Under the pieces are notes generated by a model. The model saw only the letters and a list, made by a program, of their open reading frames with translations. It was not told where the DNA came from and searched no databases. A stretch of DNA of 58,548 bases, taken from positions 1 to 58,548 of IMG/VR virus record IMGVR_UViG_3300045855_000047; one strand, written 5' to 3'. The stretch comes from a virus (taxonomy: Duplodnaviria > Caudoviricetes). Position 1 is the first letter of the stretch. The number at the start of each line of letters is the position of its first letter. Both the position numbers and the translations under genes were made by a program. This document shows positions 1 through 58,548 of this stretch, in pieces.

Positions 1-195
1 TCGCAATATCTGTATCGAACTGTGCGTTGGCGTGTTGAATACTGGAATGGATCTGCCTGGATTACCAGCGGGGCATTCACAACTGTGAACCTGGGCGCCG
101 ATACGGCTGCAAGTGCCACCAGTACGGCAACCTTCGCGTTTCCGAGCCCAGGGGCCTGGCAGTTCCGCATTTATGCTGAGGCCTACGATACCAAT
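1..195 (+). repeat. Terminal direct repeat, copy 1 (circular-assembly overlap)
   Basis: 1-195 matches 58354-58548 except one base (128 C vs 58481 A). Unit genome length is 58353 bp. Confidence 0.97.
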
Positions 196-765
196 GGATC
201 AGTTTTTGGATCCACGTCTTACACGGCTGGCAGCGCCACAATAACCCACTCTGGGGCATCGTCCCATACGACTTACTCCACGGCTGGTGGTAGTGTGTCG
301 TACACCCATACCTATAACAATGGCACATATACGCCAACGGCGCCGGCGCAGCTGGATCCAGTAAATACCTACAGCACTGTCTACTCTTACGCCTACCAGG
401 CTTCTGGTGGTAGTGGGTTTGCATTCGGCCAGGGCCGGGTTACAGATCCAAATGGGCAGAGCTATGACACTGGCAGCACCCGCACAAACATAACGCTATC
501 GGGCTCTGCAACAAAAACCAAGGTTTCAAACACTGATGCAAACTTGTCATTCACCTTATTTGCTGATGGTTGGACTGGTAGCAGTGCTGCGGGTAGTGCC
601 TACGTCAATGCCATAAGCGCAGTAACAACCGTCAAGTTGCGTACACCATCATCCAATAGCACCACGCCTTCCAACAACTTCACCTTTGGCTCCTACGGCT
701 ACTCGCTGTCCACAGCCACAGTTCTGGCTACAGGTTCACTGAACTGGATCGCCATCGGGGACTAG
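1..765 (+). CDS. C-terminal part of the long tail fiber/host-specificity protein that starts at 53854 and wraps the origin
   Basis: Same frame as 53854 across the terminal repeat. S/T/G/Y-rich beta-type sequence ending WIAIGD, typical of fiber C-termini. Confidence 0.85.
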   Translation, partial: SQYLYRTVRWRVEYWNGSAWITSGAFTTVNLGADTAASATSTATFAFPSPGAWQFRIYAEAYDTNGSVFGSTSYTAGSATITHSGASSHTTYSTAGGSVSYTHTYNNGTYTPTAPAQLDPVNTYSTVYSYAYQASGGSGFAFGQGRVTDPNGQSYDTGSTRTNITLSGSATKTKVSNTDANLSFTLFADGWTGSSAAGSAYVNAISAVTTVKLRTPSSNSTTPSNNFTFGSYGYSLSTATVLATGSLNWIAIGD

Positions 766-778
766 CGTGGCAAGCATG
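766..778 (+). promoter_or_regulatory. Late-gene motif CGTGGCAAGCATG, copy 1
   Basis: Identical 13-mer at 766, 3986, 35852 and 42823, each just after a stop codon and before a virion gene. Confidence 0.7.
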
Positions 779-793
779 GCAGCATCCAAAAGC

Positions 794-1285
794 ATGAAAA
801 ACACCCTGGATGAGAAAATTTCGCAGGTACTGCGGGGCTATGTCCCTGCGGTGGAGTGCTTTCTCCTGCTTCGCGACATTCTGCACTTTTGGGATGATCT
901 GATCGACCGGGACCATGCGCTGGCTGATGCTCACATCCATGAATCCATGTTCAAGGTACTGATTTCACTGCCGAGCAATGAGTTCTACCGCAAGTACCAG
1001 GATCTGCTGCAGCCGGTGTTGATCAATGCCATAGCCAATTGGCGCGCAGCCAACCAGTTCGAGGGCCATGGCGATAACCGGGCCTTGCAACTGGCCTTCG
1101 TTATCCGCTCCGACTACGCCAACATTCTGATCCAGATGGCCTACATCGTGGGCGGGCATGACTGGCTGATGGAGGTCACACCGACTATCCGTGCGATGTG
1201 GACCGAAGAAGATTTTGAAGCCTACCTAACCAACCTTGAGCGCGAAAAGTGCGCTCGCCTATCGGGAGAAAAGCATGTGCTGTGA
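794..1285 (+). CDS. Hypothetical protein with DDxxD motif (isoprenoid synthase/prenyltransferase-like fold, tentative)
   Basis: All-helical-looking ORF with WDDLIDRD. Start could be 776 or 794. Confidence 0.6.
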   Translation: MKNTLDEKISQVLRGYVPAVECFLLLRDILHFWDDLIDRDHALADAHIHESMFKVLISLPSNEFYRKYQDLLQPVLINAIANWRAANQFEGHGDNRALQLAFVIRSDYANILIQMAYIVGGHDWLMEVTPTIRAMWTEEDFEAYLTNLEREKCARLSGEKHVL

Positions 1286-2321
1286 ATCTGGGGGCAGTTC
1301 TAGCTCCGCACCACCTCCTGATCCCGCCCTTGTTGCGGCGCAGATCAAGTCCATGGGGATTCAGGATGAGTCCATTGGCCAGATCATGGACATGGCCAAG
1401 AGGATGGCCCCGCTGCAAGAGCAGCAAATGCAGTTTGGCCTGGACTCTGCCAAGACCGCCTATGACCAGTCGCAGGAAGATCGCACGTGGATGCTGGGGC
1501 GCCGGGGCATTCTTTCCGGTGCGCAGGATACGATGGTGGCCGACGCAGCCAACTTCAATACTGAGGCCAAGCGTGAAGAGCTTGCCGGCAAGGCCACGGC
1601 CGATGTCAATAGTTCGTTTTCTTCTGCCCGGGACCAGGCCATGCGCGGACTGGATCGCCGTGGTGTCAATCCGGCCTCAGGTGCTGCTGGTGCGATTGAT
1701 GGCCAGCTTACCCTGGCCCAGGCCGCAGCCGGCGCGGGCGCTGCCAACAACGCGCGCACCCAGGCCCGGGCCGAGGGCAGGGCGCTCAATGACAAGGTGG
1801 TTAACTCCCTGGCGGGCTATCCAGCCATGGCTGCAGGCGAAACTACAACCGGCGCAGGCCTGGGTACAACTGGCCTGGGCATAGCCAATACGGCTCTGGC
1901 TGGTTTGAATGCAGGGTCAACGTCTGCGGCAACCATCGCCGGTTCTATGGGTACCAACGCGACACAGATGTTTGGTGCTCAGGGCCAGTACAAGAATGGC
2001 CAGGACAATGTGAACCAGGGTGATAGCGCAGCTACAACTATGGGCGGGATTGGTGGCTTGCTGGGTGGTGCAGCGAAGCTAGCCCCCGTATTTGGCTTCT
2101 CTGATCCTCGCCTGAAAGACAACATTGTGTTGGTCGGCAAGGACGAGGCTACCGGCCTTAACCTGTACGAGTTCAACTACATCACCAATCCGCGCATGCG
2201 ATTCCGTGGCGTGATGGCTGATGAAGTCCTTGCATACATGCCTGCCGCTGTCGTCAAAACGACTGATGGATACCTGGCGGTGGATTACAGCCTAATTGGC
2301 ATTGAAATGGTGGAGGTCTAA
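1275..2321 (+). CDS. Internal virion/ejection protein with C-terminal S74-type intramolecular chaperone domain
   Basis: GGAG RBS then ATG at 1275 (MCCESGGSS). Ala/Gly/Gln-rich body. C-terminal SDPRLKDNI...GVMADEV...GYLAVDY motif. Confidence 0.75.
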   Translation: MCCESGGSSSSAPPPDPALVAAQIKSMGIQDESIGQIMDMAKRMAPLQEQQMQFGLDSAKTAYDQSQEDRTWMLGRRGILSGAQDTMVADAANFNTEAKREELAGKATADVNSSFSSARDQAMRGLDRRGVNPASGAAGAIDGQLTLAQAAAGAGAANNARTQARAEGRALNDKVVNSLAGYPAMAAGETTTGAGLGTTGLGIANTALAGLNAGSTSAATIAGSMGTNATQMFGAQGQYKNGQDNVNQGDSAATTMGGIGGLLGGAAKLAPVFGFSDPRLKDNIVLVGKDEATGLNLYEFNYITNPRMRFRGVMADEVLAYMPAAVVKTTDGYLAVDYSLIGIEMVEV

Positions 2322-3977
2322 ATGGCTAAACGTGGTGGCTTCAACGATTTCATTTCTGCCTTTAATCAGGGCTTTGATACCGTCAACAAGATCGGCAAGG
2401 ACTACGAGATTTCCAAGCTGATGCAGGATAAGGGCACGGCCGTCTATAACCCTGACCAAGTAGACCAGCGTGCCGCCATTGAGGGCGCCGTTGATGCCGA
2501 TGGCAAACCCATGTATTCAGTGGATACCACGGCGGATGGGCAAACGCGGGTGCAAAGCAATCTGCCTGCTGACGATGGTACGCAACCGGCTCCATTCAAC
2601 ATTGCGGCCAATGGCACCCAGTTCATGGGCAAGACTGTTGACCATCCGATGACAGATGTGGAGAAGGCCTCTACTCGCAATATGGCAATGTCCGGCATCA
2701 TGGCTAAGTATGGTGATGCTGAGGGTGCAATGCGCTTTCAGGATAGTGCCCTGGCTATGCAGCGCGGAGCCAAGCAGGATGCCCAGGGTGACCAGCGTTT
2801 TGCGTGGGACAAGAGCCGGGCCGAGCGCGATCAGCGCCAAGGTGACCAGACTGAGGCTGATCAAAAGGTCATGCGCGATGTCGATCAAAAGACAGGCGAA
2901 TGGTTTAAGGGTCGGCTGACAAACCCCGATGGCACTGAGCGCGCCCCCACGATGGACGACCACCTGGCCGCAAGCCAGTACCGCGCAGGCCAGCTTACCG
3001 AGGCCGGCAAGGTGGAGGCCGCAGGCAAAGCTATTGCTGAACACAACTCTCAGGCGCTGATCAAGATCCAACTGGAAACCGCCCAACGCGACCAGGATCT
3101 GGCCAAGACTTCATCTGCGCTATCTGCTGGTGATTTGAATGCCGTGAAGGACTTCTACAACAAGTACGTGCCGGACGGTGCCAAGGTGGTGGCTGTCACG
3201 CGGGACGATAAAGGACAGATCAGCATCCAGCGCGAAACCATGGACGGTAAACCCATGCCGCCCACGGTAATGAAGGACACCGGCCAGCTTGCCAGTGCAC
3301 TTGCATCGTTCAAGGATCCGCTGGCGCTCTACAACTGGACGCAAAACGAGTTCAAAAACAACCTGCTGACCAATGCCGATAAGCGCGGTGAAAAGCAACT
3401 GAATTTGGAAGGTGAGCGCGTGAGCATCGCCCGCGATGCAGCGAATACCACCAAGGCCGATACCGAAGCCCTGCGCACTGCTGGCGCTGCCTACGAAAAG
3501 GCACGCCAGGCTGGCGACCAGACTGGAATGAATGCGGCCACGCTGGAGATGATCAAGGCAGGCGGCGTCAACCCGGGCGCAGCCAGTGCCAATGATCCGG
3601 CCGAGGTCAAGCTGGCCAGGGCCATGATGCAGGCTGGCATGGCCACGGATATGAAGGGTGCTCTGGAAATGGCAATTTCCAAGAAGGGCCAGTCGGCTGA
3701 CGAAATGCATAAGGCATTTGTTGAGGCGGGCATCAAGAACATGAGTTCTGCTGAGGACTCGGTAAAGAAGGCCGACGATGTGATGGGCGCCATGGGCTTC
3801 AAGAAGGTAAGCGGGCGCTGGACCCAGACCGCAGGCGCGGGCGCGCCGGCAACACCTACCAAACCGGCAAATGAAGCGGATGCTCAAACACAGGCCAAAG
3901 CGGCCATAGCTGGTGGCGCTGATAAGGCGGCAGTCAATGCACGCCTGAAAACTCTGGGATTCAAGCCCATCGACTGA
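2322..3977 (+). CDS. Internal virion/ejection protein
   Basis: 551-aa helical Ala/Gln/Asp-rich ORF, GGAGG RBS, lies between an ejection protein and the giant protein. Confidence 0.7.
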   Translation: MAKRGGFNDFISAFNQGFDTVNKIGKDYEISKLMQDKGTAVYNPDQVDQRAAIEGAVDADGKPMYSVDTTADGQTRVQSNLPADDGTQPAPFNIAANGTQFMGKTVDHPMTDVEKASTRNMAMSGIMAKYGDAEGAMRFQDSALAMQRGAKQDAQGDQRFAWDKSRAERDQRQGDQTEADQKVMRDVDQKTGEWFKGRLTNPDGTERAPTMDDHLAASQYRAGQLTEAGKVEAAGKAIAEHNSQALIKIQLETAQRDQDLAKTSSALSAGDLNAVKDFYNKYVPDGAKVVAVTRDDKGQISIQRETMDGKPMPPTVMKDTGQLASALASFKDPLALYNWTQNEFKNNLLTNADKRGEKQLNLEGERVSIARDAANTTKADTEALRTAGAAYEKARQAGDQTGMNAATLEMIKAGGVNPGAASANDPAEVKLARAMMQAGMATDMKGALEMAISKKGQSADEMHKAFVEAGIKNMSSAEDSVKKADDVMGAMGFKKVSGRWTQTAGAGAPATPTKPANEADAQTQAKAAIAGGADKAAVNARLKTLGFKPID

Positions 3978-3985
3978 CCGGTTAG

Positions 3986-3998
3986 CGTGGCAAGCATG
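3986..3998 (+). promoter_or_regulatory. Late-gene motif CGTGGCAAGCATG, copy 2
   Basis: Exact copy in the intergenic gap before the giant gene. Confidence 0.7.
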
Positions 3999-4030
3999 GG
4001 AGAGTTGCCGGGTCTTATTTGGAGATCCGC

Positions 4031-7000
4031 ATGGGCGCTTTTGACGACTTGATTCCGGCTTCTGGTGGCGGTGGTGCTTTTGATGACCTGGTACCGCAAA
4101 AACGCGAGGAGTCTGGGGGGGCCAAGGCGCTGCGCTTGGCTGATGCAACTTACAAGGCTATTGGTTCCGGGCTCATTAAGGGCTCTGCTGACCTGGCCTC
4201 TGGCATTGGCAACGCCTCAATCGATCCTTCATCTTTTGCGATGTCCACCATCCTGGGTGGTGTAGCTGCTGCCGACCGTGGCGTTACAGCCGTTGGGAAT
4301 TGGGTTTCACCAGGTAGCGCAACCCCGAGCGAGGGGATCCAGCAGACCGCGCAGGATGCTGCCGCATTCGCTGCGGCCGAGCGCGAAAAGGCAATCCAGC
4401 AGGCACGCATGCGCCAGGGCAACGACTTCAAGAATGACCTGGTGAAGATGGGCGTTCAGGTGCGCGATGCGGGGCGCACGGTGTCTGGCGCCATGCAGGA
4501 CTTCGACCAGAACAACAACCCCACGTTGACCGAGCAGAGCAAGGCCATCAACGATGCGACCGGCTTTGTGGATACCACTAAGGCCATGTTCAACAACCCG
4601 GTTGGCACTATCAACCAACTGTCCAACTCTGCCCCGGGCATGGCCGCAGGCCTGGGTCTATCACGTGCTGCCTCCATGGCGCGCATGGCTGGACTGGAAG
4701 CTGGTGCTGGAGCCACTGCCATCGAGGCGGCAAAGGTGAAGGCTATTTCATCAGCCAGCACTGCCGGCGCCGTGTCTGAGGCTGCACAAGCTGCCATTCA
4801 GGACCGCGAGAGCGTTTATCAACAGGTGGCGGGTACTCCATTCGACCAACTGGCCGAGAAGTCCCCACGCTTCAATGAAATTGTGGCCAAGGTGGGCGAC
4901 CAGGCCCGGGCCCGCCAGATCCTGGCAAACGAACTGGCCGACCAGGTGACCCTGGGCGCCGGCGTTGTCACTGGCCTTGGCACCATCGGTGTGAACAAGC
5001 TGTTTGGCGGTGACACCACGGCCAAGATTGTCAGCGGCCTGGAGAAAACCACGGCCAAGACTGCCGCAAAGGATGTGCTGCAGGAGGGTGTGGAGGAAAC
5101 GCTGCAGGGCGTTCCCGAGGATCTGGTGCAGCACGGCGCACTGAGTCAGGCCGACAAGGACAAGAAGCTGGATCTGGGTGGATCTGCCGCGCAAAACTTC
5201 TGGGCTGGCGCGCTGATGGCCTCGCATGGCGCTGGCGGCTCGTACATAAAGGACAAGATTGCCGACTACAAGGATGGTAAAGCGGCCACTCCACCGGCTG
5301 ATCCGCTAGACCCAAATCCGAGCTCCGCGACTCCCAATACACCGCCTCCATCTGCCCCGGCTGGCGCTGCTGCCACGCCCGAAGTTTCAGCCGCTGAGAA
5401 GGCCTTGATCACACCGGTAGAGCTCACCAGCCTGGACCGGGTGAATTCCATTGGTACCGAGCTTGAAGGGTTGCAGGCGCGCCAGCAGGAACTGGCACCG
5501 GGCGGCGCCTATGGTCCGATGTTCGACCAGGAGCGCACCGAAGTCGCTACCAAGATCGCGGAACTGAGCCAGGAGCGTGCCGACCTGTCCAAAGACTGGG
5601 CGAAACCGGTATTTGGAAATGCAACAACGGTAACCCTTCCGAGTGGCGCTGTTGTTGCTGCACATTGGGCTGTTATTGATGCTGGCGAGGCACTTCCAAG
5701 CCATGACATCAATCTGAAATCCAATGACAGCTACGACAAATCTCTACAGCCAAGGGATCGCGGAGAACGCCATGGGTACGAATTGCAAATCGCTGGCATT
5801 GTCCAGAGATACAACCCGGCAATGCTTGATGAATCCCCACTGGCGGGCATGGGTGCGCCAACGATGCGCATGGATGGATCGGTTATTGATGGAAACGGAA
5901 GGGAAATTGCAACGCAGCGGGTTTATCGTGCCAATGGACAAAAAGCTGCGGAACTTCGCGCTTATGTGAGTGCGAACTCTGATCGCAAGGGCATTCCTCC
6001 TGAAGCCTTTTTGCACAAGGCAAACCCGCAGTTTGTGAGGGTGATCGACCACATTCCCGGGTTCAATTACGGAGAATTTGCGAAACAAGCCAATGAGTCG
6101 GTAATGGCACCGATGTCGCCCAGCGAAACCGCCAAGTCGGATGCCAACCGCATCGACACCATGGAGGATCTGAAAGCTGACGATAACGGTGATTTCTCCA
6201 ATGCCGCCTCGCAGCCGTTCATTCGCCGCTTCATGGCCCGCCTGCCCGCCACAGAGCAGGCCGGGATGATCGACGCCAGCGGCGCGCTATCCACCACCGG
6301 CTATGCCCGGGTGCGCAATGCTGTGCTGGCCAAGGCCTACGGTGATTCGCCAGTGCTGGCCCGCATGACCGAGAGCATGGACGATAACCTGCGTAATGTG
6401 AGCAAGGCCCTGCTGCTGGCTGCACCCAAGGTGGCGCAGATGCGCGAGGCCGTGGGCGCCGGCAACCGCTTTGATGCCGACATCACGCCGGACCTGATGG
6501 GCGCTGTCGAGGAACTGTCCCGCCTGAAAGAGAAGGGCACATCCGTCGAGGATGCACTGGCCCAGGCTGGCATGTTTGGCGATGACCAGCCCCAAGAGGT
6601 CAAGGATCTGCTGCGCTTCCTGTCGGAGAACCTGCGCCGGCCGCGCAAGATTGCCGACTTCATCACCGCCTATATGGAAGCCCTGGATGCTGCCGGTGAC
6701 CCGAACCAGGGCTCACTGCTGGGTGACGTGCAAGCGCCCACCAAGGGAGAACTTTTAACCGCTGCCAAAAGGAGCCAAGATGCTGCCGGACCAACCAACA
6801 CCACGACTGCCACGGACACCCAGCGGGCAGACTCTGCAAAAAACCCGCAAGATGGTGTTGCGCCTCAAGGCCGACCAGAAAATGCGCAGAACGATCAAGG
6901 CGGCACTGGCCGCGATGGGTCTGCCCAAGGATCCGATACCCGACTCAGCCGCCAACGGAATAGCGCCCCTGTAGGCGAAGCCTCCGAGTGGGTTAACTTT

Positions 7001-10000
7001 CCCAAGGATTCCGGCACTATCGGCATTCCCCGCGCGGATATGCCCCAGATCAAAGGGGAGCATCGTGGCGCGCTGATTCAGTTCCTGCAAGCACGCGGCA
7101 TCGAGCACAAGACCAAGGAAATCCCGGCCGCTGACTTGAAGCCCACGCAAGCTGAGTTCTCCACCAAGAAGGCCGCGCGCTGGAGTGAGGTGCGTGATGG
7201 TGTGGACCGTTCCGTGCTGGTGTCCAAAGATGGCCATATTCTGGATGGGCACCACCAGTGGGTGGCGGCGCTGGCCGCGAATGAGCCGGTCAAAGCCATC
7301 GTGTTGAACGCTCCGATTCGTGAGCTCATGGCCAACGTGTTCCAGTTCCCCAGCGTCAAGCAGTCAGGGGATTCTGCAAGTGCATCCGAGGCGGACGGCC
7401 GCGCTAAGCCGCGCGAGGACTTCAAGCAGGCTATGGCCGAGCTTGCTGACCTGGTGGCCGACAAGCTGGGCACTCGCGTGATGATGATGCCGTCCGGCGA
7501 TCCCAAGATCATGGCCGTGCTGATCAAGCTGTTCGACTCTGCCATTCGCGTGGTGGGTACCGACTTGAAGGCCGCAACCAAGTGGGTGAAGGCGCAACTC
7601 AAGGGCATGCCCGAGACAAAGCCCTACTGGAACAAGATCACCGACAAGGACTATTCTGCTGCCGCCATGGCTGCGCTGGAGCAGCAAGCCACGGCGCATG
7701 TGGATGATCTATTCTCTGCTGCAGAAAAGAGCCAGGCCGATCTGTTCAGCAACGAGCCGGCCGCGCCCAAGGTGGCCATGATCGACGGCCGGGCCTATGA
7801 CTACACCTTTAAGACCGGGGATAACTTCAACCCGCCAAGCGTCAGTGACTTCTTGCCAGATAAAGAAGTCAAATTGGCTGATGGCCTGGTGGCCAAATAC
7901 TATTCCAATAAGCCAGAGGTCAAACTTGCGGCCGATATACTAGCGCGCGGTGAAAAGCTGATCCAGCCGTTCATTGACAAGGCCAATTTGGTCAAGTCGG
8001 AATATGACCAGAAGATTATCGACATTGCCACGCGTACCAAGGCTATCGGGCAATTGCTTGCTCCCATCAAGAGCACCAAACGTGCAGTTGAAAAAATGCA
8101 CGATGATGCGATTGAGAAGAATCGAGAAATGCGCGCTGATGATGTGAAGGACTTGCTGCGCGCCACCATTGTCGTATCACGGTATGAGGACGCCCAGGCA
8201 GTCATCAATGAAATCGGCAAAGAATTCAAAATCCTGCGCACGAAAAATAGAACTGAAACCGACTTCATTCAAGCCAAGGCGGAAGGCCGCAAGGGTACCG
8301 GCGGATATTCTGATGTGTTGGTTAACGTACAAATGCTCGATGGCACAGTCGCTGAAATACAGGTCAATATTCCTGAAATGTTGGCTGCAAAAGAAGGCCC
8401 TGATAAGCAGGGCCAGGGTCACAAGCTATTTGAAGCAGCTAGGGAGCAAAAAACTACAAATCCTGCTCTGTATGCTGAGATTTATGAAGCCATGGAAGGC
8501 TTCTACGATGCTACGTTCTTGGCAGCCCAGTCGCGTGCATTGGATGCCGCAGCCAAAAATCCTTTGGGATCATCAGTAAACCCCAATGCACGCGATGGTA
8601 AGTCCTTGATGCCAGGGCAAGGTATCAATGAGTCCCCATCGTCGGACAGCTTGAACCAGGAACCATCTGGGAAACAGACAAAATCATCACCATCCGAGTC
8701 TCCGGAAAACTTGCAACCTGGGGGGAAAACTTCTGGAACTTTCATATCAAACTCCAATACAGATAGTGTAGCGAAAAAAACCGAAAACGGATATAGTCAG
8801 AGCAATCTTTTTGGGGAAAGCAATGGGAATGATACAGACGGTGGAACTGGCTCTCAAGGAAAAGGCGCCGGCGCTGTATCAGCAGCTGGCCGCAAGCGGG
8901 GCACTCAAGGCCCACGTGAGGGATCTAGCGGAGCAGATCAACGCGGAGACGGTACGCCTGGTGCAGGAGGACCGTCGCAAGAATCACTGGGACAAACTGG
9001 GACCGATGGAACTGGCGGGAAAACTGAAAATGTCGGACGCACTCAATCAAGAGCGCGCGATGGCGGACCTGCTGGAGTTCCCGCAGGACGAGACATCCCC
9101 GCAAAGTCTGGGCTAAATTACGAGTTTGGACCTGATGACCTGACCTATGAAGGTTCATGGGTAAAGAAGGCCGCGCAAAACGTCGACGCAGTTGAATTGC
9201 TGGTGAAGCTGGAGGCCGAAGGGCGCCAGGCTACCAAGGACGAGCAGACTGTGCTGGCCAAGTTCGTCGGTTGGGGATCATCCGAAGTGGCCAATGCCAT
9301 CTTTGGTACGGCCGGCGACAAGAACGAGTCCAAGATCAAGGCCTTTAATCTGGCGAAGGCTGCGATTGAAAACAGCGCCAGCATCAGCTACAGCAACCCG
9401 AACTACTGGACCATCAAGGCCGTGCTGGATCAGGTTGGCCGGGCGCGCGTGCCATACCGATCTGACATCGATTCGGCATTCATCAGCCCCAAGAATTTCG
9501 GCCTGGAGTCCAGCGACATCAAGTATGGTGACCTGCGCGCACGCCTCAAGGCGGTAATGTCAAAAGATGAGTGGGCCGAGGCTTCGCGCTCTACCCAGTA
9601 CGCGCACTACACCAGCCGCGCCATCGTCACCTCCATGTATAAGGCCCTGGATCGCATGGGTTTCAAGGGCGGCGCCATGCTGGAGCCAGGCGCTGGCATT
9701 GGGGTATTCCCCGGCCTGATGCCTGCAGCCATGGCGGCAAACACTGCCTATACCGGCATCGAGTTCGATTCGATCACTGGGCGCATCCTCAAGCAGCTGT
9801 TCCCCGATGAGCGCATCCTGGTCGAGTCCTTTGTGGATTCCAAGCTGCCCAAGAATTTCTATGATGTGGCCGTTGGTAACCCGCCGTTTTCCGGCACCCA
9901 GATCCTGGGTGATCCTGAATACCAGAAACACGCTTTCAACCTGCACGACTACTTCTTCGCCAAGTCCATTGATCGTGTGAAACCCGGTGGCCTGGTGGTC

Positions 10001-13000
10001 TATGTCACCAGCAAGGGCACCATGGACAAGCTGGGCGACAAGGCCCGCCAGTACCTGGCCGGCAAAGCGGATCTGGTGGGCGCCATCCGCCTGCCGCAAA
10101 CCGCCTTCAAGCAAAACGCTGGTACCGAGGTAGTCACCGATGTGATCTTCCTTCGCAAGAAGGTACCCGGTGAAACCTTCGCGCATGCACAGGCCTGGCT
10201 CAAGACGGCCACAGTCAAGACGCCGGACGGCCCGGCCATCATCAACGAGTATTTCGCTGCTCACCCTGAAATGGTGCTTGGTACCCATGCGCTGCAGGGC
10301 TCCATGTATAAGGCCAACGAGTACACGGTGCTGCCGCTGCCTGGCGACATTGAAGAGCACTTCGCCAGAGCAGTGGAAAAGCTGCCGGCTGACATCTATG
10401 TGACCCAGCGCGGCACCAGCGCCGAAGCGGCCAAGGTCCGTGAAATCGACTTCAACCCCAAGGCCCAAAAGGAGGGTAACTACTACGTGTCCGATGCCGG
10501 CGTGCTGATGGTGCGTGAGGGCGGTGTGGGCATGCGCGCCGAGGACGTTGCAGCCAAGGATATGGAACTGGTTAAGGACTTTGTGCCACTGCGCGATGCC
10601 CTGAAACAGGCCCACTACGACCAGTTGAACAATGGCGAGTGGGAGCAGAGCATGGTCGCTCTGCAAAAGGCCTATGCCGCCTTCACCAAGAAGCACGGCC
10701 AGATCAACCAGTTCACCACCAAGATGGTCAAGACCACGGTGGTGGACGAGGAAACCGGCGAGAAATTTACCGACGAGGAAGCCCGGCGCACCCACACCCT
10801 GCTTTCCAAGATCAAGAACGACCCGGATTACACCCTGGTCATGGCGCTGGAAAACATCAACGACGATACCGGCGTGATCAGCCCCAGCGCGTTCCTGACC
10901 GAGCGCGTGTTGGGCAAGCAGGCCACGGCGCAGGTCAGCACCCCCACGGATGCGCTGCTGTCGGTACTGAATGACGTGGGCCATGTGGATATGGCGGCAA
11001 TCGCCCAGCGGCTCAATGTGTCAGAACAGGATGCCATCAGCGCCCTGGGTTCCTCCGTCTACCAAGACCCAGAGGGCGAGTGGGTGACGGCTGACGAATA
11101 CCAGAGCGGCAACGTCAAGCGCAAGCTGGAGATTGCCCGCTCCGTTGCCAAGTCCGACAAGGCCTTCGAGCGCAATGTCACTGCCTTGGAGGCGGTACAG
11201 CCAGAAGCCAAGACCCCGAGCCAGATCAATGCCAGCCTGGGCATGAACTGGATTCCCGGCCAGGTGTATGCCGACTTCCTGCAAGAGGTCACCGGCGTGC
11301 GCGCGCGGGTGGAATGGAATGCCCGCACCAAGCAGTGGATTGTGGAAGAGAAGGCCGGTGGCGCCACGATGCAAGCCCGGGCAGATTGGGGTACAGACCG
11401 CCGCAATGCGACATCCCTGCTGGAGCATGCGCTGACTGGGCGCAAGGTACGCATCGATTCGCGCGCTGGCAAGGACGAGGCGCCCAAGTTCGACCCGGCC
11501 GCAACCGAGGCGGCAAATGCCAAGCTGGTCGCTCTGCAAAACGAATTCCAACAGTGGATCTGGAAAGACCCAGAGCGCACCAATACCCTGGTGCGGGAGT
11601 TCAACGACAAGTTCAACACCACGGTACCGCGCTCATTCGATGGCACGCACCTGACGCTGCCGGGTACCTCCAAACGCTGGAGCGTGTTCGATCACGTTAA
11701 GCGCGGCGCCTGGCGTATCGTGGCGCGCGGCAATACCTACCTGGCACACGCAGTGGGCTCCGGCAAGACGTTCCAAATGGTGATTTCCGCCATGGAGCAA
11801 AAGCGCCTAGGCTTGATCAAGAAGCCCATGATGGTGGTGCCAAACCACATGCTGCAGCAGTTTGCCCGCGAGTGGCAGGATCTGTACCCGGCCGCGCGCC
11901 TGATGGTGGCTGACGAAAACAACTTCCACACCGACAACCGCCGCCGCTTCGTGTCGCGCGTGGCGCTGTCTGACCTGGACGGCGTGATCATCACCCAGTC
12001 GGCATTCAAGCTGCTGGACCTGGACCCCGAGTTCAAGCAACGCATGATTCAGGAGCAACTTGACTTCATGCGTGCGGCGCTGGTTGAGGCTGGCGGAAAC
12101 CCGGACACCCCGGGCAAGAACGGCCGCGAACCCCGCATCAAGCAGATCGAGAAGCAGATCGAGAACATGGAACAAAAGCTCGAAGCGGCCATGTCGTCGG
12201 TGGGCAAGGACAAGAATGCCCGCTTTGACGAGTTGGGTGTGGACATGCTCTATGTGGACGAGGCCCACAACTACCGCAAGCTGGATTTCACGACAAACCG
12301 CGAAGTCAAGGGCATCACCCCTGCAGGCTCCGGCCAGGCCTTTGACCTCTTCATGAAGTCGCGGTACCTGGAAGAAAAGACGCCGGGCCGCTCCCTGGTG
12401 ATGGCCTCCGGCACACCGGTTACCAATACCGTAGCCGAGCTCTACACCGTGCAGAAATTCATGGACCGCCAGGCCCTAATCGACCGTGGAATGGAGGACT
12501 TCGATAGCTGGGCGGCAATGTTCGGCCGTGAGAAAACCACGCTGGAGCCCAACGCCGCAGGAAAATACGAGCCGGTTACCCGGTTCTCCAAGTTCGTCAA
12601 CGTGCCCGAGCTCACGCAAATGTTCCGTGAGTATGCGGACGTGCTGAATTCTGACCACCTGGCAGCACTCCTGGGCGACAAGCGCCCCAAGGTGGATGGT
12701 GGATCGCGCAAGATCACCATCACACCCAAGACGGACGACTACGCTGAATACCAGGATGTGCTGTCTGAGCGTGTAGCCCAGTCCAAGGCCTGGAAGCCTT
12801 CGCCAGACCAGCCAAACAACCCAGACCCCATCATCAAGATCATTGGCGATGGCCGGCTGGCAGCAATCGATATGCGCTTCATTGATCCGAGCCTGAAAAA
12901 TGACCCGGACTCAAAGCTGAACCGCATGATTGATGACGTGATCAAGTCCTACAAGGACACGTCGAGCATGGAGTACACCGACAAGGCCGGCAACCCAGAG

Positions 13001-16000
13001 CCCAACAAGGGCGCATCCATGATGGTGTTCTCTGACCTGGGTTTCGGCGCTGGTGTGGCGGCAAGCCGTGGCTTCAATGCCCGGGCCTGGTTCGAGAAGC
13101 GTATGCGTGATTCAGGCGTGCCCATGGCGCAAGTAGCGTTCATGTCCGATTACAAGAAGTCGGCCGACAAGCTCAAGCTGTTCAAGGATGTGAATGCCGG
13201 GCGCATGCGTATCCTGGTTGGCTCCAGCAAGAACATGGGCACCGGTGTGAACGCGCAACAGCGCCTCAAGTCCCTGTTCCACCTGGATAGCCCATGGTAC
13301 CCGGCTGACCTGGAGCAGCGCGAGGGCCGCATCATCCGCCAGGGCAACAAGAACCCCTTGGTGCAGATTTACGCCTACGCTGCAAAGGGCACGTATGACG
13401 AGAATATGTGGAAGATGCTGGCCAGCAAGCAGTATTTCATTGACCAGGCCCTGAGCGGTGATGCGAACCTGCGAGAGATTGAGGATCTGGACTCCATGAG
13501 CCAGTACGACCTTGCTGCCGCCATGATCGCCGATGACCCCCGTATCCTGCAGTTAGCCGGCGCCCGGGCTGACATCGAGAAGATGCAGCGCCTGTATCAG
13601 GCCCATGAGCAGCAGCGCATGAAGTTCCTGGAGCAGTCGCGTAACGCTACATCCACGATTGCCTATGCCGAGCACCAGCTGGTGAAGGCCACGGCGGATG
13701 CCGGCCTGGTGCAGGATCTGTCCGGCGACAAGTTCACGGCCAAGGCTGGCAAGAAGGCCTACACCGTGCGTTCAGACTGGGCGCAGGCCCTGATCGACCG
13801 TTACAAGGAACTGGCTGCAAGGGTTGAAACCCAGACCCAGACCATTGGCCAGATTTCAGGTTTCAATGTGGCATTCAAGGCTGAGAATGTAGCCGGCCAA
13901 TACCTGGCCCAGATCATGCTGGAAACACCTGAGCAGCTGGTACTGGCATGGGAAGGTGGCGTAAGCCCCGTTGGTATGTCAATGCGGGCAACCAACGCAC
14001 TGGCGGCTATGGCTACTTTGCCTTATAAGCTGCGTGATCGCATTGTCGAGGCCCGGGCCCTGGTGGATGCCCTTGGTACCCGCTTGCAAACCCCGTTCCC
14101 CATGGCGCAGATGCTGGCAGAGAAGGTGCGCGAGGCTTCTGACCTGGAAGCCCAGATCGCCGCCGATAGCAAGGCCAAGGATGCGGCCAAAGCTGCTGAA
14201 TCCCCGGCGGAAGGTGAAACCAAGCTGTCCCGTGGGACTGGTGGCGGCATGGACGTATCAATCCTGGCTGCGCTGGCCACCAAGATCAAGAAGGCCATGC
14301 CAAATATGCCCATGGTGCACGTGCTGGAATCGCCAGCAAAGGCACCCAAGGCCCTGCGTGACTACATCGAAAAGCAGGGCGCCATGGCTGATGTGGAGGG
14401 CGCTTACCATGATGGTGAGCTCTACCTGTTCGCCTCCGGCCTGTCGGATGCGCTGCGTGCTGAGCACGTACTGGCCGAGCATGAGGCCGCTCACTTCGGC
14501 CTGCGCTCAATGCTGGGTGACTCCCTCAAGACCACCATGCTCATGGTCTACAACAACAACACCTATATCCGGCAGCTGGCAACCGAGTTGCAAAAGCGCG
14601 GCAAGCTGTCCAATGCTGAAGCTACGGAAGAGGCGATTGTAGACATTCCCACTTCGCGCCTGATCAAGCTCCAAGGCTGGCGCAAGCTGGTACATGGCGT
14701 GCACGCATGGCTTGGTGCCTATGGATTCGAGAACATGGCGCGCAAGGTGGGCGACTGGCTCAACGGATCCCTGGATGACCAGCAGCGTGCGGATTTGTTC
14801 GTGGCGAACCTGGTGACGGCGGCACGCCGGCACGTGGCCGGCAAGAATCAGGGCAAGTTTGATACGCAGTCCGGCACCATGCTGGCAAGCTCCATGGCCG
14901 ATGATGCCATGCAGCAAGAGAAATGGCTGATGACCGAGGCGCGCGCCCGGGGATTCAAGGACATCGACCAGTTGGCCGAGCAGGACTACCCCTTGTTCGA
15001 GAAACTGGCCAAGCTGTGGCGCGAGAAGAATCCGGCCGATGAGGGTATCCTGATGTCGCGTGGGGTTAGCGCGCTGCGGCGTTGGGCTGGTAAGTCCAAG
15101 GTTGTGGATGCAAACGGAAATCCCCGGGTGATGTACCACGGCACAACGGCCGATATTTCCACCTTCAAAGAAGGTGCGCCAATTTACGTTGCTGATACCG
15201 GTGCTGCAGCCAGCGAATATGCCAAGCAATTCGGCTATGTGGAAAACGCTGATGCTGGTAATGGCGGAAACGTCATGCCGCTCTATGTCAAGGCTGAAAA
15301 CCCATTCGATTACGAGTCTCCTGAAAATGTAGCCTGGCTGGTGTCCGCGCTCAAGGCATCCGACAAACTCAAGTCGGTACCAATCCAAGAGGATGAGGAT
15401 TACTACCCAGTTTTTGACAGTGCACAAGAGGCACTCAAGGCCGGTGACCCCTACGCATACCGCAGTAAAGTGGTTCAGGATGCCATCGCCAAACGGTTTG
15501 ATTCCTTCTACTCCGTTGCGCGCGGCGTGCGTAATCTGGCCGTGTTCTCCCCCACTCAAGTGAAAAGCGCCATTGGCAACAATGGAGCCTACGACCCAGC
15601 AAACCCGGACATCCGCATGTCGCGCCCGGGTACCGCCGCCCAGCGCGCGGACCAGATCATTCAGACCAATGCCAGCACCGCTAAGCCACTGGACGCAGTA
15701 GCGCGCATGCTGACCCGCGTTACCGGCCTGGAGCGCCTGACCGGCGCCATTTATAACCGTGCTGGCTACCTGCTGGACCGGTTCACCCCGGAAAACGTCA
15801 AGGCTGGCCTGGTGTCGGATTACGGCGTGCCCGAGTCGGTGATCGACCAACGCGCCATGATGCAGGGGCGCCAGCGCGTGCAGTTGCGCCAGGCCGGCGC
15901 CCTGATCGACAAGCTCTCTACCCTGACCCGGGCCGAGTCCCGCGTGGCCTACGCATGGATGAATGAAACCGAAGCCGGCCAGGCCGACTATTTCATGCAG

Positions 16001-18367
16001 CAGCTGCCGCCCGAGTCCGTCAAGATCCTGGAGGACGTGCGCCAGATGATCGACAAGCTCTCCCAGGAGGCCGTGCGCATGGGTCAACTTGGAGCCGATG
16101 TTTACGAAAAAACCAAGTTCGCATACCTGCGCCGGTCCTATGCCAAGTACACCATGGACCAGACCCCAGGCCAAAAGGCGGCGCGTGCGCGCGCAATCTC
16201 TGTGCTGGGTGACCAGTACAAGGGCCGAGGCCTGACTGAGGCTGCGACCATGAAGCAGATCCAGAACGTGGCGCCCGAGTGGTGGAAGCGCAAGCTGGCC
16301 AGCGGCAAAGCCGACAAGGGCCTCAAGGGCGAGAAGTTCATTCGCCTGGAGCGCCGTGCATCGAGCGGGCAGGGCGTCAACCCGCTGCCAGGTGTGGCCG
16401 GCAACAAGGCCCAGGGCCGGCTGCAGGAGGTGCACTACTTCCCAGCCGGTGAGGCGCTGCCTGCCAAGTATGCCGACTGGGACAAGGCCGGCACGTTCGA
16501 GGTGCGCGACACCCAGGGCGAGAAGGTTGTGCTCTGGCGCGACTTCACTAAGGACGAGCGCGAACAGATGGGCGAAATTGACGAGGCCCGCTTTGCCATT
16601 GCCAAGACGCTGCAGGGCATGATCCATGATGTGGAGGTGGGCCGCTACCTGGAATGGCTGGCACACAATCAGGCGCTCAAGGAAGGCCAGACTATCCCGG
16701 GCGCCGTGGTGGATGCATCCGACCGGTACCGCGACACCTTCAAGCCTGGCGAGTGGGTCAAGGTGCCCGATGCCAAGATCAGCGGCACCAGCGTGGCCAA
16801 ATACGGCAAGCTGGCCGGCCGGTACGTCCCGGGCCCGGTGTGGAACGACCTGCGCCAGACAATGAATGGCCAGTTCAAACCATTCGGTGACACCTACGGA
16901 ATGATCCTCTCTGCCTGGAAAACGGCCAAGACGGCGCTATCGCCCGCGGTGCACACCAACAACATCATGTCCAATTTCGTGATGGCCGACTGGCACGATG
17001 TCACTGCCGGCCACACAGCCAAGGCCTTGCGCATCCTCCTGGGTGCGCATGACCAGGGCGGCAAGGGCGTGCTGGGTACCATCGGAAACAAGGCCGCGGG
17101 CGTGATCGGCTCGGCCGACCGTGATGCAGCACGTGAGATTGTGAATCGGTACCTTGATTCTGGCGGTGACATTGGTTCGTGGGCAACAAACGAGATTTCC
17201 AAAAAGCAGATCGAGCCTTTGCTTGATGCCCTGGAAAAGGAACTTGCTGCAACCAACGGTCAATCTGTGCAGGCCCAGGTTGGTATCTTCCATGCGCTGC
17301 AGCATGCCCTGCAAATGCGTTTCCCCAGTGCCTGGGATTCCCTCAAGGGATCCACGACCGGCAAGGTCATTGGCACTGAGGCCAGCACCGTGATCGACCT
17401 CTACCAGTCAGAGGACGAGGTATTCCGCCTCGCTGCCTGGCTCAAGGCCAAGGAAGAGGGCAAGACCGATATGGAAGCGGGCAAGATCGCACGCCGGTCC
17501 TTCATGGACTACAGCATCAATGCACCCTGGGTGCAGGCCCTGCGCAACTCGGCGCTACCCTTCGTGAGCTATACATACCGCGCGGTACCCATGTTCATGG
17601 AGACTGCAGCCAAGAAGCCGCACAAGCTGCTCAAGCTGATGGCCATTGCCGGCGCCCTGAATGCCTTTGGCCTGATGATGGCCGGTGGTGGTGGGGACGA
17701 CAAGGAGCGCAAGCTGCTGCCGGAAGAGAAGGCCGGCCGGGTGTGGGGCCTGGTACCAAAGATGATTCGCATGCCCTGGAATGACCCCAACGGGTCGCCG
17801 GTGTACCTCGACATCCGCCGCTTCATTCCAGTGGGTGACATCTTCGACATTGGGCAAGGGCACTCGGCCATCCCATTGCTGCCGTCCCTGACGCCTGGCG
17901 GGCCGCTGGCCATCCTGGCAGAACTGGCATTGAACAAGACCCAGTTCACAGGCAAGCCCATCACCCTGGACACCGATACCGGCCTGCAGCGGGCAACCAA
18001 GGTGCTGGACTACCTATACAAGGCATTCATGCCCAATCTGCTGGGCGTGCCCGGTACCTATGCGACCACTGGTGTGTTCGATGCAGCCAACGGAAAGACG
18101 GATGCCTTCGGGCGCCAGCAGTCGGTCGCCCAGGCCATGGCTTCAAGCTTTGGCGTGAAGCTGGGTAGTTACCCGGCTGACGTGCTGGCGCGTAACCTGC
18201 GCGGCGCGGCCCAGGCCCAGATCATGGAGATTGACCGCAACATTTCAGGCTTGAAGCGTCAGCGCCAAATGAATGGCATCAGCGCCAGCGAGTTCGATAG
18301 CAAGGTGCAAGTCGAGCAGGAAAAGAAGGCAAAGGTTATGAAGGATCTGGCGGAAAAAATGAACTGA
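4031..18367 (+). CDS. Giant (4778 aa) polyvalent, DarB-like protein: DdrB-like ParB, ParB-like, RelA/SpoT-like, N6-adenine methyltransferase, SNF2-like helicase, zincin, ADP-ribosyltransferase-like and LPD38-like domains
   Basis: GGAG at 4021, ATG at 4031. Motifs in order: LQPRDR (~5745), LDGHHQW (~7240), DLLRA/GYSD/EIQ (8150-8360), LEPGAGIG and NPPF (9878), HAVGSGKT, DEAH, SGTP, QREGRIIRQGN, HEAAH (~14480), VVDANGNPRVMYHGT...FSPTQVKSA (15100-15620). Confidence 0.92.
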   Translation: MGAFDDLIPASGGGGAFDDLVPQKREESGGAKALRLADATYKAIGSGLIKGSADLASGIGNASIDPSSFAMSTILGGVAAADRGVTAVGNWVSPGSATPSEGIQQTAQDAAAFAAAEREKAIQQARMRQGNDFKNDLVKMGVQVRDAGRTVSGAMQDFDQNNNPTLTEQSKAINDATGFVDTTKAMFNNPVGTINQLSNSAPGMAAGLGLSRAASMARMAGLEAGAGATAIEAAKVKAISSASTAGAVSEAAQAAIQDRESVYQQVAGTPFDQLAEKSPRFNEIVAKVGDQARARQILANELADQVTLGAGVVTGLGTIGVNKLFGGDTTAKIVSGLEKTTAKTAAKDVLQEGVEETLQGVPEDLVQHGALSQADKDKKLDLGGSAAQNFWAGALMASHGAGGSYIKDKIADYKDGKAATPPADPLDPNPSSATPNTPPPSAPAGAAATPEVSAAEKALITPVELTSLDRVNSIGTELEGLQARQQELAPGGAYGPMFDQERTEVATKIAELSQERADLSKDWAKPVFGNATTVTLPSGAVVAAHWAVIDAGEALPSHDINLKSNDSYDKSLQPRDRGERHGYELQIAGIVQRYNPAMLDESPLAGMGAPTMRMDGSVIDGNGREIATQRVYRANGQKAAELRAYVSANSDRKGIPPEAFLHKANPQFVRVIDHIPGFNYGEFAKQANESVMAPMSPSETAKSDANRIDTMEDLKADDNGDFSNAASQPFIRRFMARLPATEQAGMIDASGALSTTGYARVRNAVLAKAYGDSPVLARMTESMDDNLRNVSKALLLAAPKVAQMREAVGAGNRFDADITPDLMGAVEELSRLKEKGTSVEDALAQAGMFGDDQPQEVKDLLRFLSENLRRPRKIADFITAYMEALDAAGDPNQGSLLGDVQAPTKGELLTAAKRSQDAAGPTNTTTATDTQRADSAKNPQDGVAPQGRPENAQNDQGGTGRDGSAQGSDTRLSRQRNSAPVGEASEWVNFPKDSGTIGIPRADMPQIKGEHRGALIQFLQARGIEHKTKEIPAADLKPTQAEFSTKKAARWSEVRDGVDRSVLVSKDGHILDGHHQWVAALAANEPVKAIVLNAPIRELMANVFQFPSVKQSGDSASASEADGRAKPREDFKQAMAELADLVADKLGTRVMMMPSGDPKIMAVLIKLFDSAIRVVGTDLKAATKWVKAQLKGMPETKPYWNKITDKDYSAAAMAALEQQATAHVDDLFSAAEKSQADLFSNEPAAPKVAMIDGRAYDYTFKTGDNFNPPSVSDFLPDKEVKLADGLVAKYYSNKPEVKLAADILARGEKLIQPFIDKANLVKSEYDQKIIDIATRTKAIGQLLAPIKSTKRAVEKMHDDAIEKNREMRADDVKDLLRATIVVSRYEDAQAVINEIGKEFKILRTKNRTETDFIQAKAEGRKGTGGYSDVLVNVQMLDGTVAEIQVNIPEMLAAKEGPDKQGQGHKLFEAAREQKTTNPALYAEIYEAMEGFYDATFLAAQSRALDAAAKNPLGSSVNPNARDGKSLMPGQGINESPSSDSLNQEPSGKQTKSSPSESPENLQPGGKTSGTFISNSNTDSVAKKTENGYSQSNLFGESNGNDTDGGTGSQGKGAGAVSAAGRKRGTQGPREGSSGADQRGDGTPGAGGPSQESLGQTGTDGTGGKTENVGRTQSRARDGGPAGVPAGRDIPAKSGLNYEFGPDDLTYEGSWVKKAAQNVDAVELLVKLEAEGRQATKDEQTVLAKFVGWGSSEVANAIFGTAGDKNESKIKAFNLAKAAIENSASISYSNPNYWTIKAVLDQVGRARVPYRSDIDSAFISPKNFGLESSDIKYGDLRARLKAVMSKDEWAEASRSTQYAHYTSRAIVTSMYKALDRMGFKGGAMLEPGAGIGVFPGLMPAAMAANTAYTGIEFDSITGRILKQLFPDERILVESFVDSKLPKNFYDVAVGNPPFSGTQILGDPEYQKHAFNLHDYFFAKSIDRVKPGGLVVYVTSKGTMDKLGDKARQYLAGKADLVGAIRLPQTAFKQNAGTEVVTDVIFLRKKVPGETFAHAQAWLKTATVKTPDGPAIINEYFAAHPEMVLGTHALQGSMYKANEYTVLPLPGDIEEHFARAVEKLPADIYVTQRGTSAEAAKVREIDFNPKAQKEGNYYVSDAGVLMVREGGVGMRAEDVAAKDMELVKDFVPLRDALKQAHYDQLNNGEWEQSMVALQKAYAAFTKKHGQINQFTTKMVKTTVVDEETGEKFTDEEARRTHTLLSKIKNDPDYTLVMALENINDDTGVISPSAFLTERVLGKQATAQVSTPTDALLSVLNDVGHVDMAAIAQRLNVSEQDAISALGSSVYQDPEGEWVTADEYQSGNVKRKLEIARSVAKSDKAFERNVTALEAVQPEAKTPSQINASLGMNWIPGQVYADFLQEVTGVRARVEWNARTKQWIVEEKAGGATMQARADWGTDRRNATSLLEHALTGRKVRIDSRAGKDEAPKFDPAATEAANAKLVALQNEFQQWIWKDPERTNTLVREFNDKFNTTVPRSFDGTHLTLPGTSKRWSVFDHVKRGAWRIVARGNTYLAHAVGSGKTFQMVISAMEQKRLGLIKKPMMVVPNHMLQQFAREWQDLYPAARLMVADENNFHTDNRRRFVSRVALSDLDGVIITQSAFKLLDLDPEFKQRMIQEQLDFMRAALVEAGGNPDTPGKNGREPRIKQIEKQIENMEQKLEAAMSSVGKDKNARFDELGVDMLYVDEAHNYRKLDFTTNREVKGITPAGSGQAFDLFMKSRYLEEKTPGRSLVMASGTPVTNTVAELYTVQKFMDRQALIDRGMEDFDSWAAMFGREKTTLEPNAAGKYEPVTRFSKFVNVPELTQMFREYADVLNSDHLAALLGDKRPKVDGGSRKITITPKTDDYAEYQDVLSERVAQSKAWKPSPDQPNNPDPIIKIIGDGRLAAIDMRFIDPSLKNDPDSKLNRMIDDVIKSYKDTSSMEYTDKAGNPEPNKGASMMVFSDLGFGAGVAASRGFNARAWFEKRMRDSGVPMAQVAFMSDYKKSADKLKLFKDVNAGRMRILVGSSKNMGTGVNAQQRLKSLFHLDSPWYPADLEQREGRIIRQGNKNPLVQIYAYAAKGTYDENMWKMLASKQYFIDQALSGDANLREIEDLDSMSQYDLAAAMIADDPRILQLAGARADIEKMQRLYQAHEQQRMKFLEQSRNATSTIAYAEHQLVKATADAGLVQDLSGDKFTAKAGKKAYTVRSDWAQALIDRYKELAARVETQTQTIGQISGFNVAFKAENVAGQYLAQIMLETPEQLVLAWEGGVSPVGMSMRATNALAAMATLPYKLRDRIVEARALVDALGTRLQTPFPMAQMLAEKVREASDLEAQIAADSKAKDAAKAAESPAEGETKLSRGTGGGMDVSILAALATKIKKAMPNMPMVHVLESPAKAPKALRDYIEKQGAMADVEGAYHDGELYLFASGLSDALRAEHVLAEHEAAHFGLRSMLGDSLKTTMLMVYNNNTYIRQLATELQKRGKLSNAEATEEAIVDIPTSRLIKLQGWRKLVHGVHAWLGAYGFENMARKVGDWLNGSLDDQQRADLFVANLVTAARRHVAGKNQGKFDTQSGTMLASSMADDAMQQEKWLMTEARARGFKDIDQLAEQDYPLFEKLAKLWREKNPADEGILMSRGVSALRRWAGKSKVVDANGNPRVMYHGTTADISTFKEGAPIYVADTGAAASEYAKQFGYVENADAGNGGNVMPLYVKAENPFDYESPENVAWLVSALKASDKLKSVPIQEDEDYYPVFDSAQEALKAGDPYAYRSKVVQDAIAKRFDSFYSVARGVRNLAVFSPTQVKSAIGNNGAYDPANPDIRMSRPGTAAQRADQIIQTNASTAKPLDAVARMLTRVTGLERLTGAIYNRAGYLLDRFTPENVKAGLVSDYGVPESVIDQRAMMQGRQRVQLRQAGALIDKLSTLTRAESRVAYAWMNETEAGQADYFMQQLPPESVKILEDVRQMIDKLSQEAVRMGQLGADVYEKTKFAYLRRSYAKYTMDQTPGQKAARARAISVLGDQYKGRGLTEAATMKQIQNVAPEWWKRKLASGKADKGLKGEKFIRLERRASSGQGVNPLPGVAGNKAQGRLQEVHYFPAGEALPAKYADWDKAGTFEVRDTQGEKVVLWRDFTKDEREQMGEIDEARFAIAKTLQGMIHDVEVGRYLEWLAHNQALKEGQTIPGAVVDASDRYRDTFKPGEWVKVPDAKISGTSVAKYGKLAGRYVPGPVWNDLRQTMNGQFKPFGDTYGMILSAWKTAKTALSPAVHTNNIMSNFVMADWHDVTAGHTAKALRILLGAHDQGGKGVLGTIGNKAAGVIGSADRDAAREIVNRYLDSGGDIGSWATNEISKKQIEPLLDALEKELAATNGQSVQAQVGIFHALQHALQMRFPSAWDSLKGSTTGKVIGTEASTVIDLYQSEDEVFRLAAWLKAKEEGKTDMEAGKIARRSFMDYSINAPWVQALRNSALPFVSYTYRAVPMFMETAAKKPHKLLKLMAIAGALNAFGLMMAGGGGDDKERKLLPEEKAGRVWGLVPKMIRMPWNDPNGSPVYLDIRRFIPVGDIFDIGQGHSAIPLLPSLTPGGPLAILAELALNKTQFTGKPITLDTDTGLQRATKVLDYLYKAFMPNLLGVPGTYATTGVFDAANGKTDAFGRQQSVAQAMASSFGVKLGSYPADVLARNLRGAAQAQIMEIDRNISGLKRQRQMNGISASEFDSKVQVEQEKKAKVMKDLAEKMN
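6780..6974 (+). CDS. Nested +1-frame small basic ORF (64 aa) inside the giant gene
   Basis: AAGGAG 5 nt before ATG 6780. Coincides with a low-complexity linker of the host protein. Confidence 0.45.
   Translation: MLPDQPTPRLPRTPSGQTLQKTRKMVLRLKADQKMRRTIKAALAAMGLPKDPIPDSAANGIAPL
8503..8745 (-). CDS. Nested antisense small acidic protein (80 aa), candidate antitoxin/immunity protein for the RelA/SpoT-like domain
   Basis: Minus-strand GGAG 6 nt before ATG 8745, TACACT -10-like box at 8770-8765. Protein-like sequence MKVPEVFPPGCKFSGDSDGDDFVCFPDGSWFKL. Host frame is S/P-rich and low-complexity over the same span. Confidence 0.65.
   Translation of the reverse strand: MKVPEVFPPGCKFSGDSDGDDFVCFPDGSWFKLSDDGDSLIPCPGIKDLPSRALGFTDDPKGFLAAASNARDWAAKNVAS
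8765..8797. promoter_or_regulatory. Intragenic divergent promoter region with phage operator AACCGAAAACGGAT (8779-8792)
   Basis: AT-rich island. Minus-strand -10 TACACT (8770-8765) and plus-strand -10 TATAGT (8792-8797). The 14-mer matches operators at 27760 and 30645. No good -35 boxes seen. Confidence 0.6.
8823..9116 (+). CDS. Nested +1-frame TnpV-like protein (97 aa; alternative start 8829)
   Basis: GGGGAAAG before ATG. LKEKAPALYQQLAASGALKAHVRDLAEQ...MELAGKLKM...ERAMADLL resembles the TnpV family pattern by eye. Host frame is G/R/T-rich and disordered here. Confidence 0.7.
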   Translation: MGMIQTVELALKEKAPALYQQLAASGALKAHVRDLAEQINAETVRLVQEDRRKNHWDKLGPMELAGKLKMSDALNQERAMADLLEFPQDETSPQSLG

Positions 18368-18369
18368 TT

Positions 18370-18578
18370 TGCAGACATGATCGCAGACACGATGCAGACG
18401 TTCAGTCAAAAATCATAGCACTGTAGCCATGGTGCCCGGGGCCGGAATCGAACCGGCACGGATTTCTCCGGGGGATTTTGAGTCCCAATGCGATTCCAAG
18501 CCAGTCGTGGGCTGCAGCCCGATTATGTCTGCATTTAGTTTGTACTTCCACCACTCTGGCTGGAAGGTAATGCAGACA
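18370..18578. repeat. Putative integrase arm-type sites, consensus (T)GCAGAC(A)
   Basis: Direct copies at 18370, 18382, 18393 and 18571, and an inverted copy at 18526, flanking the tRNA fragment. Confidence 0.65.
18430..18486 (-). other. attP core: 3' part of tRNA-Leu(CAA)
   Basis: Minus strand reads GGGA-CTCAAAA-TCCC (anticodon arm), long variable arm, GGTTCGATTCC T-arm and CCA end. The 5' half is absent. Lies next to the integrase. Confidence 0.9.
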
Positions 18579-19574
18579 TCACCGAACGGCTTTCAACTTG
18601 GTCGCTTTGGTGCGGTAGTGCTTGGCTGTCAGTGCCTTGCTTGAGTGCTGCAGCAGGGCGCTGGCGGCATCCATATCGTCGGCCAGATCGGCGGCACGCT
18701 TACGGCTATCCCGCAGGTACATGGCCTTTATCTGGTCGGCTAGTGCTGGGTATGCCTTTGCAGCATCCTTGCGGGCCTTGTCGTAGCGAGTGCGCAACAT
18801 GCTTGCGGACACGGTGCGTCCAGTCGGGGTTGTGAGTAGGGTCACGCATTCGGCCTGGCCACGGCGCGCCAGCAGCGCAGTAAGAACGGGTGATTCGCTT
18901 ACCTCGAAGTAAGAAAATTTCCCCTTCTTGCTGGACTTGAACCGCAGCTTGCCATCTACTGGCATACGCACAGTGCGGGCGTCAGTCAGGCGCATGCCGG
19001 TCGTGGTGGCGATGTCCATGCAGTCCTTGAGGATCTGATCGCCGTGCTGGTAGACCGCATTGAACAGTTCGTCTGTGACCTCGAATTCGCGTTCGACTTC
19101 CGGATTTTTCCAGTCCTTCACCCCATTGGCTGGCCACTGCAATTCGGTCATCCCCTCCATGCGGGCATACGACCAGATGATTGACAGCACGGCCATTTCC
19201 CGGTTCCCCTGGGTTTTGGCGGTGCGCTTCTTGAGGTACTGGCGCATTGCTGGCAGGGTGATTTCATACCAGGCCTTTGTTCCGCACCATGCCTCAATTC
19301 GTGCCAGCTGCTTGGTGTACCCGCTGCGCGTTTCCGCGCTTTCGTATGTCGGCAGAACTTCGGCGCGCCATTGGTCGATGGCCTGCTGCACTCGGCCGAT
19401 GGTCAAAGGCTTCTTGTTGTGCAGCAAGTCCCACTGCTCAAGGGCCCTTACATAGTCCCGGCCGAGGCTGATTTCCGGGCCGTGCGGGCGCTGGTCGTAT
19501 GTCCACCAGGTCCACATCTGGCCAGACTTTCCTTTGCGCGTGTGCGTGCGCAGGCGAGGGTGCTTATTTGTCAT
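18579..19574 (-). CDS. int: Tyrosine recombinase (phage integrase)
   Basis: TTGMR, RDSR, LQH and terminal Tyr (KHYR). ATG 19574 overlaps the upstream stop (ATGA). Confidence 0.92.
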   Translation of the reverse strand: MTNKHPRLRTHTRKGKSGQMWTWWTYDQRPHGPEISLGRDYVRALEQWDLLHNKKPLTIGRVQQAIDQWRAEVLPTYESAETRSGYTKQLARIEAWCGTKAWYEITLPAMRQYLKKRTAKTQGNREMAVLSIIWSYARMEGMTELQWPANGVKDWKNPEVEREFEVTDELFNAVYQHGDQILKDCMDIATTTGMRLTDARTVRMPVDGKLRFKSSKKGKFSYFEVSESPVLTALLARRGQAECVTLLTTPTGRTVSASMLRTRYDKARKDAAKAYPALADQIKAMYLRDSRKRAADLADDMDAASALLQHSSKALTAKHYRTKATKLKAVR

Positions 19575-19777
19575 TTCACTGAACCCCAATCGAATTCACC
19601 AGGGCCAACGACTGTACGCCCTTCAAGCCAATTTGTGGCGTGCCTGCTGGCAACAATTACCCGGGCCCCATCAACCCGGTGCGGTATGCCCTTTTCCTTG
19701 AGCCATTGTGCTTGCTTGCCCGGGCGGGCATATCCAGTCAGCGCATGCAGGTCTTGTGAAGATAGAAATTCACTCAT
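19571..19777 (-). CDS. Excisionase-like protein (DUF4224-type)
   Basis: FLSSQDLHALTGYARPGKQAQWLKEKGIP, directly upstream of int. Confidence 0.8.
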   Translation of the reverse strand: MSEFLSSQDLHALTGYARPGKQAQWLKEKGIPHRVDGARVIVASRHATNWLEGRTVVGPGEFDWGSVK

Positions 19778-20184
19778 AGATGCACCTCATATTGATTGCG
19801 CTTTTTCAGGTTTTCAGTCGCGGTGATTACTTGCAAATTTTGGTGAACATGGAGTCCGCTTACCAGTTTTCCATGCAGTGGGTAAATGTGGTCAACGTGG
19901 TGTTCAGTCCCTGTTGCCTTTGTTAGCTTCTGCGCCTCTGAGTAGATTCGCTTGATAGCTGTATGGTCTGCCCATGGCGGTGACTGGCGGGCCGTCGATG
20001 CTCTGCGCTTGGCTGAGTGGAAACGTACCAGTGCTGGCCGGTGGTCTGGCGGTAGTGGCATGGCTTGCCGTATCTGCTCTGCTGCCCGCTCCATTTCCTC
20101 CTTGCGCTGGCGTGTCTCTGCCTGCCATTTCCGAAGTGCTGGATTCATTACCCTGGGTGGCTTGTAATCATCGGTATTCATCAT
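19774..20184 (-). CDS. HNH endonuclease
   Basis: PPWAD...HVDHIYPL...SGLHVHQNLQVITATENLKKRN. Confidence 0.85.
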   Translation of the reverse strand: MMNTDDYKPPRVMNPALRKWQAETRQRKEEMERAAEQIRQAMPLPPDHRPALVRFHSAKRRASTARQSPPWADHTAIKRIYSEAQKLTKATGTEHHVDHIYPLHGKLVSGLHVHQNLQVITATENLKKRNQYEVHL

Positions 20185-20621
20185 CCAACCCCTTGTGCTA
20201 TCTGCTGCATGACGCGCCCATGTTGCTCCACAAGCGCGGCCTGCATAAAGTTTGGGTTGCTATCGCGCATGATGGTTTCGTAAAGGTCAAGCGCAGGCGG
20301 TAGCTCCTGCAGCGCCGGGCCATCCCATCCAAACTTCCCAGTGCGCAGGTACCGGTCTTTACACCGCCTAAGTGCATCCTGCGCAACCATGCAAATTTCC
20401 TCGCACAGTGGGTCTATGCTTTCCGCCCTGACCTTTGTTGTATTCAACGAAACCGCGAGTTCGTCAAAGTGGCTTATGCCTGCATTGCCGTTCTTGATAG
20501 CCTCAAAAGCCAGGCGGGCAGGCAGTGTCAACGTAATAACGTCCTGTTCGGTGAAGGGCTCGATGCGCGCCATCACCTTGTACATGGCCATTGGGTCGGC
20601 CTGGTAGCGGCGGCGTTTCAT
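20181..20621 (-). CDS. Hypothetical phage protein
   Basis: 146-aa ORF with ATGA overlaps at both ends. Confidence 0.75.
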   Translation of the reverse strand: MKRRRYQADPMAMYKVMARIEPFTEQDVITLTLPARLAFEAIKNGNAGISHFDELAVSLNTTKVRAESIDPLCEEICMVAQDALRRCKDRYLRTGKFGWDGPALQELPPALDLYETIMRDSNPNFMQAALVEQHGRVMQQIAQGVG

Positions 20622-20755
20622 ACCTTGTCTTTGTGCTCAGGGCACACCCAGGTGCGGATGCCATCAACACGCATGAGCATCCAGCCCTTGCCGCGTGGCT
20701 TCTTGCAGGCGCATACCGGGCAGTAGCGTGGTGGGTTTTCAGTCTTGGTTGTCAT
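20618..20755 (-). CDS. Small zinc-finger-like protein (45 aa), below the ORF-track cutoff
   Basis: MTTKTENPPRYCPVCACKK...WVCPEHKDKV, CxxC...CxxH. GGAG RBS, stop overlaps the next ATG. Confidence 0.6.
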   Translation of the reverse strand: MTTKTENPPRYCPVCACKKPRGKGWMLMRVDGIRTWVCPEHKDKV

Positions 20756-20921
20756 TGCTTGGCTCTTTGAGGTTTTGCGTCATCCATGAGGTCATTCCTG
20801 CGATGGTGGAGAACACCCATACTTGGCTTAAGTTCAGGTATTGGTTGTGCCCAACTATTTCCCGCACCATCCAGCCGTTGAAAGCCTTGATTACTTCAAA
20901 GTTATTTGGTACGTCGGTCAT
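20739..20921 (-). CDS. Hypothetical protein
   Basis: 60-aa ORF in the leftward operon, ATGA-coupled to the upstream gene. Confidence 0.55.
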   Translation of the reverse strand: MTDVPNNFEVIKAFNGWMVREIVGHNQYLNLSQVWVFSTIAGMTSWMTQNLKEPSNDNQD

Positions 20922-21133
20922 TTGAAATCATCCCCCTGGCGGTCAAGTTCCTGGATGGCGCGGCGTGCGTACACGGCCGCGTCGAGCAGTTCCTCATACT
21001 GGTGTTGCAGCCATTGGCGCAGGCTCAAAGGGTTATCTGCCACGCTACAGCCGTATTTGTTCAAGCCGTATTGCTGGCGCATGAGGATGTCGGCCACCAC
21101 CTGGCGCTCAGTGTCTTGAGTGACGGTTTTCAT
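20918..21133 (-). CDS. Small all-alpha NTP pyrophosphohydrolase-like protein (tentative)
   Basis: RQQYGLNKYG...WLQHQYEELLDAAVY, with an EExxD motif. Start placed at ATG 21133. Confidence 0.6.
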   Translation of the reverse strand: MKTVTQDTERQVVADILMRQQYGLNKYGCSVADNPLSLRQWLQHQYEELLDAAVYARRAIQELDRQGDDFK

Positions 21134-21290
21134 GATGCAAGCCCTGTAGATCCACGATTCAGGCCGACGCACTGCGCGACCGGTGGTTTGTGCTCGGTGC
21201 GCTGTCCATTGTTCAGACTTGGCACCTTCGTTGCGTTTGCAGATCCGGCGCGCGGGCTGCTCATTGGTTCGGGTTTGAAGTGATTGGAGC

Positions 21291-21548
21291 TCACTGCACA
21301 TTCCCCAGTAGCTTCGCTGTGCCTTCGAGGTTTTCAGCGGTACCGCGCAGCATACCGATGGCAACCACCGGGCCAAAGTTCTCGGATACGGCGCCGGCAA
21401 TGAAGGCAATCATGCCGGCCATCATGCGCACCACCTGATCATCAGTTGCCTGCTTGGCTGCTTCGTTGATAGTCGGGCCCAGTGCATCCGCTGCAAGCTG
21501 GGCGCCCACTTCCTCCGGCGTACCGGTGTAATCTGTTTTTTGGTTCAT
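21291..21548 (-). CDS. Hypothetical protein
   Basis: ATG 21548 after AAGGGA. An operator-like site overlaps the RBS (21554-21567). Confidence 0.6.
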   Translation of the reverse strand: MNQKTDYTGTPEEVGAQLAADALGPTINEAAKQATDDQVVRMMAGMIAFIAGAVSENFGPVVAIGMLRGTAENLEGTAKLLGNVQ

Positions 21549-21570
21549 AAAATATCCCTTTTCGGTTATT

Positions 21571-22038
21571 TCAAAACGGAATTCCATCATCAAAATCATC
21601 AAGCCCACCACTTGTAGGTGGTGGTGCTGCACGCATAGGTGCACGCGCTGCTGGGGCTGGCGCCGTACTGCGAGGCGCATCAGACTGTTGGCGCTGTCCT
21701 CCACTGTTGCCGTAGTTGCATCCGGTAATGAAGTCGATGTTGTTGACGCGCGCCGACATCTTGAAGCCTGGGGATCCATCGCGTTTCTTGAATTCCTCCA
21801 TGCGCACATCCTCAAGCTGCACATCCCATGTCGTGCCCTTGAGTAGCCATTCCTCCATCCTGGGGCCGCGCTCACCCCACAGAGCGCAGTCAACCCATTG
21901 GGTAGGCTTCTTGCCGTCCTGGCCCTTCTTGCCGTAGTTGTAGGCCAGGCTGAGGGTGGTCACCTGGTCACCGGCTGCGGTGCTTCTAACCTCCGCATCG
22001 CGCCCGAGCATCATCGGGCCTTTCATCATCACTGCCAT
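21571..22038 (-). CDS. ssb: Single-stranded DNA-binding protein
   Basis: LGRDAEVR...TQWVDCALWGER OB-fold and acidic tail DDFDDGIPF. Confidence 0.93.
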   Translation of the reverse strand: MAVMMKGPMMLGRDAEVRSTAAGDQVTTLSLAYNYGKKGQDGKKPTQWVDCALWGERGPRMEEWLLKGTTWDVQLEDVRMEEFKKRDGSPGFKMSARVNNIDFITGCNYGNSGGQRQQSDAPRSTAPAPAARAPMRAAPPPTSGGLDDFDDGIPF

Positions 22039-22040
22039 GA

Positions 22041-22454
22041 TCAGAACTTCTTTCCACCGACATCGCGCCGGTTTTCGGGTTTATGGTCAGCACGCTGGCC
22101 GTTGTAGACCAGCTTTTCTGCGATGGCGCTGGCCACATCAAGGCCCAGTCCACCGCTCATATCAAAGATTCTGATAACGGCATCGGCCAATTCGACCTCC
22201 AGCATCGTGCGGTGTGGGAGCTTGTCGTCCATCAGCAGCTTGCGATGGCCTTCCATGGCCTCGCTAACTTCGGAGTGAACCAGGCACAGCAGTTCGCCCA
22301 CGTTCTTGAGTGGCTGGATCTTCGGGTAACCCTTGCTAGTCAGATCAATACCCGTACCGAGCTCATTCCACCAGCCGTTTTGCTTGGCCTGGCCATGGCA
22401 AAAGAAGGTCAATTCAGCGCCAGCGTGTTCGATGGCAGAAAGATCAAGTTTCAC
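22041..22454 (-). CDS. MazG-like nucleotide pyrophosphohydrolase
   Basis: LVHSEVSEAMEGHRK...EVELADAVIRIFD. GTG start overlaps the upstream stop. Confidence 0.85.
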   Translation of the reverse strand: MKLDLSAIEHAGAELTFFCHGQAKQNGWWNELGTGIDLTSKGYPKIQPLKNVGELLCLVHSEVSEAMEGHRKLLMDDKLPHRTMLEVELADAVIRIFDMSGGLGLDVASAIAEKLVYNGQRADHKPENRRDVGGKKF

Positions 22455-22801
22455 GCTGCAGCCCTCAGTTTCTTGTCGGGGATGATCAGCCATACCCGGC
22501 CCTTACCGTCAGACTGGTAATGCTTGGTGGTGCGCACGACACCCTCCTTGCCGGTGCGCTTGAGCCAGGTATTCAGGGCATGCCCAATCTTCCCGGCATC
22601 CTCACTGGTGCATACCAGGCACTGCCCACTCTTCATCTTGGAGAACACACTTTCATACTTGTGCTCGGACGTGATGCGGGAAGTCTGGATTGGGTCGTTG
22701 GCAATGGTCAGCGACTCAGGATCAACAAAGCGCGCTGGCTTTTTCACCTGGGGGGCAAAGGGGCTTGCGCCTCTTGCGAATGCGGTCTTAATGTTAGTCA
22801 T
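22451..22801 (-). CDS. Hypothetical protein, possibly DNA-binding
   Basis: Basic 116-aa ORF in the operon. Confidence 0.6.
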   Translation of the reverse strand: MTNIKTAFARGASPFAPQVKKPARFVDPESLTIANDPIQTSRITSEHKYESVFSKMKSGQCLVCTSEDAGKIGHALNTWLKRTGKEGVVRTTKHYQSDGKGRVWLIIPDKKLRAAA

Positions 22802-22892
22802 GATGTTTGAATGTTGGTGGGGGCTTGTTATGCTCGGCGTTCCCTCCGGCATACTTGTTTAAGGCGTCTTTTCGCCGCGCCCCCATTAATCG

Positions 22893-23762
22893 TTAAGGCG
22901 TACCCAGCAGCACCTGGTAGCCGGACTTCTCGCGCAGGATGGCGACATAGCCACTGAATGCATCATCGACGGCGCGCTCGTAGCGGTCCAGTTCAAACCA
23001 GAACTTTATTGAACCGGAGTGGAGGCGATACTTCAAACGGGCCTTGAGCTTGTAGCCTTCTCCGTTTTTGAAGATGCGCAGCCCAAGGTTGAATTCCTTT
23101 GGAATCTCCATAGCACCATTGGCACCAGCGCGGGCATCGATTGCTTCGGTGTACGAAAGCTGCACCTGTCCGTTTTGCAGGCGCTTGGCGCTGGCAAAGT
23201 TGATATCAGTCTTGGCCTGGATAGTAGTCGCCATTTCCAGCATGGCGGTAGCCGCTGGATCGGTGATGTCGGCCATGTTGTCCTCTACGAATTCCGCAAA
23301 CTCAGTCTGCGTGAATTGGTGGTTGTTCTTGCCTACCCACTTGGCAAATTCAGGCGTGTACTCGGCTTTGAATTCGGCACGATGATCGCGCCATCCTTCG
23401 GTGAAGCGTTGGTCATTGAAAACGGCCGTGATCTTGCGGCTGTCCGGGTCCGCATAGATATAGCCATAGGGGATTGCCGTGCCGGCTGGGTTGTCTTGGT
23501 CCTTGCAATAGGCCATCAGGCTGTCCAAGTCCTTGAGCATTGCGGTACCGGACTTGCGGCGCGGTGCCGGCTGCATCTTCTCCACTGCACGGCTGATGTC
23601 CTCCAGCTTGAAGCCCTGGGGGACGATAGCGTGGAAATAGTCACCTTGTTCATGCACATCAACGCATGCGGCGGAAAGGGCCGTGATCATGCCGGTGAGT
23701 TGCATTACTTCGCCCATGGCAGATTTGCCGATTGGGCCGGGTTGTTGTTGGTCAAGTGCCAT
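22893..23762 (-). CDS. DUF2303 (YfdQ-like) protein
   Basis: GWRDHRA...FTQTEFAEFVEDN...IPKEFNLGLRIF...ARLKYR pattern. Confidence 0.8.
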   Translation of the reverse strand: MALDQQQPGPIGKSAMGEVMQLTGMITALSAACVDVHEQGDYFHAIVPQGFKLEDISRAVEKMQPAPRRKSGTAMLKDLDSLMAYCKDQDNPAGTAIPYGYIYADPDSRKITAVFNDQRFTEGWRDHRAEFKAEYTPEFAKWVGKNNHQFTQTEFAEFVEDNMADITDPAATAMLEMATTIQAKTDINFASAKRLQNGQVQLSYTEAIDARAGANGAMEIPKEFNLGLRIFKNGEGYKLKARLKYRLHSGSIKFWFELDRYERAVDDAFSGYVAILREKSGYQVLLGTP

Positions 23763-24173
23763 TTAGATTGCTTTCAGGTTTTGGATAACGCCATCGGCGT
23801 CGGGTTCGGTGAAGGTTGCGGCGAATGCCTCTTTAACCGGGTCGCGCAGGCCTCCGCGCTCATCGCCCGCGCTGCGTAGGTCAAGAGCATGCTGGCGAGG
23901 ATGCTGGCGGGTGGGTTCGGCATCTTCGGTGAGCCAGAAGAAATCAGAAGGCTGCTCAGGTTTGGGCAATTCCAGCTTGCGGTCAGCGGTGATCGTCACC
24001 TTGTCCACGCTGTAACCGCCCTTGCTGGCGCTGGCAATCTTGATCTTGAGCGTCATGCTGCCGGTCTTGCCTGTCTGCTGGACCTGGGTGAAAAGCTCTT
24101 GTAGGTCGGCGGAGAGGCCTGCGTGGGTGGTCCCATCATTCAGGTCCACCAGGAATTGGTTAAAGGCTTTCAT
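23763..24173 (-). CDS. Conserved partner of DUF2303 (YfdP-like)
   Basis: VQQTGKTGSMTLKIKI...FFWLTED...HPRQ, adjacent to DUF2303. Confidence 0.7.
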   Translation of the reverse strand: MKAFNQFLVDLNDGTTHAGLSADLQELFTQVQQTGKTGSMTLKIKIASASKGGYSVDKVTITADRKLELPKPEQPSDFFWLTEDAEPTRQHPRQHALDLRSAGDERGGLRDPVKEAFAATFTEPDADGVIQNLKAI

Positions 24174-24187
24174 GGGGTAGGGTGTCC

Positions 24188-24463
24188 TTATTCTTCGTGT
24201 GGAACGTACTTGTCGAAGTTGGTGATCGGCTTGATGTGCTTGCCAAAAAACTTGCCAATAGATTCAGCCTTGATCATTTCCTTGAACGTCTTTTCTTCCA
24301 CATTGGGGTAGTGGTAGACCGATTTGCCATGGTTGAAAGTAACGGCCAGAGTCTTGGTTTCTGGGTCGTAACCGACTTCCTTTACCTGCTTGGAAGTGAC
24401 GCCGGTTAGCGAAATAACCGGTATCGGTTTTTTGGTGACGTGGTGAACGTACTTGCTGTGCAT
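24188..24463 (-). CDS. KTSC domain protein
   Basis: VTSKQVKEVGYDPETKTLAVTFNHGKSVYHYPNV...AESIGKFFGKHIK. Confidence 0.88.
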   Translation of the reverse strand: MHSKYVHHVTKKPIPVISLTGVTSKQVKEVGYDPETKTLAVTFNHGKSVYHYPNVEEKTFKEMIKAESIGKFFGKHIKPITNFDKYVPHEE

Positions 24464-24497
24464 GGTTTACTCCTGGTTGGTTGGTTGGGGGAAAGGG

Positions 24498-25334
24498 TTA
24501 GGCGGCGCGTGCCGACATCGTGGACTTCTGGAATACGCGCACGCCGGGGAGGGCGGTATTCATGCCGGTGGCGCGCACCTGGTTGCGCAGCTTCACGCTA
24601 TCGGCAATCACAAGGCTGATCAATTCAGGGTGTGCTGCAATATGAACAATCAAGGCATACAGGTCCACCACTTCAAAGTCAATGCTCTTGCTGGTGCTGA
24701 TTCCGGAAACCTTGGCCGGCGCCTGCACGGTAGCGGGCATGCTGACCACAGCAGATGTGATGGCAGTTGCCTGGGCCTCTGCGGCTGCAGCCTCTGCAAC
24801 TTCGGCTTGCTTGGCGGCTTCTGCATTGGCAATAGCTGCGGCCTCTGCATCACCCTTTGCTGCAGCCTCCTGGGCGGCGCGTTGGGCCTCTTCCGCAGCA
24901 TGGGCAGCAGCGCGTGCAGCTTCTTCCTGTTTGCGCTGTTCTGCGGCCAGGCGTTCACGCTCCTGGCGTGCCAGTTCCTCAGCCTTGCGGCGGGCAATCT
25001 CGGCCAGGCGCTGCTGCTCCTGGGTGTACGTCAGCATCGCGCCCTTGAGCTTGACTTCGGCCTGATCCAAATAGCTGGCGGGCTGGCGGAACAGATCATT
25101 GATGGCGCGAATGGCCTGATTTAGCGGGCCGGTGATGCTGGTACGGGTTTCTTCAACCTTCTTTTGCAGGCCCTTGACGCCACGCAGATCATCGCCAGCA
25201 GCTTCAAGCATTTCATCACTGTCGATGGTGAAGTCAGCGGCGTTTGCCAGGGCGCGCTGGGCCTGGCCAGTGAACACAATGGCGCTGGATGCGTCATAGG
25301 CCAGTTGGCCCTGGGTTTGAACAGTTTCAGACAT
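24498..25334 (-). CDS. Coiled-coil protein of the recombination module
   Basis: Long E/A/Q/R helix, C-terminal LPGVRVF, next to the exonuclease and RecT genes. Confidence 0.7.
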   Translation of the reverse strand: MSETVQTQGQLAYDASSAIVFTGQAQRALANAADFTIDSDEMLEAAGDDLRGVKGLQKKVEETRTSITGPLNQAIRAINDLFRQPASYLDQAEVKLKGAMLTYTQEQQRLAEIARRKAEELARQERERLAAEQRKQEEAARAAAHAAEEAQRAAQEAAAKGDAEAAAIANAEAAKQAEVAEAAAAEAQATAITSAVVSMPATVQAPAKVSGISTSKSIDFEVVDLYALIVHIAAHPELISLVIADSVKLRNQVRATGMNTALPGVRVFQKSTMSARAA

Positions 25335-25936
25335 TAGGTTTTTTCCTTGAAATTGAGGGTGATGTTGTGGCGGCTGCAAAAGCCGCTGAGGGTTATCAGG
25401 CTGGCAAAGGTTGCCCAGTCCAGAGGCGAGGTGTAGGCCTTGAGCTCGTACCCGCTGGGGAACAGGCGCACGGCATAGCGTTTGATGCTCCTGGCAACCA
25501 CTGGCACGTGGGCCTGGGCATACGCGGCGGTCTGTGGACCGGTAGATGGGAACAGCTTGGAGCCGCTCTTGATGTCGACAATGGCCCGCTCACCGTCCAC
25601 CAGGCCAAAGCGGTCCAGTGTTCCGGCATAGCCCATGGCCTTGTCGTAGACCCGTAGCTCAATGCCTTCCCACTTGCTGCACTGGTGTTCTTGGCAGAAC
25701 AAAATCCAGCCTTGAAGGTAGGGCTCAAGCTCTGGGTCCAGTGCGTCATGGTCCAGCGTGCCCAAGTCCCACAATTCACAAGCAGAATGAACTGCTGTGC
25801 CAAAGTCCTGCGCAGCGCGCAACACCTCGGGGTCCACAAAGTCAAAATTGCTGAGTGGTTGCAGGATCTGAGTAACCGATGGCACTACCTTCGTGCCATC
25901 CCGGTACTCGTGCTTGACTGGATCGAAGGTCAACAT
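25334..25936 (-). CDS. PD-(D/E)XK exonuclease
   Basis: PSVTQIL, GTAVH, YAGTLDR, IVDIKSG, QTAAY motifs. Confidence 0.85.
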   Translation of the reverse strand: MLTFDPVKHEYRDGTKVVPSVTQILQPLSNFDFVDPEVLRAAQDFGTAVHSACELWDLGTLDHDALDPELEPYLQGWILFCQEHQCSKWEGIELRVYDKAMGYAGTLDRFGLVDGERAIVDIKSGSKLFPSTGPQTAAYAQAHVPVVARSIKRYAVRLFPSGYELKAYTSPLDWATFASLITLSGFCSRHNITLNFKEKT

Positions 25937-26995
25937 TTACGCGGCCTTTGGTAGTTGGTCCTTGAGCGCAACAAAGCCATCTTTTGTCAGTCCGTCCAGA
26001 TCGGGCGCCAGGCCAGTGAGGCCGGCGCGGTCGATCAGATCCAGAATGTCCAGATTGTTGTTGCGTGCCCGGTTCAGGATCAGCTTGCGCTCTCCGTCAG
26101 TTGCCATGGCGCCGGCCGGGTATTCAACGGGCGGCTTCTTTTGTTCTGCTTCAACTCCCTGAATAGGCGCACCTGTTGGCTTATTTGCGGACTCTTCCTG
26201 TGCAGCACGTGCCACCGGCATGGAGACTTGTGGCTTGCGGCTGTTGGTAATCTCTCCAGTGTCTTGGTCAATCGATTCATTGCTGACCGTCACAAAGTCG
26301 CCTTCGATGATTGCGCTTTGTCCGGCTTCTGCCGCATGCGACACCGTGATAGCGTTTGCGAGTTCTATGCTGGATGGCATGTATTTCAGGACTTGGAGCA
26401 GCGCAACCTTGCGTGCATACATTTCAAAGTTGCTATCGCTGGCCAGTGCGTAATGACGCCCGCCCACCTTGTTGTACTGGTTCAGGTGCTTGGTCACTTT
26501 GCCGCGTGTCCAGACTTCAATAACAGGCATCTGTGCATCCTTGACGCGGCCAATGGCGTAAACGTGCGTGAAGTCTCCTTCGCTATCACCCGGTTTATGG
26601 CGGCAAAAAGGTGCATCACCTAGCTGGTAATCGAATTCGTCACCTGCATAAACGGCGCCGGTCCAAACTGTTGCACGACCGGCGCGCGATACCAGGTCTA
26701 CCAAGCCCTTCCAGCCAGGCACAAAGGTGCATGTGTCTTTGTAGGGGATCAAATAGCCCTGGCCATTTATGCCAGGCTCCAGGCCTAGCTGGGTAGCAGT
26801 CATCAGGCTGGCCAATATGCTGTCGGTACGGCAATTCTGCAAAGCCTTAGTGGTGCTGAATGCCGTGAGCGCCAGGCGGGCCATGCGGTCTGCACTCATG
26901 TGTTTTGGAAGAGCCAGCGCCATCTGTGGCTTCATGCGTTCGAGCACCTTCGAGAAGGCCGCGACTGGCGATTGGGTTGCGACTGCTTGGGACAT
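25937..26995 (-). CDS. recT: RecT-family single-strand annealing protein
   Basis: ALPKHMSADRMARLA...QLGLEP...GYLIPY...GWKGLVDLVSR. Confidence 0.9.
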   Translation of the reverse strand: MSQAVATQSPVAAFSKVLERMKPQMALALPKHMSADRMARLALTAFSTTKALQNCRTDSILASLMTATQLGLEPGINGQGYLIPYKDTCTFVPGWKGLVDLVSRAGRATVWTGAVYAGDEFDYQLGDAPFCRHKPGDSEGDFTHVYAIGRVKDAQMPVIEVWTRGKVTKHLNQYNKVGGRHYALASDSNFEMYARKVALLQVLKYMPSSIELANAITVSHAAEAGQSAIIEGDFVTVSNESIDQDTGEITNSRKPQVSMPVARAAQEESANKPTGAPIQGVEAEQKKPPVEYPAGAMATDGERKLILNRARNNNLDILDLIDRAGLTGLAPDLDGLTKDGFVALKDQLPKAA

Positions 26996-27028
26996 TTAGG
27001 GTTTTCTCCTTGGGTGGTTGGTAATTGG

Positions 27029-27238
27029 TTAGGCCGCGGCCGTTTGAAGCACGCGAACCGTGTCGGTGTTTTTGAGTGCAAGGGACCATGTATCGTTGTT
27101 GGCGCGCAAGATGGTCCAGCCGTCTGCACTCATTGGCTCGGCCTCTTCGATAACGACATCCCAACGGGGTGTGTCAAAGATCACCGTGTTGCCTGGCTTG
27201 ACGTTGATTGCCTGGGTTGATTTGAAAGAGCGGTTCAT
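27029..27238 (-). CDS. Small beta-barrel (SH3/KOW-like) protein, paralog of 28474-28782
   Basis: AINVKPGNTVIFDTP aligns with AEEVRPGDVIVFDEP. Confidence 0.6.
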   Translation of the reverse strand: MNRSFKSTQAINVKPGNTVIFDTPRWDVVIEEAEPMSADGWTILRANNDTWSLALKNTDTVRVLQTAAA

Positions 27239-27510
27239 GCTGATGCCTCTTTGCTAAATTGAATGTAAAAAGTTGGTCCCCATGCCGCGTTGGCATTAAT
27301 TGGGCTGCACACAATCCCTGCCTCGGTGAGGATCTGGCGTGCTGCCATAAGGGGCTCTATTTCTTTGCTGTCGGCCTTGTTGAATACCTGACCACCGGCA
27401 AACCGAGCAAACCCGCTTGACTTGACTCCCACGGATTCAATACGGCCTTTGAGCGCCGCGTTTGCTTTCCTGCTCAGGGCTGAACCTAAGTTGCTGCGCG
27501 CGCCGATCAC
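27235..27510 (-). CDS. Hypothetical protein
   Basis: GAGGT RBS, GTG start overlapping the upstream TGA. Confidence 0.55.
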   Translation of the reverse strand: MIGARSNLGSALSRKANAALKGRIESVGVKSSGFARFAGGQVFNKADSKEIEPLMAARQILTEAGIVCSPINANAAWGPTFYIQFSKEASA

Positions 27511-27719
27511 GCCATCACCTCTTCGAGGCTGTAGGCTTCTTCCTGCTTGATTTCGTAGCCCAGTTGGGCCGCCATGGTGATTACAAATTCCGAGAGGGTT
27601 TTGGTTCCGGCGATCTGCGCGAAGAGCTTTGCTTGCGCATTGACCGGATAGATGACTTGCTTGCCGTAGTTGTTGACCAACTTCACGACAATCACTTTTT
27701 CCTTGAGTACCTGTGCCAT
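27507..27719 (-). CDS. Hypothetical phage protein
   Basis: AGGAG RBS, first gene after a leftward promoter. Confidence 0.7.
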   Translation of the reverse strand: MAQVLKEKVIVVKLVNNYGKQVIYPVNAQAKLFAQIAGTKTLSEFVITMAAQLGYEIKQEEAYSLEEVMA

Positions 27720-27795
27720 TTTTCACTCCTGTTTAATTCCTGACCACATCTGTATTATGAACCGTAAACGGATAACAAACAATCCCCTAACGGTT
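27716..27795 (-). promoter_or_regulatory. Leftward early promoter 2 with two operators and a 29-bp leader shared with promoter 1
   Basis: TTGTTT-17-CATAAT. Operators at 27760-27773 and 27782-27795. 27716-27744 is identical to 29675-29703. Confidence 0.75.
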
Positions 27796-28068
27796 ATTTT
27801 TTTGCGTTCCTCCTGCTGCGATTGCAGCGTAGATCAGCTTGAACCCAGACGCACGGCAGTATTCGATCTTGCGCAGTGGCATGGCCGTTATCACGGGTTC
27901 ATCCATTTCATTGAAGTACCCAACTAGCTCATACCGTGCAGCATCACGTTGCGCCGCCTCAAGCTCTACAGCCTGTGATCGAATTAGAGTGGCAGCTTCA
28001 GCACAGTGGCTGTACCCGAAAAATCCCTCAAGCTCTTGAGCAAGCTCAAAGGCTTTTCTGCTTTCCAT
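27787..28068 (-). CDS. Hypothetical protein
   Basis: AGGAGG RBS before ATG 28068; RDAARY motif common in phage early proteins. Confidence 0.6.
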   Translation of the reverse strand: MESRKAFELAQELEGFFGYSHCAEAATLIRSQAVELEAAQRDAARYELVGYFNEMDEPVITAMPLRKIEYCRASGFKLIYAAIAAGGTQKNNR

Positions 28069-28160
28069 CACCATCCTCCTTGATGCGGGTTGTAGGCGCT
28101 CAGGTACTTCTCGCACCAGGCACCAACGGCCTGCCAAACTCTGAGGGCCAATTCGATCAT
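28068..28160 (-). CDS. 30-aa peptide, translationally coupled on both sides
   Basis: MIELALRVWQAVGAWCEKYLSAYNPHQGGW. GGAG RBS, ATGA overlap at the start, TGATG overlap at the end. Confidence 0.45.
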   Translation of the reverse strand: MIELALRVWQAVGAWCEKYLSAYNPHQGGW

Positions 28161-28477
28161 GTTGGGACTCCTGTAGCTTTGGCGATTGCGGAGTCCACAC
28201 GATCAACTGCAACAATGTATTCGTGCGTCCAATAGTCGCGTGACAGCCCATCGCTGCACTCACTGTCTCCAATCCATCGGCGCGCCTCTTTCAATGCCTC
28301 CAGCAAATCAGGCGCGGCGGAAATCAGTCGGGCATTGCTTGGCTTGTAGTCTGTTGTGATGCCATCCTGATGTGAACAAGATGGGTGGACGGTTGCAACG
28401 ATGCATTCGTCAGCATCCAATATGTCCTCACCTAAGGCTTCTATTAACCATGGACCGCGCATGTGCGCGCCGATCAC
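28157..28477 (-). CDS. Hypothetical phage protein
   Basis: GPW...NARLISAAPDLLEALK...AIAKATG motif typical of phage early proteins. Confidence 0.7.
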   Translation of the reverse strand: MIGAHMRGPWLIEALGEDILDADECIVATVHPSCSHQDGITTDYKPSNARLISAAPDLLEALKEARRWIGDSECSDGLSRDYWTHEYIVAVDRVDSAIAKATGVPT

Positions 28478-28782
28478 TTCGGACCCCAGATCAGAATGGC
28501 CAGGCACAGCACGCCAGTGATGCCACTACCCCACATCACAAAGCGGTCCTGCCAGTCAAAGGGTGGGTCTACCTCTTCGGCAATCGACTGGCCAATCCTG
28601 ACCTGCACATCATCATCCGCCTTGCGGTAAACACTCCACTCCCCGCCGCGAGCATAAAAGCCCACATAGCCGGTCCTGGTACGCGTGGTCTGGCCCACGT
28701 CCATGATGAAGTCGGGTTCATCGAAAACAATCACATCGCCGGGGCGTACCTCTTCGGCGCGGATGGTGCAAAGTTGGCTCAT
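28474..28782 (-). CDS. Small SH3/KOW-like protein with C-terminal TM helix
   Basis: AAGGA RBS, ATG 28782. Paralog of 27029-27238. Hydrophobic C-terminus. Confidence 0.6.
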   Translation of the reverse strand: MSQLCTIRAEEVRPGDVIVFDEPDFIMDVGQTTRTRTGYVGFYARGGEWSVYRKADDDVQVRIGQSIAEEVDPPFDWQDRFVMWGSGITGVLCLAILIWGPK

Positions 28783-28816
28783 AAAATATCCTTTATCGGT
28801 TATTGGTGGACGTGAC

Positions 28817-29041
28817 TTAGGCCCTGGCCTGCTCTGCAACAGCCTGGCGTGCCAGCTTGGCGAAGTCCTCGTCTGCTGCGCGGTACCACGACAGCAGGTT
28901 GGCAAGTTCGTTTCTCAATCCCTGCTCACCAAAGCCACTGCGCGCGGCCACATCGATCTTGGAAATGAGGATCTTGGCTAAGCCAAGCCGGGTGTCTGCT
29001 GTCGCCAGGGCGGCGCGGGTTTCAACGGTGTCTAAGCTCAT
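28817..29041 (-). CDS. Hypothetical protein
   Basis: AAGGAG RBS before ATG 29041. Confidence 0.6.
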   Translation of the reverse strand: MSLDTVETRAALATADTRLGLAKILISKIDVAARSGFGEQGLRNELANLLSWYRAADEDFAKLARQAVAEQARA

Positions 29042-29092
29042 GGGGTTCTCCTTGTTAATCACACTGGCAAGGCCGGAGCCTTGACGCTGTAA

Positions 29093-29314
29093 TTAATTCA
29101 GGCCGTAGGCTGCGGCAAAGGCTGCTTGGCTTGTGAAGGCCTCACGCATCACCGGAATTTTGAAATCATCAGAGCTGCTGCGAATACTGATCACGCCATT
29201 GCGAACAGTGACATCAAAGTTTTCTGCATCAATGGAAGAGGCTGTCGCCCCCACGTTATTGAGAGCACACATCGCGCTGTAAACGGCTTCTGCTTGGGCT
29301 TGGTTCAAAATCAT
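29093..29314 (-). CDS. Hypothetical phage protein
   Basis: TAAGGAG RBS before ATG 29314 (MILNQAQAEAVYSAMCALNNV). Confidence 0.65.
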   Translation of the reverse strand: MILNQAQAEAVYSAMCALNNVGATASSIDAENFDVTVRNGVISIRSSSDDFKIPVMREAFTSQAAFAAAYGLN

Positions 29315-29324
29315 GGTGTTCTCC

Positions 29325-29678
29325 TTAGGAAATCTGAGCGGTGTAGTAGCTATCGGGGAAGTCGTAGAAGATCGTTGGCTTTGAATCTTCATTACTCACA
29401 TCCGCCACAATCCGGCCGGAGGAAAGCAACTCGGTAAGGGCTGCATCAAACATCGCCTGGCTGTAGGGCACTGCTTGTGTCTTGCATTCCCTCCGAAGGT
29501 CTCCCATGTCTTGCGGGCCACTCGATTCCATCATGTCGATGATGCAGACCTTGCAGGGATAGCCCTTACGGATCGTGTAAGTTGCTTGGTCAATGTAGTA
29601 GCTGCTCATGTCCTCACCCTCCGCTGCACGCTGATCAATTTCACGCTGGGCTGCATCAATGTTGAATTGCTTTTCCAT
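29325..29678 (-). CDS. Hypothetical protein, possible winged helix
   Basis: AGGAG RBS, first gene after leftward promoter 1. Confidence 0.65.
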   Translation of the reverse strand: MEKQFNIDAAQREIDQRAAEGEDMSSYYIDQATYTIRKGYPCKVCIIDMMESSGPQDMGDLRRECKTQAVPYSQAMFDAALTELLSSGRIVADVSNEDSKPTIFYDFPDSYYTAQIS

Positions 29679-29753
29679 TTTTCACTCCTGTTTAATTCCT
29701 GACACGGTTTATTATAAAACCTAAAACGGTTATTGCGCAAGCCGTTTCAGGTT
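29675..29753 (-). promoter_or_regulatory. Leftward early promoter 1 (PL-like) with two operators
   Basis: TTGCGC-18-TATAAT. Operators AACCTAAAACGGTT (29718-29731) and AGCCGTTTCAGGTT (29740-29753). Confidence 0.8.
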
Positions 29754-29776
29754 ATTCGCAGGGGCAACGAAAAAAA

Positions 29777-30085
29777 CTAGGCGCTACGTACCAGCTTTAC
29801 AACAGGCTCGGACGGACGGAGTTGGGATTGGATGCGGGTGATGACTGCGTGGAGCTCACCGAGGAACACTTGCGCGTGCTCTTCCTCTATGCACACACCC
29901 TGAGTGATGATGTGGCCGCTGGCCGTTATGCTCAGATTGAGCGTTGCGACTGGTTTGGTATCTGCAATGGCTTGGTCGATATGCCACTGCTTGATTTTGT
30001 TGATGCGCTCCAGACTTGGGCCCGGCTCTTTATTTAGTAGCGCCACTCGCGCGCTTTGCTGACGTTGCGATTCCTTTTTTGCCAT
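29777..30085 (-). CDS. Hypothetical protein downstream of the repressor, probably lysogen-expressed
   Basis: 102-aa ORF overlapping the repressor 3' end. Confidence 0.6.
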   Translation of the reverse strand: MAKKESQRQQSARVALLNKEPGPSLERINKIKQWHIDQAIADTKPVATLNLSITASGHIITQGVCIEEEHAQVFLGELHAVITRIQSQLRPSEPVVKLVRSA

Positions 30086-30569
30086 GGCTCTCTTCCGCGT
30101 TGATCCCTGCACGGTCCCCAGGCTTGCGTGCCGATGCCTTCTTTACTGCTGCGGACAAGGAAGCGGGGACCGGCTGCTCTGAGTTGACCAATATTTGTCG
30201 CGCTGTCCCATCTTGCCGGTTTTTGCGGGTTTCCGCTGATACCGATATGAACGACATCGCTCGGTGTTGATCTTCGTCAGTTAGCTTGCGCCACGCAAGT
30301 ATCAACTGCTGCTCATCGTAATTTGGTGCGATGTGGATCTGTTGCTCATCGTTCCCAAGCGGCTTGATCAGATCCAGCGGCTTAACTCGGTAGGCATCAG
30401 CCAGCTTTTGCAAGACATCGAGCGCGGTGTGCACTTCGCGTGCCAGGATGCGCTGGATAGTTGACTGCGAAAGCCCTGTTTTTTTGTGGATCTTTGTCTG
30501 GGTGTCAAGGTCAGGCCGCTGATCCATCAAGGATCTCAGGCGCAACGCCAGGATGTCTTTTAGTTCCAT
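30030..30569 (-). CDS. CI-like repressor (XRE HTH); start 30569 or 30614
   Basis: TQTKIHKKTGLSQSTIQRIL...LDVLQKLADAYRV HTH, divergent from the cro-like gene. No S24 peptidase domain visible. Confidence 0.85.
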   Translation of the reverse strand: MELKDILALRLRSLMDQRPDLDTQTKIHKKTGLSQSTIQRILAREVHTALDVLQKLADAYRVKPLDLIKPLGNDEQQIHIAPNYDEQQLILAWRKLTDEDQHRAMSFISVSAETRKNRQDGTARQILVNSEQPVPASLSAAVKKASARKPGDRAGINAEESHGKKGIATSAKRASGATK

Positions 30570-30608
30570 GATGGTGTATTCGGTACGCAATAAGCGAGGT
30601 TTCGAGTA

Positions 30609-30664
30609 TTCCATAAACGGTTATTTCTTTGCGGTTGCTAAAATAACCGATATCGGTTTATGAT
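30609..30664 (+). promoter_or_regulatory. OR/PR-like switch
   Basis: Perfect palindrome AACCGATATCGGTT (30645-30658) between TTGCTA (30635) and TATGAT (30659). Second operator at 30609-30622. Confidence 0.82.
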
Positions 30665-30670
30665 CAAGGC

Positions 30671-30955
30671 ATGCGAAAAGAAACCGTTTCCCAATACCTG
30701 TTGCGCCGTCTAGATGCCTCGTCCGGCATGCACTCCCGCATTGCCATGGAGGCAGGGATTTCCCAGGCAACGATTTCACGGATCTACCTGCGCAAAGTCT
30801 CGCCCAGGTTGAACATTGCCGAGCCTCTGTTGGCCTGGTTTGAGAAGCAGGACCGCAAAGCCGAGCGGAAAAAGTCAGCATCCGGCGTCTCCGGTAGCGC
30901 AAATGCTGATCGCGGTCGTGCTGCCACTGCTGCAGCCGCGCCCCTCCGTCAATAG
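30671..30955 (+). CDS. Cro-like HTH protein
   Basis: HSRIAMEAGISQATISRI...PRLNIAEPLL HTH. Confidence 0.82.
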   Translation: MRKETVSQYLLRRLDASSGMHSRIAMEAGISQATISRIYLRKVSPRLNIAEPLLAWFEKQDRKAERKKSASGVSGSANADRGRAATAAAAPLRQ

Positions 30956-31121
30956 GCCGAATAGGGCCACGACTATGACTGTCACCTGCGCAATCTCCCA
31001 AAGTGTTTTGCCAGTGAACGGGATTCCCTTTTGTCGTGCGCCGGCTACGAATAGGCATGCCGCACCCCAGGCAACCAAGCTGAATTGACCCCAAGCCCAA
31101 TCGAACACGAAAGCACTCCCC

Positions 31122-31391
31122 ATGGCTGAAAACCACACGATGTTAAGTCGCTCCGGCAATACCGGTGACGGAAAGAAAACGGCGCGGCTGGATATTCCAG
31201 TGAGCGAAGAGCTTGAGGCTGAGGTGATTTCCTTGGCAACCATTGCCAATCTTCCCAAAGCAGAGTGGGTGCGCAGGCAGATCGAGCGGATTGTGCATGG
31301 TGAGCTTGGCATGCTCCGAAGGATGCACGCTCAGGGCTCAAAAGGCCATGGGATGAATGGGGGAGGTTCATCCAATGAGAGCCAATCATGA
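31122..31391 (+). CDS. Ribbon-helix-helix-like regulator at the CII position
   Basis: TARLDIPVSEELEAEVISLATIANLPKAEWVRRQIE. Confidence 0.6.
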   Translation: MAENHTMLSRSGNTGDGKKTARLDIPVSEELEAEVISLATIANLPKAEWVRRQIERIVHGELGMLRRMHAQGSKGHGMNGGGSSNESQS

Positions 31392-31699
31392 CGATGGATT
31401 GGACTGTGCATTGCCTGCTGACACAGCCGGGGTCTCTCAATCTGCAAATTCCTCGGTACAACCCGCGACCTGCCGGCGTTATCCGTCCTGGAAGCTCTAC
31501 CGAGCGCGTGCTGGCCATCTTCAAGGCCAATCCAAAACTGTGGCTTTCGCATGCAAACCTGGCCTGGTACACCGGCCTGAGCCACAAGCCTATGAGTTGG
31601 GCGCTGATCTACCTGCAGCGCCAGGGATTGATCGAAGCATCCACTGGAGACGACGAGCGCAACTCGCGCTACTGCCGGTATCGATTCATCTTGAAATAG
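31388..31699 (+). CDS. Winged-helix-like protein
   Basis: RVLAIF...LSHANLAWYTGLSHKPMSWALIYLQRQGLI. Confidence 0.6.
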   Translation: MTMDWTVHCLLTQPGSLNLQIPRYNPRPAGVIRPGSSTERVLAIFKANPKLWLSHANLAWYTGLSHKPMSWALIYLQRQGLIEASTGDDERNSRYCRYRFILK

Positions 31700-31709
31700 G
31701 AGTGCACCC

Positions 31710-32027
31710 ATGAACCAGCTTGCCTTTGACCTGTCGCCTCGGACCATGGCTTACCAGGCCCATTCACGCACCAGCAAGGTTGCCGCCTTCAATGCGCAAC
31801 CAAAGGTCGGTACCAAGCGCGCCATTCTGCTGGACTTCATCCAGCGCCAGCGCCACCTGGGCGCTACGGACGAGGAAATGCAGAGCAGCCTACCCATGAA
31901 CCCCAACACGCAGCGCCCGCGCCGTGTGGAGCTCGTTCAGGGGCATTGGGTGGTCGATAGCGGGCGCACACGCAAGACCATGGGCGGCGATGAGGCCGTG
32001 GTCTGGGTATCGACTGAGTTCAAGTGA
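31710..32027 (+). CDS. Winged-helix-like phage protein
   Basis: GATDEEMQ...NTQRPRRVELVQGHWVVDSGRTRKT; AGGAG RBS. Confidence 0.7.
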   Translation: MNQLAFDLSPRTMAYQAHSRTSKVAAFNAQPKVGTKRAILLDFIQRQRHLGATDEEMQSSLPMNPNTQRPRRVELVQGHWVVDSGRTRKTMGGDEAVVWVSTEFK

Positions 32028-32035
32028 TGTTTTTT

Positions 32036-32090
32036 GGACCGGCTAGGTTGATCCCCGAAAAGCAGATTCACCACCTGCCTGCCGCAATCC
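32036..32090 (+). ncRNA. Candidate c4-like structured regulatory RNA upstream of the replication gene
   Basis: Outer stem GGA/CGGC pairs with GCCG/TCC. Inner stem GCAG-ATTCACCAC-CTGC; its loop is complementary to GGTGAA boxes at 32103 and 32115. Confidence 0.5.
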
Positions 32091-32128
32091 TTTGCAATCT
32101 TCGGTGAATTGACTGGTGAACAAAATAA

Positions 32129-33100
32129 ATGACTTCACAAGATAAACCTGCTGCGCCATACCCACCGGATACCCGGGCCAAGGGCTGGCGCTTTGAGCTT
32201 GATCACGAACGGATCATGCAGTCTGACACCTGGGCACTGACACCCGCAGACGTGCGCCCATGGCTCTTGATGATCTGGATGGTGGCCTGGCAGCAAACAC
32301 CCTGCGGATCGCTCCCTGATCACGACGAGCTCATTGCTGCGCGCATTGGCATGGGCCTGGTCGACTTCAAGGCTAAGCGCCAGTGGCTTATGCGTGGCTG
32401 GCGGACGGCTGATGATGGCCGTCTGTACCACGATGTGATCATCTTGCGCGTGCAGGAAATGATGACCAAGCGCAAGAGCGAAACAGACCGCAAAGCACTG
32501 GCCAGGTCACGTGCAAAAGCTGCCCAGCAGGCCCCACAAATTCACACTGAACCGGACTTTGATCCTGATTTAGATGATGAATATGTCCCGCATATGTCCC
32601 ATGGGACACCCGAAGGAATACCAGGACTGTCCGAGGGTGTCCGGACACCAGTACCAGTACCAGTACCAGTACCAGTACCAGTTATTACTAAAGAACAGTG
32701 TGTGGGTATTCCCGCACCGACACACACTATTCCGGACAGTTTTAAGACTGAAATCCAGAAAACCCGGCCGGACCTGGACCCGGACACGGTGTACGGAGTG
32801 TTCGTCCAAAAGACAAATCCACGTGACCAGACCATCGCCGTGTGGAAGTCCTGGATCGCCAGGGAACGCGCACCAGCCAAGGTCACCGTGAACCCATCGG
32901 ACCCGCTTTCAGACCCTGACAGCCGCGCCAGCATCGAAGCCAAGGGCATTGCCAAGGGCATCGGCAAGTGGAGCGAAACCACCGAGCAGTGGCCTGCGTA
33001 CAAGGCCCGCGTGCTCGGAATACCGCCAGCGCCACCAGCAAACCGCTCATCATGGAATCAAAAACTCGCACAGAAAGGGACTGCTCATGCTGCGCAATAG
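32129..33100 (+). CDS. Replication initiation protein (YdaU/DUF1376-like N-terminus)
   Basis: LMIWMVAWQQTPCGSLPDHDELIA...GWRTADDGRLYH, internal iteron-like region, PVPVPVPVPVP linker, located downstream of cro. Confidence 0.75.
   Translation: MTSQDKPAAPYPPDTRAKGWRFELDHERIMQSDTWALTPADVRPWLLMIWMVAWQQTPCGSLPDHDELIAARIGMGLVDFKAKRQWLMRGWRTADDGRLYHDVIILRVQEMMTKRKSETDRKALARSRAKAAQQAPQIHTEPDFDPDLDDEYVPHMSHGTPEGIPGLSEGVRTPVPVPVPVPVPVITKEQCVGIPAPTHTIPDSFKTEIQKTRPDLDPDTVYGVFVQKTNPRDQTIAVWKSWIARERAPAKVTVNPSDPLSDPDSRASIEAKGIAKGIGKWSETTEQWPAYKARVLGIPPAPPANRSSWNQKLAQKGTAHAAQ
32581..32682. repeat. Probable replication origin: TGTCC/GGACA iterons and (ACCAGT)x6
   Basis: Several direct and inverted TGTCC copies at 32581-32650, six tandem ACCAGT at 32647-32682, then an AT-rich patch. 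Confidence 0.6.
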
Positions 33101-33351
33101 CCCGGGATTTCAATGCCTACCGGATGTTCACCCCGAACTGCATCTACTGCGGAGCCCGGCTAATTCAGCTTTTGGGCACCCTACCCATTACGCCCAGAGA
33201 ATGCAGCGCGAGGCGGACTGCTGTTCTGTTGGACTGGCTGAAATTCGGGCACGACGAGCAGACTATCCGCAAGCTGGTCAAAGGCCCGGTAGCCATTGGC
33301 CCGGAAAAGGCCAAGGAGTCAGAGCCCCAGTCTCGGACGAAACGCCGTTGA
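33052..33351 (+). CDS. Cys-rich hypothetical protein
   Basis: CSCC...CIYC. Overlaps the rep 3' end; start uncertain. Confidence 0.5.
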   Translation: MESKTRTERDCSCCAIARDFNAYRMFTPNCIYCGARLIQLLGTLPITPRECSARRTAVLLDWLKFGHDEQTIRKLVKGPVAIGPEKAKESEPQSRTKRR

Positions 33352-33391
33352 GCCTGGATGAGGTTGAGCACGGAATGTGGCGGGGTGACCT

Positions 33392-33829
33392 ATGACCCTT
33401 CGCATGACCGCACGCGAGTTCGCGGATAGCCCCGTATCGCGCCGATTGACCCGGGACCAGGCCTATGCCGTTCGCACCGAGAAAAAGTCCAAGAGCAAAT
33501 ACGGAAATCAAAAGGTCGATACGGCTGATGGCCTGACATTCGATTCAAAAGCCGAGTACCGCCGCTGGGTGGAGCTGAACTTCCTGCTCAAGGCCAAGGA
33601 AATCACCGACCTGCAGCGCCAGGTACCGTTCGTCCTTGTGCCCGCCCAGGTTTCCCCGGACGGTACCAAGCTGCGCGGCATCACCTACGTGGCCGACTTC
33701 ACCTACCGCGATACCTGCGGCCAGCTGGTGGTCGAGGATCCGAAGGGCGCCAGCACGGCCGAGTGGGTTTTGAAGAAGAAGCTGATGCTGTTTGTGCATG
33801 GGATCTGGGTTCGTGAGATTCGTACCTAA
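33392..33829 (+). CDS. DUF1064 endonuclease (resolvase-like)
   Basis: SKYGNQK...FDSKAEYRRW...LQRQVPF...YVADFTY...VVEDPKG. Confidence 0.85.
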   Translation: MTLRMTAREFADSPVSRRLTRDQAYAVRTEKKSKSKYGNQKVDTADGLTFDSKAEYRRWVELNFLLKAKEITDLQRQVPFVLVPAQVSPDGTKLRGITYVADFTYRDTCGQLVVEDPKGASTAEWVLKKKLMLFVHGIWVREIRT

Positions 33830-33831
33830 CC

Positions 33832-34257
33832 ATGGCTAAACCCGGTGAGCTCACGCCAAAGCAGGCCGCATTCGTGCGTGAGTTCCTGATCGACCGCAAT
33901 GGCACGCAGGCCGCTATCCGCGCTGGGTACAGTCCCAAGACGGCAAAGGTCATTGCTACTGAAAACTTAACCAAACCTGCCATATCGGAAAAGGTCAGGT
34001 TGGCAACCCAGGTTGTTGCCACCAAGACCGAGACAGATGCCGAATGGGTACGCCGGCGCCTCAAGGAAGAGGCCGACGATTTCTCCGAGTTCGCCAGCCA
34101 CAGCGCACGCATCAAAGCCATTGAACTGATCGGCAAGATCAACGGCGTATTCGAGAAGGACAACGAGCAGAAAGCCACGCCACTGGTTCAGCTGGCGCTG
34201 ATCCTGCGCCCCAACATTGCCGGACCTGGCACCTTTGCGATACCCGAAGATGACTGA
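33832..34257 (+). CDS. terS: Terminase small subunit
   Basis: LTPKQAAFVREFLIDRNGTQAAIRAGYSPKTA. Confidence 0.92.
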   Translation: MAKPGELTPKQAAFVREFLIDRNGTQAAIRAGYSPKTAKVIATENLTKPAISEKVRLATQVVATKTETDAEWVRRRLKEEADDFSEFASHSARIKAIELIGKINGVFEKDNEQKATPLVQLALILRPNIAGPGTFAIPEDD

Positions 34258-35836
34258 CGAAAAGAAAGCCCTGGCCGAGATTGCCGAAAAGCTCAATGAC
34301 CGGGTGTGGCGGCTCACCTCAGGCAAGTTGTACCAGATCATCGTCAAGGGCGATGATGGTAGTGATGATGGCTTGGTGCTGCCCTTCATCCCCAATCGCG
34401 CCCAGCGCCGGTTCCTGGCCCGCCTGCACAATCGAAACGTGATACTCAAGGCCCGGCAATTGGGGTTCACCACTCTGGCCTCAATCCTTTGGCTGGACAC
34501 GGCGCTGTTCTCCCAGGATCCAATCCGGTGCGGCATCATTGCCCAGGACAAGGAAACGGCCGAGTCCATATTCTGCGACAAAGTGAAGTTCGCATACGAC
34601 CGACTGCCAGACTTCGTTCGTGAAATGTTCCCGCTTGAGCGCGAGAGCATGAAAGAACTGGTGTTCGCCCACAACAAATCCAGCATCCGCGTGGCAACCA
34701 GTGTGCGCGGCGGCACCATCCACCGGCTGCATATCTCCGAGTTCGGCAAGATCTGCGCCAAGTTCCCCGACAAGGCCAAGGAGGTGGTGACCGGATCCAT
34801 TCCGGCCGTGCCCAAGTCCGGCATGCTGATCATCGAGTCCACTGCTGAGGGCCAAGAGGGCGAGTTCTACAAGATCAGCCAGCGCGCGCAGTCCTTGTTT
34901 GAAAAGAATGCGGTGCTCAACGAGAAGGACTACCGGTTTCACTTCTTCGCTTGGTGGGAGGCACCAGAGTACGAAATGGACCCTGATAGCGTGGTGTTCA
35001 CAGAAGCCTATGCCCTGTACTTCACCGACTTGGAGGGCAAGATCGGGCGCCCCATCAGCATGGAAAAGCGCGCCTGGTACGTGTCGACCTGCGAATCTGA
35101 CTTCTCAGGTGACCAGACCGCGATGTGGCAGGAGTACCCCAGCACGCCAAAGGAGGCGTTTCAGGTGTCCACCGAGGGCTGCTACTACTCCCAGCAATTG
35201 GCCCTGGCGCGCAAGCAGGGCAGGGTGCATAAGACCATTCCCATGGAGTCCACGCCGGTCAACACCTTCTGGGACTTGGGCAAAGGCGATATGACCACGG
35301 TGTGGTTTCACCAGCGCATCTTTCACGAAAACCGGTTCATTCGGTACTACGAGGCAAGCGGCGAGGACATAGATCACTTTGTGCGCTACCTGCAAGGCCT
35401 GAGCTACATCTTCGGCACGCACTACCTGCCGCACGATGCCAACTTCAAGCGCCTGGGCGAGACGCCAGACCTGAATCTCACGCTCAAGGAAATGTTCGAG
35501 CGCCAGATGCCCGGACAACGCTTCGAGGTTGTGTCCCGCGTGACATCCGTCACCAGCGGCATCCAATCCACCCGCAACGTCTTTTCAACGTGCCACTTCT
35601 CGGAAGAGGGCTGTGCGGATGGCCTGGTGCACCTGGCCAACTACAAAAAGCGGTGGAATAAAACCACGGCTACGTGGACTGATGAACCCTTGCACGATAT
35701 CCACAGCCACGGCTCTGACGCTTTCCGCCAGTTCGGCCAGCTTGCGGATGCTGGTGAAGCCTTCAACCCACGCGGCCAGGCTGCGGCCTCTGGCAAGGTG
35801 GCATTTCGCCGGCGTGGATCGCCTATGGGGGTGTAG
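34250..35836 (+). CDS. terL: Terminase large subunit
   Basis: ILKARQLGFTT Walker A, LHISE Walker B, IEST, nuclease WDLG...SHGSDAFR. Confidence 0.93.
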   Translation: MTDEKKALAEIAEKLNDRVWRLTSGKLYQIIVKGDDGSDDGLVLPFIPNRAQRRFLARLHNRNVILKARQLGFTTLASILWLDTALFSQDPIRCGIIAQDKETAESIFCDKVKFAYDRLPDFVREMFPLERESMKELVFAHNKSSIRVATSVRGGTIHRLHISEFGKICAKFPDKAKEVVTGSIPAVPKSGMLIIESTAEGQEGEFYKISQRAQSLFEKNAVLNEKDYRFHFFAWWEAPEYEMDPDSVVFTEAYALYFTDLEGKIGRPISMEKRAWYVSTCESDFSGDQTAMWQEYPSTPKEAFQVSTEGCYYSQQLALARKQGRVHKTIPMESTPVNTFWDLGKGDMTTVWFHQRIFHENRFIRYYEASGEDIDHFVRYLQGLSYIFGTHYLPHDANFKRLGETPDLNLTLKEMFERQMPGQRFEVVSRVTSVTSGIQSTRNVFSTCHFSEEGCADGLVHLANYKKRWNKTTATWTDEPLHDIHSHGSDAFRQFGQLADAGEAFNPRGQAAASGKVAFRRRGSPMGV

Positions 35837-35851
35837 CCAGGCCCTGATTTT

Positions 35852-35864
35852 CGTGGCAAGCATG
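35852..35864 (+). promoter_or_regulatory. Late-gene motif CGTGGCAAGCATG, copy 3
   Basis: Exact copy between terL and the portal operon. Confidence 0.7.
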
Positions 35865-35893
35865 CGAAAGTTGCCCGAACTTCGGAGCGGGCA

Positions 35894-36310
35894 ATGGGTG
35901 TTTCTATCGATCTGCGCAAGGCGCACGCGCATCGCAAATTCGGCGACATAACGATGATCCTTACCTGGGTCAACGACGAGCGCGCCATGGTGCTGATGCC
36001 CAACATCCGCCAAAAGTCTGCCTGGTACATCGTTTGCGAGTCAGCAGCGTGGAAATACGACGATGCTATTTACCTGGCCACGCAATGCGTCAAGGCCTGC
36101 GAGGTGCTCGACATTGAGCCCAACAAACCCAACTGGGTGCGCATCGCCACCATCATCAATGAATCCCTCCCCGACCTGATACGCATGCCCTCCAGCCAGC
36201 CGGCTGAGCTCATGAAGCAATCGTTCGGTGCCATGACCATGCGCGAGGGCGGCAAGGTGATCGCCCAGCAAGACATCCGCCTGGAAGTCGAGGGCCAAGA
36301 GTATGTTTGA
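35894..36310 (+). CDS. Hypothetical protein between terL and portal
   Basis: GGAG RBS, 138 aa, overlaps the portal start. Confidence 0.75.
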   Translation: MGVSIDLRKAHAHRKFGDITMILTWVNDERAMVLMPNIRQKSAWYIVCESAAWKYDDAIYLATQCVKACEVLDIEPNKPNWVRIATIINESLPDLIRMPSSQPAELMKQSFGAMTMREGGKVIAQQDIRLEVEGQEYV

Positions 36311-38888
36311 TAACGTCGACCCGGTGCGCGGCCGGGCTCCCGGCGATGACTACTTCCGTAGGCAGGACGAAACCATTGCCCAGCTTGGACAGGAGGACGG
36401 CCCGCAAAACCCGGCCGACCTGGATAACGAGGCAAACCGTGCGCTGCACAGCAAGCTGCTGTCCTGGTTCTTCATGGAGCGCGAGAAGCAGTCGCTCAAC
36501 CGCATGGAAATGGCCATGGATGCCGACTTCTATGACAACCTGCAGTGGGATCCACAAGACAGCCAAGACCTGCGCGACCGTGGCCAGATGCCGCTGGTCT
36601 ACAACGAAGTGGCGCCCATGGTGGATTGGCTGATCGGTACCGAGCGCCGTACCCGCGTGGATTGGAAAGTCCTGCCGCGTGCCGAGGACGACGTAAAGAC
36701 GGCCGACATCAAAACCAAGGTTTTGAAATACGTGTCGGACGTGAACCGATCCACCTTCGCCCGCTCCCGCGCTTTCGCGGATGCAGTCAAGGCCGGTATC
36801 GGCTGGATTGACAGCGGTGCGCGTGATGACCCGACCAAGGACATCCTTTACAACAAGTACGAGGACTGGCGCCGGGTGCTCTACGACTCAGCCAGCACTG
36901 AGCTCGACCTGAGTGACGCACGTTTTCTGTTCCGCTGGGCCTGGGTTGACGAGGACATCGCAATCCTTATGTACCCCGAGCGTGCCAATCAGATCCGCAT
37001 GGCTGTGGAAAAGACCAATCACAACCGTGACATTTCATGGGAAGAAGAGAACTGGCAGAGCCAGAACAGCCTGCAGTCGCGTGCGCAGGGTCAGCTTTAT
37101 GCCTCCGGCACCGGCGTGACCATCAATACCAAGCGCCGCCAGATCAAGATCATTGAAGCGCAGTACCGCATGCCGGTGATGACCAAGGTGATTAAGTCCG
37201 GCCCGCTCAAGGGATCCATCCTGCACGATGGTGATACGCCACTGCACAACGCCCTGGCCCAGGTTGGCGGCTCCGTAGTCGACCGTCTGATCATGCGTGT
37301 TCACCATGCCGTGATGACCGAGGCGGATCTGCTGTGCGTTGAGCCATCGATCTACCGCCACAACCGTTTCAGCCTCACGCCCATCTGGTGCTACCGCCGA
37401 AGCCGTGACCGCATGCCCTACGGCACCATTCGCCGCGTGCGAGACGTGCAGCAGGATCTGAACAAGCGCGCCAGCAAGGCCCTGTTCATGCTCAACACCA
37501 ATCAGATCGTGGCCGATGAGGGCGCGGTGGACGATTGGGAACTGGCACGCGATGAGGCCGACCGCCCGGATGGCTTGATCGTCAAGAAGGCCGGCAAGGA
37601 ATTCACTATTCGCCGGGACACTGACGCAGCCACTGGCCAGCTGCAGATGATGACCATGGATGCCCAGGCAATCCAAAAGTCTGCCGGTGTGGCCCAGGAA
37701 AACATGGGCCGGCAAACCAATGCCGTATCCGGCGAGGCCATCAAGGCACGCCAGACCCAGGGCAGCGTGGTTACCACCGAGCCCTTTGATAACCTGCGCC
37801 TGGCCACCCAGATCGACGGCGAGAACCAGCTTTCCCTGTGTGAGCAGTTCTACACCGAGGACAAGGTAATCCGCCTGACCGGTGCCAAGGGTGCTATCGA
37901 GTGGGTGAAGGTCAACCAGCCAGAGCAGCAGCCTGATGGCTCCGTGCGCTACATCAACGACATCACCACCAGCATGGCCGACTTCATTGTGTCGGAGCAG
38001 GACTATGCGGGCACGCTGCGCCAGGTGATGTTTGACAGCCTGAACCAGCTGGCCACACGCCTTCCGCCCGAGGTGAGCTTACGGATCATGACCATCGCCA
38101 TGGAGTTCTCGGACCTGCCCAACAAGAATGAGATTGCTGATGCCCTGCGCAAGATGACCGGCGACCGTGACCCGAGCAAGGAAATGACGCCGGAAGAGCA
38201 GCAGCAAGCCCAGGCCCAGGCCCAGCAGCAGGCCGAGGCCATGCAGATGCAGCGTGAGACGGCTATGAATGCGCTGGAAGAGCAGCGCGCCAAGGTGCGC
38301 CAACTCAATGCCGAGGCTACGAAGCTGGAAGCGGAAGCCCAGGCCGCAGGGCAGGGCGGCATGGACCCGGCGATGCAATCCCAGATCCAGCAGATCCAAA
38401 GCCAGGCCGCTGACCAGATCGATGCGCTGACCCAGCAGCTTACCAAGACACAAAGCGAACTGACGAACCGCACGCTCCAGATCAACAAGGAGGCCGACAC
38501 CAAAATGGAATTGGCAAGCATCGAGCGCGATACCAAGCTGCAAGTGGCCGAGATTCAGTCGCGCAGTGACAAGAAGGTCGAGGCCCTGACCCAATCCATG
38601 GCCGACCTGGTGCGCCAGGTGGATGACGCACGCAAGGCCGCTGACGCGGCCCGCAAGGTAGCCGATGACGCAACCAAGCGCACCGAGAAGATCGAAAAGA
38701 CACCAGCGCCAGCAGCACCAGCCCCGGCGCCAGCGCCTGTACCGGCTCCCGCCGCACCCCAAGTCATCAACCTGACCATTGCTGCGGCCGAGCCAAGCAC
38801 CAAGACGATCACGCTGGAAAAAGACAAGGCCGGCAATGTTACTGGCGCCAAGGTCAATGAATCAACCTCCGGGAAGGCCAAGAAATGA
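36303..38888 (+). CDS. Portal protein (P22-like) with long C-terminal coiled coil
   Basis: DFYDNLQW...PLVYNEVAPMVDW...PYGTIRRVRDVQQDLNKR...SGEAIKARQTQG. Confidence 0.92.
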   Translation: MFDNVDPVRGRAPGDDYFRRQDETIAQLGQEDGPQNPADLDNEANRALHSKLLSWFFMEREKQSLNRMEMAMDADFYDNLQWDPQDSQDLRDRGQMPLVYNEVAPMVDWLIGTERRTRVDWKVLPRAEDDVKTADIKTKVLKYVSDVNRSTFARSRAFADAVKAGIGWIDSGARDDPTKDILYNKYEDWRRVLYDSASTELDLSDARFLFRWAWVDEDIAILMYPERANQIRMAVEKTNHNRDISWEEENWQSQNSLQSRAQGQLYASGTGVTINTKRRQIKIIEAQYRMPVMTKVIKSGPLKGSILHDGDTPLHNALAQVGGSVVDRLIMRVHHAVMTEADLLCVEPSIYRHNRFSLTPIWCYRRSRDRMPYGTIRRVRDVQQDLNKRASKALFMLNTNQIVADEGAVDDWELARDEADRPDGLIVKKAGKEFTIRRDTDAATGQLQMMTMDAQAIQKSAGVAQENMGRQTNAVSGEAIKARQTQGSVVTTEPFDNLRLATQIDGENQLSLCEQFYTEDKVIRLTGAKGAIEWVKVNQPEQQPDGSVRYINDITTSMADFIVSEQDYAGTLRQVMFDSLNQLATRLPPEVSLRIMTIAMEFSDLPNKNEIADALRKMTGDRDPSKEMTPEEQQQAQAQAQQQAEAMQMQRETAMNALEEQRAKVRQLNAEATKLEAEAQAAGQGGMDPAMQSQIQQIQSQAADQIDALTQQLTKTQSELTNRTLQINKEADTKMELASIERDTKLQVAEIQSRSDKKVEALTQSMADLVRQVDDARKAADAARKVADDATKRTEKIEKTPAPAAPAPAPAPVPAPAAPQVINLTIAAAEPSTKTITLEKDKAGNVTGAKVNESTSGKAKK

Positions 38889-39223
38889 GCACCGACTTTC
38901 AAGGATCTAGTTACGACCGTCGAGAAGTAGATCGACGCGCACCAATCACACAACCAATGCAACAAGAATCTACCGGCTGGCACCTTGATAAAAAAGTGCC
39001 CTTATCACTGATCTTTGCAATGCTCTGCCAAGCGGCCATGGTGATTTGGGCTATTGCGGACATCAAAAAGGATGTGGAGTTGCTCAAACAGGATACCCAG
39101 GCTCTGCATCTACGCGACACACAGAACACAGACTCTCTCAAAGAGGCTATGACCGTCATGCGTGACCAGTTCAAGTCTCTCGATATAAAGCTGGACCGTC
39201 TGATCGAGAGGCAAAACAAATGA
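38885..39223 (+). CDS. Single-TM coiled-coil protein (holin/lysis-associated)
   Basis: WHLDKKVPLSLIFAMLCQ TM segment, IKLDRLIE tail, directly before the endolysin. Confidence 0.6.
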   Translation: MSTDFQGSSYDRREVDRRAPITQPMQQESTGWHLDKKVPLSLIFAMLCQAAMVIWAIADIKKDVELLKQDTQALHLRDTQNTDSLKEAMTVMRDQFKSLDIKLDRLIERQNK

Positions 39224-39834
39224 AGCGCACAGCCACCCAATGGTGCAAAGTGCTGCGCGACTGCGGTGTTCAGGATCACGTTGCCGTGTTTTGGGGCCCA
39301 GTGTTCGCTGATGTTGTGGGTGAACAGTCGTTCAATCAGGGTGAGTTCGAGCTTGATGACTTCCTTGGCCAGATACTGCATGAAAGCGGCATGCTGACCA
39401 CATTCACCGAGAACCTGAACTACAGCGCCGAGCGCCTTTGTGTGGTGTGGCCGGCCAGGTTTCCAACACTTGCCGATGCCCGGCCCTATGCGCACAACCC
39501 CGAGGCCCTGGCCAACCGGGTGTACGGCGGGCGCCTGGGCAACACCGAGCCCGGCGACGGCTGGCGCTACCGTGGCCGCTCCCCCATTCAACTCACTGGC
39601 AAGGACAACTATGCCCGCGTCGGTGTCCTGATGGGCCAAGACCTGGTAACCATGCCTGAACTGCTGGAGCAGCCCCGCTTTGCGCTGGAGGCTTGTATTC
39701 ACTGGTGGGAGGATCGCATTCCCGATTCGATGGTGGGTGACGTGGCAAAGGTCAGCACGCGCGTGAATGGCGGGCTCATTGGACTGGTTGACCGTGAGCG
39801 CCTGACTCAAGCAGCAACCGAGGCGCTGGCGTAA
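39220..39834 (+). CDS. Endolysin, glycoside hydrolase family 19
   Basis: FLGQILHES...ENLNYSA...GDGWRYRGRSPIQLTGKDNY...VNGGLIGLVDR. Confidence 0.93.
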   Translation: MKRTATQWCKVLRDCGVQDHVAVFWGPVFADVVGEQSFNQGEFELDDFLGQILHESGMLTTFTENLNYSAERLCVVWPARFPTLADARPYAHNPEALANRVYGGRLGNTEPGDGWRYRGRSPIQLTGKDNYARVGVLMGQDLVTMPELLEQPRFALEACIHWWEDRIPDSMVGDVAKVSTRVNGGLIGLVDRERLTQAATEALA

Positions 39835-40044
39835 ATGCTGAACCAGGTCAATCCACTGCATCCGGCCCTCACTGAAATGGAGGCTTTCGCACTGACCCGC
39901 ATGCTGGAGAAGCGCGAGCAGTACGTGGGTCAAGGCCGCGCTGATGCGGCACATGGTATCGGGACTGGAATATGGATTCTTTGGCAAGCACTCATGCACG
40001 GACAACAACGCCCAACTGGGTATGGAGACCTCAATGGAATTTGA
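39835..40044 (+). CDS. Hypothetical protein in the lysis cassette
   Basis: 69-aa ORF abutting the endolysin. Confidence 0.55.
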   Translation: MLNQVNPLHPALTEMEAFALTRMLEKREQYVGQGRADAAHGIGTGIWILWQALMHGQQRPTGYGDLNGI

Positions 40045-40627
40045 TTGGAAAAAGGTGCTTCCGGTTATTGGCGCTGCCGTCACCGGCAATGTGCCAGGTG
40101 CTATTCTGGCTGCGGCTTCGGCTCTTAGCAGCGCACTTGGAACTCCGGTGCAGGACACACCCGAAGGCATCGACATTGCGCTCAAGGCGCTATCTCCTGA
40201 GCAGATCGCAGCCCTCAAGACGATTGATGCGAATCTGAAAATCCGCTTTCGTGAGCTCGACACAGAGGATCGCAAGATCGAAGCAGCCAGCGAGTCCGCA
40301 GTGATTGACGATGTGAAGGACGCACGTAAGTTCAATGCGAACACCCACGGCATCCTGTACCTGGGCTACGGCATCAACGTCCTGAGCTATGTGTGTGTGG
40401 CCCTGATCCTGGTTGGCTGCTTCATGGTGCTCACAGGCCCAAAAATGGGCGGTGTGGATCCTGGCCTGGCTGCAATGGTGGGCTCCGTGGTGGGCGCCGT
40501 CGTGCAGTGGCTCATGTCCAACGCGGCCCAAGCCAATCAATTCTTCTTCGGCTCGTCCCCCGGCTCCCGCCAGGTCAGTGCAGACCTCGCCAAAGCCGTT
40601 GGCACCGTAACCACCAAACTGAAATAG
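40034..40627 (+). CDS. Holin-like membrane protein (GTA 3TM-holin-like)
   Basis: GGAG RBS, MEFDWKKVLP start, two C-terminal TM helices, FFFGSSPGS motif. Confidence 0.7.
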   Translation: MEFDWKKVLPVIGAAVTGNVPGAILAAASALSSALGTPVQDTPEGIDIALKALSPEQIAALKTIDANLKIRFRELDTEDRKIEAASESAVIDDVKDARKFNANTHGILYLGYGINVLSYVCVALILVGCFMVLTGPKMGGVDPGLAAMVGSVVGAVVQWLMSNAAQANQFFFGSSPGSRQVSADLAKAVGTVTTKLK

Positions 40628-40636
40628 GCAAGTTCT

Positions 40637-41047
40637 ATGACTGTCCAATACTCAATCTTGGTGCGCAACGCCATGCTGGATGCCATTGAGGTGGCAACGG
40701 GCGCGGCGCCGCGCCTGCGCTTCTACACTGGCACCCAGCCCGCCAACTGCGCGGCTGCTGCCACCGGCACTTTGCTGGTTGACATGACACTTCCGGCTGA
40801 CTGGATGGCCAATGCAGCTTCTGGCGCCAAGGCGCTTACTGGCGCATGGTCTGCCACTGGCGCTGCAGTGCCTGGAACGGGTACCGCTGGCTACTATCGG
40901 ATATGGGATGCTGCGGTGACCAATTGCCATGAGCAGGGATCCATAGCCCAGACCACTGGCGGCGATATCAATCTGGACAATGCTTCGATCGTTGCCGGCC
41001 AGACTGTCAATATCATCAGCAAGAACATCACAGCGGGGAATGCGTAA
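40637..41047 (+). CDS. Virion structural protein (decoration/fiber-like)
   Basis: RNAMLDAI...LRFYTGTQPA...GTAGYYRI, beta-rich small-residue sequence. Confidence 0.65.
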   Translation: MTVQYSILVRNAMLDAIEVATGAAPRLRFYTGTQPANCAAAATGTLLVDMTLPADWMANAASGAKALTGAWSATGAAVPGTGTAGYYRIWDAAVTNCHEQGSIAQTTGGDINLDNASIVAGQTVNIISKNITAGNA

Positions 41048-41718
41048 TGGCTGCAAAAACAGATCAAGTCATCATCCTGCCAAGCGACTCTGGCAATACG
41101 GGAAAGAAGATCCGCACTAAGGAGTCGGTGGTCGGAGCCAATACGGTGGAGGAGTATTACTTCATCCAGAGTTCTGAGCGCAACAGCGTTGGGCAATACA
41201 AGTACGTTGTGCCGGCGCAGGCAATTCCAGCTGCGGCGCAAACTGGCACGACAACGGGGCTGCTGTACCTGATAAACCCGCTGTCCAGCACCGTGAACCT
41301 TGCCATCGACCGTTTATCGTTCAAGCATGGGTTCTCGACGACTCTTGCTGTTGACCTTATTGCCCCGTTGATTCATGTGGCACGCATATCGTTTACGGGA
41401 ACATTGTCTGCAGCCACTACAACCCCAGTGAAGCGAGACACCACAAGCCCAGCCCCCCAAGGCTTGCTGGCGGTGGCAATGACAGGCCTAACCGTCACCC
41501 TGGTTGGCAACGTCTGGTCATTCATGAGTCAAACTATGGACTTGGTAACGGGCGGTGCGGGCCACTGGAACCCCATGAGTGACGAATGGAACCCACAGGA
41601 TGAGGATGACGAGCTAATCCTTCGACCTGGCGAGGGTATCGTTGTCTATTCCACTTTGGCGGTGACAACGGCAAACCGTAAGATCATGTCTAACGGGGCT
41701 TGGTTCGAGTTTAACTAA
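41047..41718 (+). CDS. Putative virion structural protein
   Basis: Beta-rich 223 aa, LILRPGEGIVV...WFE C-terminus. Confidence 0.6.
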   Translation: MAAKTDQVIILPSDSGNTGKKIRTKESVVGANTVEEYYFIQSSERNSVGQYKYVVPAQAIPAAAQTGTTTGLLYLINPLSSTVNLAIDRLSFKHGFSTTLAVDLIAPLIHVARISFTGTLSAATTTPVKRDTTSPAPQGLLAVAMTGLTVTLVGNVWSFMSQTMDLVTGGAGHWNPMSDEWNPQDEDDELILRPGEGIVVYSTLAVTTANRKIMSNGAWFEFN

Positions 41719-42822
41719 ATGACATGGCAGCTCATTGATGGCGTTGTTGCCAACGATGCGTTTGCCACGCCTGCAACACCAGGCGCATCGCAGCTTGTTG
41801 ATGGCTTAAATAATCAGGCGTTTGCAGCGCCTGCTAGCGCAACGGCGCAGCCCGTAGACCCGCTTCTTGGCCTCACATGGGCGGCAAGTGGCGGCGCCCC
41901 AGTTTCCAATGGGTCTGGGTCCAGCACCGTCAATGCGGTAACAGGCACTGGCGCCGGATCTGTCGCGGTCACCGCTTCCGGATCCAATAGCACCGCAGCG
42001 TTCACCCAGGCTGGCGCGGGCGCCGTGCTTGCTCAAGGGTCTGGCGGAAACACACTGGCCAGCTTCACCCATACCGCTGTTGCCGCAGCCATGGCATCAG
42101 GTCAGGGCTCTAACTCACTTGATGCATTCTCCCAGTCTGCTTCTGGCACAGCAGGATCCACAGCCATCAGCGGATCTGGTACCGGCTCCATATCGGTCGC
42201 TTCCTCGGGCGCTGGTAATGTGGTGGTCGCAGGCGCAGGCGCAAATACAGTCACAGCATTTTCTGGCGCAGGGCAGGGCAGCGTGCTCGTGACGGGATCG
42301 GCATCCCTCACGCTGGACCAATTCACCCAGTCCGGTACCGGCTCATCAGGGAAGAATCCAAGTTCATCAGGGGCTGGCGCCGTCACACTTGATGGCTTCA
42401 CGCAGGACTCAAGCGGAACCGTTGCCGCAGATCCAGAGCAGAAAACCCAGGTCTATGGATCTGGGCGCAAGCTGGCTGCCCCACCGGACTGGAACACAGC
42501 GCCGATACGTGAGCCTTTACAGGGACCGCAGGAAGATGATGGCCTAGTGGCCAAGGTGCTGGAGAAGTGGGAGGCGATTGAAGCGGCCCAGGCTGTGCAT
42601 GCTGCGCCGGTACCCGATACCCACAAAGACGTTGACAAAGAGCCTTATTCGGTTGACGCGAAGCCTTATTCAATTGACACCAGCCCCAAGCTGTCCACGC
42701 TCAAGGCCAAGCCCATCGCAGCTATTCCTGCCATCGATGACGCCTTCACGCTCAAGGCCGAGCAGGACCGGCGTAACACCGAGCAGATTGCACTGCTCAT
42801 GGCCCTGGCCGAGGCCCTTTGA
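41719..42822 (+). CDS. Gly/Ala/Ser/Thr-rich repetitive virion protein
   Basis: Degenerate ~20-aa GSG-x-T-L-x-x-F-T-Q repeats. Confidence 0.6.
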   Translation: MTWQLIDGVVANDAFATPATPGASQLVDGLNNQAFAAPASATAQPVDPLLGLTWAASGGAPVSNGSGSSTVNAVTGTGAGSVAVTASGSNSTAAFTQAGAGAVLAQGSGGNTLASFTHTAVAAAMASGQGSNSLDAFSQSASGTAGSTAISGSGTGSISVASSGAGNVVVAGAGANTVTAFSGAGQGSVLVTGSASLTLDQFTQSGTGSSGKNPSSSGAGAVTLDGFTQDSSGTVAADPEQKTQVYGSGRKLAAPPDWNTAPIREPLQGPQEDDGLVAKVLEKWEAIEAAQAVHAAPVPDTHKDVDKEPYSVDAKPYSIDTSPKLSTLKAKPIAAIPAIDDAFTLKAEQDRRNTEQIALLMALAEAL

Positions 42823-42835
42823 CGTGGCAAGCATG
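42823..42835 (+). promoter_or_regulatory. Late-gene motif CGTGGCAAGCATG, copy 4
   Basis: Exact copy before the scaffold operon. Confidence 0.7.
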
Positions 42836-42866
42836 ACACATTCACCGAACTTTGAAGGAGTTACCT

Positions 42867-43061
42867 ATGGCTAAGAAATCTACTGGCGGTGCAATCGCTA
42901 TCTCTGGTTCCGACGACTGGCAGGTCGAGTCTGACCTGCGCACGATGATGGAATCCGAGGCTATCGAAAAGGATCCCAAGCGACTGGCCAAGGTGCAGGC
43001 TCTTGCAAAGAAAAAAATGCTGGATATGGCGGCTCTCGCCAGCGAAGGCAAAGACGACTGA
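42867..43061 (+). CDS. Small hypothetical head-module protein
   Basis: AAGGAG RBS, ATG 42867; DWQVESDLRTM...IEKDPKRL. Confidence 0.7.
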   Translation: MAKKSTGGAIAISGSDDWQVESDLRTMMESEAIEKDPKRLAKVQALAKKKMLDMAALASEGKDD

Positions 43062-43084
43062 TTTTTTAACCCAAAGGACAGAGC

Positions 43085-44032
43085 ATGAGTTCTACAGCAC
43101 ACCTTGATCAAGCAGCCCTCGCAAACCTGACCGCCGAGGAACGCGAAGCCTTCAACGAATCCGAGTATTCCGCATCCGAACTGGAGGCCATGAAAAGGCT
43201 GGCCGGTGACGATGGCGATGACGGTGCAGACGAAGGTGATCCCAACGAAGTTTTGGATGCCAACGGAAAACCGATAGCGGATGTAGCACAACCCGCAAAA
43301 GCCGCCGAGGCAAAGCCAGATACTGCCGCCGCCGAGGCCGCAGCAGAAACACCGGCTAAGGCCGCACCCGAGCCCGCTCAAGACAAGCAGCACATCTACA
43401 AGGCCGCACTGCCCGAGGACTTTGATACCAAGGTCAAGGACCTGGCCGAGAAGTCTGCCGAGCTCCGTGCCCAGTTCAAGGGCGGAGAAATCGACTTCGA
43501 TGCTTTTGAAGAGCAAAACGCCGCACTGCAGCAGGACCGAGAAGCCCTGACCATGGCTCGCGCCAAGGCTGAGATTTCGCAGGAAATGACCCAGCAGAAT
43601 GCTGAAACCCAGTGGAACAACGCAATCAACCGCCTGTATTCGTCGGCCAAGACCGATGGCGTCGACTACAAGGCTGACCAGGAACGCAATGCGGAACTGG
43701 ATCAATTCGTCAAGGTGCTGGCCAACAACCCGGCCCACCAGGACAAGTCCATGGATTGGTTTTTGACGGAGGCGCACAAGCGTGTGATGGTTCTCAATGG
43801 GAAAAACATATCCACCGGTGCACAGCAGGCAGACCCGGCGCCTAAACCGGCTGCGCAGAACCGCAACCCACCAGCCGCACCCAAGAGCATTGCGCATATT
43901 CCTGGCGGTGATGGCCCGGGCGATGTTGGCGGTGAGTTTGCTCACCTTGACGCTCTTGATGGCAATGATCTTGAATCAGCTATTGCCAAGATGAGCCCGG
44001 CCCAACGTGAGAAGTATTCGCGGGGCGGTTGA
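43085..44032 (+). CDS. Capsid scaffolding protein
   Basis: Acidic disordered N-terminus, coiled coil, MSPAQREKY C-terminus, upstream of the capsid gene. Confidence 0.75.
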   Translation: MSSTAHLDQAALANLTAEEREAFNESEYSASELEAMKRLAGDDGDDGADEGDPNEVLDANGKPIADVAQPAKAAEAKPDTAAAEAAAETPAKAAPEPAQDKQHIYKAALPEDFDTKVKDLAEKSAELRAQFKGGEIDFDAFEEQNAALQQDREALTMARAKAEISQEMTQQNAETQWNNAINRLYSSAKTDGVDYKADQERNAELDQFVKVLANNPAHQDKSMDWFLTEAHKRVMVLNGKNISTGAQQADPAPKPAAQNRNPPAAPKSIAHIPGGDGPGDVGGEFAHLDALDGNDLESAIAKMSPAQREKYSRGG

Positions 44033-44034
44033 TC

Positions 44035-44235
44035 GTGCAAACCACCAAAGTGATTGTTGATGTGAGGCCGGGGGAGTTCCTGAATATCTCCGGCCCATCA
44101 AGGATTGAACTGGTGCACAAGAGCGGCCAGCGTGTTCGTCTGAACATCTTTGCCGCTCTTGATGTAGTCGTATCGAAAATCTCTGCGGATGATGTTGGGC
44201 TACGTACCAAGCATGGTCTATTAGAGGCTGGCTGA
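44035..44235 (+). CDS. CsrA-like (carbon storage regulator fold) protein, divergent; start 44029 or 44035
   Basis: DVRPGEFLNISGPSRIELVHKSGQRVRLNIFAALDVVV parallels CsrA [38 protein letters not shown]. Confidence 0.6.
   Translation: MQTTKVIVDVRPGEFLNISGPSRIELVHKSGQRVRLNIFAALDVVVSKISADDVGLRTKHGLLEAG
44203..44215 (+). promoter_or_regulatory. Late-gene motif variant CGTACCAAGCATG
   Basis: 11/13 match, 80 bp upstream of the major capsid gene. Confidence 0.55.
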
Positions 44236-44295
44236 AAAGCTAAATGATGGTGCGCAGGAGTGCTCCAAAAGTAACTTAACTTTTAGGAGTAATTC

Positions 44296-45432
44296 ATGGC
44301 ACGGACCATTATTGGCGTAAATGACGCGAAGGCGGTAAAACGCTGGGCAGGCTTGCTGGCATACGACACCAGCCAAAAATCGTATTTCAACCAACGCTTC
44401 ATGGCGCGCGGCGCCGAGGCAGAAGTGCCAATCCAGATCCTGACCGATTTGGAATCGGATGCTGGTGAAGCAATTAACTATGACCTGCTGGCTGAGCTCC
44501 GCATGGCTCCAGTTGAAGGCGAAGATATTTTGGAAGGCAAGGAAGAAGCCCAACGCTTCTACTCCGATTCCATCTACATCGATCAAGCACGCTGCGGTGT
44601 GAATACCGGTGGCCGCATGACCCGCAAGCGCACGCTTAATGACCTGCGCGAAAAGGCCAAGCGCCAGCAATCCAGCTGGTGGGCTCGTCTGCAGGATGAA
44701 CTGACATTCATCTACCTGTCCGGCGTGCGCGGCATCAATGCCAACTTCTTGCTGCCCCTGGCATATACCGGTCGTGCCAATAACGCCCTGGTTGCACCTG
44801 ACAGCAATCACACGCTGTACGGCGGTAACGCCACTGCATACAACAACATCACCAATGAAGCTTCTGGTGTTGCTGGCTCTGATGCCATGGATCTGCGCCT
44901 GATCGACCGCGCCAAGACAAAGGCTGATGCACAGGGTGGTGGCGCAACCGACATCCCTGTTCTGCAGCCTTGCAAAATCGACGGCAACGAGACTTTTGTC
45001 TGCGTTATGCATACGTTCCAAGAGGACGATCTGCGCTCGAACACCGGCACTGGCCAGTGGTTGGACATCCAAAAGGCGGCGGCTGCTGCTGAAGGTCGCA
45101 ACAACCCCATGTTCAAGGGCTCCCTGGGCATGTACCGTGGCGTGATTCTGCACAGCCACCGCAACGTGATCCGCCAAAACACCGCTGGTGCTAGTGGAAA
45201 TTACGAGTCGGCCCGCGCTCTGTTCCTGGGTTCGCAAGCTGCTGTGATGGCCTTCGGCTCTCCTGGCACCAACCTGCGTTTCGACTGGAACGAAGAAACC
45301 CGCGACAACGGCGACAAGGTAGTGATTTCTACTTCCTCGATCTTCGGCGTCAAGAAGGTGACTTTCACCACGCCCGCAGGCGCTCAGGACTTCGGCGTGT
45401 TCGCGCTGGACACCTACGCAGCATCGCGCTAA
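44296..45432 (+). CDS. Major capsid protein (N4-gp56/DUF4043-like)
   Basis: LESDAGEAINYDL...LEGKEEAQRFYSDSIYIDQAR...FKGSLGMYRGVILH...RALFLGSQA; TAGGAG RBS. Confidence 0.9.
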   Translation: MARTIIGVNDAKAVKRWAGLLAYDTSQKSYFNQRFMARGAEAEVPIQILTDLESDAGEAINYDLLAELRMAPVEGEDILEGKEEAQRFYSDSIYIDQARCGVNTGGRMTRKRTLNDLREKAKRQQSSWWARLQDELTFIYLSGVRGINANFLLPLAYTGRANNALVAPDSNHTLYGGNATAYNNITNEASGVAGSDAMDLRLIDRAKTKADAQGGGATDIPVLQPCKIDGNETFVCVMHTFQEDDLRSNTGTGQWLDIQKAAAAAEGRNNPMFKGSLGMYRGVILHSHRNVIRQNTAGASGNYESARALFLGSQAAVMAFGSPGTNLRFDWNEETRDNGDKVVISTSSIFGVKKVTFTTPAGAQDFGVFALDTYAASR

Positions 45433-45459
45433 TCCGCACAGACATAAAGGAGTAACACC

Positions 45460-45930
45460 ATGTCTTTTACCAACTCGAACGACTACATCACAGGCCGCAA
45501 GCCGGTGCTGTTCCCCGCTGGTTGCGAAATCGTTGCAGTGCGCTATGCAATTGATCTGGCAGTCGGTGACCTGGCACTGAACACCATTGGCCAAGTAGGC
45601 ATCCTGCCCGCTGGTTGCGTCCCTGTTGACGTGCTGGTGGACGGTACCGATATGGACACCGGCGCTGGCGCTGGCGTGTACCAGGTCGGCATCTGGGACG
45701 GCGCGGGCGCTTCGCTCTCGACTGCCGCCGCTGATGGTTCTGGCGCTTGGGGTGATACCGGCGCTGCCGTGGCCACTGCGTTTGCCAAGAACCTGTCCAA
45801 GACCCTGAACAACATCGCCACGGTAACCCAAGCGACCACTGATCGAAAGATCGGCATGAAGGTAACCACCGCCCCGACTACTGCCGCAGCTGGCACGCTG
45901 GGCGTGACTGTCCTCTATCGCGCAGCCTAA
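45460..45930 (+). CDS. Capsid decoration/minor head protein
   Basis: Beta-rich Ala/Gly/Thr ORF directly after the capsid gene and before a terminator. Confidence 0.7.
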   Translation: MSFTNSNDYITGRKPVLFPAGCEIVAVRYAIDLAVGDLALNTIGQVGILPAGCVPVDVLVDGTDMDTGAGAGVYQVGIWDGAGASLSTAAADGSGAWGDTGAAVATAFAKNLSKTLNNIATVTQATTDRKIGMKVTTAPTTAAAGTLGVTVLYRAA

Positions 45931-45963
45931 GTGGCTGCATAGATCCTCCTGGGTCAACGAGTT

Positions 45964-45996
45964 CAGGGGAGGCCTTTTGCTTCCCCTGTTTTTTTT
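45964..45996 (+). terminator. Rho-independent terminator
   Basis: CAGGGGAGGC-CTTTT-GCTTCCCCTG followed by T8. Confidence 0.88.
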
Positions 45997-46006
45997 GGAG
46001 TGAGAT

Positions 46007-46357
46007 ATGAAAATTGAAACATCAACCCCGCTTCGCCGTGATGGAACGGTCATTGTTTCCGGCCTGGATGGCATGCGCTACGTGTTCAAGCCAGAGGAAG
46101 AGACTGGCATGGTGGTATGCGACATTGAGCACCAGGAAACCCTGGCGTATCTGCTGCGCATTGGGACTTTCTTTCCCGCCAATGTCTCAGACCATGAAAC
46201 GGCTGCATCCCTGATCGACTTGCTACCCGATAGCGAAGGCCAGGATGATGACCAGGACGATGATGGCGACGAGGACGAGGACATTGACCCCAATGCTCAA
46301 CCCCTGGAAGCCGGCACGCCGCCTGCACCGCGCAAGAAAAAGGCCAAGGCCGAATAA
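46007..46357 (+). CDS. Hypothetical head-associated protein
   Basis: GGAG RBS, acidic tract, basic tail. Confidence 0.7.
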   Translation: MKIETSTPLRRDGTVIVSGLDGMRYVFKPEEETGMVVCDIEHQETLAYLLRIGTFFPANVSDHETAASLIDLLPDSEGQDDDQDDDGDEDEDIDPNAQPLEAGTPPAPRKKKAKAE

Positions 46358-46376
46358 CTAGCCGGGACATATCAAC

Positions 46377-47015
46377 ATGAAAGCCTGGTCCAACTGGTTC
46401 ACCGACTTGCTGCCCCAGTTACCGGGCTGTCCTGACCCGCAGATTGAGCACGAGCTCCTGCGTGCGTCTCAGGAATTCTTTGCGCGCTCCCGCGCCTGGC
46501 AGGTAATTCAGGCCGCAGTGCCCATTACTGCAAACCAGACCACGCTGGACATTATACCCACCGATGCCGGCCAGGAACTGGTGCGCGTTGAAGGCGCCTG
46601 GCTCGATGGCACGCGCTTAAAGGTCTACGGCGTTGGCGATATGGATCACGCCTTCACCGATGACTGGCAGACCCATACCGGCGCCACTTCGACGCTGGTG
46701 CAGATCACACCCGGCACGGTCCTGATGTACCCCATCCCTATTGCGGCCTCCTCCACCGGCCTGAAACTGCGTCTGTCGGTTAAGCCCAGTGAAACTGCGA
46801 CCGGCCTACCCGATGACCAGTTCGTCAAGTACCGCGACCCGCTTGCCGCTGGCGCCCGGGCTCGCCTGATGCTGCAGGACGGCAAGAAGTGGTCAAACCC
46901 CAATCTGGGCGCCCTCAATGCTGCCGTGTTCGATGCAGCTGTCAATGCTGCCGGCATCGCTGCAGCGCGCTCGTTCAGCACCGGCCGCATTGCTGCGCGC
47001 CCCAAGTTCGCCTAA
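46377..47015 (+). CDS. Head-tail adaptor-like virion protein
   Basis: LPQLPGCPDPQIEHELLRASQEFFARSRAW...GARARLM...WSNP; position after head genes. Confidence 0.7.
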   Translation: MKAWSNWFTDLLPQLPGCPDPQIEHELLRASQEFFARSRAWQVIQAAVPITANQTTLDIIPTDAGQELVRVEGAWLDGTRLKVYGVGDMDHAFTDDWQTHTGATSTLVQITPGTVLMYPIPIAASSTGLKLRLSVKPSETATGLPDDQFVKYRDPLAAGARARLMLQDGKKWSNPNLGALNAAVFDAAVNAAGIAAARSFSTGRIAARPKFA

Positions 47016-47018
47016 GCC

Positions 47019-47681
47019 ATGACCACCACCGCCCAATACCTGGTCAAAGAGTGTCAGACCGCATTGATGGATCTGGCCGGCGTGCGCTGGCCTGCTTCCG
47101 ACCTGGTGACCTACCTTAACGATGGCCAGCGTGATCTGATCCTGGCCAGGCCCGATGCCAATGCTGTTACCGCCTCGTTTGTTCCGGTAGCCGGCGCCCG
47201 CCAGGCGCTGCCATCCGCATCCATGAGCCTGATCGACATCCCACGCAACACTGCGGGCAATAAGCGGTCCATTCGCAAGATCGCTGTTGAGGATCTGGAT
47301 GCAGTCAATCGGGACTGGCGCTCGATGACTGGCGTTACTGAGATTGCCCACTTCGCGTATGACGCGCGTGAGCCCAACATTTTCGACATCTACCCGCCCG
47401 CTGCAGCCTCTGGTGCCTCAATCGAGGTGACCTATGGCAGCTACCCCACGGACGTGTCAGTGCCCAGTGGCGACGGCAAGGCATACACCACCGTGGCCGG
47501 GAATATCTCGGTCAACGACCAATGGGCGACTGCTCTCTACAACTACATGATGGCGCGCGCCTATGCCAAGGATGCGGAGTACGGCGGCAACGTCACTCTT
47601 GCCACAGCCTATATGAGCGCCTTCACCGGCTTGATCGGCGTGCAACTGCAGTCCTCGCAGGGCATTGCACCAAAGAACTAA
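47019..47681 (+). CDS. Head-tail adaptor-like virion protein (DUF6682-like)
   Basis: DLAGVRWPASDLVTYLNDGQR...FDIYPP...ALYNYMMARAYAKDAEY. Confidence 0.72.
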   Translation: MTTTAQYLVKECQTALMDLAGVRWPASDLVTYLNDGQRDLILARPDANAVTASFVPVAGARQALPSASMSLIDIPRNTAGNKRSIRKIAVEDLDAVNRDWRSMTGVTEIAHFAYDAREPNIFDIYPPAAASGASIEVTYGSYPTDVSVPSGDGKAYTTVAGNISVNDQWATALYNYMMARAYAKDAEYGGNVTLATAYMSAFTGLIGVQLQSSQGIAPKN

Positions 47682-47690
47682 GGAACTACT

Positions 47691-48686
47691 ATGAGCGGCT
47701 GGTATCGCACCGGGACAATTTCCCTCACAAACGGATCTGCAATCGTTATCGGATCCGGTACCGACTTCATCGCTGGATCTGCTGCAGGCGAGGGCCTGAT
47801 GGCGCCTGATGGCAAGACCTACGAGATTGCCGCTGTCAACTCGTCAACGCAATTGACGCTTGGATCTGTGTACCTGGGCTCTACGGCTTCCGCCCAGGCC
47901 TATGCCATCATCCCGAGCCAGAGCTACCTGCGCGACCTTGCCGCCCAGGCTGCGGCTCTGGTGGCTGGTTACCAGACTGTCAGGGATACGCTGGGCTCTG
48001 GCATCTTCCCGGACGGCACCCTGGCTGCTACATCCCTGCAGTTCACGGCTGACCCGAACACTGGCTTACGCCATCCTGCAGCCGATACGGTGGCTGTCGT
48101 CACCGGCGGCGCAGATCGCATTACGGTGAGTACGACCTCGATTGCCACAACCCTGCCAATCACGGTTTCTGGTGTGGCCGTGCCAACGGTCAGCAGCGTC
48201 GACACGCTGACCAACAAGATTCTGACAGCACCGGTGATCAATGGGGGCTCCGGTTCATTGACGGCGGTTTCCCTGAATGGCTTTGACCAGGGGCAGTCCA
48301 ATGCGCAATTGGCCTATGCCATCGACTATGCGATGGATCAGGCGGCACAAGCCAATAAGCGCGTGTCCGATGCGACTACCTTTCAGACGCAGCGCGGCAC
48401 AGCCAGCTTTACCCAGTCGGCCAGCACCGCCATTGTGCGCACCTACGCAACGGCAACAGTCAGCCTGCCCAAGGCCTACAAAAACACCGACTACCAAGTG
48501 GTTGTTGATGTGGAGTCCGCATCGCCCGGGCTTGGGTTTGAAGGCCAGATCACCGTGCAAAGCCGCTCGGTCAACAGTTTCGTGTTGCAAATGTCTGGCT
48601 CTGCAACAGCCTGCACCGTGCGCTGGAAAGCCATGCACCCCAACGCTGAAAACCGCGTCCAAGCCGTATTGCCAACTGCCCAATAG
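47691..48686 (+). CDS. Tail fiber protein
   Basis: WYRTGTISLTNGSAIVIGSGTDF N-terminus, FTADPNTGL knob, H-lectin-like C-terminus. Confidence 0.8.
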   Translation: MSGWYRTGTISLTNGSAIVIGSGTDFIAGSAAGEGLMAPDGKTYEIAAVNSSTQLTLGSVYLGSTASAQAYAIIPSQSYLRDLAAQAAALVAGYQTVRDTLGSGIFPDGTLAATSLQFTADPNTGLRHPAADTVAVVTGGADRITVSTTSIATTLPITVSGVAVPTVSSVDTLTNKILTAPVINGGSGSLTAVSLNGFDQGQSNAQLAYAIDYAMDQAAQANKRVSDATTFQTQRGTASFTQSASTAIVRTYATATVSLPKAYKNTDYQVVVDVESASPGLGFEGQITVQSRSVNSFVLQMSGSATACTVRWKAMHPNAENRVQAVLPTAQ

Positions 48687-48694
48687 GAAACCCC

Positions 48695-48970
48695 ATGAAC
48701 ATCGTTGCCCCACAAGATCAGCCCTGCGCCTCGACTTCCGAGTCTGGAAGCTACGTCACCATCACTTGGAACGGCCACAGCATCACTGTACCAACTCTTG
48801 CCCGTCCCGGAAATTACACCGAAGTCATCTATCTGGCTGACGATGGCGCACTGACATTTATGCCAGGAACTGTACCGACCGCCGTTGCGACATTGGCATG
48901 TCATGCGGGCGCCGTCACGCTCACGCTTTTACCCATGACTCCAGTCATCACCCCAACACAACCCATCTAA
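48695..48970 (+). CDS. Small tail-associated protein
   Basis: AGGA RBS, 91 aa between the fiber and the DGR target. Confidence 0.6.
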   Translation: MNIVAPQDQPCASTSESGSYVTITWNGHSITVPTLARPGNYTEVIYLADDGALTFMPGTVPTAVATLACHAGAVTLTLLPMTPVITPTQPI

Positions 48971-48979
48971 GGACTGACC

Positions 48980-50089
48980 ATGCCGTTAACCATTTCCGTT
49001 CCTGACTCCCTGCGTGCAGCCGTTGAATCTGCCAGCGGCGGTCGCCAGACTGTGCTTTACACCGCGTTGGGTCAACCCACGTTCATGAACATCATCCCGC
49101 AGTTCACTGGTGCTCAGGTAGGCATCGCGGGCTACACAGATCCACACCCCATGTTCTACGGGCAGGACGGCACAGCCAAGAGCGCCTACTACTTCGGCAC
49201 CTACCCCGGTGTCGTCAAGAACGGTGAGCTGCTCAGTTTGCCGGGACAAGACCCAGCGGCCTCACTGAACCATGATCAGTTTGTAGCCTATGCCCGCGCA
49301 TGCGGTACGGGTCACCATGTGGTGACGGACCAAGCCTATGCAGGCATTGCACTCTGGTGCCGAGCCAACAGCTTCCAGCCACGTGGTAACAGCAACTGGG
49401 GTGCCGCCTACGATGCAGCATGGGAAACCGGTGTGCGCGGGGATGGCGTTGTGCCTGGCACGGCTTCTGGAACTGGCCGCACACAAACCGGCTCCGGCCC
49501 TGCCTCATGGCGTCACGATAATTCCAATTCTGGTATTTCTGACCTTTGCGGGAATGTCTGGGAGTGGTCGCCCGGTATGCGTATCAATGCCGGTGAAATC
49601 CAAGTGCTGCGCAATGACGCAGCGACCACTATCCCGAAGAATGACGCCATTCTCAATGCCATTGATATGAGCGCAGGCTCTGCCAAGTGGTGGGCCATCG
49701 ACGGAACTGCGGCCACGACGAGTTGCTTTGTCGCTCCGGGCAGTGCCAATACCGTCAAATATGCAACCAGCGGTACCGCTGCGCAAACCTTAGTGCTGGG
49801 CTCAGGCGCTGCATTTGAAGGAATGTCTAGCTTTGTGACCGGCGCGGGCGCATTGTTGGTGCTCAAGGCATTGGGCTTGATGCCAGTAGCATCCCTTTTG
49901 GGTGGGACTATCGCCACTCCTGCGGCCAACAGTGATGCTTTTTACATCACTCTCACCGGTGAAACACTGCCGTTTCGTGGCGGCTATTGGGGCAGCGCGG
50001 CGGCTGCTGGCGTGTTCACGCTCGTTTGCGACGTTGCGCGCACGGTTGCGAACGCCGGCGTTGGTGCTCGGCCCGCCTTCGTTTCTTGA
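48980..50089 (+). CDS. DGR target protein, Mtd-like with FGE-type C-type lectin fold
   Basis: GISDLCGNVWEW, FRGGYW...VGARPA. The 3' end is the variable repeat. Confidence 0.92.
   Translation: MPLTISVPDSLRAAVESASGGRQTVLYTALGQPTFMNIIPQFTGAQVGIAGYTDPHPMFYGQDGTAKSAYYFGTYPGVVKNGELLSLPGQDPAASLNHDQFVAYARACGTGHHVVTDQAYAGIALWCRANSFQPRGNSNWGAAYDAAWETGVRGDGVVPGTASGTGRTQTGSGPASWRHDNSNSGISDLCGNVWEWSPGMRINAGEIQVLRNDAATTIPKNDAILNAIDMSAGSAKWWAIDGTAATTSCFVAPGSANTVKYATSGTAAQTLVLGSGAAFEGMSSFVTGAGALLVLKALGLMPVASLLGGTIATPAANSDAFYITLTGETLPFRGGYWGSAAAAGVFTLVCDVARTVANAGVGARPAFVS
49965..50075 (+). repeat. DGR variable repeat (VR)
   Basis: 111-bp ungapped match to 50550-50660 with 20 mismatches, all at TR adenines. 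Confidence 0.96.
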
Positions 50090-50106
50090 TGGCCTGAGCG
50101 ATAGCG

Positions 50107-50538
50107 ATGGGCACCCATGACGAAGCAAAACTTGATGTGAAGTTCATCGACTTCGCAAAGCAAATGAATTTGTATCTCAACCACTTTCCCAAGCATGAGA
50201 AGTTTGGCCTGAGTCAGCAGATTCGTAATGCTGCGTATGAGGTCTACGGCTTCATCGTGGAGAGCCAAAAGCGATATATGAAGAAAACCAGTTTGACCAG
50301 TTTGGATATTGCGCATGAGCAACTGCGCATGTTCATCCGACTGGCCTATGAGTTGGGCTACTTCAAATTCAAAGATGGCGCCGTGGTCACGGGACGTGAC
50401 CATGAAAAGACTGCCACTCACCGGTACCTCGTCATCAGTCGCATGGTTGATGAAATGGGGCGAATGATTGGCGGGTGGATTCAGTCAGAGCGCGCCAAAC
50501 AGAATCCCGATGGCGGGAAAACAAGGGAAGCGTCTTGA
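50107..50538 (+). CDS. avd: DGR accessory variability determinant
   Basis: FPKHEKFGLSQQIRN...LDIAHEQLRMFIRLA...VDEMGRMIGGW four-helix-bundle motif, between VR and TR. Confidence 0.93.
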   Translation: MGTHDEAKLDVKFIDFAKQMNLYLNHFPKHEKFGLSQQIRNAAYEVYGFIVESQKRYMKKTSLTSLDIAHEQLRMFIRLAYELGYFKFKDGAVVTGRDHEKTATHRYLVISRMVDEMGRMIGGWIQSERAKQNPDGGKTREAS

Positions 50539-50549
50539 TATGTTAAAGG

Positions 50550-50660
50550 CACTGCCGATTCGTAGCGGCAATTGGAACAACGCAGCGACTGCTGGCGTGT
50601 TCACGCTCAATTGCAACAATGCGCGCACGAATGCGAACAACAACATTGGTGCTCGGCCCG
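50550..50660 (+). ncRNA. DGR template repeat (TR)
   Basis: AAY-rich copy of VR (10 AAC/AAT codons) between avd and RT. Confidence 0.95.
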
Positions 50661-50802
50661 ACTCGATGCCTCGAACCTCGCAAGGGGATTGTGGACTCAA
50701 GGGAGGCGCTTTCCTGCATTTGGCTAAAGCCTCTGCGAAATCTGCTGGACGCCCCCTTACCAGTAGGCACCATGTTGTGCTCGAACGTCTGGGGGCCATC
50801 CT

Positions 50803-51804
50803 ATGAAGCGCGTGGGCTATCTTTTCGAGCAGGCATTCACCCCGGATGCTCTGCACCAGGCATGGATTGATGCCTCTGCTGGCAAACGATCCAAGCGGGC
50901 CACACTGGCCTTTAGCCGCAACCTGTCGGCCAACCTGGATGCGCTGCACACGGCCTTGCATAACGGCACGTATCGACCCAAGCCCTACAAGGAGTTCAAG
51001 GTTTATGAACCCAAAGAGCGCATCATCTTCGCGCCCGCCTTTTGTGATCTGGTAGTGCAGCATGCCGTCTACCGGCTGATCTACCCCATCTTCAATCGCA
51101 CGTTCATTGACCAGAGCTTTGCCTGTCGCAAGGGCAAGGGTACGCACGCGGCGGCTGACTATGCGCAAGCAGCACTGCGCAGCAGCGCACCGGACAGCTA
51201 CATCTTGCAACTCGACATCAAGCGGTTTTTCTACAGCATCGATCGCGCGGTGTTGCGCAAGCAGATCGAGCGCCAGATCAAGGATGTGCGATTCGTGAAT
51301 GTGATGATGCAGTTTGCGGACTACGGGCACCCGGTGGGTATCCCGATTGGGAACCTGCTCAGTCAGACTTATGCGCTGATTTACATGAACCCACTGGATC
51401 ACTTCATCAAGCGCGACCTGGGCGCCAAGCGGTATTGCCGCTACGTGGACGACTTTGTGATTTTCGGCTGGAGCCGTGAACGGTGCCTTGATGCACTGGA
51501 GAAGATCAAGGATTTCATTTCCAAGCGCCTGGGCCTCACCCTGTCACGTTTTAGCCTGCACAAGGTCAAGCGTGGCCTGAACTTTGTTGGTTACCGCACA
51601 TGGCAGAGCACCCGGTTTGTGCGCAAGCACAGCTTGTTTGCCTTTACCAGATCGGTAAACGAGGACTCGCTTGAATCAAGTGTTTCGTCCCTTGGGCATG
51701 CCAGGTACACAGCCAGCCTGCGTCACATGCTGCAAACCATACGCCGCATCAATCCGGCCATGTTTCTGAGACTTCCGATTGCTTACAAAGGAGCATTTGC
51801 ATGA
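50803..51804 (+). CDS. DGR reverse transcriptase
   Basis: EPKERII, DLVVQHA, QLDIKRFFYSID, GIPIGNLLSQ, RYVDDF, FVGY; 333 aa with no maturase or endonuclease domain. Confidence 0.96.
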   Translation: MKRVGYLFEQAFTPDALHQAWIDASAGKRSKRATLAFSRNLSANLDALHTALHNGTYRPKPYKEFKVYEPKERIIFAPAFCDLVVQHAVYRLIYPIFNRTFIDQSFACRKGKGTHAAADYAQAALRSSAPDSYILQLDIKRFFYSIDRAVLRKQIERQIKDVRFVNVMMQFADYGHPVGIPIGNLLSQTYALIYMNPLDHFIKRDLGAKRYCRYVDDFVIFGWSRERCLDALEKIKDFISKRLGLTLSRFSLHKVKRGLNFVGYRTWQSTRFVRKHSLFAFTRSVNEDSLESSVSSLGHARYTASLRHMLQTIRRINPAMFLRLPIAYKGAFA

Positions 51805-52217
51805 CTGACGAGCCCATGGGTGACTACCCCTCGCAATCCACGGTGTGGCGCTCCATCCTTGTCTACCTCGCAGTCTGCCTTCTTGGTTTGATGCTGGCAG
51901 CAGCCAATGCCTTTGCCGCTCCGACGCTGGAGGAGGCGGGGGAAGTTGTGACCTCGCCTGAAACCTTTGGCGTCTGCAAGGCCGCTGATGTAGCCAGCAC
52001 GGTTTACCTGCTTGAGCATGGCTGGGCGGTGGAGGGAAACCCAATCGTTGCTTGGTCGATGCACATCGGCGGCTACATGCCATTGGTGTTTGTCTCTGCC
52101 GGCCTGTACTGGGCCTTCAGCCATTTCAAAGACGAACCCGGAATGCCACTAGCTACCGGCGCTGCAAACGTAGTTACCTGCGGTGTCGCTGCTCACAACT
52201 TGCTTTTGATCCCCTAA
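51801..52217 (+). CDS. Membrane protein (DUF5658-like)
   Basis: Hydrophobic helices, D-x3-T...G...EGNP motif, ATGA overlap with the RT stop. Confidence 0.6.
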   Translation: MTDEPMGDYPSQSTVWRSILVYLAVCLLGLMLAAANAFAAPTLEEAGEVVTSPETFGVCKAADVASTVYLLEHGWAVEGNPIVAWSMHIGGYMPLVFVSAGLYWAFSHFKDEPGMPLATGAANVVTCGVAAHNLLLIP

Positions 52218-52218
52218 T

Positions 52219-52232
52219 AACCGATATAGGTT
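52219..52232. promoter_or_regulatory. Operator copy AACCGATATAGGTT
   Basis: 13/14 match to the OR palindrome with the same AAT flank, covering the RBS region of the next gene. Confidence 0.7.
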
Positions 52233-52237
52233 AAACG

Positions 52238-53857
52238 ATGGCCCTTTTGAAATTATTTGGTTTCCATGGTGAGAACAGGGCCCTTCACCCAAGCCTGCTT
52301 CCTGAAACTGTGGGTACCAGTTCACTGAACCAAAAGCCTGGCTATGGTGACCTGCGGCCATGGAAAGCCCCGGCCAATGTCGGCGTGTCGGTGGCATCTG
52401 GTACCAAGACGCTGTACCGCATGAATCGCACGGTGCCCAGTGATACCAACTACTGGTTGCGCTGGTCGACGGTCGTGCATGCGGTGGTAGGCCCCAACTC
52501 CGGCGATACGGACGAGCGCACTTACTACACCGGATCCGGCACACCCAAGTGGACGGACCTGACCAAGGCCATCGCCGGCGCCTCCTACCCCAATTCATAC
52601 CGTGAGCTCGGCGTGCCCGCGCCTGTGAGCGCCTGCATTGCGACCCAGGTGCCGCAGACCGTGGCTGGTGAGCGCACCAATGAAACAGTGCTCTACGTCT
52701 ACACCTATGTGACGGATGCAGGGGAAGAGAGCGCACCGTCGCCAGTGTCCACATCTCTTGTGATCCAGAATGGCGACCATGTGACCATCAGCAGCCTGGC
52801 CACGGCGCCAAGCGGGGCCTATGGGATCAACCGCATTCGGGTCTACCGCACCAAGACCGGCACGGCCAGCACCGAGTTCTTCTTCATGGCTGAGGTGGCC
52901 AGTACCCTGACCACAGCCAGCGACATCGGCCAGACCCTGGGCGAAGTGCTGCCGACTGCGACCTGGCTAGTACCACCGGCCAACCTATCCCACCTCACGC
53001 CCATGTGGAACGGAATGATGGCGGCAATCTCTGGCAAGTCCGTGCGGGTATGTGAGGCCTATGTGCCATACGCATGGCCGATTGCCTATGAGATTCTGCC
53101 CAGCGACACCAATCCGGTATCTCTGGCGACCTTTGGCCAAAATTTGGTTATCGCCACCAATGGACGGCCCATCCTGGTAACCGGTGGATCCCCTGATGCC
53201 CTGGACGAGCAGCCCATTGAATACATGCAGGCCTGCGTATCTGATCAATCCATGGTGGGTATGGGTGCTGGTGTGGCATGGGCCTCGCCGGATGGCCTGG
53301 CCTACGTGGGAGGCGGCGGTGCGCGGCTGCTGACTGATGGAATGATGACCCGGGTTGAGTGGCAGGCGCTCAAGCCTGAAACGATCAAGGGTGTGATGTA
53401 CGAGGGGCGCTACTTCGGCACCTATACCGTAGGAGGAGTTACCAAGATGTTCGTGCTGGATCCGGGTAACACCACCGGCATGTACTTCCTGGACTTTGGC
53501 GTGGATGCGCTGTGCGTGGATCTGCTGCAGGATGCCATGTACGTGCTGTCTGGCACCGACATCCAGAAATGGGACTCAGGATCTGCGCTGACTGTCACGT
53601 TCAAGTCGAAGCTGCATGTGATGCCCAGGCCGGTGCAGGGCTTTGGCGCTGCGCAGGTTCGTGCGGATGCCTACCCTGTGACCTTCAAGCTCTATGCTGA
53701 TGGTGTGCTGGTGCATACCCAGACTGTGGCCAGTAACGACCCGTTCAGACTTCCGGGTGGATATTGGGCTCGTGAGTTTCAGGTTGAGCTCAGCGGCACA
53801 TCACCCATGCAATCGGGTTTTGTAGCCCACAGCATTCGGGAGCTTGCACAAATATGA
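52238..53857 (+). CDS. Podovirus tail nozzle/tail tubular protein
   Basis: 539-aa beta-propeller-like sequence; YVYTYVTDAGEESAPSP, EAYVPYAWP, WASPDGL. Confidence 0.75.
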   Translation: MALLKLFGFHGENRALHPSLLPETVGTSSLNQKPGYGDLRPWKAPANVGVSVASGTKTLYRMNRTVPSDTNYWLRWSTVVHAVVGPNSGDTDERTYYTGSGTPKWTDLTKAIAGASYPNSYRELGVPAPVSACIATQVPQTVAGERTNETVLYVYTYVTDAGEESAPSPVSTSLVIQNGDHVTISSLATAPSGAYGINRIRVYRTKTGTASTEFFFMAEVASTLTTASDIGQTLGEVLPTATWLVPPANLSHLTPMWNGMMAAISGKSVRVCEAYVPYAWPIAYEILPSDTNPVSLATFGQNLVIATNGRPILVTGGSPDALDEQPIEYMQACVSDQSMVGMGAGVAWASPDGLAYVGGGGARLLTDGMMTRVEWQALKPETIKGVMYEGRYFGTYTVGGVTKMFVLDPGNTTGMYFLDFGVDALCVDLLQDAMYVLSGTDIQKWDSGSALTVTFKSKLHVMPRPVQGFGAAQVRADAYPVTFKLYADGVLVHTQTVASNDPFRLPGGYWAREFQVELSGTSPMQSGFVAHSIRELAQI

Positions 53858-56800
53858 GCCGCGGCAATAGAAACACTATCGGTACCGGCTCTGTAGCTCC
53901 GGTGTCCGGCGCCGGCACCACGCGCGCCAATCGCAACTCACATCCTGACGTATCCGGCCTGGCTGGCGCTGATGATTCTGAGCGCAAGGATCTGCCATCG
54001 GTCAACTCGCCTAACTTTCTGGAGAAGCTGCGCGAGGCGGTATCTGTCTATATGGGCAAGCGCGGCGACCCGCTGGACCGCGGCATCACCGTGCGGGATC
54101 TGGATACTGCCGGCCTGATCACCGTTACAGATGGCTACCTTTCAAACCCGGATTCATTCAACCCGATAGGCTCCATTGGTGGAGGTGTGCAAGCACCGTA
54201 CACGCCGGACCTATCGCCACCGCCCACTCCTACGGGCTTCATTGCGACCGGGGCAATCAGTGACTTCATTGTTGAGCATGACTCGCCAGGCTATGTTGCT
54301 GGAAATGGCCATGGCCGCACCAACCTATACGGCGCAACCTGGGTATCTGGCGCGCTGCCGGTTTTCTCAAGCGCGACCAAGCTCACATCCTTTGTGGGCA
54401 CCATCACATCCTACCCAACTGACCCGGCAACCACCTGGCGCCTGTGGATCAAGTGGGAGACAAAGGACGGCGTTGAATCGGTCACCTCGGCCGGCGGTGT
54501 AAATGGCCTGGCGGTTACCACGGCGCAAGATCCATCGAAGCTGGTAGCTGCTTTAACCGCGCAGATCACTGCCTCGCAACTGAATGCTACGCTTGGCACG
54601 CGCATCGATCTGATTGACGGTGCTAGTGTGGGTAGCGTGAATGCGCGCATCACGTCGGCTGTCGCCACTGAGGTGACCGACAGAACCACAGCAATAGCCG
54701 CTGAGGCATCTGCTAGGGCTGCGGCTATTGTGGTGGAGGCCAATGCCAGGGCATCCGACATTTCAATAGAGGCCTCGGCTCGGGCTGCTGCAGTGACGCA
54801 AGAGGCTATTGCCCGCGCTGATGCGCTTGGCATTGAGCTTAAGCAGCGTCTGGCCAAGGAACAGACCAATGCCGAGGCTGTGCTGCGCAACGTGCTGGCC
54901 AACAATACCAATGCCTTGAATGATGTGGCGAATATCGCCCTGGTTCGGACTGAGGTCACCCAAAGCTACCAGGCCGGTATTGCGGCCGAGGCTGCTCTAC
55001 GCACCACACTTGAGGCCAAGCTAACCACCGAGAAGGCAGCAACGCTAGCCCTAATCACCGACGAGCAGACCGCCCGGGCTACTGCCGATAGCGCCGAAGC
55101 TGCAGCGCGTCTGGCACTTGGAGCCAAAACGACTGCCGATATTGCCGCGGCTGTGCTCATTGAACAGACAGCGCGCACAACTGCAGATTCTGCAGAGGCT
55201 GCACTGCGCACCGCGCTTGCTGCCACTGTGGCTACCAATCAAAGCACGGCGCTTGCTGGGATCGCATCCGAGGCCACGGCCCGGGCATCCGCTGATAGCG
55301 CAGAGGCTGCGCAGCGTACTGCGCTGGAGGTGACAGTATCTGGCAACCTGACAACTGTCACAGGTCTGATCACCACCGAGGCCACAACCCGGGCCAATGC
55401 CGACACCGCAGAGGCTGCGCTTCGTGTTGCCCTGTCAACTCAGATCCTGGGCGCCGATGGCACAGCAACCACTGCCGGGAAGATTTACCAGGAATCCCTG
55501 ACGCGGGCTACGGCCGACACTGCACTTTCTCAACAGATTACCCTGCTTTCGGCTGGTGCTGGTGAGCAGTTCGACTGGCAAACCATCTGGTATTTCGATG
55601 CTGGAATTGAAAGCTGGACTGGTAATGGCACGCCTACAGCATCCGCTGGCTGGTTGCGCGCCGCCAACCAGGCGTCTGGAGCCTATGCAAACTCGCCGGC
55701 CGGTATTGCTGCAGATGCTTCAAAGTATGGCCAGGTGCGGCTGCGCATTCGCAAGACTGGGGCTCCGACCTTTGCCGGATGGCTGTACTGGCGCTCTACG
55801 ACTGATACGACATGGGATGTGGCCCGCCGCATCGCCTTGACGACGCCCACCTACGATGCAAACAACATTGGGCTGATCACCGTCACACCACCATGGTCCA
55901 ACACCATTGATATGGTGCGGGTGGATCTGTCATCCGCACAGACCGCCACCGATTACTTTGAAATCGACTGGGTTGCCGTTGGCCGTCCGAGTCCCGGCGC
56001 ATCGTCTGCCCAGCTTTACACGGAGCAAACGGCACGAGTTGATGCGGACACGGCTCTGACCACGAGTATTTCAACGCTGTCGTCGCAGGTCAACAACGTA
56101 ACGACCGGCCTACCTGCTGCGCACTCCGCGATTGCATCTGAGGCCAGCATAAGGGCCACCGCCGACACGGCCAACGCCACGGCCATTTCGACACTTTCCA
56201 GCCAGGTAAACGACTCGTCAACTGGCTTGCCGGCCGCGCACTCAGCCATATCTGCAGAGGCTACAACACGTTCGAGTGCTGACACTACCAATGCCACGGC
56301 GATAACGACGCTTTCGTCACAGGTCAACAATTCCACTACTGGACTGCCAGCGGCGCATTCGGCAATTGCAAGCGAGGCAACCACGCGCGCTAGTGCTGAC
56401 ACCACGAATGCGACTGCTATCAGCAACCTGTCATCGCAGGTAAATGATGCATCGACCGGGCTACCTGCTGCGCATTCGGCTATCACCAGTGAAGCTACCA
56501 CTAGGGCAAGCGCGGATACCACAAACGCCAGTGCCATCAGCACGCTGTCATCCCAAGTAAACGATGCCATAACCGGCTTACCTGCTGCTCATTCGGCAAT
56601 TGTTTCGGAGGCATCAACCAGGGCTTCTGCCGACACCACGAATGCCACAGCAATAAGCACTCTGTCCTCTACGGTGCTTGACCCTGCCACAGGCCTTGCT
56701 CAAACCCGAGCAGACCTAGTGAGCACTCAGGCGACCCTGGCCAGCGCCACTGCTGCTGCGGTTTCGGATAGCCGGGTGCTCAAGGTTCAGTCAAAGGCCA

Positions 56801-58548
56801 TCGATGAGGCCACGCTTCGTAATGTCCTGGCAATCGATAGCGCGGCAACGACATTCAGGGGAACACTGGCGCTGGCCAAGCAAGAGCTCAATGTCAACAT
56901 GGTGGAAGGTATCAGTGCGGAAGCTACAGCACGCTTGGCACTGGCTGCGCGGGTTGATGGAAACAGCGCGGCAATACTTTCTGAGCAGGCGGCGCGGGTC
57001 AGTGGTGATGCGGCTGAGGCAGTGGCCAGGACGGCGCTCTCTGCACTGGTGGATGCAAATGCTGCTGCTGTTGTTTCAGAGCAGGCCGCACGTGTTACGG
57101 CTGATGCTGCCGAAGCCTTGGCCAGGACAACGCTGGCGGCATCTGTTGCCGATAACGCAGCCGCGATTACCGCCGAGCAATCGGCCAGATCAGCCGGGGA
57201 TTCTGCCGAGGCTGCGGCGCGTACAGTCCTTGCAGCCCGCGTTACATCTGCCGAAGGTGGGATCGTCACCAACGCTGCCGCCATTGTGAGCGAGGCATTG
57301 GCTAGGGCTACTGCGGTGGATGCGGTTGCATCTGATGTGACAACGCTATCGTCTACGGTGTCTGGACATACATCGGCAATTTCTACCGAGGCGACTACCC
57401 GGGCCTCTGAAACCGGCGCATTGAGCGCCCAGTATTCGGTAAAGCTCGATGTCGATGGAAAGGTAAGCGGGTTCGGCATTGCATCTGACACGACCGAGGG
57501 AAGCACATTCCTAATCAGGGCTGACAAGATCGCATTCGCTGCGCCCTCTGGATCCACTGCTGGGAGCATCTACCCGTTCATCATCGACACGTCCACCAAC
57601 CAGGTAGCGTTTGATGGTGCATCCATCAGTACGGCAACAATCGGCAATGCTGCCATTCAGGATGCTGCGATTGACAATGCCAAGATCGCCAGCCTGAGCG
57701 CAGCCAAGATCACAGCCGGTGACCTTCAAGTGGGCGAGTACATCCAAAGCGCCACGACCGCTGATTACGGCTCTGGCCTGGAGCCGGCATGGTCAATCAA
57801 CGGTAGTGGTGAGGCGGTTTTTAATCAGGCAATCGTGCGGGGTACCGTATATGCCACTGATGGCGTTTTCTACGGTGAGGTGATTGCACGGGGCGCCGGA
57901 CTTGACATGGCGCGCATGTATTACGGAAATTTTGAAGTTTACAAGTCTGTCCCGGGCGTTGGCCAGGTTCTCTATAAGGCACTTTCCCGGGTAGAGTTCG
58001 GGGTTTGCGTCAATGCTGCAACCGTGACCATACCTGGCTACTTCAAGTCACAGCCTAAGATCATCGTGTCGCCCAACAGCATGCAGCTTTACACGCCTGC
58101 ATACGCCAGTCAAAACCAGAGCATCAAAGTCAGTGCCACGGCACCGGTGGAGACTTCAACCGGATCCATGGTGTGGCAGTTCACGCCGACCGCGCAGCTG
58201 GTGCTGGCATCCGGCTCCAGTTCCACGGTCATCAATCAGACCAGTGGCCTAGTATCTTCAAATAGCTGGACGAGCTCGACCTACACCACAGTAGCCAACA
58301 CATCTTCCATCACGCCATCTGTCACGATTGCCTCAAACCGTGGCAATGGTTTGTCGCAATATCTGTATCGAACTGTGCGTTGGCGTGTTGAATACTGGAA
58401 TGGATCTGCCTGGATTACCAGCGGGGCATTCACAACTGTGAACCTGGGCGCCGATACGGCTGCAAGTGCCACCAGTACGGAAACCTTCGCGTTTCCGAGC
58501 CCAGGGGCCTGGCAGTTCCGCATTTATGCTGAGGCCTACGATACCAAT
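53854..58548 (+). CDS. Long tail fiber/host-specificity protein (about 1754 aa across the origin, ends at 765)
   Basis: ATGA overlap at 53854. Absent from the ORF track because it runs off the end. Coiled-coil E-A-T-x-R-A repeats, CBM-like domain (~55560-56000), DUF1983-like YSVKLDVDGKVSGFG...FLIRADK (~57420). Confidence 0.85.
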   Translation, partial: MSRGNRNTIGTGSVAPVSGAGTTRANRNSHPDVSGLAGADDSERKDLPSVNSPNFLEKLREAVSVYMGKRGDPLDRGITVRDLDTAGLITVTDGYLSNPDSFNPIGSIGGGVQAPYTPDLSPPPTPTGFIATGAISDFIVEHDSPGYVAGNGHGRTNLYGATWVSGALPVFSSATKLTSFVGTITSYPTDPATTWRLWIKWETKDGVESVTSAGGVNGLAVTTAQDPSKLVAALTAQITASQLNATLGTRIDLIDGASVGSVNARITSAVATEVTDRTTAIAAEASARAAAIVVEANARASDISIEASARAAAVTQEAIARADALGIELKQRLAKEQTNAEAVLRNVLANNTNALNDVANIALVRTEVTQSYQAGIAAEAALRTTLEAKLTTEKAATLALITDEQTARATADSAEAAARLALGAKTTADIAAAVLIEQTARTTADSAEAALRTALAATVATNQSTALAGIASEATARASADSAEAAQRTALEVTVSGNLTTVTGLITTEATTRANADTAEAALRVALSTQILGADGTATTAGKIYQESLTRATADTALSQQITLLSAGAGEQFDWQTIWYFDAGIESWTGNGTPTASAGWLRAANQASGAYANSPAGIAADASKYGQVRLRIRKTGAPTFAGWLYWRSTTDTTWDVARRIALTTPTYDANNIGLITVTPPWSNTIDMVRVDLSSAQTATDYFEIDWVAVGRPSPGASSAQLYTEQTARVDADTALTTSISTLSSQVNNVTTGLPAAHSAIASEASIRATADTANATAISTLSSQVNDSSTGLPAAHSAISAEATTRSSADTTNATAITTLSSQVNNSTTGLPAAHSAIASEATTRASADTTNATAISNLSSQVNDASTGLPAAHSAITSEATTRASADTTNASAISTLSSQVNDAITGLPAAHSAIVSEASTRASADTTNATAISTLSSTVLDPATGLAQTRADLVSTQATLASATAAAVSDSRVLKVQSKAIDEATLRNVLAIDSAATTFRGTLALAKQELNVNMVEGISAEATARLALAARVDGNSAAILSEQAARVSGDAAEAVARTALSALVDANAAAVVSEQAARVTADAAEALARTTLAASVADNAAAITAEQSARSAGDSAEAAARTVLAARVTSAEGGIVTNAAAIVSEALARATAVDAVASDVTTLSSTVSGHTSAISTEATTRASETGALSAQYSVKLDVDGKVSGFGIASDTTEGSTFLIRADKIAFAAPSGSTAGSIYPFIIDTSTNQVAFDGASISTATIGNAAIQDAAIDNAKIASLSAAKITAGDLQVGEYIQSATTADYGSGLEPAWSINGSGEAVFNQAIVRGTVYATDGVFYGEVIARGAGLDMARMYYGNFEVYKSVPGVGQVLYKALSRVEFGVCVNAATVTIPGYFKSQPKIIVSPNSMQLYTPAYASQNQSIKVSATAPVETSTGSMVWQFTPTAQLVLASGSSSTVINQTSGLVSSNSWTSSTYTTVANTSSITPSVTIASNRGNGLSQYLYRTVRWRVEYWNGSAWITSGAFTTVNLGADTAASATSTETFAFPSPGAWQFRIYAEAYDTN
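56104..56688 (+). repeat. Five tandem 117-bp (39-aa) coding repeats
   Basis: TGLPAAHSAIxSEAxxRxxADTxNAxAIxxLSSQVN units start at 56104, 56221, 56338, 56455 and 56572. Confidence 0.9.
58354..58548 (+). repeat. Terminal direct repeat, copy 2
   Basis: Matches 1-195. Confidence 0.97.

Follow-up and report, generated by a model that had tools for sequence, protein, structure and literature searches.

Two conserved small genes with a predicted shared control region nested in the linker of a giant polyvalent phage gene

Results

A giant polyvalent gene with a doubly overlapped linker

The stretch of DNA analysed here as a whole (the window), a record of 58.5 kb, is from a temperate phage, and searches by nucleotide and by protein found no match for it in the cultured-phage collection or among plasmids. 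It carries a giant open reading frame (ORF), whose frame, termed the host frame, runs across 4019-18367 without any stop. The encoded protein contains ddrB-ParB, RelA/SpoT-like, Eco57I-type methyltransferase, SNF2 helicase and ART-PolyVal domains, together with a PHROG DarB-like match. The gene closes the structural operon, lying 3' of a gene for a DNA-ejection/virion structural protein and 5' of the integrase gene. With several unrelated effector domains in one phage ORF beside structural genes, the product belongs to the polyvalent (DarB-like) virion proteins.

An earlier sequence-only reading had singled out the linker across 8503-9116, described as S/P-rich and then G/R/T-rich in the host frame and as covered by two other ORFs. 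Both points hold: the host frame is of low complexity in this order, and the linker is overlapped by an antisense ORF of 80 aa and a +1-frame ORF of 97 aa (Table 1). With 26 loci and the window counted, and duplicates kept, the comparison has 27 rows; in 25 of them the host frame around the small +1 ORF has no stop for 478 codons or more, or as far as the ends of the contig. The loci compared are from related phages, and counts over them are not counts of independent events.

Long alternative-frame ORFs are common in the giant gene (59% G+C). Across the methyltransferase region, all 14 loci examined contained antisense ORFs, both of 76-145 codons in the phase of 8745-8503 and of 200-600 codons in another phase. 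An open antisense frame is by itself not unusual in the giant gene.

Table 1 Features of the giant gene, its linker and the related early region.
Feature	Position	Strand	Remarks
Giant polyvalent (DarB-like) ORF, host frame	4019..18367	+	4782 aa
RelA/SpoT-homologue (toxSAS-like) domain of giant protein	7886..8518	+	PDB match Tas1, Pfam, alignment A4
Terminator-like hairpin and T-run	8396..8414	-	89 nt past antisense stop; possible end of antisense transcript, weak evidence
Nested antisense gene, candidate antidote	8503..8745	-	80 aa + stop; ATG 8745-8743, stop 8505-8503; beta-rich with C-terminal helix
Shine-Dalgarno site GGAG (minus strand)	8752..8755	-	6 nt before antisense ATG
-10-like box TACACT for antisense gene	8765..8770	-	T1, A2 and T6 invariant in 9/9 aligned loci
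Operator-like dyad AACCGAAAACGGAT	8779..8792	.	Enrichment, geometry, relatives
-10-like box TATAGT for +1 gene	8792..8797	+	T1, A2, A4 and T6 invariant in 9/9 loci
G-rich Shine-Dalgarno-like site GGGGA	8813..8817	+	5 nt before ATG at 8823
Nested +1-frame gene, distantly TnpV-like	8823..9116	+	97 aa + stop; four-helix; family conservation, selection, model
Methyltransferase module of giant protein, N-terminal part	9119..9718	+	Begins 3 nt past end of nested +1 gene
Early-region dyad copy, 1 mismatch	27760..27773	.	On minus strand abuts CATAAT upstream of leftward gene 27726-27235
Cro/CI-type helix-turn-helix regulator, candidate dyad binder	30030..30614	-	

The nested +1-frame gene

In all 26 loci and the window, the +1 ORF is open at a conserved length of 93-110 codons from its start. 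The ATG is preceded by GGAG in 11 of 20 rows and by a G-rich variant of this Shine-Dalgarno sequence in 5 more. In L005, L014, L018/L019, L020 and L021, the frame is closed by a stop within 12 nt upstream of its start; the part that is open upstream shows no conservation, with lengths between 0 and 119 codons. Database searching matched 19 of 20 candidate proteins to the family at E≤0.001 (95-107 aa, 39-93% identical), and among the 150 representatives listed, 145 relatives are of 200 aa or less. The possibility that the +1 protein corresponds to an in-frame domain of larger proteins was rejected, with only 5 of the 150 relatives listed exceeding 200 aa and two of these being repeat noise.

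The pattern of substitutions follows the nested frame. Variability at the three nested codon positions was 0.29, 0.24 and 0.40 in nine closer sequences, which makes host position 3 the least variable over the +1 gene. In an alignment of the host protein from 12 loci, host position 3 had the highest variability in 49 of the 53 sliding windows, and three of the four exceptions are consecutive windows covering 8825-9064, within the +1 ORF. The dN/dS of the +1 frame is 0.31-0.51 with bootstrap limits below 1, whereas that of the host frame over the same gene is 0.85-1.08 with limits that span 1. The host frame is nevertheless kept open: synonymous recodings of the +1 protein preserve it in only 2-55% of cases (mean 11%), yet it is open in 13 of 13 loci tested. 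The sequence-only reading had proposed to check whether the nested frames of homologous giant genes stay open under purifying selection while the host frame drifts, and for the +1 frame this is what the homologues display. The +1 gene is a conserved protein family under purifying selection, and it travels with the methyltransferase module. At the 3' end of the gene, the sequence for the C-terminal motif overlaps the conserved start of that module; since host position 3 is again the most variable there (window 9005-9124), conservation of the motif may stem partly from the host frame.

The family is distantly related to TnpV (PF14198), a transposon-encoded small protein that it resembles in size and helical make-up. 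The Pfam profile scored 19.6 bits (E 9.1e-4) against the +1 protein, below the gathering cut-off of 27 bits, and unlike TnpV the family has its own C-terminal LEFPxDE motif. Matches at E≤0.01 were obtained for 15 of 20 family members (best E 1.6e-5), all sub-threshold, with none shown at or above 27 bits among the 20; of ten distant representatives, one gave a match (16.7 bits). The nearest clusters in a protein atlas carry TnpV (score 0.92). An AlphaFold model of the +1 protein reached a pLDDT of 86.7 and a pTM of 0.72. Comparison of this model with the PDB gave nothing at E≤0.001 in Foldseek and, in VIA-align, a best Z of 5.9, which for a helical model lies within helical noise; a profile search of PDB sequences with the family alignment (A1) returned chance-level rows only.

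The nested antisense gene

The antisense ATG is conserved, as is the CCTC upstream of it, with CCTC or CTCC found on the plus strand at the equivalent place in the aligned loci. Of 8000 candidates scored, 50 database proteins matched the antisense family at E≤0.001, most of them 65-92 aa long. A relative is present in one bacterial MAG; 401 genomes of the class of that MAG yielded only two weak, partial and uninformative matches inside long frames (E 1.1e-5 and 4.2e-4). The AlphaFold model has a beta-plus-helix fold with a pLDDT of 91.0 and a pTM of 0.79.

Amino-acid identity is nearly the same in the antisense and host frames (0.51 vs 0.48) and substitution quality is equal. As the wobble positions are common to both frames, conservation alone cannot discriminate between them, and it was dropped as evidence for the antisense gene, the same-phase antisense ORFs of the methyltransferase region being conserved by-products. 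Selection was instead assessed by setting changes with an effect on the antisense protein alone against changes with an effect on the host protein alone, as a ratio. Over the antisense ORF this ratio is 0.73 (0.55-0.95), compared with 3.18 (2.48-4.17) and 1.21 (1.09-1.35) in two same-phase control regions that encode the host protein only, in a test with just 10-15 sites per pair, near saturation; for the first 50 codons, the interval of 0.49-1.19 spans 1. Purifying selection on the antisense frame, likewise among the checks proposed by the sequence-only reading, can thus be separated from effects of the host frame, on few sites. The antisense gene, too, is a conserved protein family under purifying selection.

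Comparisons of the antisense protein with known proteins were largely negative. Its recognition score in the protein atlas was low (1877, where 91 of 100 known-family proteins reach 2300) and gave no usable hit. With the model as query, Foldseek against the PDB returned nothing at E≤0.001 and VIA-align no match at Z≥5, and a profile search of PDB sequences with the family alignment (A3) gave chance-level rows only. The terminator-like hairpin downstream of the gene sits in a 5-residue insertion that is unique to the window in alignment A4, and 2 such sites were found vs 1.3 expected.

A shared region with back-to-back -10 boxes and an operator-like dyad

The 77 bp between the two starts (8746-8822) had been described as AT-rich, with back-to-back -10-like boxes and a 14-mer one base away from an operator at an early promoter, and each of these features was recovered. 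The G+C content is 37.7%, compared with 59.1% for the giant gene; TACACT on the minus strand (8770-8765) and TATAGT on the plus strand are in place; and AACCGAAAACGGAT differs from AACCGTAAACGGAT in the early region by a single mismatch. Two TAnAnT boxes, one on each strand and 21 bp apart, are present in 9/9 aligned loci. A sigma-70 scanner called neither of the two proposed divergent promoters, because there is no acceptable -35 hexamer, the expected spacing from the -10 hexamer being 16-18 bp. A further minus-strand promoter-like site within the +1 gene (8857-8829, 10 of 12) was set aside, as 0.7 such sites are expected by chance.

The 14-mer is enriched in the window, with 14 sites at up to 3 mismatches vs 2.96 expected (largest count in 100 shuffles, 7), and the dyad AWCC-N6-GGWT occurs at 11 sites vs 3.07 expected (largest, 9). 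At 8779, 27760 and 29718 the dyad abuts a -10 box in identical geometry, the latter two sites being early promoters. Three relatives carry their own variant of the dyad both in the nested region and elsewhere in the genome, at 4, 10 and 7 sites, against 1, 1 and 0 sites for a reversed-pattern control. The same dyad at the same position relative to the -10 box marks this site as a putative operator of the early-region kind. The Cro/CI-type regulator encoded at 30030-30614 is a likely candidate for the repressor that binds it, and from these features we infer promoter activity and repression of the divergent pair. Both early and lysogenic expression had been envisaged for the two genes; if the dyad binds a CI-like repressor, expression in the lysogen is the less likely of the two.

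Linkage of the antisense gene to the RelA/SpoT-like domain

The domain that resembles RelA/SpoT homologues (RSH) lies before the linker. Of the solved structures, just one matched it in sequence, the (p)ppApp synthetase effector Tas1 (6ox6_A, E 6.6e-4), and Pfam RelA_SpoT matches it at E 0.0017 (19.1 bits, under the 27-bit cut-off). In alignment A4, K62, R66 and K70 (a basic cluster), D89, R92, G140-Y141 and E157 are invariant, and D143, I158 and Q159 nearly so; the basic cluster, G140-Y141, D143, E157, I158 and Q159 are tentatively assigned to RSH motifs.

With a family HMM, the antisense gene was detected in 16 of the 17 records with the domain, compared with 1 of the 6 without (Fisher p = 0.001, uncorrected for relatedness). 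The one miss, L008, has the domain and, at the equivalent place, an ORF that is only marginal (9 bits with the HMM) and was not accepted as a copy of the gene; conversely, L007 has the antisense gene and no RelA/SpoT-like domain. In 16 of 16 records the 3' end of the antisense gene lies within about 100 nt of the domain end. This tie between the antisense gene and the RelA/SpoT-like domain is a new observation; neither it nor the tie of the +1 gene to the methyltransferase module had been noticed in the sequence-only reading.

Tas1 is described in the available text of PMC11782079 as a toxin that requires an immunity protein, and a small structured protein is reported there to block the acceptor site of (pp)pApp-making enzymes. 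Among 48,161 chains compared with the antisense model, Tis1 (6ox6_B) ranked second, with Z 4.3, an rmsd of 3.8 and 61 residues aligned, within the noise range of the tool; Tis1 was absent from the Foldseek list, and no sequence similarity to it was found at E≤10 in the profile search of PDB sequences. We propose as a good possibility, somewhat short of probable, that the antisense protein acts as an antidote, an inhibitor of the immunity or antitoxin type, against the Tas1-like domain, whose coding sequence lies just upstream on the opposite strand. Such an antidote could block the domain in the cell that makes it, or turn it off once injected.

A competing account accepts both nested genes as real and early and assigns the antisense protein another role, such as an anti-defence factor or a regulator. 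The link to the domain would then be merely positional, because the 3' end of the gene overlaps the domain end and the pair is co-inherited. Retention of the gene without the domain in L007 fits this account, as does the lack of a significant fold or sequence match to known immunity proteins, and the unrelated small ORFs in the linker of loci without the RSH domain suggest a general cargo site. It has to contend, however, with the uneven distribution of the gene between records with and without the domain, and with the closest solved relative of the domain being a toxin that needs an immunity protein (PMC11782079, in the text available); moreover, a toxSAS domain, if active, would have to be neutralised in the host in which the phage makes it. 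We regard this account as possible but rather doubtful.

Discussion

The sequence-only reading held that a late virion gene has a unit of promoter, operator and two genes overprinted on its linker. This view is largely supported by the conserved families, the frames under selection, the starts and ribosome-binding sites, the -10 boxes and the dyad. On this evidence we consider it probable that the linker is triple-use DNA, holding two real small genes with a predicted shared control region of the early type. The host frame would be kept open for the sake of one continuous polypeptide, with no selection on the linker residues themselves, and a leftward and a rightward small gene would be written over it. 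Both genes share an AT-rich stretch in which -10 boxes stand back to back, together with a putative dyad operator of the early-promoter kind. They are probably transcribed independently of the giant gene, alongside the early genes, and the dyad-binding protein, likely the 30030-30614 regulator, would shut both off.

Other readings of the antisense and +1 ORFs have to be weighed against that of triple-use DNA. One is that only the +1 gene is real, and that behind the domain the host frame has a conserved tail of which the antisense ORF is an echo, in an antisense phase where stops are rare. In its favour, 94% of synonymous recodings leave the host frame open, the two frames match in identity and substitution quality, same-phase antisense ORFs occur at conserved places in the methyltransferase region, the atlas recognition score is low, and co-occurrence with the domain would also be expected of a segment that is its tail. 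An echo would not, however, account for the depletion of antisense-only changes relative to both controls, nor for an invariant antisense ATG that fixes a host wobble base and a CCTC that is kept across differing host residues. The conserved -10 box upstream, the compact antisense fold as opposed to a host frame of S/P/G/N-rich low complexity, and the retention of the segment without the domain in L007 also speak against it, and we consider it unlikely.

It is very unlikely that the giant ORF represents two proteins, N-terminal and C-terminal, separated by ordinary intergenic DNA that holds the small genes and happens to lack host-frame stops. Host dN/dS near 1 in the linker and a full set of intergenic control signals are what this would predict, but without a host-frame stop in 4019-18367 the N-terminal part cannot terminate, and both the openness of the host frame across the +1 gene, which few recodings would preserve, and that of the giant frame in nearly all rows would be left to chance. 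Programmed ribosomal frameshifting into the +1 frame, giving a shorter protein that ends in a TnpV-like domain, is suggested by the shared strand, the exact +1 relation and the use of frameshifts by phages for two products; it appears highly improbable given the stops shortly before the start in five distinct loci, the variable upstream extension, the conserved Shine-Dalgarno and ATG of the +1 gene and the stand-alone nature of its relatives. That both ORFs are non-functional by-products of composition and host-gene conservation, as the frequency of long alternative-frame ORFs in this G+C-rich gene might suggest, is scarcely credible against the selection, start-site, structure and control-region evidence for both.

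The arrangement of triple-use DNA has partial parallels in known systems. In lambda Rz/Rz1 and among the nested genes of phiX174, one gene lies entirely within a larger one and is translated in a different frame. The nesting is alike, but here two nested genes, on opposite strands, have a predicted divergent control region to themselves; constraint falls on the nested frames, with drift in the host frame; and the +1 family is found stand-alone elsewhere, which makes the host frame probably the newer layer. Toxin-immunity cassettes of phage MuF fusions and of polymorphic toxin C-termini place the immunity gene after the toxin stop, on the same strand. These share with the present locus a phage-carried toxin domain adjoined by a small protector gene, here a candidate one; in contrast, the toxin domain here sits within the protein, and it is the linker after this domain that the candidate protector overlaps, in antisense. 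In Tas1-Tis1 (PDB 6OX6) and the toxSAS modules (FaRel, PhRel), a toxic synthetase is paired with a small protector; here a RelA/SpoT-like domain, with Tas1 as its nearest solved relative, has a small adjacent protein of ~80 aa. The candidate toxin here is instead an internal domain of a 4782-aa virion protein and the candidate antidote lies on the opposite strand inside the same ORF, while the antisense protein lacks sequence similarity to Tis1 and its fold resemblance is weak (Z 4.3).

Polyvalent proteins of phages and conjugative elements (Iyer et al. 2017, PMC5512222), and P1 DarB-like proteins, similarly combine many effector domains in one virion-delivered polypeptide; that paper lists RelA/SpoT domains among the phage-type proteins and mentions MuF and polymorphic-toxin immunity cassettes. 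Nested genes, an internal promoter or operator and an antidote are, by contrast, absent from its main text, in which the words 'overlapping', 'antisense' and 'TnpV' do not occur. In abstracts of the literature on polyvalent proteins, overprinting and antisense overlapping toxin/immunity genes, we found no description of such an arrangement.

Since proteins of the +1 family stand alone, at about 100 aa, the small genes probably came first, and the giant ORF would then have formed by read-through of them. Constraint on the nested frames, with a long host frame that is simply kept open, would make this a clean natural example, one that reverses the usual picture of overprinting and suggests a route by which giant polyvalent genes are built. 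Genes wholly inside a larger ORF are invisible to gene callers, so that such a coding layer, here conserved across more than 20 metagenomic phage records, is missing from phage annotations. If the antidote proposal is true, it would explain how the phage makes and carries an alarmone-synthetase toxin without poisoning its own infection, and would provide toxSAS enzymes with an antitoxin of new fold. From the shared putative operator follows a directly testable prediction of timing.

A broader reading joins the antidote, the timing and the read-through origin. More speculatively, and as a conjunction that we find conceivable rather than probable, disordered linkers of giant injected polyvalent proteins may harbour independently transcribed early genes with variable cargo, here a divergent, operator-controlled pair of which one product would be the antidote to a toxSAS domain on the other strand. 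An alarmone-type toxin would be injected with the DNA, and the first transcripts would make the protein that turns it off, forming an inject-then-neutralise timer. That the cargo varies is suggested by relatives in which the interval from this promoter box to the TnpV-like gene is occupied by different small ORFs, unrelated to the antisense gene.

Two frames nested in a giant polyvalent gene

The window, 58,548 bases long, is a virus record of complete length. It is that of a temperate tailed phage, whose genes include those for terminase, portal, internal virion and tail proteins, an integrase, RecT and a Cro/CI-type regulator. For the giant open reading frame (ORF) there is a PHROG match, 'DarB-like antirestriction', and its domains include ddrB-ParB, Eco57I-type methyltransferase, SNF2 helicase and ART-PolyVal. 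Its product is thus a polyvalent virion protein, which the sequence-only reading had assumed. Two further ORFs had been described within its linker, one antisense and one in the +1 frame; both were found where described, together with the GGAG, two -10-like boxes, and an operator-like 14-mer with a one-mismatch twin at 27760. The spacer between the two starts is AT-rich, with a G+C of 37.7% over 77 bp versus 59.1% for the giant gene. Translation of 8503-9116 in the frame of the enclosing gene (the host frame) is of low complexity, S/P-rich then G/R/T-rich, and no stop interrupts this frame across the whole gene.

The proposal that promoter, operator and two genes are overprinted as a unit on a virion gene is backed by comparative evidence, namely nested-frame selection, conserved boxes and a recurring dyad. 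It appears reasonably probable that both nested genes are real and driven from a common control region.

Coordinates of features in the window and in related loci (L numbers).
Feature	Position	Strand	Remarks
Giant ORF	4019-18367	+	4782 aa; 5' neighbour, DNA-ejection/virion structural gene; 3' neighbour, integrase gene
RelA/SpoT-like domain of giant protein	7886-8518	+	directly upstream of nested genes
Antisense ORF	8745-8503	-	80 aa
+1 ORF	8823-9116	+	97 aa, TnpV-like
-10-like box TACACT	8770-8765	-
Dyad (14-mer)	8779-8792
-10-like box TATAGT	8792-8797	+
Terminator-like hairpin with T-run	8396-8414	-	89 nt beyond antisense stop
Long antisense ORF	9560-10984	-	474 aa
Long antisense ORF	14507-16666	-	719 aa
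Dyad copies followed by ATTTT and ATG	21554-21567; 28788-28801	-
Helix-turn-helix protein	30030-30614		candidate dyad binder
Extra small ORF	L005:9684-9982; L014:162-383; L020:~9740-9973; L021:~5144-5371	+1 frame	between box and TnpV-like gene
Orphan antisense-gene copy	L007/L016:9711-9923	-

Purifying selection on the +1 gene

A database search with the +1 product matched 19 of 20 candidates (95-107 aa, 39-93% identical), in whose alignment the substitutions are conservative and the C-terminus bears the motif LEFPQDETSP. Related DNA from 26 loci was compared (1 from a genome, 10 viral and 15 from metagenomes), several of them duplicates. Of the 27 rows, 25 (all except L001 and L023) show the small ORF in the +1 frame of a host frame that runs without a stop over 478 to 5075 codons or as far as the contig ends. 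L001, a bacterial MAG contig at 3.4x coverage and the sole relative in the genome collection searched, has an intact TnpV-like ORF and a host frame closed on either side (380 codons), and may be a decaying prophage copy or contain sequencing errors.

Among nine closer sequences, variability by nested codon position was 0.29/0.24/0.40, so that the host third position was the least variable; in 186 of 190 pairs, conservation was higher for the nested protein than for the host reading. In a second, independent alignment, built from the host protein of 12 loci, variability peaked at host position 3 in 49 of 53 sliding windows; of the four that departed from this, three were consecutive, at 8825-9064. 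OLGenie-style counting gave a nested dN/dS of 0.31 for the window versus L012, 0.38 for four separate pairs and 0.51 in 36 pairs, with bootstrap limits all below 1, and a host-frame dN/dS of 0.85-1.08, with limits spanning 1. The +1 frame stays open in relatives under purifying selection while the host frame drifts.

When the +1 protein was recoded at random with synonymous codons, the host frame remained free of stops in 2-55% of trials (mean 11%), whereas it was open in 13 of 13 loci tested; with no stop in the whole gene, this argues that the stretch codes for two proteins. Its residues would be set by the nested protein, the host presumably requiring merely an open, flexible linker. The last ~17 codons of the +1 gene (9065-9116), which code for the LEFPQDETSP tail with its low pLDDT, run over conserved host sequence (...VPAGRDIPAKSG...) at the start of the methyltransferase module, and here both frames seem constrained. 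Distant stand-alone relatives of the +1 protein likewise end in EFP plus acidic residues.

Of 20 rows, 11 have GGAG ahead of the +1 ATG and another 5 have a G-rich variant there. Entry by frameshifting from upstream is excluded by stops that close the +1 frame at most 12 nt before the start in five distinct loci. The AlphaFold model has four helices (pLDDT 86.7, pTM 0.72), and the product looks like a real helical protein. A full HMM search covering 1.84 billion representatives yielded 154 relatives; 145 of the 150 listed are at most 200 aa long, which indicates a family of stand-alone small proteins rather than a domain of large ones. The Pfam TnpV match of the product itself is sub-threshold (E 9.1e-4; 19.6 bits versus a cut-off of 27), TnpV matches at E<=0.01 occur in 15 of 20 family members and TnpV is matched by 1 of 10 distant representatives, and the nearest protein-atlas clusters are TnpV (0.92); kinship to TnpV thus stays distant. 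We conclude that the +1 gene is very probably real.

The antisense gene

A co-located ORF occurs in ten loci and the near-identical L024, its product beginning M-[KR]-[VL]-P-[DE]-x-F-P-x-G-C-x-F ... F-V-E-F-P-D-G. Of 8000 candidates scored in a profile search, 50 database proteins matched, most of them 65-92 aa long. A second scan brought in seven further viral records, and in 7 of 7 the ORF again lay antisense within a giant frame. Antisense and host identities (0.51 versus 0.48) show the frames to be equally conserved because they have common wobble positions, and in the methyltransferase region, examined as a control, open frames of the same phase are likewise conserved as by-products. Changes altering only the antisense protein were compared with those altering only the host protein, a measure that discriminates between the frames, on few sites (10-15 per pair, near saturation). 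Antisense-only changes were the rarer, with a ratio of 0.73 (bootstrap 0.55-0.95; 99.1% of replicates below 1), versus 3.18 (2.48-4.17) and 1.21 (1.09-1.35) in two host-only regions of the same phase; the first 50 codons alone gave an interval of 0.49-1.19. Selection on the antisense frame is thus separable from that on the host, on few sites.

The antisense ATG, invariant in relatives, fixes one wobble position of the host codons, and CCTC is retained near the start across host residues that differ. The AlphaFold model is confident and compact, with four strands and a helix (pLDDT 91.0, pTM 0.79), over a stretch whose host reading is of low complexity. A low protein-atlas recognition score counts against a gene. 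On balance, the antisense gene is likely to be real.

A putative divergent control region

Nine aligned loci have no gap between the two -10-like boxes, which are 21 bp apart in all. T1, A2 and T6 of the minus-strand box and T1, A2, A4 and T6 of the plus-strand box are invariant, and the host residues coded across the region vary between loci. No good -35 hexamer was found in this region.

The window contains more copies than expected of the dyad that lies between the boxes, with 11 exact AWCC-N6-GGWT sites, 7 of them in the early region at 21.5-30.7 kb. Read on the minus strand at 27760 and 29718, it directly adjoins CATAAT and TATAAT, in exactly the arrangement that it has with TATAGT at 8792. 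Three relatives have their own nested variants (AACCA...TGGTT, ATCCG...TGGAT and AACCG...CGGAT), and dyads of matching pattern recur elsewhere in each of their genomes, with site counts of 4, 10 and 7 versus 1, 1 and 0 when the pattern is reversed; one site was counted in a fourth relative. This is how the operator of each phage's own regulator would be expected to look, and the helix-turn-helix protein is a candidate binder. At the two dyad-ATTTT-ATG sites, the right half-site doubles as the ribosome-binding site of a leftward early gene, so the dyad may have a role in translation too; alternatively, the two sites may belong to a gene-start cassette that is repeated.

The linker as a putative cargo site

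The TnpV-like gene co-travels with the methyltransferase module, ending 3-20 nt before it in most loci, and L027 and L029 lack both. In four loci without the RelA/SpoT-like domain (L005, L014, L020 and L021), an extra ORF in the same +1 frame, 73-84 aa long, opens at an ATG that is accompanied by a TAnAAT-type box and a strong AGGAG. These ORFs are unrelated from locus to locus, and all lie, with the TnpV-like gene, within the open giant frame. The stop of the extra ORF directly precedes the TnpV-like ATG in L005, L020 and L021, and in L005 the exact dyad of the window adjoins the box. The linker thus appears to behave as a cargo site for a nested early operon.

A candidate antidote

The RelA/SpoT-like domain has a sub-threshold RelA_SpoT match and conserved catalytic-looking motifs; its single match by sequence among solved structures, at E 6.6e-4, is the type VI (p)ppApp synthetase toxin Tas1. 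By family HMM, the antisense gene is present in 16 of 17 records with the domain, always within ~100 nt of the domain end, and in 1 of 6 records without it but with enough flank (L007; Fisher p = 0.001, counting loci as independent although they are related). In L008 the domain lies 2 kb farther upstream and the ORF at the equivalent place is only marginally similar, so this locus was counted as a miss. Structural comparison of the antisense model gave weak neighbours at best; the second-ranked of 48,161 chains (Z 4.3, rmsd 3.8, 61 residues) is Tis1, the immunity protein from the same PDB entry as Tas1, a lead rather than a match. Small Tis1-type domains neutralise (pp)pApp-making toxSAS enzymes (PMC11782079). 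Taken together, these points lead us to regard the antisense protein, tentatively, as a candidate antidote to the Tas1-like domain.

The orphan copy in L007/L016 has the usual control region, the upstream giant-gene domain being ParB-like, not RelA/SpoT-like, and is reminiscent of immunity genes that occur as orphans in toxin systems.

RelA/SpoT domains in polyvalent proteins have already been described (PMC5512222), and overlapping genes, antisense genes and TnpV are not mentioned in the text of that paper. No description of nested genes so arranged in a polyvalent gene was found in the literature searched. Phages with overprinted genes are familiar, as are toxin-immunity pairs; the novelty lies in combining two apparent opposite-strand genes with their own putative divergent, operator-controlled region inside a giant virion gene, selection on the nested frames rather than the host frame, and a candidate antidote antisense to the polyprotein carrying its toxin.

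Other minus-strand features

The giant gene also contains two long antisense ORFs. The codon-aligned phase, that of the 474-aa ORF, is open for 200-600 codons in 14 of 14 loci examined; this ORF is therefore a codon-usage by-product and does not argue for a gene. The terminator-like hairpin falls within a five-residue insertion (GPDKQ) of the RelA/SpoT-like domain that, among 15 aligned sequences, is present in the window only.

Follow-up and report, generated by a model that had tools for sequence, protein, structure and literature searches.

A small, conserved TnpV-like gene apparently embedded in a linker of a giant phage anti-restriction gene

The whole stretch of DNA analysed here (the window) is a complete virus record of 58,548 bp that carries, on the + strand, a giant open reading frame (ORF) of 4782 aa (4019..18367), delimited from the ORF list and its translation and characterized with Pfam. 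TTG 4019 is the first possible start of this ORF, and its true start codon is uncertain. The encoded protein is called polyvalent and DarB-like because a ddrB-ParB domain (aa 544-675), an Eco57I-type methylase core (PF07669, aa 1943-2016, encoded at 9845..10066 on the + strand) and SNF2/ResIII/Helicase_C (aa 2571-3109) and ART-PolyVal (aa 3697-3857) domains occur together. According to Pfam, several unrelated effector domains, including a methylase–helicase dyad, are therefore united in one giant polypeptide. The gene sits after structural and ejection-like genes. Only by analogy may its product be regarded as packaged in the virion and injected: gp69 of phage JC1, a related giant protein, is virion-associated by mass spectrometry, and the passages on JC1 in that paper mention no inner gene for the giant (PMC9144972). 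The giant gene of the window holds further alternative-frame ORFs of up to 223 aa in the ORF list, and those at 8169-8579 and 13971-14642 matched no Pfam family.

The ORF of interest lies entirely within this gene, on the same strand and in the +1 frame relative to the giant ORF 4019-18367, at 8823..9116, and encodes a TnpV-like four-helix protein of 97 aa followed by a stop. No stop interrupts this frame from 8772 up to the TAA at 9114-9116, and translation could begin at ATG 8823 (97 aa) or at the alternative ATG 8829 (95 aa). Both frame and translation confirm the position given in the initial annotation of this DNA, which had also read the product as a natural helical protein. This second point is borne out by AlphaFold2, which predicts four helices from an alignment of 28 sequences (mean pLDDT 85.9, pTM 0.71), with a pLDDT below 50 for the tail, residues 88-97. 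The protein has a net charge of about -4, and its family is mildly acidic (median pI 5.0). The openness of the nested frame by itself is within chance and not significant, with a probability of 0.23 after codon shuffling in the host frame and of 0.059 from the gene-wide density of +1 stops, while local codon shuffles left the frame open in 7-79% of trials. The ORF goes beyond chance because conservation, codon-position pattern, start signals, fold and family match come together, and on these grounds, read from the sequence, bases 8823-9116 very probably constitute a real, expressed embedded gene.

Conservation of the +1 frame in relatives, on which the initial annotation had made its proposal depend, was found in 18/18 viral contigs and in 8/9 cultured phages. 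All 15 IMG/VR contigs hold the ORF nested in a giant or open-ended ORF with an identical frame offset, as do the three Pavtok-type IMG/VR contigs, which are likewise nested. Among the metagenome loci, which are in part the same contigs as the IMG/VR ones and from which one duplicate was dropped, 19/28 are nested and 9 are stand-alone, truncated or ambiguous; these contig counts are not phylogenetically independent. A profile scan of genome contigs yielded two loci, one nested (a Burkholderiales MAG) and the other stand-alone (an Azonexus MAG), and matches occurred in 2 of 401 genomes from the order of the latter, one of them (L026) being a degraded remnant. Among cultured phages, 21 records corresponding to 12 phages were matched (Pavtok, PEp14, Stean, SopranoGao, LASTA, SJM3, Itty13, Atu_ph08, VvAW1, PBC5, POI1126 and Mwe-JY07), and under every match only the giant gene is annotated. 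The frame could be derived from annotated coordinates in nine of these 12 phages, eight of them +1 nested, and the exception is PBC5. Carriers include phages of Erwinia, Klebsiella, Pseudomonas, Agrobacterium, Vibrio, Sinorhizobium, Ochrobactrum and Microcystis, together with the Burkholderiales and Azonexus MAGs.

Direct sequence searches reached less far. With tblastn, the protein of the window matched among phages only Pavtok (E=0.4), a weak match in the +1 frame inside gp27, the 'DarB-like antirestriction' gene of this Erwinia phage. No match was obtained for the same protein against plasmids, nor for an L017-type query against phages, and loci scans with P0033 and P0105 as queries likewise gave none. 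A search for longer or fused forms (194-2000 aa) returned none, which is weak evidence. The 18 close relatives of the protein of the window are ORFs called by gene callers on short contigs, and the nested ORF is unannotated in the 18 related viral contigs and in the cultured phages checked. Moreover, full-text literature searches (TnpV, PF14198, DarB with a nested gene, DarB-like phage; main texts) found no prior description, and the full-text literature on TnpV, by listing, held nothing on phage giant genes. Therefore, what appears to be new, and is confirmed at the level of sequence comparison, is a small, conserved and unannotated TnpV-like gene inside the linker of a giant phage anti-restriction gene.

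The embedded ORF is preceded by its own translation start signals. A Shine-Dalgarno (SD)-like GGGGA (8813..8817, + strand) stands 5 nt ahead of ATG 8823; under a strict definition it would not count, and it qualifies as an SD motif under a loose definition only. In the family, 25/25 homologous starts with correct coordinates are ATG, and a strict SD 4-mer (AGGA, GGAG or GAGG) occurs at -16..-4 of 19/25 of them against a local background of 17.8% (P=3e-10, a value uncorrected for the relatedness of the sequences). The ATG and the SD motif are kept across clades of only 32% identity. In several relatives (L004, L019, L022, L043, Pavtok and L027) a stop in the nested frame falls 0-2 codons ahead of the ATG, and thus initiation is favoured over frameshifting. 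Neither a promoter-like site on the + strand at 8300-9400 nor a relevant Rfam match at the locus was detected. Since a nearby + strand promoter is absent, translation from the mRNA of the giant gene is the simplest reading, and the small protein would probably be produced by internal initiation on this giant polyvalent mRNA through its own SD-like motif and ATG.

The giant-frame reading of the same DNA (8822..9073, + strand) is a low-complexity linker rich in Gly, Arg, Asp and Gln, predicted to be disordered: AlphaFold2, run on 14 aligned giant-frame peptides, gave a pLDDT of 51.1, a pTM of 0.10 and no secondary structure. When the frames are aligned independently, the average identity between pairs reaches 41.7% for the nested frame, against 31.0% for the giant frame and 31.6% for the third, non-coding one, and the nested frame exceeds the giant one in 77/78 pairs. 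Across 12 close pairs, differences number 206/157/300 at nested codon positions 1/2/3 (chi-square P=4e-11), and between L010 and L050 all four differing sites alter the giant-frame protein and leave the nested one unchanged. NG86 over all pairs leaves a modest gap (0.85 vs 1.16) at saturation (pS ~0.5), and the close pairs are more informative than this saturated comparison. The initial annotation had described the TnpV-like ORF as overprinted on the giant gene. The two frames do share DNA, but the direction is probably the reverse, because purifying selection acts on the TnpV frame, whose product is part of an already existing family, while the giant frame is a fast-evolving disordered linker. 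The TnpV frame would thus probably be the old, selected one, and the linker frame looks like a derived read-through by which modules of the giant protein are connected.

At its end, the overlap appears to be doubly constrained (9074..9116, + strand), the C-terminal LEFPQDETSP tail of the nested protein lying over giant-frame GVPAGRDIPAKSGLN, as judged from the conservation of LEFPQ/G[VI]PAG. The expectation that conserved giant sequence resumes where the ORF stops, at ~9117, therefore holds for the window in outline, but resumption begins already from about 9074. LEFPQ and the giant-frame G[VI]PAG are retained even in L016-L018, where the downstream giant domain differs, and thus the giant-frame motif is probably imposed by the nested gene.

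TnpV is a small protein from Tn4451 and from Firmicute mobilizable and conjugative elements; its family (PF14198) is common on mobile elements, and to our knowledge no function has been assigned to it. The motif that had been spelled out for TnpV is present in the nested protein, and Pfam TnpV is the sole recurrent family, with 22/24 members matching at E<=1 (best 1.6e-5). The protein of the window itself scores 19.5-19.6 bits (E ~1e-3), below the gathering cut-off of 27 bits, while close relatives exceed it. For this reason it is described here as divergent TnpV-like, and not as a Pfam member, which narrows the identity first proposed. Homology is traceable through intermediate sequences: a profile of 28 nested proteins retrieved 281 representatives at E<=1e-3, nearly all of 85-135 aa, and among the 132 scanned with Pfam out of 150 listed (P0015 and 17 short or partial rows being left out), 57 matched TnpV at E<=0.01 and 15 reached at least 27 bits. 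Representative P0025 joins both sides, with E=4.8e-33 to the nested profile and 32.4 bits to TnpV, and the stand-alone L049 and L054 reach 28.2 and 37.9 bits to TnpV, respectively. Three of four Pavtok-type ORFs match Pfam TnpV at about 1e-4, hhalign places the Pavtok ORF on the family profile with E=2.9e-6, and TnpV is also the closest cluster in the ESM Atlas (score 0.92). The TnpV matches run from model position 23-34 to ~110 of 111, so that the four-helix protein of 97 aa has no counterpart to the N-terminal quarter of the model, roughly its initial 25-30 positions. Taken together, these profile matches make it highly likely, if a little less so than the existence of the gene, that the nested protein belongs to the TnpV superfamily. 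Structure comparisons gave no functional lead: Foldseek against the PDB returned nothing at E<=1e-3, the best BFVD match was Q8W6J4_2 (E=0.46, prob 0.99), which may be the PBC5 in-frame form, a wide VIA-align search peaked at Z 5.8, the noise level for helices, and a PDB sequence profile search retrieved only a designed repeat protein (E=0.024).

In the window and at most loci, the nested ORF stands just ahead of the methylase–helicase module, as initially proposed, but in L016-L018 a different domain follows it and the methylase lies ~600 aa further on. Upstream domains vary as well, with Zeta_toxin in L019 and GGDEF plus InPase in L028. Phage PBC5 carries the TnpV-like segment in frame, at the C-terminal end of gp22, with the downstream giant ORF overlapping the segment, in a record with a 1.6-kb unannotated gap and possible frame errors; P0107 (347 aa) shows the same in-frame join, its TnpV-like end following that same upstream domain. 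Small genes located 5' of separate methylase–helicase genes in pSH5-1 and in a Roseomonas plasmid could not be tied to the nested family (hhalign E=0.081, 0.32 and 0.062) and gave no Pfam TnpV match; they offer a positional analogy only. The order zeta toxin, small ORF, methylase–helicase in pSH5-1 equals the domain order in L019.

The initial annotation suggested that the small protein may partner or regulate the methyltransferase/helicase. Co-folding of the nested protein (alignment A2) with aa 1686-2305 of the giant protein (alignment A5, 11 loci) gave an ipSAE of 0.77 in 3/3 runs, against 0.00 for the best of three controls, with at least 66% contact agreement between runs and a partner pLDDT of at least 74. 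The ipSAE mark is reached by 58/80 solved complexes and 2/110 mismatched pairs, a calibration that is only rough given the custom alignments. The predicted docking surface comprises aa 2230-2298 (10706..10912, + strand), i.e., fragment residues 545-613, and includes an invariant D-P-D..L..A-L motif (D583, P584, D585, L588, A591 and L592 in fragment numbering). Since these residues adjoin the cut end of the 620-residue fragment, the surface may be exposed core. On the side of the nested protein, the predicted interface uses residues 33-72, the more variable middle, and not the conserved N-terminal hairpin or the LEFP motif. The proposed partnership has thus passed a controlled co-fold, while the binding itself remains predicted, and we give about even odds that the small protein is a physical partner of the giant protein at this conserved surface. 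Two observations count against binding: the nested ORF of L016-L018 is not adjacent to the methylase, and stand-alone copies, like the TnpV genes of Firmicute elements, occur without a methylase–helicase.

Intact stand-alone copies occur in bacterial contigs. The free-standing gene of the Azonexus MAG (L023 5983-6381, 132 aa, TnpV 26.6 bits) is flanked by HD, NUDIX-NrtR and Metallophos genes on one side and by HNH, REase-ARP and type I R-M genes on the other. Other copies adjoin Metallophos (L054, L038 and L060), NUDIX-NrtR (L054) or REase-ARP (L052). In a tree of 33 rows, three of which were cut imperfectly, the nested and stand-alone states require 4 changes, at least 3 of them forced by well-supported branches. 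Host systems centred on an ARG domain have been predicted to act against ADP-ribosylation by viruses (PMC9503650, section 3.8). None of the ORFs scanned around the stand-alone copies carried an ARG domain, and thus their gene set matches the published system only in part.

The whole of the evidence is best explained, with a probability of about 0.6, by an embedded TnpV-like gene that is initiated on the mRNA of the giant gene and whose product partners the methylase–helicase module. The linker of the giant protein would be free to change provided that its frame stays open, and selection would therefore act mainly on the nested frame. The nested protein could serve as an accessory factor, for example by regulating the methylase–helicase or by assisting, as a chaperone, in folding or packaging, and nesting would guarantee its co-inheritance and co-expression with the giant gene.

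The main functional rival is an anti-defence action in the host cell, e.g., against systems of the NrtR-Nudix, metallophosphoesterase or REase-ARP type. The embedded gene would then be equally real, with a product acting on the host cell as, for instance, an anti-defence factor, and nesting would reflect compaction and co-expression. This appears rather unlikely. In its favour, stand-alone homologues adjoin Metallophos, NUDIX-NrtR and REase-ARP genes as described above, the gene set of their islands resembles the predicted systems against ADP-ribosylation, and the domains neighbouring the nested ORF vary. Moreover, PF14198 genes are carried by 16/24 MOBQ2 mobilizable elements, and the passages of that account concerned with them give their function as unknown and do not mention a methylase–helicase. 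Host action fits poorly with the clean controls of the methylase-segment co-fold and with the absence of an ARG domain from the ORFs scanned, which leaves the resemblance partial. Nor is a net charge of about -4 close to the values usual for strong DNA mimics. In a further reading, rather doubtful at present, the nested protein would be a dedicated partner of a conserved surface on phage methylase–helicase effectors, and bacteria would have repeatedly captured its gene as a bait or sensor in NrtR-Nudix, metallophosphoesterase or REase-ARP islands, recognising the injected giant.

The remaining alternatives concern the gene itself. Programmed +1 frameshifting would yield a truncated N-terminal product ending in the TnpV-like segment as its C-terminal domain, as the in-frame forms of PBC5 and P0107 might suggest, but the nested-frame stops just before the ATG, the enrichment of SD-like motifs ahead of it, the lack of a common slippery site by eye in the upstream stretches inspected and the possible frame errors of the PBC5 record render this very improbable. 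Finally, an unexpressed fossil or chance frame, i.e., a gene remnant swallowed by gene fusion and kept open by G/A-rich linker codons, would accord with the outcome of the local codon shuffles and with the frequency of long alternative-frame ORFs in this GC-rich gene, but is scarcely credible given the third-position excess and stronger conservation of the nested frame, the start signals retained across such distant clades, the confident AlphaFold2 fold and the repeated movement of intact copies to stand-alone contexts.

The locus matters in several respects. Every annotation examined has overlooked a conserved gene, which shows that giant polyvalent genes can harbour further genes in their linkers. 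At this locus a long outer frame is weakly constrained while a short inner one is selected, which matters for gene callers and for dN/dS estimates of phage giants. The docking site predicted on the methylase–helicase effector makes TnpV function directly testable, and the stand-alone copies provide a bridge between phage polyvalent effectors and a class of conflict systems predicted in bacteria. Should the bait or sensor reading prove true, a phage accessory gene would have turned into a defence component, and the TnpV family would gain its first functional handle, that of binding proteins that enter cells alongside mobile DNA.

Regarding known systems, the accessory proteins of the P1 Dar system are separate genes, and we know of no relation between them and the embedded TnpV-like protein. 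The giant gene of the window shares its ddrB-ParB, methylase, SNF2 helicase and ART-PolyVal domains with the polyvalent proteins and DarB-like methylase–helicase dyads described earlier (PMC5512222; P1 DarB). The main text of that work (Iyer et al. 2017) contains the terms TnpV, overlapping and frameshift 0 times, and thus the embedded gene is not described in it. An architectural parallel is Rz1 inside Rz, the embedded class of spanins as described in the relevant passages of PMC9144972, which shares with the window an inner gene on the same strand, in another frame and with its own start. Unlike in Rz1/Rz, the outer frame of the window encodes a disordered linker within a presumed virion effector of 4782 aa, the inner gene comes from a family that existed beforehand, and a functional pairing of the two products is a prediction. 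The stand-alone islands are alike to the ARG-centred systems in their Nudix-HTH (NrtR-type), calcineurin-like phosphoesterase, HD phosphohydrolase and REase-ARP nuclease components, and differ from them in that section 3.8 of PMC9503650 lists no TnpV-like component. From TnpV itself, the nested protein differs in its setting, since TnpV is carried, free-standing, by Firmicute transposons and mobilizable elements, a trait that the nested family does not share, whereas the nested protein is found embedded in phages of Proteobacteria and of a cyanobacterium. Both are nevertheless all-helical proteins of ~100 aa with a K-x-x-P-x-L-Y..L..S-G-x-L hairpin motif and a C-terminal E-x-v-L..L-x-F ending, and both travel with the DNA-entry machinery of mobile elements.

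The phage represented by the window may be temperate, as suggested from sequence since it contains both an integrase-like match (18579-19589, minus strand; E=2.5e-9) and a RecT-like match (25937-26995, minus strand; E=7e-54). At its 3' end, the record is interrupted within an ORF that resembles tail proteins (53854-58548; at least 1565 aa) and continues beyond the last base; another ORF, open at its 5' end, begins at base 1 (1-765). The record is probably circularly permuted and cut within a single tail-protein-like gene (53854-58548 plus 1-765). The window also harbors a diversity-generating retroelement at 48980-51804, including a reverse transcriptase (50803-51804) that matches phrog_1423 (E=5e-99) and two 114-nt repeat copies sharing 82% identity. 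The variable copy (49965-50078) is located at the 3' end of an ORF spanning 48980-50089, whereas the template copy corresponds to 50550-50663, and, in the alignment as read, the mismatches in the repeat core are located at A positions of this latter copy.

The TnpV-like sequence also occurs as stand-alone genes and as a degraded remnant. In an Azonexus metagenome-assembled genome (L023), the stand-alone gene is directly preceded by a 62-aa ORF (5791-5979) that ends 3 nt before its ATG and for which no Pfam family was found. In another stand-alone form (L038, 1265-2074), the TnpV-like sequence makes up the N-terminal part of a protein of 269 aa whose C-terminal half is unassigned, and a gene encoding a metallophosphoesterase (Metallophos) domain is located upstream. 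The remnant, found in a bacterial genome (L026, G152:C10; 1312-2174), has kept no more of the nested ORF than its C-terminal two thirds, and the start of the methylase in the reading frame of the giant gene stays open for only 244 aa.

Giant genes of this type are also present in cultured phages. In Pseudomonas phage Itty13 (NC_070969.1), the minus strand carries the DarB-like giant as an ORF of 4109 aa (2-12328) that lacks annotation, and the plus-strand "hypothetical proteins" gp01-gp03 annotated over the same DNA look like antisense miscalls. In Sinorhizobium phage PBC5 (NC_003324.1, 2950-18713), the giant gene is divided into two overlapping ORFs of 2185 and 3210 aa, the first of which ends with the TnpV-like segment in its own frame, and the RefSeq record leaves 1.6 kb between gp21 and gp22 without annotation. 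A separate-gene arrangement is found in Pseudomonas plasmid pSH5-1 (4677-11846), where the zeta toxin and the methylase-helicase each have their own gene and a gene for a 101-aa protein stands between them. No significant similarity was found between the family of this 101-aa protein (19 relatives) and the TnpV-like proteins encoded inside giant genes; the plasmid genes follow the order seen in the fused giant gene of locus L019, where a Zeta_toxin domain comes first, then the nested ORF, and then the methylase.

Follow-up and report, generated by a model that had tools for sequence, protein, structure and literature searches.

The closest described relatives of the locus analysed here are (p)ppApp synthetases accompanied by small neutralising proteins. 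In Pseudomonas aeruginosa, the PAAR effector Tas1 (Apk1) and its partner Tis1 form a type VI effector-immunity pair (PDB 6OX6). According to the available part of PMC11782079, both Tas1 and FaRel are (pp)pApp synthetases that are neutralised by Tis1-like domains, FaRel-AT2faRel being a toxSAS module organised as a chromosomal multi-gene toxin-antitoxin operon with a two-domain antitoxin. Among phages, MuF-Apk2 places an Apk-type (p)ppApp synthetase on a virion-associated carrier and is encoded with BcTis1 and Aph1; as described in the available text of PMC10083569, a tis1-like gene always accompanies the toxin, and the immunity genes follow it in what is presented as one operon. Giant multi-domain phage proteins with RelA/SpoT, DdrB-ParB, methylase, SNF2 and ART components were described as polyvalent proteins by Iyer et al. 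2017 (PMC5512222), where, in the part of the article at hand, the RelA/SpoT domain is viewed as a host-manipulating alarmone synthetase, no nested immunity gene is described, and the words 'antisense' and 'overlapping' each occur 0 times.

The window, that is, the entire stretch of 58,548 nucleotides that we analysed, is a complete phage genome, probably that of a temperate phage, and encodes a giant protein of the polyvalent class with an internal Tas1-like domain and a small antisense gene nested within the giant gene. As in the Tas1-Tis1 pair, to which the toxin domain is related by homology (E 1.8e-15), the gene right at the C-terminal end of the toxin encodes a small partner, of about 76-80 aa, with Tis1 as its best or second-best structural neighbour (Z 4.3-4.5). 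Unlike the PAAR effector Tas1, however, the present toxin lies inside a phage protein of 4782 aa as one of its domains, and the partner is encoded on the opposite strand, wholly within the toxin-bearing open reading frame, with no detected sequence similarity to Tis1. The locus shares with MuF-Apk2 the phage-borne Apk-type domain on a carrier that would here, too, be virion-associated and the constant company of a small gene, but that gene is convergent and antisense, with promoter-like signals of its own, and the adjoining gene is not an Aph-type hydrolase, none of which was seen, but a TnpV-like gene in the +1 frame. With the FaRel-AT2faRel module it would have in common a (pp)pApp synthetase and, as proposed here, a Tis1-like neutraliser, the latter being in our case a single-domain protein encoded antisense in a gene of the phage structural module. 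The Apk-Tis1 type of pair is already known; the locus differs from it in orientation and nesting.

Complete genes nested in another gene, with both frames maintained, are exemplified by lambda Rz/Rz1, and antisense and embedded overlapping genes have been found in bacteria and phages. To our knowledge, most reported antisense genes are lineage-restricted and of unknown or disputed function; functional antisense-encoded proteins in bacteria and phages are still disputed, and we know of very few convincing cases with an established job. The present gene differs from these in that dozens of phage lineages share its product, at 26-59% identity, and in that it would have a specific function tied to the overlapped domain. 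In the main text of the open-access articles searched, we found no alarmone toxin with an immunity gene that overlaps it or runs antisense to it. We consider it likely that the small antisense gene encodes the immunity protein of the embedded Tas1-like domain, and the locus looks like one of the rare well-supported examples in which a gene conceals a second functional gene on its antisense strand.

A Tas1-like domain and its proposed antisense partner

The giant gene, the domain and the antisense gene with its putative signals are located as follows.

4019..18367, plus strand: gene for the giant polyvalent protein, 4782 aa, from the open reading frame and Pfam domains
7976..8512, plus strand: Tas1/Apk-type (p)ppApp-synthetase-like domain, residues ~1320-1498 of the giant protein
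8503..8745, minus strand: antisense gene for the proposed immunity protein, 80 aa, with ATG at 8745-8743 and stop at 8505-8503
8752..8755, minus strand: GGAG as Shine-Dalgarno core, lying 6 nt ahead of the antisense start codon
8765..8770, minus strand: -10-like box TACACT of the antisense gene
8396..8414, minus strand: weak terminator-like hairpin, ~90 nt past the antisense stop

Besides the Tas1-like domain, the 4782-aa protein contains ddrB-ParB, an Eco57I-type methylase, SNF2 with Helicase_C and ART-PolyVal by Pfam, so that a single phage polypeptide combines numerous conflict domains that are unrelated to each other, as is typical of polyvalent proteins. A gene upstream encodes a virion structural or DNA ejection protein and an internal virion protein gene lies nearby; the giant protein belongs to the virion and ejection-protein module of the genome. 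Its homologs number 33, including the window's own copy, with lengths of 2710-6769 aa; the INPHARED phage collection gave zero DNA or protein matches, and no locus was retrieved from genomes with a single protein as the query. Two other antisense open reading frames within the giant gene, 9560..10984 and 14507..16666, have no Pfam match.

The original prediction had pointed to four alarmone-synthetase-type motifs, and these are indeed present in frame (IKSTKRAVEK at 8068-8097, DLLRATI at 8150-8170, GYSDV at 8303-8317 and EIQV at 8356-8367), each lining up with the corresponding motif of Tas1 in an alignment with the shared blocks APlK..R...K, KDL.R.TI.V, GY..V, EIQ.N.PEM..AKE and QGHK.YE. When the single domain sequence was compared to the PDB with phmmer, Tas1 (6ox6_A) was the sole match (E 5.4e-5); the profile of the domain alignment (A1) likewise retrieved Tas1 alone, with E 1.8e-15 and profile positions 23-193 aligned to Tas1 255-433. 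The match spans the whole toxin domain, which places it by homology in the Tas1/Apk type. All invariant positions of the alignment (K53, R57, K61, D80, R83, Y132, E148, N152, K160, H170 and R177) are kept in the window. The designation of the domain as RelA/SpoT-like held in part: the excised segment scored 19.9 bits with Pfam RelA_SpoT (PF04607), below the gathering cut-off of 27 (E 9.1e-4), and the family was not listed in the Pfam scan of the whole giant protein, although a PF04607 match is precomputed for one homolog (P0016). On these alignments, the domain is a toxin-type RSH relative that is Tas1/Apk-like, and, by homology, it would use ATP to pyrophosphorylate adenine nucleotides, producing (p)ppApp and draining ATP, and would be expected to be toxic.

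The antisense open reading frame extends over 8503..8757 on the minus strand, with 84 aa from a TTG and 80 aa from the ATG at 8745. It was correctly described as Asp-rich (12 of 80 residues) and as ending where the domain ends: the stop codon at 8503-8505 shares nucleotides with the Tyr1496 codon, at the end of the Tas1-homologous region. The alignment of this protein type (A3) comprises 30 sequences that are 26-59% identical to the window's copy, which carries Pro in place of a Glu shared by at least 90% of the relatives. In the window, the -10 box has neither the TG extension nor a good -35 element, and a generic promoter scan listed another minus-strand site (8857-8829) instead. The hairpin is not significant by itself because two terminator-like sites were found against 1.4 +/- 1.5 in shuffled sequences. 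The antisense protein family has no match in Pfam or NCBIfam; of 18 longer family members searched against Pfam, 17 had no match and one had TPR repeats, and the ESM Atlas gave no usable match.

Linkage to the domain and likeness to Tis1

In accord with the original prediction, the antisense open reading frame accompanies the domain in its viral homologs. It is found at the homologous place in 56 of the 57 viral loci fetched via the domain, as type A3 in 33 of them and as type A4/A5 in 24; L044 has both types, and L038 alone has neither. Conversely, a search from the small protein, for which a narrower alignment (A7) was used, yielded 39 loci, 38 of them with the toxin domain on the opposite strand and overlapping; 11 of the 39 are contigs already in the domain-derived set. 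As is the case for Tis1-like immunity proteins, the gene is small and lies beside an Apk-type domain, but its orientation is antisense. It follows the domain across different architectures, from stand-alone toxins of 304 aa through open reading frames of 400-1400 aa to giants of ~4800 aa, and is always located at the C-terminal end of the domain. In six loci with stand-alone toxins of 304-312 aa (L047-L052), the small gene is convergent and overlaps the toxin gene by only ~45-50 nt, so that most of it lies outside any sense open reading frame. The family is represented by 323 representative clusters that have been called as proteins in public data. In profile-profile comparisons with hhalign, A3 and the broad profile A6 were matched with a probability of 95.7% and E 9.5e-9, A6 containing L045, a close relative of L044 in A3; A3 and A4, both of which include L044, gave E 1.6e-4, and, with L044 and L045 removed, E 6.3e-4 with a probability of 28%. 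By these sequence comparisons, the two types of small protein (A3 and A4/A5) are homologous.

AlphaFold2 models of the two types reached pLDDT 90.8 and pTM 0.79 for A3 and pLDDT 85.0 for A5; the predicted fold consists of five strands and a C-terminal helix. In a comparison with 48,161 chains, Tis1 (6ox6_B) ranked second for the A3 model (Z 4.3, rmsd 3.6, 61 of 76 residues aligned) and first for the model of the sister family A5 (Z 4.5, rmsd 4.7, 60 of 76 aligned, 13% identity), all structural Z scores being below 5, in a range (Z < 8) where, as the search tool cautions, a match may reflect a common arrangement only. Foldseek found nothing in the PDB at E <= 1e-3, only weak Sm/SH3-like rows, and 6ox6_B was not retrieved from the PDB by profiles A3, A4 and A6 at E <= 10. 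Tis1-like proteins are very divergent, BcTis1 being 24% identical to Tis1 in the available text of PMC10083569. The antisense protein looks Tis1-like in these models, by a weak structural match.

Another gene is nested in the same linker region of the giant gene, this one in the +1 frame of the sense strand.

8823..9116, plus strand: TnpV-like gene, 97 aa, +1 sense frame, from the A2 alignment and dual-coding tests
8813-8819, plus strand: SD-like GGGGAAA of the +1-frame gene
8792..8797, plus strand: -10-like box TATAGT upstream of the +1-frame gene

Of the 19 sequences in A2, 14 match Pfam TnpV (PF14198) at E <= 0.1 (best 2.5e-7), the window's copy scoring 19.6 bits against a cut-off of 27. 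A TATAcT consensus occurs in the loci with the +1 open reading frame and is mostly absent where this frame is lacking, and rare T-ending codons stand out at residues 1592-1593 (z 5.2 and 8.2).

An alternative that we regard as unlikely, although it retains some weight, is that the antisense gene is real and expressed but serves another purpose, as a chaperone or assembly factor of the giant protein, as a regulator (whether the protein acts or the giant gene is affected by being transcribed in antisense), or as an unrelated moron in a tolerant linker. The evidence that the gene is real, presented below, says nothing on its function. The divergent pairing of the antisense gene with the TnpV-like gene across a conserved region of ~80 nt is a layout typical of regulatory cassettes, but the TnpV-like gene is missing in 10 of the 30 lineages that retain the antisense gene. 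Similarly, the likeness to Tis1 is weak (Z 4.3-4.5) and is not accompanied by sequence similarity, yet second and first ranks among 48,161 chains for two separately modelled families are hard to dismiss. The gene tracks the toxin domain through very different architectures, and always at its C-terminal end, so that the small protein fits as a partner of the domain and not of the giant protein.

Selection on the antisense frame

Our first reading of the antisense frame was that of a non-coding compositional by-product: in a GC3-rich gene, a Tyr-free, Ser/Pro-rich linker would leave the wobble-sharing frame open and make it acidic. Antisense stops require the sense contexts NNY followed by TAN or NNT followed by CAN; all 12 Asp and the single Glu of the antisense protein are opposite sense TCN serine codons, so the acidity of one frame and the Ser-richness of the other mirror each other. 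When codons were resampled synonymously, with the sense protein and the codon usage fixed, the antisense frame remained open in 34% of the resamplings of the window, and the median probability of an open frame across loci was ~0.7. Moreover, the giant gene harbours many long antisense open reading frames, including longer ones of 474 and 719 aa elsewhere. Accordingly, on the window alone, the antisense frame is unremarkable, and it exceeds chance only through its relatives.

The comparison of the relatives led us to reject this reading. Within the region, 6 antisense stops were observed compared to 19.1 expected, whereas outside it the observed and expected numbers were 1527 and 1390. With the sense protein kept, codon resampling yielded an antisense identity of 0.338 +/- 0.003, compared to the observed 0.426; in the reverse resampling, with the antisense protein kept, the sense identity was 0.382 +/- 0.003 and the observed value 0.394. 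The sense frame, for its part, was open in 12.0 of 30 resamples (maximum 18) with the antisense protein kept, as opposed to 30 of 30 observed. In the control domain region, the alternative frames exceeded the null by only 0.01-0.02. Thus, the antisense frame evolves under purifying selection beyond that imposed by the sense frame, as expected of a functional antisense gene, and this asymmetry indicates that the main target of selection in the overlap is the antisense protein, whereas the giant frame is mostly just kept open.

The signals of the antisense gene are conserved as well. Among 30 non-redundant loci, compared to the synonymous-resampling null, the ATG is kept in 28 (null mean 21.0), the SD core in 29 (mean 7.7, maximum 17), a TAnAnT -10 box in 29 (1.1, maximum 5) and the extended TGnTAnnnT in 22 (1.0, maximum 4), and, at residues 1583-1585, opposite the antisense -10 region, the third positions of the zero frame have z-scores of 11-17. 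Of 14 loci with the second type (A4/A5), 13 have the SD and 10 have TAnAnT. Among 18 sequencing runs listed, no RNA run contains this stretch, a blank that speaks neither for nor against expression. The start codon, ribosome-binding site and promoter-like elements, as signals of the gene's own, are preserved at synonymous sites of the giant frame far above the null, and the place of the SD motif is constant even where the amino acids and the codon register of the giant frame change. The sense +2 frame, whether read as a gene or entered by programmed -1 frameshifting, was ruled out as the source of the conserved third positions because it has stops in L028, L008, L034, L030, L031-33 and L044.

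Given these selection and signal results, together with the confident fold (pLDDT 90.8), the location of the gene mostly outside sense frames in L047-L052 and the 323 protein clusters, the by-product reading is strongly disfavoured, and we assign it very little probability. Also considered was a signalling role, in which the domain, whose product and toxicity are predicted only from homology to Tas1, would be no toxin but a (p)ppGpp synthetase, a tRNA pyrophosphokinase or another non-(p)ppApp enzyme with the small protein as its regulatory subunit: such a role would fit the alarmone-like host response that Iyer et al. 2017 proposed for polyvalent RelA/SpoT domains in the available part of PMC5512222, as well as seven Azospirillum chromosomal homologs of the domain (28-30% identical) with which no such antisense partner was seen, but it is very improbable given that Tas1 is the sole PDB match and covers the whole toxin domain and that, in the available part of PMC11782079, Tis1-like partners accompany (pp)pApp producers and pZFD domains restrain the tRNA-modifying toxSAS.

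Proposed mechanism, origin of the overlap and implications

Established here are the conservation of the antisense gene, the presence of its signals, the predicted foldability of its product, and the linkage of gene and toxin domain in searches from either side. The sequence-level predictions of the toxin-antitoxin idea, with which the original prediction began, all came out in its favour, from conservation, signals and selection to the fold and the Tis1 neighbour (Z only 4.3-4.5). What we infer beyond this concerns the production of (p)ppApp and the toxicity of the domain, its binding and neutralisation, the packaging and injection of the giant protein, and the timing of expression of the small gene. 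Under the proposed mechanism, the 80-aa protein would act as Tis1 does on Tas1, attaching to the domain so that the acceptor-nucleotide site is blocked. Cells that produce the giant protein while virions are assembled would be shielded in this way, and lysogens probably as well. The giant frame crosses the antisense gene in the form of a Ser/Pro-rich linker, which is under selection mainly to remain open.

It had also been suggested that overprinting keeps the small gene linked to the toxin. The direction of overprinting is probably the reverse of the one implied there: in view of the convergent arrangement in L047-L052, the small gene appears to be older and constrained, and the Ser/Pro-rich linker of the giant protein reads through it.

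A broader scenario, which we put forward only tentatively, joins the two nested genes. In this scenario, the linker nests two independently expressed genes, the Tis1-like gene in antisense and the TnpV-like gene in the +1 sense frame, which would diverge from a shared bidirectional control region of ~80 nt (8746-8822). The toxin and immunity genes could have begun as a convergent two-gene cassette, as in L047-L052, after which the toxin frame would have read through the immunity gene and become fused to further domains; because the toxin frame swallowed the cassette, the Ser/Pro-rich linker would be a young, overprinted frame. Because its promoter signals are of the host type, the immunity gene might be expressed in lysogens and confer superinfection immunity against the injected toxin. 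If the immunity protein were also made early from the incoming genome, the injected toxin would deplete ATP only briefly, in a burst that limits itself but still disarms the host.

Taken together, these results describe a fully nested antisense gene that is kept in dozens of divergent phage lineages and has a confident predicted fold, signals of its own and a concrete proposed function. A gene within a 14-kb open reading frame lies beyond what gene callers can report, so that these polyvalent proteins look like toxins without immunity. The nested gene suggests how phages could safely build virions loaded with a lethal enzyme. Furthermore, what appears as a low-complexity linker in a giant protein may reflect a gene in another frame, and the linker described here also holds the +1-frame gene.

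The Tas1-like domain of a giant polyvalent protein

The whole window, 58,548 bp, constitutes one complete, linear virus record, with genes for terminase, portal, tail fibre, RecT, an exonuclease, a reverse transcriptase and internal-virion or ejection-type proteins, and with only a weak match to an integrase. The reverse transcriptase (50803-51804, plus strand; phrog_1423, E 5e-99) lies near tail-fibre-like genes and is possibly a diversity-generating retroelement. The domain discussed here belongs to the following gene.

4019..18367, plus strand: giant gene, an ORF of 4782 aa

The giant protein contains the Pfam domains ddrB-ParB, Eco57I-type methylase, SNF2 with Helicase_C, and ART-PolyVal, a set that qualifies it as a 'polyvalent protein' as Iyer et al. 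2017 (PMC5512222) use the term. The original prediction ascribed to it four alarmone-synthetase motifs, all of which are found in frame at 8068-8367. Taken alone, the segment 7850-8620 scores 19.9 bits against Pfam RelA_SpoT, under the cut-off of 27; its single match among all solved structures is Tas1 (6ox6_A, E 5.4e-5), a type VI (p)ppApp-synthetase toxin. When 15 homologous domain segments were combined into a profile, Tas1 was again the sole match (E 1.8e-15, Tas1 residues 255-433), with every synthetase motif aligned. The segment is present in 33 giant proteins of 2710-6769 aa, the window's own copy included. Because RelA/SpoT domains have already been published for phage polyvalent proteins (PMC5512222), the domain as such is not new. 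Stand-alone homologs (248-306 aa, 28-30% identity) occur on Azospirillum chromosomes (L061-L067), adjoining a gene for an ABC-transporter ATPase; beside none of these seven was a small partner ORF detected, and the enzymes may have housekeeping roles or be under a different control.

The nested antisense gene

The Asp-rich 80-aa antisense ORF of the original prediction was confirmed, with 12 Asp.

8503..8757, minus strand: antisense ORF, 84 aa from TTG, 80 aa from ATG
8745, minus strand: antisense start ATG
8755-8752, minus strand: SD core GGAG
8770-8765, minus strand: -10-like box TACACT, the window copy of TAnAnT

Initially, this ORF was read as a product of chance. The wobble positions of its frame coincide with those of the giant frame, and a stop in it requires a sense Tyr codon after a pyrimidine-ending codon, or CAN after a T-ending codon; the opposite sense segment holds no Tyr. 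Under synonymous resampling, the probability of an open antisense frame is 0.34 in the window, with a median of about 0.7 over 35 loci. All acidic residues of the antisense protein (13/13) lie opposite TCN serine codons, and other antisense ORFs in the giant gene exceed it in length. Two ORFs in the codon-aligned minus-strand frame, one of 719 aa (14507-16666, covering the ART-PolyVal domain, aa 3697-3857) and one of 474 aa (9560-10984), had no Pfam match and are probably artefacts of a GC-rich frame.

The chance reading was overturned by conserved signals, constrained third positions and an asymmetry of selection. The domain retrieved 57 viral and 8 genomic loci, of which 34 tail-keeping loci plus the window were codon-aligned, yielding 30 groups at 90% nucleotide identity. 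Strong constraint on the third codon positions of the giant frame begins at aa 1569 (z up to 17): genes of 60-90% GC3 use rare A/T-ending codons there. On the minus strand, the conserved nucleotides spell a TAnAnT box (often after TGn), a GGAG/GAGG core, and ATG followed by AAA, far more often, for most of these signals, than under synonymous resampling. The position of the SD motif is fixed while the amino acids that the giant frame encodes beneath it vary, as does even the codon register.

Minus-strand signals in 30 loci, compared with synonymous resampling of the giant frame
ATG: 28/30 observed; null mean 21.0; null maximum 26
SD core: 29/30 observed; null mean 7.7; null maximum 17
TAnAnT: 29/30 observed; null mean 1.1; null maximum 5
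TGnTAnnnT: 22/30 observed; null mean 1.0; null maximum 4

Antisense stops are threefold depleted in the region (6 observed, 19.1 expected) under a model calibrated outside it (1527 observed, 1390 expected). The 30 antisense proteins of the window type align end to end and are 26-59% identical to the window's. With the sense proteins fixed and codons redrawn, the predicted antisense identity is 0.338 +/- 0.003, compared to 0.426 observed; with the antisense proteins fixed, sense identity is predicted at 0.382 +/- 0.003 and observed at 0.394, whereas an open sense frame is predicted in 12.0 of 30 loci (maximum 18) and observed in 30/30. In the catalytic domain, used as a control region, alternative frames lie only 0.01-0.02 above the null. 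Together with this control, the asymmetry shows that purifying selection acts mainly on the small antisense protein. The Ser/Pro-rich linker of the giant protein is largely the mirror image of the antisense protein, and selection on the linker mainly keeps its frame open. We have very little doubt that the antisense gene is real.

Additional sequence features surround it. The only sigma-70-like promoter match in 8300-9300 (8857-8829, minus strand; TTGAGA-17-TATCAT, 10/12) lies upstream of the antisense gene, inside the start of a second nested gene. About 90 nt beyond the antisense stop, a GC-rich hairpin with a T-run (8396-8414, minus strand), whose sequence codes for GPDKQ, an insertion into the Tas1-like domain that is missing from most homologs, could terminate the antisense transcript, although it is non-significant against the scan's own shuffles.

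A family of small partners and its predicted fold

The window-type protein is absent from the more distant viral loci L035-L059. On the minus strand, 24 of these 25 have a different small ORF that overlaps the domain at its C-terminal end (consensus F.DVEGIPV.LG...AWD..PR.FP..SA.RNG.P....F..L); L038 is the sole locus in this set without a small antisense ORF. The antisense ORF expected in homologs that keep the domain was found, both types together, in 56/57 viral loci. The sister type has similar signals (SD core in 13/14 loci, TAnAnT box in 10/14). Searched with a profile, 1.84 billion representative proteins yielded 323 clusters at E <= 1e-3 (109 of them at <= 1e-10), mostly of 58-150 aa. 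When the sister alignment was enlarged by 83 of these, hhalign matched it to the window type with 95.7% probability (E 9.5e-9); smaller alignments gave weaker values (E 1.6e-4 and 6.3e-4). By these profile comparisons, the two types are clearly homologous. Some family members of 244-461 aa (P0070-P0074, P0079) have two small-protein modules or extra sequence, and in P0193 (431 aa) the module is fused to TPR repeats. A reverse search from the small protein yielded 39 loci (37 viral, 2 genomic), of which 11 are contigs that had been retrieved before; in 38/39, the strand opposite the small gene encodes a Tas1-like domain that overlaps it, with L069 as the exception.

The antisense protein had no sequence match in Pfam, NCBIfam or the PDB. 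AlphaFold2 predicted five strands and a C-terminal helix for the window type (pLDDT 90.8, pTM 0.79); Foldseek gave no match to this model at E <= 1e-3. In an all-against-all structural search of 48,161 chains, Tis1 (6ox6_B), the immunity protein crystallised with Tas1, ranked second for this model (Z 4.3, rmsd 3.6, 61/76 aligned) and first for that of the sister type (pLDDT 85.0; Z 4.5, rmsd 4.7, 60 aligned, 13% identity), Z values that are low and, being below 8, may reflect a common arrangement only.

A second nested gene, the proposed origin of nesting and a proposed role of the antisense protein

Just downstream of the antisense gene, and divergent from it across about 80 nt, lies another nested gene.

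8823..9116, plus strand: +1-frame nested gene, 97 aa, ATG, SD-like GGGGAAA, TATAGT box, TnpV-like

It is full length in 19/30 non-redundant lineages and truncated in L023, with a Pfam TnpV match in 14 of the 19 (best E 2.5e-7). Identity of the +1 protein is 0.382, compared to 0.213 +/- 0.006 expected from the giant frame; conversely, the giant frame is open over it in 19/19 loci, compared to 1.6 expected from the nested protein. None of the 19 loci keeps the +1 frame open in a control region. Selection acts on both frames here. Some 100 nt (8723-8822) show very strong giant-frame synonymous constraint (z up to 17) and an A/T preference in GC3-rich genes, and this stretch reads as a compact bidirectional control region of both nested genes. 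The motif GGGAAyTTgTCTGGaACTTTCAT is also retained by lineages that lack the +1 gene.

In the viral contigs L047-L052 (about 2057-3138), the toxin has an ORF of its own, 304-312 aa long, and the small gene is convergent with it, overlapping only its last 45-50 nt. Elsewhere, the toxin ORF extends 91-283 nt beyond the start of the small gene, and in the giants by more than 900 nt. Taking into account the selection asymmetry, these graded overlaps suggest that a convergent toxin-immunity cassette came first and that the toxin ORF later read through the immunity gene and was fused to further domains. The arrangement in L047-L052 is likely the ancestral state.

Apk-type toxins, Tis1-like immunity and RelA/SpoT domains in polyvalent proteins are each already known. 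We found no description of a fully nested antisense immunity arrangement in the main texts of the open-access literature searched: 'antisense' and 'overlapping' do not appear in the main text of PMC5512222, nor 'antisense', 'opposite strand' or 'polyvalent' in that of PMC12691689.

By homology, the domain would make (p)ppApp and deplete ATP. There are good grounds to consider the 80-aa protein the immunity protein of the Tas1-like domain; as such, it would shield the producing cell, and probably lysogens as well. Gene context and the literature further suggest that the giant protein would be packaged and injected, that the immunity protein would be stripped on ejection, and that toxin action could then take the form of a timed pulse, ended by early expression of the immunity protein.
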